This document shows positions 1 through 26,247 of a stretch of DNA of 26,247 bases, in pieces. The stretch covers positions 1 to 26,247 of the IMG/VR virus record IMGVR_UViG_3300037755_000418; one strand, 5' to 3'. Source of the stretch: a virus (taxonomy: Duplodnaviria > Caudoviricetes). The notes beneath the pieces were generated by a model that was given only the letters and a program-made list of their open reading frames with translations, did not search any database and was not told the DNA's origin. Position 1 is the stretch's first letter, and each line of letters opens with the position of its first letter. The position numbers and the translations under genes are program-made.

Positions 1-619
1 GAATCACAGCTATGTCGGTTGCGAGTGGAAAAGTGAGAAGACCGTGATCAGTGTGCTGATTCACATTGGCTGTCACAAGTCCGAGCTTCCGCTCAGGCTT
101 CAATACACGAAAGCACTCCTCCAACGCGGGGCGGAGCTGGCGGAGGAACTCGGGGTAGCTGTCGATGCTGCCGAGATTGGCAGCTGAGTCACCGTAATCC
201 GCCTTGTTCCAATAAGGGGGGCTTGTGACGATCAACTCAACCGAGGCATCCTCGAGGAACGTCAGCTGTCGGCAATCTGCTGCCTGCGCGCTCCAATCGG
301 TTTCCCGGCCGGGAAATGCCTCGCCGAGTCGTGCCTCGACGAGTTTTATGAAGTCGGCGCTCTGATCTACGGATATGGACCGTCGGTTCAGTTCCAGTGC
401 TGCGAGAGCCGTACTGCCTACTCCCGCGAACGGGTCGAGAATCGTCTCTCCCACGAAGGAGAAGAGCTTGACCAAGCGACGTGGGATCTCCACTGGGAAC
501 ACTGCCGGGTGATCCGGATCAGTGGTATTGGCGATTTGCCAAACAGTCTTCGTGTACTCCCGCCATTCCTCTTTCGAGAGCTTGCTCTGCTCCTTCGCAT
601 TGTGGTCAACTAACTCCAA
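1..619 (-). CDS. Site-specific DNA methyltransferase (N4-cytosine/N6-adenine, SPPY type), circularly permuted; 3' end runs off the window
   Basis: Not in the ORF track. My translation from TTG at 619 (GAGGAGG about 7 nt upstream): MELVDHNAKEQSKLSKEEWREYTKTVWQIANTTDPDHPAVFPVEIPRRLVKLFSFVGETILDPFAGVGST...DASVELIVTSPPYWNKADY...ECFRVLKP. It has the SAM-binding DPFAG and catalytic TSPPY motifs. The frame is open to base 1 and overlaps the upstream stop by 10 nt. Confidence 0.9.
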   Translation of the reverse strand, partial: MELVDHNAKEQSKLSKEEWREYTKTVWQIANTTDPDHPAVFPVEIPRRLVKLFSFVGETILDPFAGVGSTALAALELNRRSISVDQSADFIKLVEARLGEAFPGRETDWSAQAADCRQLTFLEDASVELIVTSPPYWNKADYGDSAANLGSIDSYPEFLRQLRPALEECFRVLKPERKLGLVTANVNQHTDHGLLTFPLATDIAVI

Positions 620-2754
620 CTCGGAACCTCCTCTGCTTGTCGAGCAGCTCGCAGAGGGCGCTCTACTCTCTTGAGTTTCTCCATGTAGTCGTACAGCCAT
701 GCTCCGAACCCTGCCGGCAAATTCAGCGAGCGGCAGAGGGTCATATCGATGGCGTGCAGGGTCCGCTCGTCAGTCGCCGGATCGAAGGACACGGAAGTGC
801 TACCGCCGTTCGTGCTTACGACTGGCTTCCTGCACACGTTCTCCCACAGCTGCCTCCCTAGCTGCCCAAGCTCCGCGCCATCCTCATCGGCGAAAGTATC
901 GAGACTTATTGGCACCTGGGTCAGAAACCACCGAGGAACGTGGAATCCATCGCCCTCGACCCTCCACAACCAATAGACCAGTCTGCTGGTGAGCACTGCA
1001 TAAGCGAGTTCGGCATCGGCCGCACTGCCAAACCTCAGCCGATGAAGCGGACTCTGACTCGTGACCTCGACACCAGGCACAAGCGCAGGCGGACGGAGCG
1101 CGACCGAGATCCAGTTGTAGGCGGTCCCAGCCACGAACAGCTCGGGCGGATGCTCGACCTCGGTCGAGGCGGAACACCGCACGATTTCCAAGATCGACGT
1201 CTCCAGGGTCAGAAGCCTGGACCGAAGCATGTGGTACGCGTTGCTCTCCGACTCCGTCGCCACCTTCGGCAGCACGCGTCCGATGTCGGCAGCGTCCACT
1301 CGGACCCCCGGCTCATCAACGAAGAGCGTGTGACGATTCCTGCTCGTCCAGCGCTGAAGCGGGCCTGTACGAATAGATGGCCCCGCGATTGTTCTGGCGT
1401 CGAAGCGGAGGATCGCCGTTCGTTGCTTGACATCATCGCCGAATAGCGCATCGGGGGTCCTGTCATAGAAGGAGACGACCCAGGCTCCGCTGTTGCGGGT
1501 CATCTGACGGCGCAGTGCTCGATAGGCAGGGCGTTGAGAGAACGCCACTGAGAGAGGAACGACAACCGCGGCTCTTCCCCCTTGTTCAGCCGCGAGCCGC
1601 CAACAGAACTCCGTGAAAGGAAGGTACATGTCGGTCGACGGACCAGCAGCTTGCCGAAGGCAATCAAATCGACGGGCTAGAGCGGCAAAGTCTTCGCGCC
1701 TGCCCAGCGGGGCATATGGTGGGTTAGTGACAATCGCGTCAAAGGCGACAACTTCCGGAAACAGATCACCCACGGACGCCCCACCATACGTTGCGCCACC
1801 GGAATCCCTTCCCTCGACGGTTCCATCGAGCAGGTCCCGTTTGGCAGCTCGCCGTCGATCCGCAGCCTTGGATCTCTCCTCTGCCGCCGAGAGATCAGCG
1901 GTCGGCTCTAGCGAGAGTGTGTCATGGAGTGCGAGATTCATCCGGACGGCTCGCCAGGCTGCGAGCGGATTGACAGCTTGTCTCACATCCTCGAGCGCAT
2001 GGTGGAGCAAGACGAACGCACACGTGTCGAGCGATATCGGATTGATATCGATCCCGTATAGCGAGGATGCCGCGATGGCCAATCGGCCGATCAGCCGATC
2101 GCCTGCAAGGGTCTTCAGGGCGGCTACCAGGTAGGCGCCTGTGCCGCATGCAGGGTCGAGGACCACGGGCTCGCCTCGCGTCGGAGATTCCAGGACCCAG
2201 CCCACCATGTGCTCGACGACATCCGCTGGCGTGTAGACGATCCCCCTCCGCTTCTTGGCTGCCCGGGTCGAGCTGATCGCAGGGTCACGCAGCACAGCAC
2301 GACGGGTTGCAAGTCCGTCAGCGTCGAGCAAGTACGGGAGCAGGTCGAGGAATCCGTCCGAGAGTATGTCGACGCTCATCAGCGGAACGAGAATGCTGTC
2401 ATCCGCTAGGCCGGCGAGTTGGTGCTTCTCGAAGCCTCCGAAGAACCATCGGAGGCCCTCCATGAGATCCGACTCCCCATCGACCACGCCGGCACGGCGA
2501 GATAGCAGCCAGGCGTTGACCAGGAACCAAGCCACCCGCTCGTCTGGCCACCCAACCATCCCGTCGTCGGCGTGCTCCCTCAGCGAGGCTCCGGTAGGGC
2601 GGCTCTCGGGTCCCACGACCGAGGCGGACGTAAGCCGCTGTTTGGTCAGCTCGACGGCTTCGCGTACGGGCTTGCCCCATTGTTCGGCCTCAACCAGGAG
2701 AGTTCGGCCTGGAGCCGGGATACTCAGCCTGTCAGTCCCTGCAGTGATCGTCAT
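610..2754 (-). CDS. N6-adenine DNA methyltransferase (gamma class, Eco57I/TaqI-like MTase domain)
   Basis: Motifs in order: GIVYTP (X), VLDPACGTGAYL (I), LYGIDI (II), FDAIVTNPPY (IV), DMYLPF (V), followed by a long C-terminal target-recognition-like region. Start uncertain (ATG 2754 or 2802). The 3159 start in the track is probably over-extended. Confidence 0.88.
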   Translation of the reverse strand: MTITAGTDRLSIPAPGRTLLVEAEQWGKPVREAVELTKQRLTSASVVGPESRPTGASLREHADDGMVGWPDERVAWFLVNAWLLSRRAGVVDGESDLMEGLRWFFGGFEKHQLAGLADDSILVPLMSVDILSDGFLDLLPYLLDADGLATRRAVLRDPAISSTRAAKKRRGIVYTPADVVEHMVGWVLESPTRGEPVVLDPACGTGAYLVAALKTLAGDRLIGRLAIAASSLYGIDINPISLDTCAFVLLHHALEDVRQAVNPLAAWRAVRMNLALHDTLSLEPTADLSAAEERSKAADRRRAAKRDLLDGTVEGRDSGGATYGGASVGDLFPEVVAFDAIVTNPPYAPLGRREDFAALARRFDCLRQAAGPSTDMYLPFTEFCWRLAAEQGGRAAVVVPLSVAFSQRPAYRALRRQMTRNSGAWVVSFYDRTPDALFGDDVKQRTAILRFDARTIAGPSIRTGPLQRWTSRNRHTLFVDEPGVRVDAADIGRVLPKVATESESNAYHMLRSRLLTLETSILEIVRCSASTEVEHPPELFVAGTAYNWISVALRPPALVPGVEVTSQSPLHRLRFGSAADAELAYAVLTSRLVYWLWRVEGDGFHVPRWFLTQVPISLDTFADEDGAELGQLGRQLWENVCRKPVVSTNGGSTSVSFDPATDERTLHAIDMTLCRSLNLPAGFGAWLYDYMEKLKRVERPLRAARQAEEVPSWS

Positions 2755-2770
2755 TGGTACACGCTCGATC

Positions 2771-2889
2771 CGCGCGCGGTCGCGCGCGTTGAATGACAGC
2801 ATTGTAAGACGCGAGACTGACAGAATGGTGGTGACACCTGGAGACGCTGGCGATGAGCCTCCCCTGCAGTTCTCGCGCGACCGCGCGCG
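2771..2889. repeat. 16-bp inverted repeat pair (CGCGCGCGGTCGCGCG at 2771-2786; CGCGCGACCGCGCGCG at 2874-2889) around the divergent MTase/HTH starts
   Basis: Exact reverse complements read from the sequence. A TACAAT hexamer (minus strand, 2801-2806) and several TGACAG/TGACAC boxes lie between them. Confidence 0.6.
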
Positions 2890-3052
2890 CCAGGCAGCTG
2901 TCGAGCGGATCGCGGCGGTCGTCAGACACCGCATGAGCCAAGAGGGCATCGCCAGCATCCGAGGCTTCGCGGACCATGTCGGGATGTCCTGGAAGCCCAT
3001 CGACAAGCTCTTGAACGGGGACCCGAACCCAGGTGGACGGCGAGTTCGTTGA
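2825..3052 (+). CDS. XRE-like helix-turn-helix protein, probably C-terminally truncated
   Basis: C-terminal 75 aa of track ORF 2255..3052. IAAVVRHRMSQEGIASIRGFADHVGMSWKPIDKLLNGDPNP fits XRE helices 1-3, but the protein then stops after GGRRVR. It is divergent from the MTase operon. Confidence 0.55.
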   Translation: MVVTPGDAGDEPPLQFSRDRARQAAVERIAAVVRHRMSQEGIASIRGFADHVGMSWKPIDKLLNGDPNPGGRRVR

Positions 3053-3161
3053 GAGGGCCGACGCCGACCCGAGATTGGACGGGGATCTCTTGCATCACAC
3101 GAACTTGCCCGGCGGGGCCCACATCGACTCTGTCCGGTACCAGGGGGACTGACCCACACGA

Positions 3162-3197
3162 GAAGAGGCCCCCACCCTTTCGGGTGGGGGCCTCTTC
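3162..3197. terminator. Intrinsic terminator, probably bidirectional
   Basis: Perfect 16-bp stem GAAGAGGCCCCCACCC / GGGTGGGGGCCTCTTC with a 4-nt loop (GAAA on the minus strand). It lies 20 nt after the last minus-strand phage ORF and between convergent ORFs. Confidence 0.88.
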
Positions 3198-3217
3198 CTG
3201 CATTCTGGGGACCGACT

Positions 3218-3343
3218 TCAGTTGTGGTGGGGTCGCATGGCGAGCATGCCGATGACGCCTCCGATGGTGAGGGTTGCGAGGGCGATCAGGGCGCACATGG
3301 TGGCGCATCCGATCGAGTTGTCCCGTTTGGCTGTGACGGCCAT
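3218..3343 (-). CDS. Small single-pass membrane protein (41 aa) at the end of the lysis cassette
   Basis: Below the track cutoff. GGAGGA precedes the ATG. Translation MAVTAKRDNSIGCATMCALIALATLTIGGVIGMLAMRPHHN has one hydrophobic helix. Confidence 0.7.
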   Translation of the reverse strand: MAVTAKRDNSIGCATMCALIALATLTIGGVIGMLAMRPHHN

Positions 3344-3377
3344 CGTGTCCTCCGTCCGTGGAAGGCGATGTCCTGGG

Positions 3378-3761
3378 TCATGGTGTGAGGAGGTGTGAGA
3401 TCCATCCGGCTCCGAGGCCGGAGCCGATGCCGACGCCGGCGGAGATCCACAGGAACCGATTGACCCTGTTCTCGAGGCGCCGCAGGTCTGCGCGGATGTC
3501 CTTCTCGACGGCTTCCATGCGGTCGTGGACGCGGGCGACGGATCCTTTCCTCTGTTCGTCGAGGTCGCGGTGTGCTGATTCGGCGAGGTCGGCTGTCCGT
3601 TCGAGCCGGTCGACGCGGGTGACGATCCCGACGTGGCCGATGGTTTCGTCGCCCATGATGGCCCTCTCGAGACGGTCGAGACGCGGGTCGAGGCGTGCGA
3701 GGATCGAGTCAGCGATGGCAGCGACGAGGGGCTGGTCGACCGGTTCGATCGGCACGGGCAT
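3378..3761 (-). CDS. Coiled-coil protein with C-terminal transmembrane segment (lysis-cassette accessory)
   Basis: Last 127 aa of track ORF 3378..4547, starting MPVPIEPV 2 nt after the holin stop. Heptad-like LDRLE/VDRLE/LRRLE stretches, then hydrophobic FLWISAGVGIGSGLGAGWI. Confidence 0.75.
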   Translation of the reverse strand: MPVPIEPVDQPLVAAIADSILARLDPRLDRLERAIMGDETIGHVGIVTRVDRLERTADLAESAHRDLDEQRKGSVARVHDRMEAVEKDIRADLRRLENRVNRFLWISAGVGIGSGLGAGWISHLLTP

Positions 3762-3763
3762 TG

Positions 3764-4033
3764 TCAGGCCCGGTCGCGGGTGTAGTAGGCGGAGATCCAC
3801 CCGACGAGGGCGGGGACCGCTACGGCGGCGGCTTCGATGGCGGTGGTGACTTGGTCGGCGACGTCGTCGGGGACGTCGATGCCGATCAGGGCGAGGATGG
3901 TGACGACCGCGCCGATGGCGGATCCGATGCCGGCGGCGACGACCTTGCGGGAGGGTGCTTTGCCGGGCTGGTCGATGAGGACGGTGGTGGCCACGGTGGC
4001 GGGCTGGTAGACGATGGAGTCGGTCATGGTCAT
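3764..4033 (-). CDS. Holin
   Basis: 87-89 aa with two hydrophobic segments (KVVAAGIGSAIGAVVTILALIGI; AAAVAVPALVGWISAYY) and a charged C-terminus. ATGA overlap with the endolysin. Alternative start at 4027. Confidence 0.78.
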   Translation of the reverse strand: MTMTDSIVYQPATVATTVLIDQPGKAPSRKVVAAGIGSAIGAVVTILALIGIDVPDDVADQVTTAIEAAAVAVPALVGWISAYYTRDRA

Positions 4034-4935
4034 GCCTTTCTGGTGATTGTGAGTTTCCCGGCGACCCGGTTGGCGAGGTCGTCGAGGTCGACGACGATCG
4101 ACCCGCCGTTCTTGGCGAGGTCGGCGAGTCGTTTCTCGACGGCGGTGAGGGCGCCGTCGATGTCGAGTCGGTCGTTGCCGAGGAGGAAGGTGGCGAGGCT
4201 GCGGGTGGTGACGAGGGTGGCGGGCTCGGTGTAAGCGGAGAACATGCCGGCGTTGCGGGCGTCGTCCCATGCTGCCTGGAAGCGGGTGTCGGCGGCTTGC
4301 GCTTGGGCGACCTTCCACTGGTTGGTGATCCACTGTTGGACTTCGGGGGACAGGGCCATGTCTTCCTCCAGGGTGACGAATCGGGGGATGGCGGGGTACA
4401 GGGTCGAGCCGGGGCATGACTTGTTCTTGGAGTCGCGGTGTCCCCAGGCGAGCCACCCGTTGGGGGAGCGTTCTGTGCCGAGATGGGGGAAGGCGTGGGC
4501 TTTGAGGTGGGCCATGCGTTCGTTGATGGCCCACAGGAGGACGTCACGGGCGGCGTCGTCTCGCCGGTCGAAGTTGCCGTAGACCGAGATGCCGTAGCCG
4601 TGCCGGTTGTGGCCGGAGGTGTGTGCTCCGACGGTGTACAGGCCGCAGCCTTCGAAGATCCACACGGTTTCGAGGTCCTCGGAGACGGCGACGGTTTCGT
4701 TGTAGGGCATCGGCATCAGATCCGGTCTGGCGCGCTGCAACGCTCGGGTGTAGCGGAGGGCCCGGTCGAGGGTCCACCGGTTGGGGGTGGAGTCGGCGGC
4801 GTCGACCGAGGCGGTGTGATGGATCTGTCCGCACACCACCTCGTTGCCGGCGCGGGTGTAGCGGCGGCGGAGTTGGGCGTCGATGTCGGCGTCGACACCC
4901 CAGTCACGGCGCGACATGTAGACGAGCTCGGGCAT
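4030..4935 (-). CDS. Endolysin, N-acetylmuramoyl-L-alanine amidase (Amidase_2/PGRP-like)
   Basis: Motifs SRRDWG, IHHTA, GAHTSGHN, GISVYGNF and WGHRD...SCPG supply the Zn ligands. GGAG lies 7 nt before ATG 4935. Separate C-terminal domain after LEEDM. Confidence 0.92.
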   Translation of the reverse strand: MPELVYMSRRDWGVDADIDAQLRRRYTRAGNEVVCGQIHHTASVDAADSTPNRWTLDRALRYTRALQRARPDLMPMPYNETVAVSEDLETVWIFEGCGLYTVGAHTSGHNRHGYGISVYGNFDRRDDAARDVLLWAINERMAHLKAHAFPHLGTERSPNGWLAWGHRDSKNKSCPGSTLYPAIPRFVTLEEDMALSPEVQQWITNQWKVAQAQAADTRFQAAWDDARNAGMFSAYTEPATLVTTRSLATFLLGNDRLDIDGALTAVEKRLADLAKNGGSIVVDLDDLANRVAGKLTITRKA

Positions 4936-5004
4936 GGTCAACTCCGTTGTCTTGGACGGGCACCCGAGAGAAGGCCTAGCTACGTCACATGACGAAATAG
5001 CCGG

Positions 5005-5646
5005 TCAGCTGGTGCCGATGGCGAGGACTGAGATGGCGGCTTCGCAGAGGATCGAGTCGACGTCGGAGTCGACGTAGCCGCGGAGGAGGACGTCGATCGA
5101 AGCTCCGGGGCTGCTGATCGTCCGGGAGAACACCGGCGAAGCGGTGAGGTTGATGAGCGTGGCAAGGCCCGACGTGTATTGGGGTCCACCGGAGATGTAC
5201 TCGGGGCTGTCGGTGCCGTCGATCCGGACGAGTCCGACGAGGTGGTTCTGGGCGGGGGCCGCGGGGCCCTGGTTGATGTGGACTGACGCGACGGCCTGGA
5301 TGATGAGCGTGTCGACCCAGCTGGGCGGGGCGATTGTCACGCCGGCAAGGGTGGCTTCGGTTTCGGTGATGGTGGCGGTCGTGTCGGCGTCGAAGTCCTC
5401 GTCGATCCACGCCGACGCTTGCTGGACGGTGGTGCTGTCGAGCCCGGCCGCGGAGAGGGCGACCACGGTGGTCCCGGACCCGTCGACGAATCTGAGTTCG
5501 CCTCCGTCGCGAATGGTGAGCCCACCAGAACCGATGGCGGCGTTGCCTAGCTGGGCGGACCGTTCGAGGGCGGCGAGACGCCGGTCGAGGTCTTGACGCC
5601 AGACAGCGTTGTCGTCGCCGAGGGGGTAGTTGTAGCGGCGGGTCAT
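5005..5646 (-). CDS. Minor tail protein
   Basis: Starts MTRRYNYP at a TGATG overlap. N-terminal DLDRRLAALERS coiled coil then a beta-rich body, as in actinophage proteins that follow the tail-tip gene. Ends ...IGTS. Confidence 0.7.
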   Translation of the reverse strand: MTRRYNYPLGDDNAVWRQDLDRRLAALERSAQLGNAAIGSGGLTIRDGGELRFVDGSGTTVVALSAAGLDSTTVQQASAWIDEDFDADTTATITETEATLAGVTIAPPSWVDTLIIQAVASVHINQGPAAPAQNHLVGLVRIDGTDSPEYISGGPQYTSGLATLINLTASPVFSRTISSPGASIDVLLRGYVDSDVDSILCEAAISVLAIGTS

Positions 5647-6677
5647 CAGAGCGCCTCGAGGTGGAGCACGGCCTGTTCCTCGCCGGCCGTCCATTGGATG
5701 TCTCGGCCTACGAGCCGCCGGTACGCGCTGATCGGCGAATAGGGGGAGTCCCAGACGATGCGGACCTCGTCGCCCTCCTCGTAGGACATGACTGGCGGGT
5801 CTGTGGTGCCGGAGGTGACCGATATCACCTCCGGTGGGCTGGTGTGGGCTGCGAGTTCGTCGTCGACCTTGTCTTGGAGGGTGTCAGCGACGGACACGTC
5901 TTTGGCGGTGACGATTGTCTGGGTGAGTCCGAAGTCGGCGACCGCCGTGGAGGATTGTCGTGACCGCAGGAGCATCGAGTCGGCTTCGCCGGCGCCGACG
6001 CCGAGCACCTGGGATGCTTGGGCTGTGCCGTCGATCGTCCGACCGAAGCTGCGAATGTTGCGGACGTCGAACACGATGTCGGGGCGTCGGCGACCGCGGC
6101 TCGGGTGGTGGAGACGCAGCACCCGCGTTTCTGGGGCGACGTCGAAGTCGAATCCGTTAAGCCGTTCGGCAAGCTGGACGACCGCCTCCCACACGTTTTT
6201 GCGTTCGAACCCGGGGTAGATGAGGCCCTCTCGCTCGATTCCCGCCGCGCCGACACTTGACGTGTCGATCCCGAAGTCACCGCCCGCCTTCGATTGGTGA
6301 TGGTCGACGAGTGCGGCCGCGACGGCGAATTGTTCGGTGGCGGCTTGGACGCCGATGGTGGCTGTGACGTGCATCCACCTCAGGTAGGAGAGCATGCCCT
6401 CCCCGGCGAACTCGACGAACCGTCCCGAGGTGGAATCGGTCTCGACGGCGGTGAGGATGGGGCCCCGCCACACGATCGCGCCGTTGCGGCGGACGACGGC
6501 TTCATGCCGCCGCGGGTAGATGACAGCAGGGTCACATTTGGGATGATCGGCGGCCAGTCGGAATCGGATCGAGCCGGGCCCGTTGAGCCGGAACCCGTAG
6601 GAGATGATCTCGGCGGGGAGTTCCTCTATCGGCTCGTCAGATCCGATGAGGGTCGAGTACAGGACGGTGTCGGTCAT
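5646..6677 (-). CDS. Tail-tip/hub minor tail protein (siphovirus Gp37-like)
   Basis: 343 aa with LNGPGSIRFRL, RNGAIVWRGPI, NGFDFDV and GVGAGE segments typical of actinophage tail-tip proteins. Position downstream of Dit. Confidence 0.78.
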   Translation of the reverse strand: MTDTVLYSTLIGSDEPIEELPAEIISYGFRLNGPGSIRFRLAADHPKCDPAVIYPRRHEAVVRRNGAIVWRGPILTAVETDSTSGRFVEFAGEGMLSYLRWMHVTATIGVQAATEQFAVAAALVDHHQSKAGGDFGIDTSSVGAAGIEREGLIYPGFERKNVWEAVVQLAERLNGFDFDVAPETRVLRLHHPSRGRRRPDIVFDVRNIRSFGRTIDGTAQASQVLGVGAGEADSMLLRSRQSSTAVADFGLTQTIVTAKDVSVADTLQDKVDDELAAHTSPPEVISVTSGTTDPPVMSYEEGDEVRIVWDSPYSPISAYRRLVGRDIQWTAGEEQAVLHLEAL

Positions 6678-7603
6678 GCCGGGCCGATGTCCTCGACCAT
6701 GATCCAGCAGGCGTTGCCGGCGGAGGCCTCGAGGGTCGCCCCCACGTTGGCGAGGTCGGAGGTCAGCTTGTAGGTGTGTTCCCCGGCGGTGGGAGCGACG
6801 ATGACTGATCCTTCGCCGCGGAAGCGTGAGCCGACTCCAGAGGTGGCCATGTCCAGGAATGTCCAGATCCGACCGATCGATGTCGACCCTTCCCGGACGA
6901 CCACCTGGCCGTAACCGGCGCTGGTGGACTTGAGCAGCCGGACATTGCCGACGATCCGGAGTCGCCGACCGGCGGGGACGGTGACGGTGACGGCGAGGCC
7001 GGTCAGGTCGGTGAGGCCCGCACCCATCCCGGTCTGGTTGGCGGTCACTTCGGCGTAGCCAAGGATTCCACCTGGTGACGCCCCGCCACCCCTCGCCGAT
7101 TCGCGCAGGTCGGTGATGTCTGCGTCGGTGATGGCCGTGACACCAGCACCGACCTCGATCTGTGCGAGGGGGATCGCCCCGGCGGGAGTGGCAGGAACGG
7201 TCGGGGACGCCGCGGGGGTGCCTTCGATGACTTCGACGTCGGCGTAGCTGTTGCCCGAGGAGTCGGCGTCGTCGTCGTAGACGCGGAGCACGACCAGGTC
7301 CAAGCGGTCGTCGCCAGGGTCGGACGCCGAGATAGCGAGTGTCACCGTCGGGTCGTTGTGGCGGGACACGTAGACGCCCTGGTCGGCGGAGGCGTCACCG
7401 GCGACGACAGCCAGGTCGCCGGTCGTGCCAGAACCAACTTGGATCTGCATGTTCGAACCGGTGTCCTCAGCCACCTGGTAGGAGCCGCCGGCGACGTCGA
7501 CGACGCCTTCACGGAGCAGCACCGATGCGAGCAGCCGCCCCACCGAGGCGGGTGCGTCTTCGGCTTGGATGGCCCATGTGGCGATCGTGGCGGTGGCGGG
7601 CAT
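6674..7603 (-). CDS. Minor tail protein (baseplate/receptor-binding candidate)
   Basis: 309 aa. ISASDPGDDRLDLVVLRVYD...EGTPAASPTVPATPAGAIPLAQIEV...ITDLR is a common actinophage minor-tail N-terminal module, followed by a distinct beta-rich C-terminal domain. Confidence 0.78.
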   Translation of the reverse strand: MPATATIATWAIQAEDAPASVGRLLASVLLREGVVDVAGGSYQVAEDTGSNMQIQVGSGTTGDLAVVAGDASADQGVYVSRHNDPTVTLAISASDPGDDRLDLVVLRVYDDDADSSGNSYADVEVIEGTPAASPTVPATPAGAIPLAQIEVGAGVTAITDADITDLRESARGGGASPGGILGYAEVTANQTGMGAGLTDLTGLAVTVTVPAGRRLRIVGNVRLLKSTSAGYGQVVVREGSTSIGRIWTFLDMATSGVGSRFRGEGSVIVAPTAGEHTYKLTSDLANVGATLEASAGNACWIMVEDIGPA

Positions 7604-7612
7604 CGAATCCTC

Positions 7613-8485
7613 CTAGATGCGGGCGGCGCGGACAGCGACGGTGAGGGTGGCGTCGGTGGTGGTGCCTGACGCACGGAACCGCACCTCGTTTGAACCGGGT
7701 TGGAACGGCGACCACACCGAGTCGTCGGACAGTCGGCCGTAGCGGGACGCGCCGGTGGCGAAGTTGATGGATCGGCGGGCGGGGTGGGTGTCGATGATGA
7801 GTTGTTGGCCGGGGGTCATGGCGACGCCACCGTTGGCGTTGAGCGCCAGTCGGGTTCCGGCGGTCACGTATTCGATGATCGGGTTGGTGAGCGTCCCCGC
7901 TGTGGGGGCGGCGATCGTGTAGACCGGCCACGACTCCCACGACCCGTCGAGGAGGACGGACGATCCTCCACCCGACCCGCCGGCGCCCCAGTTGATCGGC
8001 CACACCGCCGGCCAGGTGAACCCGGCCGCCGACTCGAACGGGGCGACGACCGTCGACGATTCGGTCGCCGAGTACACGGCGGGGTCTTCGGCGAGGAACT
8101 CGATGACCGTCCGGTACAGGCCGACCGCCTCTGTCGACGTGTCGCGGCGTTGGGAGCGGCGGGCAACCGACGCGTAGACGATGCCTTCCCATCCGTCGGC
8201 GTGGACCAGTCCGTAGGGGTGACGGACGTCCCTCGATGGGATGGTGGCGGCCCGCAACGCTTGGGCGAGTGCTTCCCCTTCGGCGGGCGTGTCGCCGGCG
8301 TGCCACACTTCGAGGGTGATCCGTTTGATCGACGCCAGACGGTCGTGAACGAGGCCACCGTGATATCGGGGCAGGTCGGGAACCGATCCTTCGACCAGCA
8401 AGTCATCGAGTCCGTCTTCGGCGACAATGTGATAGTCGGATGAGCCTCCGAAGGTGATTCCCCGCCATGTGCGTGTCGACGTCAC
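7613..8485 (-). CDS. Distal tail protein (Dit)
   Basis: 290 aa immediately after the tape measure gene. FLAEDP, GFTWPAVWPINWG, LTNPII and FQPGSNEVRF segments are Dit-like. Confidence 0.85.
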   Translation of the reverse strand: MTSTRTWRGITFGGSSDYHIVAEDGLDDLLVEGSVPDLPRYHGGLVHDRLASIKRITLEVWHAGDTPAEGEALAQALRAATIPSRDVRHPYGLVHADGWEGIVYASVARRSQRRDTSTEAVGLYRTVIEFLAEDPAVYSATESSTVVAPFESAAGFTWPAVWPINWGAGGSGGGSSVLLDGSWESWPVYTIAAPTAGTLTNPIIEYVTAGTRLALNANGGVAMTPGQQLIIDTHPARRSINFATGASRYGRLSDDSVWSPFQPGSNEVRFRASGTTTDATLTVAVRAARI

Positions 8486-8489
8486 AGTC

Positions 8490-10547
8490 TCACACTCCCG
8501 CCGCTCGACGCTTCCAGGCGATCGCGGCGGCGATGTCCTCGGGGTCGGCGGCCGATGTCACGTTCAGGTCGCGGAACAACTGGCCTCCCGAGGATGATCC
8601 GGCGACGTCGGATAGTCCACCTTGCAGGAGGGTGAGCGACGGGACGGTGGCCCGGGCGACACGTTCGGCGGCCGACACGACGGTGGGGGTGGTGGCGTCC
8701 ATACCGACGGCGAGCCCGAGCGGGATTTGTCGGCCGAGCTCGGCCATCAGCTTCGATGGCGATCTGATGCCCAACGCTGAGGCGATGGGACCGGGAATGT
8801 GGTCGCCGACCCATCCGAGGAGCTTCTCTTTCAGCCAGGAGCCCATCGACTTGATGCCGTCCCAGATGCCCTCGACGATGTTGGATCCCCATTCTTTGGC
8901 GTCCTCCCACACTCCCGCCGCGATTCTGGTGATCGAATCCCAGATGGCCTGCCACGCCTCCTTCAGGAGGGTCTTGCCGACTTCGAAGGCGGAGACCAGC
9001 ACCTCCCATGCCTGCTCGAGGATGGCTTTGATGCCGTCCCACAGGGCGGACCAGATTCGGGACAGGGCGTCTTTGAGGGCGGACCAGTCGCCGCGGAAGA
9101 TGGCCGCGAAGGCGTCGAAGATACCGCGGATGATGCCGAGGACCGACTGGATGACCCGTTTGATCCGGTCGAATGTGCCGGTCACGAACGCGAGGATGCG
9201 TTCGCCGTGCTGTTCCCAGATTCGGGAGATGATCGGCCACACCTTCTCGATGATCGCCTGAATCAGGTTCATGGCGCCTTCGACGACACCGCGGATGGCG
9301 TCGAAGATGCCACGGAATGTGTCACCGAGGGTGGTGATGATCTGGGAGATGGCCGAACTGTCGTCGGTGACCGCCGTCCGGAACCCGCCTACCACGGTGG
9401 TGATCCCGTCGACAATCGGGCCGACCACCGCGGCGACCTGCTCGAACACGCCCCGCAGGAAGTCGACGGCCCGCGGGATGTTCTCGCCGAGCCAGACAGC
9501 GAGAGCCTCGGCTTTGGGGGCGAGCTGTTCCATGAACGACCCCATCGCCCCGAACACTGACGCCGCCAGCGGTTCAAGCGCTACGAGCGTCCGGTTCTTG
9601 AGGATGTCCCACTTTTGCCGCCAGTCCTCGGTGTCGGCTGCGGCGCCCCGGATCGTGTCCTCACCGGAGGCGATCTGGTCGATCAGGTCACCCACCTCGA
9701 ACCGTCCCTCGCGGATGGCGGCGGCCATGTCGGGACCGGCCCGGGCGCCGAACAGTTCGAGGGCGAGAGCATTCGCCTCCGACGTCGACCCGGCGTCGGC
9801 GATCTGGTCTGTGACCCGTCGGAACGTCTCCTCGGCCGGTTCACCGGCCCGGGCCAGTTTGCCGAGAGCGATCCGCATCGACCCCATCACCAGCTCGCCG
9901 TTGACGCCCTCCTTCTCGAACGCCGATATCAGGGCGGCGGATTCTTCGAACCCGAACCCGAGTTGACGGAGCGGCGCCCCGAACTTGACCAGCTGGGATG
10001 ACAGGTCGTCGACGCCGATCCCGGTGGCCTGCGACGCCCGGAACAGTTGATCCATCCGTGCGCCCTGATCGTCGGTGGCGACTCCCCAGTCACCGAACAC
10101 TCTGGAGACTTCGGTGATGTTGGATGCCAGGTCGCCGCCGGTGAGCCGGGTCATCTCCAGCATTTGAGCGGCAGTGGCCTCGAGGTCGTCGCCGGTCAAC
10201 CCGAGTCGGGTGTTGAGGCCGGCGACGGCGGTCGCCGCCGAACCGAAGTCGGTGGGGACGTCACGCACGACGTCCCGGAACGAGTCCTGCAGGTCCCCGA
10301 GGGCGACCCCGGTGGCGCCGGTCCCGACCCGGATCGTGTCGAAAGCGTCGTCGAAGGTGGCACCCAGTTTGAGAAGCCCGACCCCGGCGGCGAGCGCGGC
10401 ACCGATCCCGACCGCCAACGCAGCCCCGGCCGCGGTGGCGATGGGACCCATAGCGGAGGTGAACGACGACCCGAACGCGGACATGGCCCGCCCTTCGAGG
10501 CGGGGTGTCAGGTCGATGAATCCTTGGCCGTAGGTGGCGCCCGGCAT
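8490..10547 (-). CDS. Tape measure protein
   Basis: 685 aa, Ala/Gly-rich and helical, with a TP901-type core (FGARAG), periodic W/F repeats and LGIRSPSK near the C-terminus. Follows the chaperone pair. Confidence 0.93.
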   Translation of the reverse strand: MPGATYGQGFIDLTPRLEGRAMSAFGSSFTSAMGPIATAAGAALAVGIGAALAAGVGLLKLGATFDDAFDTIRVGTGATGVALGDLQDSFRDVVRDVPTDFGSAATAVAGLNTRLGLTGDDLEATAAQMLEMTRLTGGDLASNITEVSRVFGDWGVATDDQGARMDQLFRASQATGIGVDDLSSQLVKFGAPLRQLGFGFEESAALISAFEKEGVNGELVMGSMRIALGKLARAGEPAEETFRRVTDQIADAGSTSEANALALELFGARAGPDMAAAIREGRFEVGDLIDQIASGEDTIRGAAADTEDWRQKWDILKNRTLVALEPLAASVFGAMGSFMEQLAPKAEALAVWLGENIPRAVDFLRGVFEQVAAVVGPIVDGITTVVGGFRTAVTDDSSAISQIITTLGDTFRGIFDAIRGVVEGAMNLIQAIIEKVWPIISRIWEQHGERILAFVTGTFDRIKRVIQSVLGIIRGIFDAFAAIFRGDWSALKDALSRIWSALWDGIKAILEQAWEVLVSAFEVGKTLLKEAWQAIWDSITRIAAGVWEDAKEWGSNIVEGIWDGIKSMGSWLKEKLLGWVGDHIPGPIASALGIRSPSKLMAELGRQIPLGLAVGMDATTPTVVSAAERVARATVPSLTLLQGGLSDVAGSSSGGQLFRDLNVTSAADPEDIAAAIAWKRRAAGV

Positions 10548-10548
10548 G

Positions 10549-11171
10549 TCACCTCCCCCGAATCGTGGCGGCGAACTGTCTCAGCCGTGCACCCGCCGAT
10601 GCAGGCCTGGTCGCCTGTCCGGTGGGGCGGGGAATGTGCAGCAGTTTGGGGCGGCCGCGGTTCTTGCTGTTGGCGGCGACGAGGATCTGAGCGACCAGAT
10701 GGGTCATCTCGACCGTCAACGCTGCCAGTTCCTCACCGACACCCCACTCGTGGCCGCCCCACGTGCGGGAGCTGTCAGGCAGGCCGCGGACGAGGACCAT
10801 GAGCCGGCGACAGTCCAGAGCGGCGGCGTCGAGCCCGTACGAGCGTTGGATGTCCGCCTCGACTGCTCGCCACCGGTGGGCGATCAGCCAGCCGAGGCTG
10901 CCGATTCCCCCGGGGCCAGCCCGTAGTCCCGGGCGATCTCTTCGAGATGCAGGTCGGTGAGGTGTGCCAGAAGATGCACTTTGAGTTCGTGGTTGCCGCC
11001 GGCGAGCACGTCAGCGAGGAGGGTGAAGTCTTGGTCGCCGATGGCGGCGGCGACCCCGAGGGGCAGCCGGGCCGGGAGGGTGAATGTCCTCCCGGCCAGC
11101 TTGTATCGGCGGGGATCACCCAACGCGGCGGCTACCGCTGCGTCGAGGTCCTTGACTTTGGCGGCGGTCAC
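10549..11171 (-). CDS. Tail assembly chaperone, long form (GT) via -1 frameshift at 10905-10911
   Basis: The -1 frame after GGGGGAA reads GGIGSLGWLIAHRWRAVEADIQRSYGLDAAALDCRRLMVLVRGLP... to the stop at 10549. Fusion is about 207 aa. Confidence 0.85.
10884..11171 (-). CDS. Tail assembly chaperone, short form (G)
   Basis: 95 aa directly after the major tail gene (GTGA overlap), ending ...YGLAPGESAASAG. Confidence 0.85.
   Translation of the reverse strand: MTAAKVKDLDAAVAAALGDPRRYKLAGRTFTLPARLPLGVAAAIGDQDFTLLADVLAGGNHELKVHLLAHLTDLHLEEIARDYGLAPGESAASAG
10905..10911 (-). other. Programmed -1 ribosomal frameshift site G GGG GAA
   Basis: CCG GGG GAA in the G frame. GGGGGAA is the known actinophage tail-chaperone slippery heptamer, and the -1 frame is open to 10549. 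Confidence 0.85.
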
Positions 11172-11737
11172 GATGTAGCGGCGTCGTCGATGCCGACGAA
11201 TGTCAACAGGTTGGTCGGGTCACCGGTCGACAAGACGTCGTAGACGACGTTGATGACCGAGAGGCCGTCGCCGGGAAACTCGAAGCTGTCACCACCCCGG
11301 TTGGAGACCTTTCCGATCCACACGCCGATGTAGCGTGCGCCGTCTTGGATGACGACGAGCATCTCTCGTTCGACCGGGTTGCCGGACTCAGGGACGACCA
11401 GGGTGGCTGTCCCAGAGTTGAACACGGCGCCAGGGAAGAACTCGGCCAGGTTGTCGGCGTTCCACTGGAGCAGCCCGACGTTGACCATCGGTTTTGTGAC
11501 CCGAGTGATGGATCGGACGGGAGCGACGGCGTTCCAGCCGTAGTGTTTCGAGTTGTCGCCTTCGAACCCTTCGAACTGGGGTCCGTCTTCGTCGAGCCAG
11601 CCGACGTGGACCCAGCCGGCTGTTTCGAGGGCGGTCTGGTCGTCGAGGTCGGCTTCGGCGGGGACGCCGGTGCCGAGCGGGGCGAGGTACAGCGACCCGG
11701 CGCTCTTGGCGAGGGTCTCGTCTGATATGAGCGCCAT
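11168..11737 (-). CDS. Major tail (tube) protein
   Basis: 189 aa with GSLYLAPLGT and GWVHVGWLDEDG motifs, GAAAGGAG RBS, and position between the terminator protein and chaperones. Ends ...DDAATS. Confidence 0.9.
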   Translation of the reverse strand: MALISDETLAKSAGSLYLAPLGTGVPAEADLDDQTALETAGWVHVGWLDEDGPQFEGFEGDNSKHYGWNAVAPVRSITRVTKPMVNVGLLQWNADNLAEFFPGAVFNSGTATLVVPESGNPVEREMLVVIQDGARYIGVWIGKVSNRGGDSFEFPGDGLSVINVVYDVLSTGDPTNLLTFVGIDDAATS

Positions 11738-11761
11738 GACGCTCTCCTTTCGGTCGGGGGC

Positions 11762-12160
11762 TCAGTCGTGGGCGGTGAGGCGGACGGTGAGTTCGTATCG
11801 GGGGCCGGGCTGCCCGGAGACGGGCCAGTCGGGGTCGGGCAGGTAGAGGACACCGCCGAGTGTCTCGACCCGGATGAGGGTTCCGGCGGTTGTGACGTTG
11901 CGGCCGTCGAGGATCGATGAATGCAACGACTGGTAGGCGGCGGTCAGGAGCGTCAACGCCGCCTGTTTCGTGTCGGCCCAGGCGGTGAGCTGGAGGTCCT
12001 GGCGGATGAGCCGGATGGGCTGTGCCGAGTTGGGCAGCGGGCCGCCGCCGGCTTCCTCGATCCTCAGCACCGGTCGGGACACACCGTCGGGGAGCGCGGC
12101 GTATGCGGCGACGCCGGCGGCGTGGAGGATGGTCAGAGTGAGGAGGGCGACGTCGGTCAT
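11762..12160 (-). CDS. Tail terminator protein
   Basis: 132 aa with AGGGP, QLTAWA and LPDPD...PRYELT segments; position just before the major tail gene. Confidence 0.78.
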   Translation of the reverse strand: MTDVALLTLTILHAAGVAAYAALPDGVSRPVLRIEEAGGGPLPNSAQPIRLIRQDLQLTAWADTKQAALTLLTAAYQSLHSSILDGRNVTTAGTLIRVETLGGVLYLPDPDWPVSGQPGPRYELTVRLTAHD

Positions 12161-12426
12161 GCGACTCGGTGGGTGTCGAGCGCCCGTTTGACGGGTCGAC
12201 GGGCCGGGGCGTAGCGGCTGCCGTATTCGACGGCGACGGCGGCTGCGCCGCGGGGCCCGATCCTCACGGTCTGATCGTCAAGGCGATCCCAGGAGATCCC
12301 GACGGGTGCCCGAGTGTTGGCGTTGGCTGTCCGGGCGATCGCTGACGCTGCGTCCTCGACCGCTGCTTTCACTTCCCGGTCGTCGAGGATGGCGTGTTCG
12401 TCGAGCGTGTAGACGGCGCGTGCCAT
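12157..12426 (-). CDS. Neck/tail-completion protein (HK97 gp10-like)
   Basis: 89 aa starting MARAVYT with GGAGG 6 nt upstream. C-terminal AVAVEYGSRYAPARRPVKRALD motif. Confidence 0.72.
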   Translation of the reverse strand: MARAVYTLDEHAILDDREVKAAVEDAASAIARTANANTRAPVGISWDRLDDQTVRIGPRGAAAVAVEYGSRYAPARRPVKRALDTHRVA

Positions 12427-12428
12427 CA

Positions 12429-12776
12429 TCAGCCTCCGTCGTCGGTGATGTGGGTCAGGTCGACGGCGAGATACGCCACGTCGAGGGTGCGGGGGTTGGT
12501 CCACTGTCGGGCCGGGCCGGCCACTTCCAACTCGAGGCCGGTGGCCATGACCAGCCTGTCAGATGTGCCGATGTTGGTTTCTGGCGGAAACCATCCGGTG
12601 TAATCGACCCTTCCGGCGGGACGGTCGGCGACTTCGCCGGACCGGCCGGGTTGGATGTGACAGAGCACGGCGGTGGTGGTCTCTTCCCAGGTGGGGGTGC
12701 CGTAGGCGTCGTCGGGGCCGGTCTGGGTGCGGCGGACGACGAGCGCCTCCTGGCGCATGAGCGCTGTGACTGTCAC
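12429..12776 (-). CDS. Head closure / head-to-tail stopper protein
   Basis: 115 aa with DDAYGTP, CHIQP, SDRL and LEVAGPARQW segments; connector position. Confidence 0.78.
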   Translation of the reverse strand: MTVTALMRQEALVVRRTQTGPDDAYGTPTWEETTTAVLCHIQPGRSGEVADRPAGRVDYTGWFPPETNIGTSDRLVMATGLELEVAGPARQWTNPRTLDVAYLAVDLTHITDDGG

Positions 12777-13198
12777 GGCCAGACAATCGACTGGTCGACG
12801 GGGTCGGCGATGCGGTCAACCCAGTCGATGTCGTCGTCCTGATCTCGGGTGGTCGGCTGCACCCACAGTCCGGTCTTGCCAGCCGCCTTGCGGAGCGCCT
12901 TCTTCTCCGATTCGGTCAACAGCAGGCCGACCATCGACGTGCGGGTGAAGCTGTAGGAGCCGATCGTTTCTTGGGTGGTGCCGGTCGGGTTGGTTTCCGA
13001 GTCGAGTGACGCCTGGTATTTGCGGGCGGCGACCTCAGCGAAGGTGGCCGCCAGGCCGGCGGATATCGGTTCGGTCTGGGCGCCGACGTGGACCTCGGCG
13101 AGCGCCTGGAGGTGGGCGATGAGTTCGACGATGTACTCGTCGTTGTCGAGCTCGATTCGGAGGAGGGTGGCGACTCGGGCGGGGGTGATCCATGCCAT
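12773..13198 (-). CDS. Head-to-tail adaptor
   Basis: 141 aa starting MAWITPARV (GAGGAG upstream). NPTGTTQETIGSYSF...LLLTESEKKAL is the usual actinophage adaptor motif. Confidence 0.82.
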   Translation of the reverse strand: MAWITPARVATLLRIELDNDEYIVELIAHLQALAEVHVGAQTEPISAGLAATFAEVAARKYQASLDSETNPTGTTQETIGSYSFTRTSMVGLLLTESEKKALRKAAGKTGLWVQPTTRDQDDDIDWVDRIADPVDQSIVWP

Positions 13199-13500
13199 CA
13201 GGTTGTCTCCTCGCCGTAGACCACGATCCGGCCGGCGGCTCGGATGGGGATCTCGGGGGCGGATGTGACCCGCAGCCACACCATCCATTCGCCGATGTCG
13301 AGGGCAATGTCCACTCCGAGCAACAGCCTGGCCGAGGCTGTGTTGGCGTCGTATTCGGCGGCGGTCCAGGCCGTCGGGTCGGCGTCAGATCCGTAGACGG
13401 TGAATGCCATCTCGTAGTCGAGGGTGGCGGCAGCGGCTCCGCCGATGGTGGTCGGGACGTAGAGGTGTTCGATCGAGTCGACGTGTATGCGTTGGCTCAT
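13198..13500 (-). CDS. Small beta-rich virion protein (fibre-associated, function unknown)
   Basis: 100 aa, overlapping both neighbours. WTAAEY...ARLLLG...GEWMVWLRVTSAPEIPIRAAG suggests an Ig-like sandwich. Confidence 0.7.
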   Translation of the reverse strand: MSQRIHVDSIEHLYVPTTIGGAAAATLDYEMAFTVYGSDADPTAWTAAEYDANTASARLLLGVDIALDIGEWMVWLRVTSAPEIPIRAAGRIVVYGEETT

Positions 13501-16106
13501 ATGTGTGGCCTCCCCACTGTCCGCAGCGTGGCGGGCGGTTCGACAGAACCTGATCTGGATGGGACCGCTACCAGGCCGGCCACATGAGGGAAGCCGGCGA
13601 GCACGGTCACGTTCGCTGCCTGCTCTGCCTGACCCTCCGCGATGCCAGCCCAGGAGACGGCGCCTGATGCGGAAGCCTGGGGGTCGGTCGTTCCGGCGGC
13701 GATACCGTCCCAGGTGAGCGATCCTGAGCCGGTGCCTTCTGTGACGGAGACGCCGTTGACCGTGCCGAACCAGGTGGCTTCGCCAGTGGCCGATCCTTCG
13801 GAAACGTCGGTGGGGGCTTCTCCGGTGGCGGCACCGTCCCAGGTGATCGACCCTGAGGCGGAGCCTTCCGGGGCGGACACCCCGGTCGCAGCACCCGCCC
13901 AGGTGATCGACCCGTCAGCGGTGCCATCTGAGATGCCGGTGGGGGCTTCTCCGGTGGCGGCACCCGCCCAGGTGATCGACCCTGAGGCGGCGCTTTCCGG
14001 GGCGGACACCCCGGTCGCAGCACCCGCCCAGGTGACCGACCCTGAGGCCACGGCTTCCGGGTTGGATGCGCCGACGGCGGCGCCGACCCATCCGAACGTT
14101 CCTGAAGTGTTGCCCTCGGAGACGAACACCCCGGTCGCAGCACCCGCCCAGGTGACCGACCCTGAGGCGTCTCCTTCGTGGACGGCGGTGCCATCCACAG
14201 CCCCCGCCCAGGTGACCTCACCGGTAGCGTTGCCCTCGGAGGCGGACACACCGGTCGCGCCACCCGCCCATGTGACCGATCCCGCCCCGGATCCTTGATG
14301 GATGCTTGCACCGGTTGCCGATCCGGCCCAGGTGACGGACCCGGTGGTGGTGCCCCCGTGGACGGCTTCGCCGGCGACCGATCCCGCCCATCCGACCGCA
14401 CCGGTCGCTGATCCTTCGGCGGCAACGGGGGTCTGGCCGTCCGCGGCACCGGCCCAGGTGATGTCACCAGTGGCGGAGCCTTGAAGGTCGGCTACACCGT
14501 CCGCGGCACCGGCCCAGGTGATGTCACCAGTGGCGGAGCCCTGAAGGTCGGCTACACCGTCCGCGGCACCGGCCCATCCGACTGTCCCCGGTGCGGCTCC
14601 CTCAGACGTGAATGCACCGGTTGCGGCGCCGACCCAGGAGACTGCTCCGGTTGCGGCGCCGGTACGGACCGCCGCGCCGGTTGCCGATCCCGCCCAAGTG
14701 ACGGTCCCGCTGGTCGCGCCCTCCCGGTCTGTTGTTCCAGTGGCCGAACCGGCCCAGGTGATAGCACCGGAGCCGGCACCGTCAGACCCGTCGGTGGCCG
14801 GGTTCAGGACGATCGACCACCAGGCGTTTTCCTCTGTGGTGGACGTGGACCATGACCACGTTCCGATGGCTCCGGCGGTCGCTTTCGAGCCGTAGAACAA
14901 GCCGACCGACCCGTCTGACCCTTGGTCAGATTCGTACACGCCGACGTCGGTGATCCCGGAGAGTGCAGCGTTCGCGGGCGACGCAGCGTTTGTACCGATC
15001 CCGTCACCATGGGTGAAGAACAGGGCTGCGACGGCGTCCGCGACTGTGGAGGTTTGCCCGGTGACCGCCGAATGCGATGTGACGTTCGTGCCGTCTGATC
15101 CGGACGCGGCGGTGACGTCGAACGGGTCGGCCGGGTCGACCCCGCGGAAAGCGTACGTTCTGGCGATCGTGTGGTTCCCGGCGTCGGGTACCGACGTTGA
15201 TGGTGGACTTCCCGAGTCGTAGATCGCATACCCCAGCGTGGCGCGGGTCCGGTCGACGGCGCCGTCCGTCCCGGATGCGACAGAACCGATCGACGTGTAC
15301 CCGGTGGGGAGACCGTCGGCAGACCCGTCCTCACCTTCGCCCTCGACGAGGATGAAGATGATGTCGTCGTCTTGGATTCCGGCGGGGAGCGCGGCAGTCA
15401 CACCGGCTGTTGATCCGGCGCCGGCGCCGGCGCCGGCGGACGCTATCCCGGTCGGGCCGGCCCCGGTGAGCTCGTCGGGTTCGTCGGTCGAGTAGACGGG
15501 GGTGCCGACCAGTGACAGGTCGTCACCACCAACTGAATCGGTGCCGTTCGTCACATCCGATTCGGAGCCGAACCGGTAGTGGTTCGTGCAAGACCCGGAC
15601 TGGGGTGCTTCGTTCTGGGCTTCGGCGAGCAGGGCGGTGGCGTCGAGCGTCCCCGTCCCGAGTTTCAGGTTCGACGCTTTGCCGTTGAGCGGTTCGGCGG
15701 GTTGCGAGTTCATCACGTCGAACGTGGTGAACGTGTACCCGGACCCGGGGATGCCCGTCTGTGCGGTGCCCGCAGTGACCGACGACCCGCCCGACTCCAT
15801 GTAGTAGGGGGTGAGCGTCCCGGCGGACGTGTTGAACACGAACGCCAGGAAGTACCAGGTGTCGATGGAGAGGGCGACGCCGGTGGATGTGTCGCCGAGG
15901 GTGGTGGACGTTTGGAGGGTGACGCCATCGTTGGTGGTCTGCAACGACAGGTACACCGAGCCGTCGTCGAGACTGAAGAACGACGAGTAGTCGTTGCGGT
16001 CGACATCGAGTTTGAACCAGCCGCACACCCAGAACGACGACCCGAGCGCCAGCCCGGGGGAGAGGGTGCCGGTTAGTCCGTCTAGGCCGTCAGAGTCGAC
16101 CGACAT
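13497..16106 (-). CDS. Large fibre/adhesin-like virion protein: LamG/ConA-like domain, second beta domain, tandem-repeat stalk
   Basis: 869 aa with GGGAGG RBS. FWVCGWFK, DTWYFLAFVF, LNGKASNLK and HYRF...DSVGG match LamG-like jelly-rolls. LPAGIQDDDIIFILV...YAFRGVD domain follows, then 19 Trp-centred repeats. Confidence 0.8.
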   Translation of the reverse strand: MSVDSDGLDGLTGTLSPGLALGSSFWVCGWFKLDVDRNDYSSFFSLDDGSVYLSLQTTNDGVTLQTSTTLGDTSTGVALSIDTWYFLAFVFNTSAGTLTPYYMESGGSSVTAGTAQTGIPGSGYTFTTFDVMNSQPAEPLNGKASNLKLGTGTLDATALLAEAQNEAPQSGSCTNHYRFGSESDVTNGTDSVGGDDLSLVGTPVYSTDEPDELTGAGPTGIASAGAGAGAGSTAGVTAALPAGIQDDDIIFILVEGEGEDGSADGLPTGYTSIGSVASGTDGAVDRTRATLGYAIYDSGSPPSTSVPDAGNHTIARTYAFRGVDPADPFDVTAASGSDGTNVTSHSAVTGQTSTVADAVAALFFTHGDGIGTNAASPANAALSGITDVGVYESDQGSDGSVGLFYGSKATAGAIGTWSWSTSTTEENAWWSIVLNPATDGSDGAGSGAITWAGSATGTTDREGATSGTVTWAGSATGAAVRTGAATGAVSWVGAATGAFTSEGAAPGTVGWAGAADGVADLQGSATGDITWAGAADGVADLQGSATGDITWAGAADGQTPVAAEGSATGAVGWAGSVAGEAVHGGTTTGSVTWAGSATGASIHQGSGAGSVTWAGGATGVSASEGNATGEVTWAGAVDGTAVHEGDASGSVTWAGAATGVFVSEGNTSGTFGWVGAAVGASNPEAVASGSVTWAGAATGVSAPESAASGSITWAGAATGEAPTGISDGTADGSITWAGAATGVSAPEGSASGSITWDGAATGEAPTDVSEGSATGEATWFGTVNGVSVTEGTGSGSLTWDGIAAGTTDPQASASGAVSWAGIAEGQAEQAANVTVLAGFPHVAGLVAVPSRSGSVEPPATLRTVGRPHI
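13630..14790 (-). repeat. Coding tandem repeat, 60-bp/20-aa unit (consensus GSVTWAGAATGxxxxEGxAS), 19 copies
   Basis: 19 W-centred units counted, three of them 22-23 aa. Near-identical 60-bp copies at ~14437-14576 and a 129-bp duplication starting at 13808 and 13937. Confidence 0.92.
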
Positions 16107-16151
16107 ACAACGCCTCCCTGGCGGCGACTACGCCTGGCTGGGCGGCCGCCG

Positions 16152-16499
16152 TCAGGTGGCGGTGCCGGTGATGGTGATGCCGGTCAAGGTGTACTCGCCT
16201 GCTGCGTTGAACGTCTGATCGCCGGTGAGCGGAAGCCACCCGTAGAACGTGCCCGACGTGGAAGCCGACCAGAATCCGATGTGGGTGGCGGGACCCGAGC
16301 TCGCTCCTCCGGTGAATGCCAGGTCGACGGTGGCGACGAGGTCGCCGTTGGCGGCGGTCACCCAGGTGATGGCCTGACGACCGGCGGTCGACTCGTTCGA
16401 GCCGGACCCGTTTGGTTCGGCGGTGTGGATTGCCGCATGGGTCATGGCCGCTTGCATGGCGGCGTTGCCGATGTTGAGGATCGTGTCGTTGAGGGCCAT
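16152..16499 (-). CDS. Small virion structural protein (fibre base/spike-like)
   Basis: 115 aa. IHTAEP..GSNE...RQAITW...THIGFWSASTSGTF is a pattern I recognise from small phage proteins encoded just before fibre genes. Confidence 0.72.
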   Translation of the reverse strand: MALNDTILNIGNAAMQAAMTHAAIHTAEPNGSGSNESTAGRQAITWVTAANGDLVATVDLAFTGGASSGPATHIGFWSASTSGTFYGWLPLTGDQTFNAAGEYTLTGITITGTAT

Positions 16500-16501
16500 G
16501 G

Positions 16502-17155
16502 TCAGGTCTCCAGTCTTGTGGCGTGGTGGGCGGGTCCGGTCCAGTCGATGTCCAGCGCCGACCGGTTCTGGCCGACGAACCAGTGGGCGTGGCGGCCGGA
16601 GTCGGATCGGGCTGGGTTGGCGAGCGAGCGGCCGTCAGGGTGGTCGACTAGTGACGGCAGGGTGTGCCAGCAGTCGACGCCGGTGTGCTCGAAGAATCGT
16701 GAGACCCGCCGGTCGTATTGGCGGACCCGGTCAGGGAGACGATCAGCCCAGGCGACCAGGTCGGGAATCACCGACGTCGGGTAGGCGATGGCGACACCCC
16801 AGGGGAGCCGGTCCATCACGACCCATGACGCCCCGGTGCGGCGGGCATCGGCGACGGTCTGGGCGACCTGACGGGCGAACGGTCGACCGGCACCGAGGTA
16901 GATACTGGATGGCGATCCGGTTGGCACCCGTTCGAGAGCCGCTTCGGTGCTGGCGGTCAGGGCTTGGCAGGGGATGGCGTCGTCTTGGATCACGAGATGC
17001 CATTCGGATGCCGGGTTGAATGCGAGCAGGGCTCGGCGGGCGGTGTCCCACACGTTCCGGTGCTCGTCCCAGACGATGTCGGCTCCGACGGTGGCCGCCA
17101 GTGTCTTTGCCGGGCCGGCCCGCCGGGGGTCGGCCATGACCACGGTCGAGATCAT
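16502..17155 (-). CDS. Glycosyltransferase (GT-A fold, resembling actinophage virion glycosyltransferases)
   Basis: 217 aa from ATG 17155 (ATGA overlap). WHLVIQDDAIP, SIYLGAGRP, YDRRV and TLPSLVDHPD segments. Confidence 0.8.
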   Translation of the reverse strand: MISTVVMADPRRAGPAKTLAATVGADIVWDEHRNVWDTARRALLAFNPASEWHLVIQDDAIPCQALTASTEAALERVPTGSPSSIYLGAGRPFARQVAQTVADARRTGASWVVMDRLPWGVAIAYPTSVIPDLVAWADRLPDRVRQYDRRVSRFFEHTGVDCWHTLPSLVDHPDGRSLANPARSDSGRHAHWFVGQNRSALDIDWTGPAHHATRLET

Positions 17156-17670
17156 GGGTGGATCATGACGCCGAGCTGGCCTGCGCATTCGATGGTGGCA
17201 CCCAGGTCGGTCAGCCATGGCACCGAGGCGGGGGTGGCTCGCAGGTCCTCGACGGCGTACACGCCGCCCGCTGTGACGTGGGGCCACAGTCCGGTCCAGC
17301 TGGCGACGTGCTGGTGATGCTGGTGGCCGCCATCGTCGACGACGAGGTCGAAGGGGGCCCATCGGGCGATCAGGTCGGCGAGGACGGCGGGGCTTGCCTG
17401 ATCGCCGAGCACACGGTGGGCTCGTCCGACGTCGACGCCGGGTCGGTCTGTGACGTCCAATCCGATGATCGTTGCCTGGGGCATCCACTCGGACCACATC
17501 CGCAGCGACCCGCCCCGACCTACCCCGATCTCGAGGACGTTCAACGGGTCAAGACGACGCCGGCCGAGCAGCCGCTCGTAGACGGTCGTGTATCCCTTCG
17601 GGGTGTAGCCGCGGATCGGGCGGGTGCCTTTGTCGGTGTGGTGCCGGTGGGCGAGGTCGTCGAGGGTCAC
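17152..17670 (-). CDS. Class I SAM-dependent sugar O-methyltransferase (MycE/OleY/ElmMI-like)
   Basis: 172 aa from GTG 17670. TDK, YTTVYERLL, VLEIGVGRGGSLRMW, GDQ, FDLVVDDGGH and GGVYAVED are the motif series of that family. Confidence 0.85.
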   Translation of the reverse strand: MTLDDLAHRHHTDKGTRPIRGYTPKGYTTVYERLLGRRRLDPLNVLEIGVGRGGSLRMWSEWMPQATIIGLDVTDRPGVDVGRAHRVLGDQASPAVLADLIARWAPFDLVVDDGGHQHHQHVASWTGLWPHVTAGGVYAVEDLRATPASVPWLTDLGATIECAGQLGVMIHP

Positions 17671-18299
17671 CGGTCGATTCCCGCTTCTTTCAGGATCGCC
17701 GACGCGCGGTCTGGGGGGAGTGGTTTGCCGTTCTGCCAGGAGGTGGACAGGTTGTTTCCGTGGACGACCTGGCACCAGGACGGTTCGGTGACGTGGTGGA
17801 TTCGGCGGCCGTGCCGGGCCTTGCCGTGGTCGCCGCCGGTGGTGAGCATCCGTTCCCGCCGGTCGTGAGCGACCGCCAGGAACGGCCCGGACGGATACTT
17901 GCGGGCGGCGACAGTTCCGGCGTGCCAGTCGAGTTGGTAGCCGAAGTCGAACGACACGACCCCACCGGGTGCCACGCTATGCGGGCGGAGTGCGGTCGGC
18001 ATGTAGGCGTCGTCGGAGTCGAGCCGGAACGTGAGGAACCGGGAGGCGTCCGGCCACACCCGATCGTCGGTGACTTGATCCTCCAGGACGACGACCGGAG
18101 TGGGATGGAGAGTGGAGGCGATTTCGGTCACCTGGTCCAGCCTTTCGGGGCACGTCCGCCACACCCAGCAGGCGTCGGATGCGAGCACGGTGGTGGCGGT
18201 GATCCGGCGGAGCATTTCGGCCCGGTCGGTCACCCATCTCCCGGATGGCACCCGGTCCGCCCATCGGATGGCGACTCTTGTGACGACGACGAGCCTCAC
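17667..18299 (-). CDS. Glycosyltransferase, putative rhamnosyl-transferase-like family
   Basis: 210 aa from GTG 18299. VVTR...W..DR, TFRLDSDDAY, GYQLD, GPFLAV and PSWCQVVHGNNLS segments. Confidence 0.75.
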   Translation of the reverse strand: MRLVVVTRVAIRWADRVPSGRWVTDRAEMLRRITATTVLASDACWVWRTCPERLDQVTEIASTLHPTPVVVLEDQVTDDRVWPDASRFLTFRLDSDDAYMPTALRPHSVAPGGVVSFDFGYQLDWHAGTVAARKYPSGPFLAVAHDRRERMLTTGGDHGKARHGRRIHHVTEPSWCQVVHGNNLSTSWQNGKPLPPDRASAILKEAGIDR

Positions 18300-19102
18300 A
18301 GGAGGCGCCTGAGCTTGGACGCTGCGGCCGACACCGCGGTGGCGGTCGCTTGTCGGGGGGCGAGCACATCCGGCCAGCGGTCGGCGGGCACTCGCATGGC
18401 TTTGGCCCACAGGACCCGCCGTTGACGGTGCGCCTGCCGGCGGACACTGGACCTCATTCCCGTGCGGGGGCTTCGGGACATCGATGTGGGCAGTGCGTCA
18501 ACGTGGTAGAGGGGCTCGTCGATCTGTCGGCAGCGGAGATGTAGGGCGGCGAGTCCGACCATCATCGTGTCGAAGCCGACGACGTAGTCGGGGTGGGGAC
18601 CGCCAATCGACCGGAGTGCATCGGCCCGCCACAACGCCACATGGTTCCCGAGGTTTCGGAGCTGCTTTGACGCCTCGTCCAGTCGTGGCGTCTTGACGAC
18701 GACCCGGTCGCCGTCGTGGACGACGACCGGCCCGAACACGACATCGGCAGATCGGGACTGGCTGCGAAGTTTGGCGAGCCGCTGAGGGTCGGACCAGTCG
18801 TCGGCGTCGTGTGGTGTCCACCAGGTCGTTTGTGCGGCGGCGAGGGTGACGGCGTCGGCGAAGTAGCGGCCCCGGTTGGCGGTCAGGTCGAATCGGATGA
18901 GCCGGGGGTCGTCGATGTCGGCCAGCACATGCCAGGGAAACCGGCGGTCTCCGTCGTTGACGACGACCAGTTGAAGCCGGCGGAATGTCTGGCCGAGCAC
19001 CGAATCGACGGCCCGGCGGAGTGTCGCCCCGCACCGGTAGGCGGGCATGGACACGGTGACGAGTGGGGACGGGTGTCCCTCCGTCCCCACTCGTCCGGTC
19101 AC
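18296..19102 (-). CDS. Glycosyltransferase family 2
   Basis: 268 aa from GTG 19102, overlapping the capsid stop. VTVSMPAY, AVDSVLGQT, LVVVNDGD, NRGRY and HDADDWSDPQRL motifs. Confidence 0.92.
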   Translation of the reverse strand: MTGRVGTEGHPSPLVTVSMPAYRCGATLRRAVDSVLGQTFRRLQLVVVNDGDRRFPWHVLADIDDPRLIRFDLTANRGRYFADAVTLAAAQTTWWTPHDADDWSDPQRLAKLRSQSRSADVVFGPVVVHDGDRVVVKTPRLDEASKQLRNLGNHVALWRADALRSIGGPHPDYVVGFDTMMVGLAALHLRCRQIDEPLYHVDALPTSMSRSPRTGMRSSVRRQAHRQRRVLWAKAMRVPADRWPDVLAPRQATATAVSAAASKLRRLL

Positions 19103-20028
19103 GACGTGGCGTCGACGATCTTGACGGCCCGGCGGAGCACCCGCACCGAGTTGGCGTCGGTCGGGTCGACCGGGTCGGTCACGACCGCCGAACCGATGTA
19201 GCTGTTGAGCACCGAGCGGTCCTGCAGGGTCGAGGAGTCGTAGTCCCGGATCGACCGGATGGCCAACCCGTCGAGCACCTGGCTGGAGCCTTCGGCGCCG
19301 GCGGTGGGCACCATCGGCGCCCGGTTTGCCATGACGAACGCCTCCCGGTGAAACGCGTACGCTTCGCCGTCGTCGATGGCGTTCGAGCCGACGACCTGGA
19401 ACCCGGCGATCGGGCGGGCGATGGTGGCCGTCTGGATGGCAGTCGCCGCGTCGGCGCCGCCACCGTCGACCCTCGACACCCGCTCGTCCTGGAGCAGGTC
19501 CGCTTCGATCTGGGCGCCGCACACGAGCACCCGGCCTGAGCGGGGCACGTTGAGGGCGTTCAGTTTGCGGCCGGCGTTGACCACCGACCCGAACGGGTCG
19601 GCCGCGTCCCACTCCTGGGTGTTGGTCGTGGTCGGATAGGTGGCACCGGTGATGGTGGTCGCCAGGTTGTCCTCGAGCCGGTCGACGACGGCCCGCAGCT
19701 GCGGGCGGAGGACCTGTTGCACGAACTCGACGATGTTGAGGGTGAGGGTGGCGTCGGGTGTCGCGACCGCCGAGTACACGTCTTCGGTCAGTTGGACCGC
19801 CACCGGGAACTCGACGACGTCGTCGGTGGTGATGGCAGCGGTCGCTCCGATGGTTCGGGTGCGGGCCGTCATCTTCGCAGGCAGTCGGACGGTGACGGTG
19901 TCCCCGATCTTGCCGGAGAACTCGGCGACGGCGTCTCGCCAGACGAGCATCGGCAGGACGGTGTTGCGGTTGAGTACGCCGAGCACGGCTCGGGCGATCA
20001 CCTGGGGGGTGAGGATGTTGTGGGCCAT
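19099..20028 (-). CDS. Major capsid protein (HK97 fold, P22-coat-like family)
   Basis: 309 aa after the scaffold gene, AGGAGG RBS. LVWRD...EF...GDTVTVRLP, LNALNVPRSGR and IAGFQVVGSN segments. Ends ...IVDATS. Confidence 0.92.
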   Translation of the reverse strand: MAHNILTPQVIARAVLGVLNRNTVLPMLVWRDAVAEFSGKIGDTVTVRLPAKMTARTRTIGATAAITTDDVVEFPVAVQLTEDVYSAVATPDATLTLNIVEFVQQVLRPQLRAVVDRLEDNLATTITGATYPTTTNTQEWDAADPFGSVVNAGRKLNALNVPRSGRVLVCGAQIEADLLQDERVSRVDGGGADAATAIQTATIARPIAGFQVVGSNAIDDGEAYAFHREAFVMANRAPMVPTAGAEGSSQVLDGLAIRSIRDYDSSTLQDRSVLNSYIGSAVVTDPVDPTDANSVRVLRRAVKIVDATS

Positions 20029-20072
20029 GGTTGGCGCCTCCTATCTGGTTCGGTGCCGCCCGGCCGTGCTGC

Positions 20073-20588
20073 TCACAGCGGGCCGATCTGGGCGGCGAGT
20101 TTCAGCGGATCGATCTCCGGTTCCGCTTCGGGGTTGGATCCGCCCCGCAGCTTCTCTTTCGCCTTTTGGCTGGGAGGTTGCTTGACGGGTGGGTTGTCGT
20201 CGGTTCTGAGGCCGAGCGCCTCGATCGCTTCGTCGGCTTCGGCTTCGAGCTCGTCGACGGTGGTGCCGGTCATCCGGGATGCGATGAAGGCGGGCAGCTT
20301 CTTCGCGTGGGCGACCTGCGCCACGAGGGCGTCCCGTTCGGCCTTCTCGGCCCGGGACGTGAGCGCGGCAATCTGCTCTTGGACCTTCTGCATGTCGGAC
20401 TTGGACGAGTCCTGGTCCTTCTTGAGGGCGGCCAGTTCGTCGTCTTTCGCCTTGGCGTCGAGGCGGTACTTCTTGGCTTCTTCGTTGGCCTTGTGGAGCG
20501 CCGCCTGCATCTTCTCGATGTCGTCGGCGGTGGGTCCTGTCGGCTTGGGAGGGTTGTCGCCCGTCACGGGCTTGTCGGCGTCAGCCAT
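20073..20588 (-). CDS. Capsid scaffolding protein
   Basis: 171 aa from MADADKP (GAAAGGA upstream). Charged coiled coil with ANEEAKKYR, GTTVDELEAEAD and LRGG segments. Confidence 0.88.
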   Translation of the reverse strand: MADADKPVTGDNPPKPTGPTADDIEKMQAALHKANEEAKKYRLDAKAKDDELAALKKDQDSSKSDMQKVQEQIAALTSRAEKAERDALVAQVAHAKKLPAFIASRMTGTTVDELEAEADEAIEALGLRTDDNPPVKQPPSQKAKEKLRGGSNPEAEPEIDPLKLAAQIGPL

Positions 20589-20639
20589 CTCGGCTGTCCT
20601 TTCGGTCGTTGCCGACCCCATCACGGGGTCAACGGGGAC

Positions 20640-21251
20640 TCAACGGAACTCTGGTTCGCCGGTGCAGCGGCATCCGTCGTGGGCGGCGAAGGAGACGGAC
20701 TCCTCACCGAACACCGCCCCTCTGACGGCCAGCGACTCACAGAAGGTGCAGGCGTTGCCGGATGTGACCCGCATCCACCCGCCCGATCGGGGATCACGAC
20801 GGGCAGTCTCGACGATGACGGCGCGGCCGCCGGTGAGGGCGTGTCGCTGAGCGGATCGGGCGGTTTCGGTGAGTGCCGTCCTGGTCGCCGCTTCGATGGA
20901 GGCGGACCGTCGGATTGCCCGTTCGATGCGGACGGGGCCGGTCACGGCCAGTGACGTGCGGACGGCTTCCTCGACGAGCGGTGGGGCTGCCAGTGTGCCG
21001 GTGAGTGGCACTCCGAGCTCGGCGACCCGGAGCGCCTGGTAGTAGCGGCGGGCCAAGTCGGCGGAGATTCCATGCTGTGTGGAGATCATTCGCACCGCCG
21101 CGTCGATCCACACCGGCGACGTCTCGGCGAGCGCAGTCGGGTCGAGGAGTCGCCACAGGTCCCGCATCTGCACCCCGGTCGCCACTCCCACCCGCACCTG
21201 CGCCAGCCGATGTGTCTCGGTCAACTGGCGGCCCCGGGATGTGGCGGCCAT
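20640..21251 (-). CDS. MuF-like head morphogenesis / capsid maturation protein
   Basis: 203 aa between portal and scaffold, with WMRV...ACTFCESLAVRG...AHDGCRC...P motif. Confidence 0.82.
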   Translation of the reverse strand: MAATSRGRQLTETHRLAQVRVGVATGVQMRDLWRLLDPTALAETSPVWIDAAVRMISTQHGISADLARRYYQALRVAELGVPLTGTLAAPPLVEEAVRTSLAVTGPVRIERAIRRSASIEAATRTALTETARSAQRHALTGGRAVIVETARRDPRSGGWMRVTSGNACTFCESLAVRGAVFGEESVSFAAHDGCRCTGEPEFR

Positions 21252-22609
21252 CAGCCGGCGGGTGGCAGAGCGGAATCGCCGCCGGCCAGTTGAGCGATGA
21301 GCGCTTCAAACCCGCCGTCGTCCATGAGCGCTTTGGCTCGTTCGACGTCCTGTTGGGTCCAGCCGGGGATCTTCTCCCACAGCATCTGCACCGGGACACG
21401 CAGCATTTGGGCGAGTTTGCCGAGGGCGTCGGCGGCCTGGGCGAGCGACCTGATCTCGGTGTCCCGCCACACGACCTGTGCGTCGAACGCCTCGGCCCCT
21501 TCCGAGTCGCCTTGGACGTGGGCGGCGAGCCGGAGGGTCTGCTCCCACGACTCGCCGAACGAGGCTTGCCGTTCCGCGACCTTCGCCGACAAGGACGCCC
21601 GGGCGGCGGCGAGCGCCTCAGCGGACAAGTTGACCATCTGTCCGAGCAGGTTGTCCGGTGGGGTTTGTGACACGGCTGCCAGGTCGCGGATGTCGGACTC
21701 CCGGGCCTTGATGTAGCCGTCGAGGGGCGTTCCGGCGAGCGTCCCAAACTTCGTGTCGGGTGATTCGGACACGAGGATGTCTTCCATGCGGAGACGCAGT
21801 TTTTCGGCGGCGACCGACGTCGTGTTGCCGTCACCGTCGACGGCTGCGGCGGGCATCTCCATTCCGGAGATGGTCCGGACGCTCCACGCCCCGAACCGTT
21901 GCACGACCAAGCGGTCAAACGTGTCCTGGTCGATGCGGGCTGCGAGGGCGATGAGTGGCGATACTTCGCCGGCGGATCGTCCATCGAGGTCGAGTTGGTT
22001 GGCGAAACGGATCACCGGGCAAACCCCGGCGCCGTGGACGTCGAATGTGACGAACTCGGGTGACGTCTGGTCGCCGTCGAAGGTGTACACGGCGTCGGCG
22101 TCATACAGCCGCCACCGCATCTTCTGGCCTCGCAGGTGATCGGCGCGGATGGCGTATTCCGGCCACTCGTCCTCAGCCGGATCTCGATAGAGCGCTATCA
22201 TCCTGCGGGCGGACACACCCCGGATGACAGCTGTGTCCCCGCCGCCCGGCAGCACCGTTGCATAGGCGAGTCCATGAGCGAGCGCTCCTCGGTGGACGGC
22301 CGCCTGTCGTGCGTCGAGGCCGTTGCGTTGCCAGGCAGCCCACCCGGCAGCGTTGTCGGGGTCGTCGGCTCGACGGTACCCGTCGACGTACAGCGCCTGG
22401 GCAACAGCGGTCACGACCAGCGACAGCCACGGCGTCCGAGACCGGTCCTGGAGCTCCCGGTACTCGAGTGTGGACCGGTTGGGCATCCATGGTTTCTCGT
22501 TCTCGCCGCGGTACCAGTTGTCGACCTTGGTCGTCGACCGCCGGTTCGACTGCCATTCGTCGATGTAGAGGCGCAACACTTCGGCGGCTTGGCGGGGAGT
22601 CATCGGCAT
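21251..22609 (-). CDS. Portal protein (SPP1 gp6-like)
   Basis: 452 aa from MPMTPR (GGAGG upstream). TPWLSLVV, WQRNGLD, GVCPVIRF, NLSAEAL and WRDTEIRSLAQAADALGKL segments. Confidence 0.93.
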   Translation of the reverse strand: MPMTPRQAAEVLRLYIDEWQSNRRSTTKVDNWYRGENEKPWMPNRSTLEYRELQDRSRTPWLSLVVTAVAQALYVDGYRRADDPDNAAGWAAWQRNGLDARQAAVHRGALAHGLAYATVLPGGGDTAVIRGVSARRMIALYRDPAEDEWPEYAIRADHLRGQKMRWRLYDADAVYTFDGDQTSPEFVTFDVHGAGVCPVIRFANQLDLDGRSAGEVSPLIALAARIDQDTFDRLVVQRFGAWSVRTISGMEMPAAAVDGDGNTTSVAAEKLRLRMEDILVSESPDTKFGTLAGTPLDGYIKARESDIRDLAAVSQTPPDNLLGQMVNLSAEALAAARASLSAKVAERQASFGESWEQTLRLAAHVQGDSEGAEAFDAQVVWRDTEIRSLAQAADALGKLAQMLRVPVQMLWEKIPGWTQQDVERAKALMDDGGFEALIAQLAGGDSALPPAG

Positions 22610-22622
22610 TGCTTGACCTCCA

Positions 22623-24413
22623 TCACCAGATCTTGCCGGCACGTTTTCCGGTCGCCGAGCTGCGGGCCGACGACACGACCCGGCGGACCATGCGGGCACC
22701 GATCACGCACACGGCGGCGTCGATCTTCAGCGGCGACATCGGGGATTCCTTGCCGATGCCGACGGCATCTCGGTGGGGCCGCCGGCGGGCGTTGCCCATG
22801 TGCCGGCCTGTTGCCGGGTGGCCGTCGTGTGTGAACAGCGCCGGCCGGCCAGCTCGGACGGCCTTGAAGGACTCCTCGATGTCGTCGAGGGTGGCCTCGG
22901 TGGCTTTGGCGAACTCGTAGGCGTGGGATCGCATGTCCCAGGCGACAGCTTGGGGTGGCCTCGACGCAGGGGACGCCCACACTTCCAACCGGTCGCCGTA
23001 CCGGCGGGGCCATTCAGTGAGAGCGAAGGATTCCCATTCCCGGACGTCGGCGAAAAAGGCCTTGACCTGATGGTTGGCGAACGCGAGGGACACCACCCGG
23101 TCGACATCGGCCACGTCGACTGTCGAGTTGGGGTCGTTCTGGTCCGGTTCCCAGACTCCGAGGGTGAACACGTGGCCGTCAGAAATGCGACATCCGACCA
23201 GGGCGGTGGCGTCACGGCTTTTCGAGCCGTCGAAGAACAACACGACCGGGTCGCGAGGCTCGACGGTGACGGAGTGGTCGGTCATCACCGACCACCATTC
23301 CGGTTCGATCCACGCGTCCTGCGCTGCGGTCGGACGGTTCAGGTACTTTCGTCGCGAGTCGTCGGGCCGGGCTTTCGGGGACCAGATCCGGTTCATGATC
23401 GATGTCACGTCGGGCGGCTGGTCGAGTTGTGGTTCGCCGTCGACATGCGGCTTCTTCCAGTCGCAGTCGTCATAGAGGACCTCGAGGGCCGGTCGCAGCG
23501 AGTCGGGAAGCGACATGTCGGTGTCGGGTGGGGCGATTACCGCGTCGTACAGGATCCGGCCTTCTGTCCGGTAGCGGCCTTCTTCTTGGGCGACCCACGC
23601 CTGGTGTGATCCTTCTGCGACCGTTTGACGGCCGGGCACCCACGAGTTGGCTGTTTCGACCATCCGGGACCCGGACTTGGCGAGGTTGTCCTCGAGGGTG
23701 GAGGCCAGTTCGACTCCACCGTTCGTCGGGGTCCACAACTCGGTTTCGTCGGCGACGACCAGCGACGACTCCGCACCCTCAGCAGCGGTCGCTGAAGAGG
23801 TGATGATCTCCAGCGTTCCCTCCGGAACCCGGTAGTACTGGGTCTTGCCCGGGTCCAGGTTGTAGGCGGCGACGATCGGGGACTTCTTCGGAGCGAACGC
23901 TCGCACCATCCGCATCGTGTTTGCCGTCTGCGACTCGGCGGTCGCGGCGATCTGGACGAGTGGCATGTCGACGGGTTTGCCGCGGACACCGCCGGGGATC
24001 CGATCGTCGAAGCAGACGAAGCGGACCGGGGCGAGGAAGTCGATCAGCGCCAGGACCGCGGCAAACGGTGACTTGCCGGTGCCCTTGGCCAGCCTTCGTG
24101 CGCCATGGGTGTAGACCCACCTGCCGTGATCGTCGACGGCGTACCACCAGAGCAAGAACCTTGTTTGACGTCGGGTGAGCCGGAACGGCAGGCCACCTCG
24201 TGGCCCGTTCGGTTGGGTCAGCCCGGTCCACTGTTGTTTCCAGCCGTCGCCCACCCAGACGGCGCCTCGGGTCCAGGCGGCGGCGTGGAATCCGATGGTG
24301 CGAAGTCCCACGTGGGCTGGTACGCAGTCGGCACAGTCGGGGGTGCAGCGGGGGAGCGTGTCGAGGCGGTCAGCTGGTGCGGTCTTGACGGTACTGTTCC
24401 AACCAGGCGACAT
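22623..24413 (-). CDS. terL: Terminase large subunit
   Basis: Walker A RRLAKGTGKS, Walker B VVADETE, nuclease motifs FFDGSKSRDATAL and KIDAAV. Confidence 0.95.
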   Translation of the reverse strand: MSPGWNSTVKTAPADRLDTLPRCTPDCADCVPAHVGLRTIGFHAAAWTRGAVWVGDGWKQQWTGLTQPNGPRGGLPFRLTRRQTRFLLWWYAVDDHGRWVYTHGARRLAKGTGKSPFAAVLALIDFLAPVRFVCFDDRIPGGVRGKPVDMPLVQIAATAESQTANTMRMVRAFAPKKSPIVAAYNLDPGKTQYYRVPEGTLEIITSSATAAEGAESSLVVADETELWTPTNGGVELASTLEDNLAKSGSRMVETANSWVPGRQTVAEGSHQAWVAQEEGRYRTEGRILYDAVIAPPDTDMSLPDSLRPALEVLYDDCDWKKPHVDGEPQLDQPPDVTSIMNRIWSPKARPDDSRRKYLNRPTAAQDAWIEPEWWSVMTDHSVTVEPRDPVVLFFDGSKSRDATALVGCRISDGHVFTLGVWEPDQNDPNSTVDVADVDRVVSLAFANHQVKAFFADVREWESFALTEWPRRYGDRLEVWASPASRPPQAVAWDMRSHAYEFAKATEATLDDIEESFKAVRAGRPALFTHDGHPATGRHMGNARRRPHRDAVGIGKESPMSPLKIDAAVCVIGARMVRRVVSSARSSATGKRAGKIW

Positions 24414-24906
24414 CGGGCACTGCCTCCTGCTCTGTCACCCTTTCGAGCTCGATCCTGACACGCCGGCGGGCGCCTTCCGTGGTGAGGAGCTCGGTGGCGC
24501 CGACCTGCCAGCGTTCGATCAGGGCGGCGGTCATCTTTCCGCCAGAAAGTGACCTCGAGAGGATCTCGGCGAGGACTTTGGCTGTGGCCCAGTCGGACGG
24601 CTGGTAGAAGATGGCCTGTCCCGACTTCTCGAGCGATTCGAACCATTCGCGGGCAGCCGGGTGCCATTCGTTGGGACTGGCGTGGCCGGCGACCACGAGG
24701 GCGATGATCTCCTCGCGTTTGAGACCGTCGGCGACGACGTGGCCGAGGGAGGTGGCGTACGCGATCCACGCCGCCTTCGACGCTCCCCGACCGGAGCGGG
24801 GCGGCTGGGACGGAGATGGGACGGGGACCCGGTCGTTGGCCTCGGCGATCCAGTCGTTGCGGTGGCGGCGGCGCTGGTCCGACCGCTTGGGCACTGGTCC
24901 TCTCAT
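24370..24906 (-). CDS. terS: Terminase small subunit
   Basis: RGPVPKRSDQRRR N-terminus, WHPAAREWFESLEKSGQAIFYQPSDW core and LLTTEGARRRVRIEL, as in actinophage TerS; directly before TerL. Confidence 0.88.
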   Translation of the reverse strand: MRGPVPKRSDQRRRHRNDWIAEANDRVPVPSPSQPPRSGRGASKAAWIAYATSLGHVVADGLKREEIIALVVAGHASPNEWHPAAREWFESLEKSGQAIFYQPSDWATAKVLAEILSRSLSGGKMTAALIERWQVGATELLTTEGARRRVRIELERVTEQEAVPDVAWLEQYRQDRTS

Positions 24907-25373
24907 CGGCCACCGCCGATGGTGGCGCAGGCGGCCGCGAAGTCGCGGACGTCATCTGACCAAAGGCCGTGGCGGTTGACGACCTCGAGGAACTCTTCGA
25001 TGTCGTGGCCCCGGATCCGCAGGATCAAGTCGCCGGTGTCCTCGTCTTCGTCGACGGCGAAGTGGCAGAGCTCGTGGTCTACGAGGGCCCGTCGGGCCGT
25101 GTCGTCGAGGGCGTGCCAAATGTCGCCGGCGAGTTCCATCACGAAGAAGGAGTGATCGACGTCGGGCTCGGCTGTGCCGGCGGCCAGGGCTGTCATGAAA
25201 GCGGAGAGCCCTGACACCTTGCGGGCTTTGGCAGCAACGGCGCGACCTTTGGAGACCGCGGCCGGGGACCGGAACACATAGAGGATCGGAATGCCCAGCA
25301 GGTGCATGTGGTTTTCGGCGATCAGCGGCCCAGCGATTTCGGCGGCGGTGGGGGCTGGCGACCAGGTTGGCAC
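24903..25373 (-). CDS. Putative phage metallopeptidase
   Basis: ALVDHELCH (HExxH) with downstream HDIEEFLEVVNRHGLW. GTG 25373 has GAGGTG upstream; 25382 is the alternative start. Confidence 0.85.
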   Translation of the reverse strand: MPTWSPAPTAAEIAGPLIAENHMHLLGIPILYVFRSPAAVSKGRAVAAKARKVSGLSAFMTALAAGTAEPDVDHSFFVMELAGDIWHALDDTARRALVDHELCHFAVDEDEDTGDLILRIRGHDIEEFLEVVNRHGLWSDDVRDFAAACATIGGGR

Positions 25374-25399
25374 GATATCCACCTCTGGTGATGTCGAAA

Positions 25400-25485
25400 T
25401 CTGGAAACCCGTTCGGGGGGTCAGCCGCTATGCCCACCGACCTCGGCACGCAGGGGGGGGGAGGGGGGTTACCCCCCACCCTCCT
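25400..25485. other. Probable cos/packaging-initiation region
   Basis: Non-coding gap just downstream of the HNH gene and before the terminase block. Contains G9/G6 runs and the palindrome GGGGGG-TTA-CCCCCC (25463-25477). The call is positional inference from HNH-assisted cos phages. Confidence 0.5.
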
Positions 25486-25488
25486 CCA

Positions 25489-25773
25489 TCATGAGATCAA
25501 GCCCGGGTGTGGCGGTGAGGGTCGGAGGCGGTCGCTGTTGGCGAGGCGGATGGCGATGGCGTCGCTGCCCGTCTTGGTGGCGTGGCACCGATGGCATACG
25601 CCCCGCAGCATGTGGGGTCGATGGTCATCGTGCGCGCCGATGTGGTCGACTTCGGTGGATGGTGCTCCGTCGCAGTGGATGCGGAGGGTGCATTGTGGGT
25701 CTCGTGCGAGAATCGCCCGGCGTCGGCGCTGCCAGTCTGGTGGCAGTTGGGATCGTCTGCGGCCCTGGCTCAT
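25489..25773 (-). CDS. HNH endonuclease (terminase-associated, HK97 gp74-like)
   Basis: 94 aa: LPPDW...RRAILARD..C....C...STEVDHI...LRGVCHRCHATKT...HPG. Confidence 0.92.
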   Translation of the reverse strand: MSQGRRRSQLPPDWQRRRRAILARDPQCTLRIHCDGAPSTEVDHIGAHDDHRPHMLRGVCHRCHATKTGSDAIAIRLANSDRLRPSPPHPGLIS

Positions 25774-25812
25774 CGGGCTGGCTGGGTGCGCGGGTCGGGC
25801 ACCCTGGACGCG

Positions 25813-25841
25813 AACCTACACGTCCGAAGCGGTTTGTGCAA
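25813..25841 (-). promoter_or_regulatory. Candidate sigma70-type late promoter TTGCAC-N17-TAGGTT
   Basis: -35 at 25836-25841 and -10 at 25813-25818 with a 17-nt spacer, in the intergenic gap about 40 nt upstream of the HNH start. Confidence 0.55.
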
Positions 25842-25896
25842 GGACTTGACCCCGTTGGCTGTTGCGGCGTATGGGCTCATGGTGCGGTCACGAGGT

Positions 25897-26247
25897 TCAG
25901 GTGGCGAGCTTGTTTCTGCATGCGGGGCAGTGGACCATTTCGATTGCCGAGCCGCCGCCGGTTTCGATGTGCCTCGGGATCCGTTTGTTCTCGGCGGCGC
26001 ATCCCCGGGTGCGGCATCGGACGGTTCCGAGTTCCTTTGTGGTGGCGCGAGCGGCGGGTGGGAGCGGTGTGTAGTCGTCGAGGACCTTGGACCAGTAGGC
26101 GGATACGGCGCGGCCGATGGTGGTTTCCAGGGACCGGCGAGCTCTGGCGGCTAGCGGGTTGACACCTCCGGGGGGCCGGGAGGTTGGTTTTCCGGTGTGG
26201 CCGCCGGCTTCGCCGATGGGTGTGGTGGTGGTTGGTGCGGTGGCGGT
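25897..26247 (-). CDS. Zinc-finger protein, 5' part outside the window (possible late-gene regulator)
   Basis: Not in the track. The open frame reads ...GKPTSRPPGG...VRCRTRGC...VHCPACRNKLAT* with four Cys in two pairs. It is the last gene before the late promoter. Confidence 0.7.
   Translation of the reverse strand, partial: TATAPTTTTPIGEAGGHTGKPTSRPPGGVNPLAARARRSLETTIGRAVSAYWSKVLDDYTPLPPAARATTKELGTVRCRTRGCAAENKRIPRHIETGGGSAIEMVHCPACRNKLAT

Follow-up and report, generated by a model that had tools for sequence, protein, structure and literature searches.

A predicted virion-glycosylation gene cassette follows the major capsid gene of a probable actinophage

Immediately downstream of the major capsid gene in IMG/VR virus record IMGVR_UViG_3300037755_000418 lie four genes whose products resemble three glycosyltransferases and a sugar O-methyltransferase. 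What might these enzymes build, and on which molecule? Only a few mycobacteriophages (Che8, Corndog, and Myrna) have been shown to glycosylate their virions, which shields the particles from antibodies, according to extracts of one report (PMC12363180). The initial annotation proposed that the phage decorates its own virion with a multi-sugar, O-methylated glycan. Virion modification is still the best reading of the locus, given a homologue of Che8 gp110 and Corndog gp38 and candidate acceptors that end in serine, but O-methylation of the glycan is something that we infer. As judged from sequence comparisons, the four genes of this late operon would quite probably assemble an O-linked glycan on the C-terminal serine of capsid and tail tube subunits of the phage itself (Table 1).

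Table 1. Features of the predicted cassette and of its candidate acceptors
Feature	Coordinates	Strand	Evidence
Major capsid protein, 309 aa, C-terminus VDATS, predicted acceptor	19099..20028	-	phrog_283 E 1.6e-50; PF11651
GT2 glycosyltransferase, 268 aa, soluble, predicted chain extender	18296..19102	-	PF00535 E 2.6e-14; DADD at 99-102
PF11316-like GT-A-fold protein, 210 aa, predicted chain extender	17667..18299	-	invariant D94/D96/D97; structure model
Compact MycE/TylE-type SAM-/metal-dependent predicted sugar O-methyltransferase, 172 aa	17152..17670	-	3ssm, 8ia9 matches
Che8 gp110/Corndog gp38-family glycosyltransferase, 217 aa, predicted initiator	16502..17155	-	phrog_854 E 2e-38; QDD at 57-59
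Gp80-like structural protein, 115 aa, possible further acceptor	16152..16499	-	PF23140 E 2e-9; phrog_240
Accessory protein, 869 aa, LamG-like N-terminus, rival acceptor	13497..16106	-	phrog_19249 minor tail E 2e-8
Major tail (tail tube) protein, 189 aa, C-terminus DAATS, second predicted acceptor	11168..11737	-	PF25681 E 7.6e-26; phrog_117

The window, by which is meant the entire 26,247-nt stretch of DNA that was analyzed, carries a siphovirus late region on its minus strand, as revealed by scans with PHROG and Pfam profiles. Terminase, portal, protease-like, scaffold, and capsid genes are followed there by head-tail, tail, and lysis genes. Contig L257, which is longer and represents the same DNA, matches the window exactly over 10,700 bases and runs on into ParB-like, WhiB-like, and replication-initiator genes. 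WhiB proteins are not known outside actinobacteria. The host is likely an actinobacterium because of the WhiB-like gene, the GC content of 67%, and the finding that the closest cultured capsid is that of Streptomyces phage Attoomi (43%). The lysis module comprises an amidase-type endolysin, a holin, and one further gene, and no match to lysin B was found in this module or among the 13 open reading frames (ORFs) of L257 that were scanned. The earlier statement that lysin B is lacking is thus correct as far as the window's lysis module is concerned, but the record is estimated to be only about 37% complete. From this gene content, a non-mycolate host is plausible for the phage.

The initial annotation had described four consecutive 4-nt overlaps running from the capsid gene through the four enzyme genes, and all were found again when the sequence was re-read. 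All five genes are on the minus strand, and the tetranucleotide is GTGA at the capsid/GT2 (19102-19099), GT2/PF11316-like (18299-18296), and PF11316-like/methyltransferase (17670-17667) junctions, and ATGA at the methyltransferase/gp110-type junction (17155-17152). The four cassette ORFs are intact over the lengths given in Table 1, and their start sites are backed by homologues that align from residue 1-6. The same capsid/GT2 overlap in a related locus (L093) supports the GT2 start. A later start for the PF11316-like gene, placed at 18233 by the gene caller, was dropped because homologues align from residue 1-5. It had also been claimed that no terminator follows the capsid gene, and a scan of the minus strand from 20028 to 16106 accordingly revealed no terminator-like site, although the scan requires a T-run and is a weak test; the sole minus-strand match in 12000-26247 is at 23255. 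Because of the capsid/GT2 overlap, there is no intergenic room for a terminator after the capsid gene. Of the 27 pairs of neighboring called genes in the window, 10 have overlaps of this size, and the six that fall outside the cassette led us to reject them as cassette-specific evidence. Their frequency across the operon indicates ordinary late-gene coupling and no special link to the cassette. The arrangement is not an assembly artifact, since the capsid/GT2 junction is crossed by contigs from two runs not flagged as possible sources (X9 and X10), and a contig from a possible source (X7) covers 14547-20600.

The assignment of three glycosyltransferases and one methyltransferase holds in profile, sequence, and structure searches. 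The GT2 protein scores 53.9 bits against PF00535 (curated cut-off 23.3) and also matches a chondroitin synthase domain (E 8e-5). No membrane-like segments are present in any of the four enzymes, whose highest hydropathy values of 0.8-1.2 (1.19 for the best 19-residue stretch of the GT2 protein) compare with 2.3 for the holin. The PF11316-like protein has no direct Pfam match at E 0.01, and nothing similar was found in 50,697 records of cultured phages. It has 143 relatives in a representative library, 32 of its 69 aligned relatives match the PF11316 profile, and its similarity to PF11316 clusters is high (Atlas 0.96, TM 0.84). Its structure model (pLDDT 96.4) adopts a GT-A fold and best matches glycosyltransferase 6p61 (Z 11.0, rmsd 3.5, 154 aligned), with slightly lower resemblance to nucleotidyltransferases of the same superfold (Z about 9), and the three aspartates listed in Table 1, which form a DxD motif, are invariant in the family alignment. 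The protein had been called rhamnosyltransferase-like. The fold and the DxD motif fit the glycosyltransferase part of this name, but "rhamnosyl" derives from a putative Pfam name whose threshold the protein itself does not attain; the term is an annotation, and no characterization of the PF11316 family was found in the literature searched. Among the fetched loci, the family profile has matches in L093, L017, and L138 (two genes) and in no other. Relatives of the GT2 and PF11316 proteins also are found in bacteria.

The last enzyme of the cassette ties the locus to known virion glycosylation systems. It aligns with Corndog gp38 (33%, E 4e-20), Che8 gp110 (34%, E 1e-18), and its closest cultured homologue, phiAsp2 Pas35 (38%, E 3e-35), and it belongs to phrog_854 and matches 449 of the 50,697 phage records. 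Its model (pLDDT 94.6) yields GT-A matches to POMGnT1 and GnT-I, and its GT-A motif is intact. A PDB sequence match to precorrin reductase (E 0.002, others weaker) was rejected, and the structural GT-A matches were preferred. Single-sequence scans of viral contigs returned only the window phage, and a single gp110-type query against genome contigs found no relatives among 239 stretches. Relatives of the gp110 family are encoded on 409 stretches in IMG/VR, and among the best 79 other loci of these stretches, 52 have at least two transferase genes nearby and 60 have a methyltransferase within a few genes. These neighboring methyltransferases belong to several unrelated classes (FkbM, Methyltransf_24, and Methyltransf_25), and some are fused to a transferase. 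In one relative, L093, the terminase, portal, scaffold, capsid (ending DLTS), GT2, PF11316-like, and methyltransferase genes keep the window order until the contig ends.

Which proteins might receive the glycan? Freeman et al. 2023 reportedly place the glycan linkage at the terminal serine. The window capsid and tail tube proteins both terminate in ATS, and the corresponding subunits end KTGS and SDGS in Che8, and LVGS and KGDS in Corndog. Only three of the 28 called genes in the window end in serine, and among 3492 called genes in the fetched loci, 418 end in serine and five in ATS. The glycans of mycobacteriophages are located C-terminally on capsid and tail tube proteins, as stated in extracts of PMC12619734, and gp110 of Che8 and gp38 of Corndog are essential for capsid glycosylation, as stated in those of PMC12363180. 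Searches of the literature from 2022 on found no work joining phage capsid O-glycosylation, a C-terminal serine, and glycosyltransferases.

The serine pattern was evaluated with capsid relatives collected from IMG/VR by a motif located away from the C-terminus, using the best 80 of 106; because capsids from cassette-bearing phages had served to construct the query, the sample is biased toward those clades. A full capsid call was available for 73 of the 80 loci and lacking for seven, and clustering at 80% identity gave 45 groups, of which seven were too short to judge and were set aside. The capsid ends in serine in 23 of the 25 groups whose locus includes a transferase, compared with 6 of the 13 groups without one (Fisher p 0.003), and the corresponding counts at 65% identity are 14 of 15 and 5 of 10 (p 0.02). 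Transferase labels were derived by calling and clustering genes in this analysis and scanning representatives with PHROG/Pfam; as the records are mostly fragments, some loci scored as lacking transferases may carry them elsewhere. Twelve cultured phages, hand-picked from capsid match lists and all lacking a gp110-family gene, have a terminal serine on one capsid and two tail tubes, but never on both subunits of the same phage. When the window and these 12 phages are pooled with the other loci, both subunits end in serine in 17 of 21 rows with neighboring transferases versus 1 of 22 without, the rows being related to one another. The sole exception among the latter carries a Stealth-like gene in the same slot.

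The two subunits also resemble each other at their ends. In transferase-bearing genomes, capsid and tail tube proteins agree at more of the three C-terminal positions than do shuffled pairs (1.48 vs. 1.15, p 0.003), whereas in genomes without transferases the sharing is no higher than in shuffled pairs (0.45 vs. 0.46). Only four well-supported independent tree contrasts are available for the capsid and three for both subunits; they average in the expected direction (2.7 vs. 0.1 and 2.4 vs. 0.0, respectively) but do not reach significance in the sign test (median p 0.25 and 0.5, respectively). Exceptions occur on both sides: 7 of 25 capsids without nearby transferases end in serine, 6 of 23 groups with a capsid call among the gp110-family loci do not end in serine, and the capsids of phiAsp2, which has a gp110-type gene, and of Omega end in leucine and alanine, respectively. 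Requiring a serine at either of the final two positions in each subunit separates the two sets more sharply (21 of 21 vs. 2 of 22), but this criterion was set post hoc and is not the main support. Overall, the association of paired terminal serines with neighboring transferases suggests that the virion is the acceptor.

The methyltransferase matches MycE (3ssm, E 4e-22) and a TylE-type enzyme (8ia9, E 1e-21), with the 3ssm match spanning only chain residues 201-328, the MycE catalytic domain. Extracts of PMC9275233 assign Tyr208, Asp275, His278, and Asp304 to the MycE active site. By alignment count, and assuming a 20-residue tag, residues D113, H116, and E141/D142 of the window protein are equivalent to MycE Asp275, His278, and Glu303/Asp304, and all four are invariant in 33 aligned homologues. 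The MycE metal ligands and base (the equivalents of Asp275, His278, and Asp304) are therefore all kept. The Tyr208 loop is absent, with a seven-residue gap in its place, as is the N-terminal auxiliary domain. The enzyme is predicted to work like MycE, yet it is not a full member of the MycE/TylE group. Among phage proteins, it aligns with Omega gp17 (33%, E 2e-18) and McProf gp44 (35%), and its match to Corndog gp35 covers only the SAM motif (E 0.035). Provided that the virion is glycosylated, there is a fairly good chance, given these conserved residues, that the glycan is O-methylated.

A working model can be proposed from these observations. The four soluble enzymes would be made together with the capsid protein late in infection, presumably by coupled translation, and would act in the cytoplasm during assembly. 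The gp110-type enzyme might use a nucleotide sugar of the host to place the first sugar on the serine that ends the capsid and tail tube subunits. The GT2 and PF11316-like enzymes might then lengthen the chain, and the MycE-type enzyme possibly methylates a sugar hydroxyl and may cap the chain. Reliance on host nucleotide sugars would be in keeping with the earlier statement that no genes for their synthesis are present in the window, where Pfam and PHROG scans recognized none. The order of addition, the identities of the sugars, and the methyl acceptor are presumed in this scheme. A more elaborate version is rather doubtful: phage-encoded cytoplasmic O-glycosylation that reads a short shared C-terminal tag (ATS) in a non-mycolate actinobacterial host, and that uses the PF11316 family and a minimal stand-alone MycE domain to cap the glycan with an O-methyl-deoxysugar such as 2-O-methyl-rhamnose.

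Other proteins could serve as acceptors in place of the capsid and tail tube. The genes for the Gp80-like protein and the 869-aa LamG protein directly follow the cassette, beginning after a gap of 2 nt with the Gp80-like gene, whose product ends in threonine. The 869-aa protein (Atlas top match 0.91, with PF13385 on 38% of that cluster) consists of 24% serine plus threonine and contains Trp-Gly repeats of about 20 residues. Moreover, the presence in phiAsp2 of a gp110-type gene beside a leucine-ending capsid means that some family members must have other acceptors. However, most gp110-family loci lack the 869-aa and Gp80-like genes and yet have serine-ending capsids and tail tubes, and modification of these accessory proteins would leave the shared ATS ending unexplained, which makes it an improbable account of the window. 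A different concern, compatible with glycosylation of the capsid and tail tube, is that the methyltransferase is degenerate or acts on another molecule. Its missing Tyr208 loop and N-terminal domain would fit this proposal, as would the unrelated methyltransferase classes beside gp110-family genes and the finding of no methylated virion glycan in the literature searched (Freeman et al. 2023 lying outside that search). The proposal nevertheless is somewhat unlikely when set against the invariance of the Asp275, His278, and Asp304 equivalents across the homologues and the recurrence of methyltransferases, some of them fused to a transferase, near gp110-family genes.

The cassette might also act on something other than virion proteins. 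Transferases of temperate phages are known to alter host surface glycans (extracts of PMC12619734), and the bacterial relatives of the GT2 and PF11316 proteins, together with ParB-like genes in L257 that would allow a plasmid-like prophage state, leave room for serotype conversion or superinfection exclusion. This role is very improbable for a set of genes that overlaps lock into a late operon and whose products all lack membrane-like segments. Furthermore, Pfam and PHROG scans recognized no flippase or lipid-carrier gene in the window, no integrase was found among the ORFs scanned, and the serine pattern would be left unexplained. Hypermodification of the phage DNA with sugars is the least likely of these proposals, bordering on negligible. 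Phage transferases that glycosylate DNA are known (bioRxiv 10.1101/2023.12.21.572611), and DNA methyltransferases are present at positions 2-3159 of the window, but these genes reside about 13 kb from the cassette in a block of lower GC content. Pfam and PHROG scans recognized neither a cytosine methyltransferase nor a hydroxymethylase nor a 5-methylpyrimidine dioxygenase beside the cassette, and for the gp110 family a protein has been reported as the acceptor.

The suggestion that three transferases plus a methylase would extend known biology is weakened by published precedents. The same composition has been published for cluster O phages (extracts of PMC4351075 and PMC11600133), an insert of transferase and methyltransferase genes after the capsid gene for cluster J (extracts of PMC3706429), and Actinoplanes phage phiAsp2 is a precedent outside mycolate hosts. 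The concept of a virion-glycosylation cassette is thus already published, and the present case is useful but not surprising to a specialist. Particular to the window are a PF11316-like enzyme absent from the cultured phages searched, a minimal MycE domain beside a gp110-type initiator, and the same last three residues on the two likely acceptors. By homology, the two extending enzymes are unrelated to those of Che8 and Corndog. The cassette extends the likely range of virion glycosylation to an uncultured soil/sediment actinophage lineage, and its small set of four genes offers a handle on the roles of cassette methyltransferases and on the sugar moved by the PF11316 family. Paired terminal serines might serve as a cheap predictor of glycosylated virions, and if the C-terminal-tag reading is true, they would predict glycan-coated virions across actinophages, whichever transferases are carried.

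Several known systems bear comparison with the window. Corndog gp35-gp38 likewise comprise an O-methyltransferase and three tandem glycosyltransferases with short overlaps in the head module, with a homologous last gene and serine-ending capsid and tail tube proteins. The Corndog block is located between the genes for portal and protease whereas that of the window follows the capsid gene, the window GT2 and PF11316-like enzymes are not homologous to gp36 and gp37, the window methyltransferase is of the MycE type and resembles gp35 only over the SAM motif, and the window lysis module is without lysin B. In cluster O, three transferases and an O-methyltransferase encoded between the genes for portal and protease were suggested to produce a methyl/glycan modification of the capsid (extracts of PMC4351075), later restated as shown for capsid and tail tube (extracts of PMC11600133). 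Che8 gp108-gp110 (cluster F1) are similar to the window in that the gp110 homologue is last in a run of transferases and both subunits end in serine. In Che8, however, these genes are at the far end of the genome, no stand-alone methyltransferase is annotated there, and gp108 and gp109 have no counterpart in the window and are not homologous to its two extending enzymes.

In cluster J, transferases and methyltransferases lie between capsid and connector genes (extracts of PMC3706429). Omega gp16-gp17 of this cluster place a transferase and a methyltransferase directly after the capsid gene as in the window, but the Omega capsid has its alanine end, gp15-gp18 include no gp110-type gene, and extracts of the same report leave the targets open. 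The pas33-pas35 genes of phiAsp2 (AY576796) encode a glycosyltransferase, an O-methyltransferase, and a gp110-type protein in a row, shortly after a head gene, although the capsid of this phage differs at its end and its methyltransferase is of another class. McProf gp44 and gp45 (within gp43-gp45; BK061309) match the methyltransferase and the gp110-type gene of the window and follow each other as those do, but this block precedes the terminase genes. Outside phages, MycE, TylE, and ThnM1 (3ssm, 8ia9; extracts of PMC9275233) are homologous to the window methyltransferase over the catalytic domain, including the equivalents of Asp275, His278, and Glu303/Asp304, even though the window enzyme has 172 residues rather than about 400 and is without the Tyr208 loop and N-terminal domain. 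With Che8 and Corndog, the window shares a gp110/gp38-family glycosyltransferase, further tandem glycosyltransferases, which in Corndog and the window are accompanied by a methyltransferase, and serine-ending capsid and tail tube proteins.

Beyond the capsid and the tail tube, the two predicted acceptors, only one called gene in the window encodes a protein with a terminal serine. This 213-aa protein, for which no family match was found, could be a third acceptor. Among related IMG/VR loci that bear transferases (L225, L222, L229 and L194), serine is the second-last residue in one or both subunits, with endings that include FPSA/IESA, DASS/DASF and GTSS/DSSL, which suggests that the acceptor residue need not be the very last one.

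Certain relatives might also begin glycosylation differently. A clade comprising L198, L199, L204-L206, L208, L212, L213, L216, L218, L219 and L224 has a terminal serine on both capsid and tail tube and carries GT2 and phrog_14945 genes, and no gp110-family gene (the predicted initiating glycosyltransferase) was found in it, even in records whose completeness is 93-100%. In these phages, a different enzyme may carry out initiation.

Several genes elsewhere in the window and in L257, a longer contig of the same DNA, also merit description. The 869-aa protein contains about 17 Trp-Gly motifs at a spacing of 20 residues, and its repeat number may vary, since one 60-nt unit is absent from a contig of read run X11. 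The putative metallopeptidase gene, also carried by the relative L093, is flanked by an HNH gene on one side and the small terminase gene on the other. A lower-GC block (0.57-0.64 versus 0.67-0.70) that separates the lysis genes from the early ones encodes an Eco57I/N6-type DNA methyltransferase (frame of 849 aa) and an N4/N6-type enzyme (332 aa); it looks like an acquired restriction-modification-type insert. No integrase was found among the L257 ORFs scanned.

Features in the window, L257 and relatives
Feature	Location	Strand	Remarks
DNA methyltransferase genes (two)	window 2-3159, on into L257 10001-11321	minus	
213-aa gene	window 5005-5646	minus	tail-module end; C-terminus IGTS
869-aa protein gene	window 13497-16106	minus	LamG-like N-terminus
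Putative phage metallopeptidase gene	window 24903-25373	minus	PF18894
ParB-like, ParB/WhiB-like, replication-initiator genes	L257 14234-17643	as late genes	
Stealth-like genes	L248 10117-11295; L253 5472-6179; L247 4480-5175; L187 8496-9212		PF11380, below cut-off; capsid-to-tail slot
Candidate decoration genes	L244 11758-12402; L247 3728-4483; L222 2735-3460; L034 8041-8718		

Formyltransferase, TupA-like ATP-grasp, NTP transferase and 2OG-Fe(II) oxygenase genes occur in the cassettes of four relatives, implying that glycan decorations are varied among them. The four relatives with Stealth-like genes have capsids that end in serine, and a possible variant is one in which sugar-phosphate is transferred to virions.
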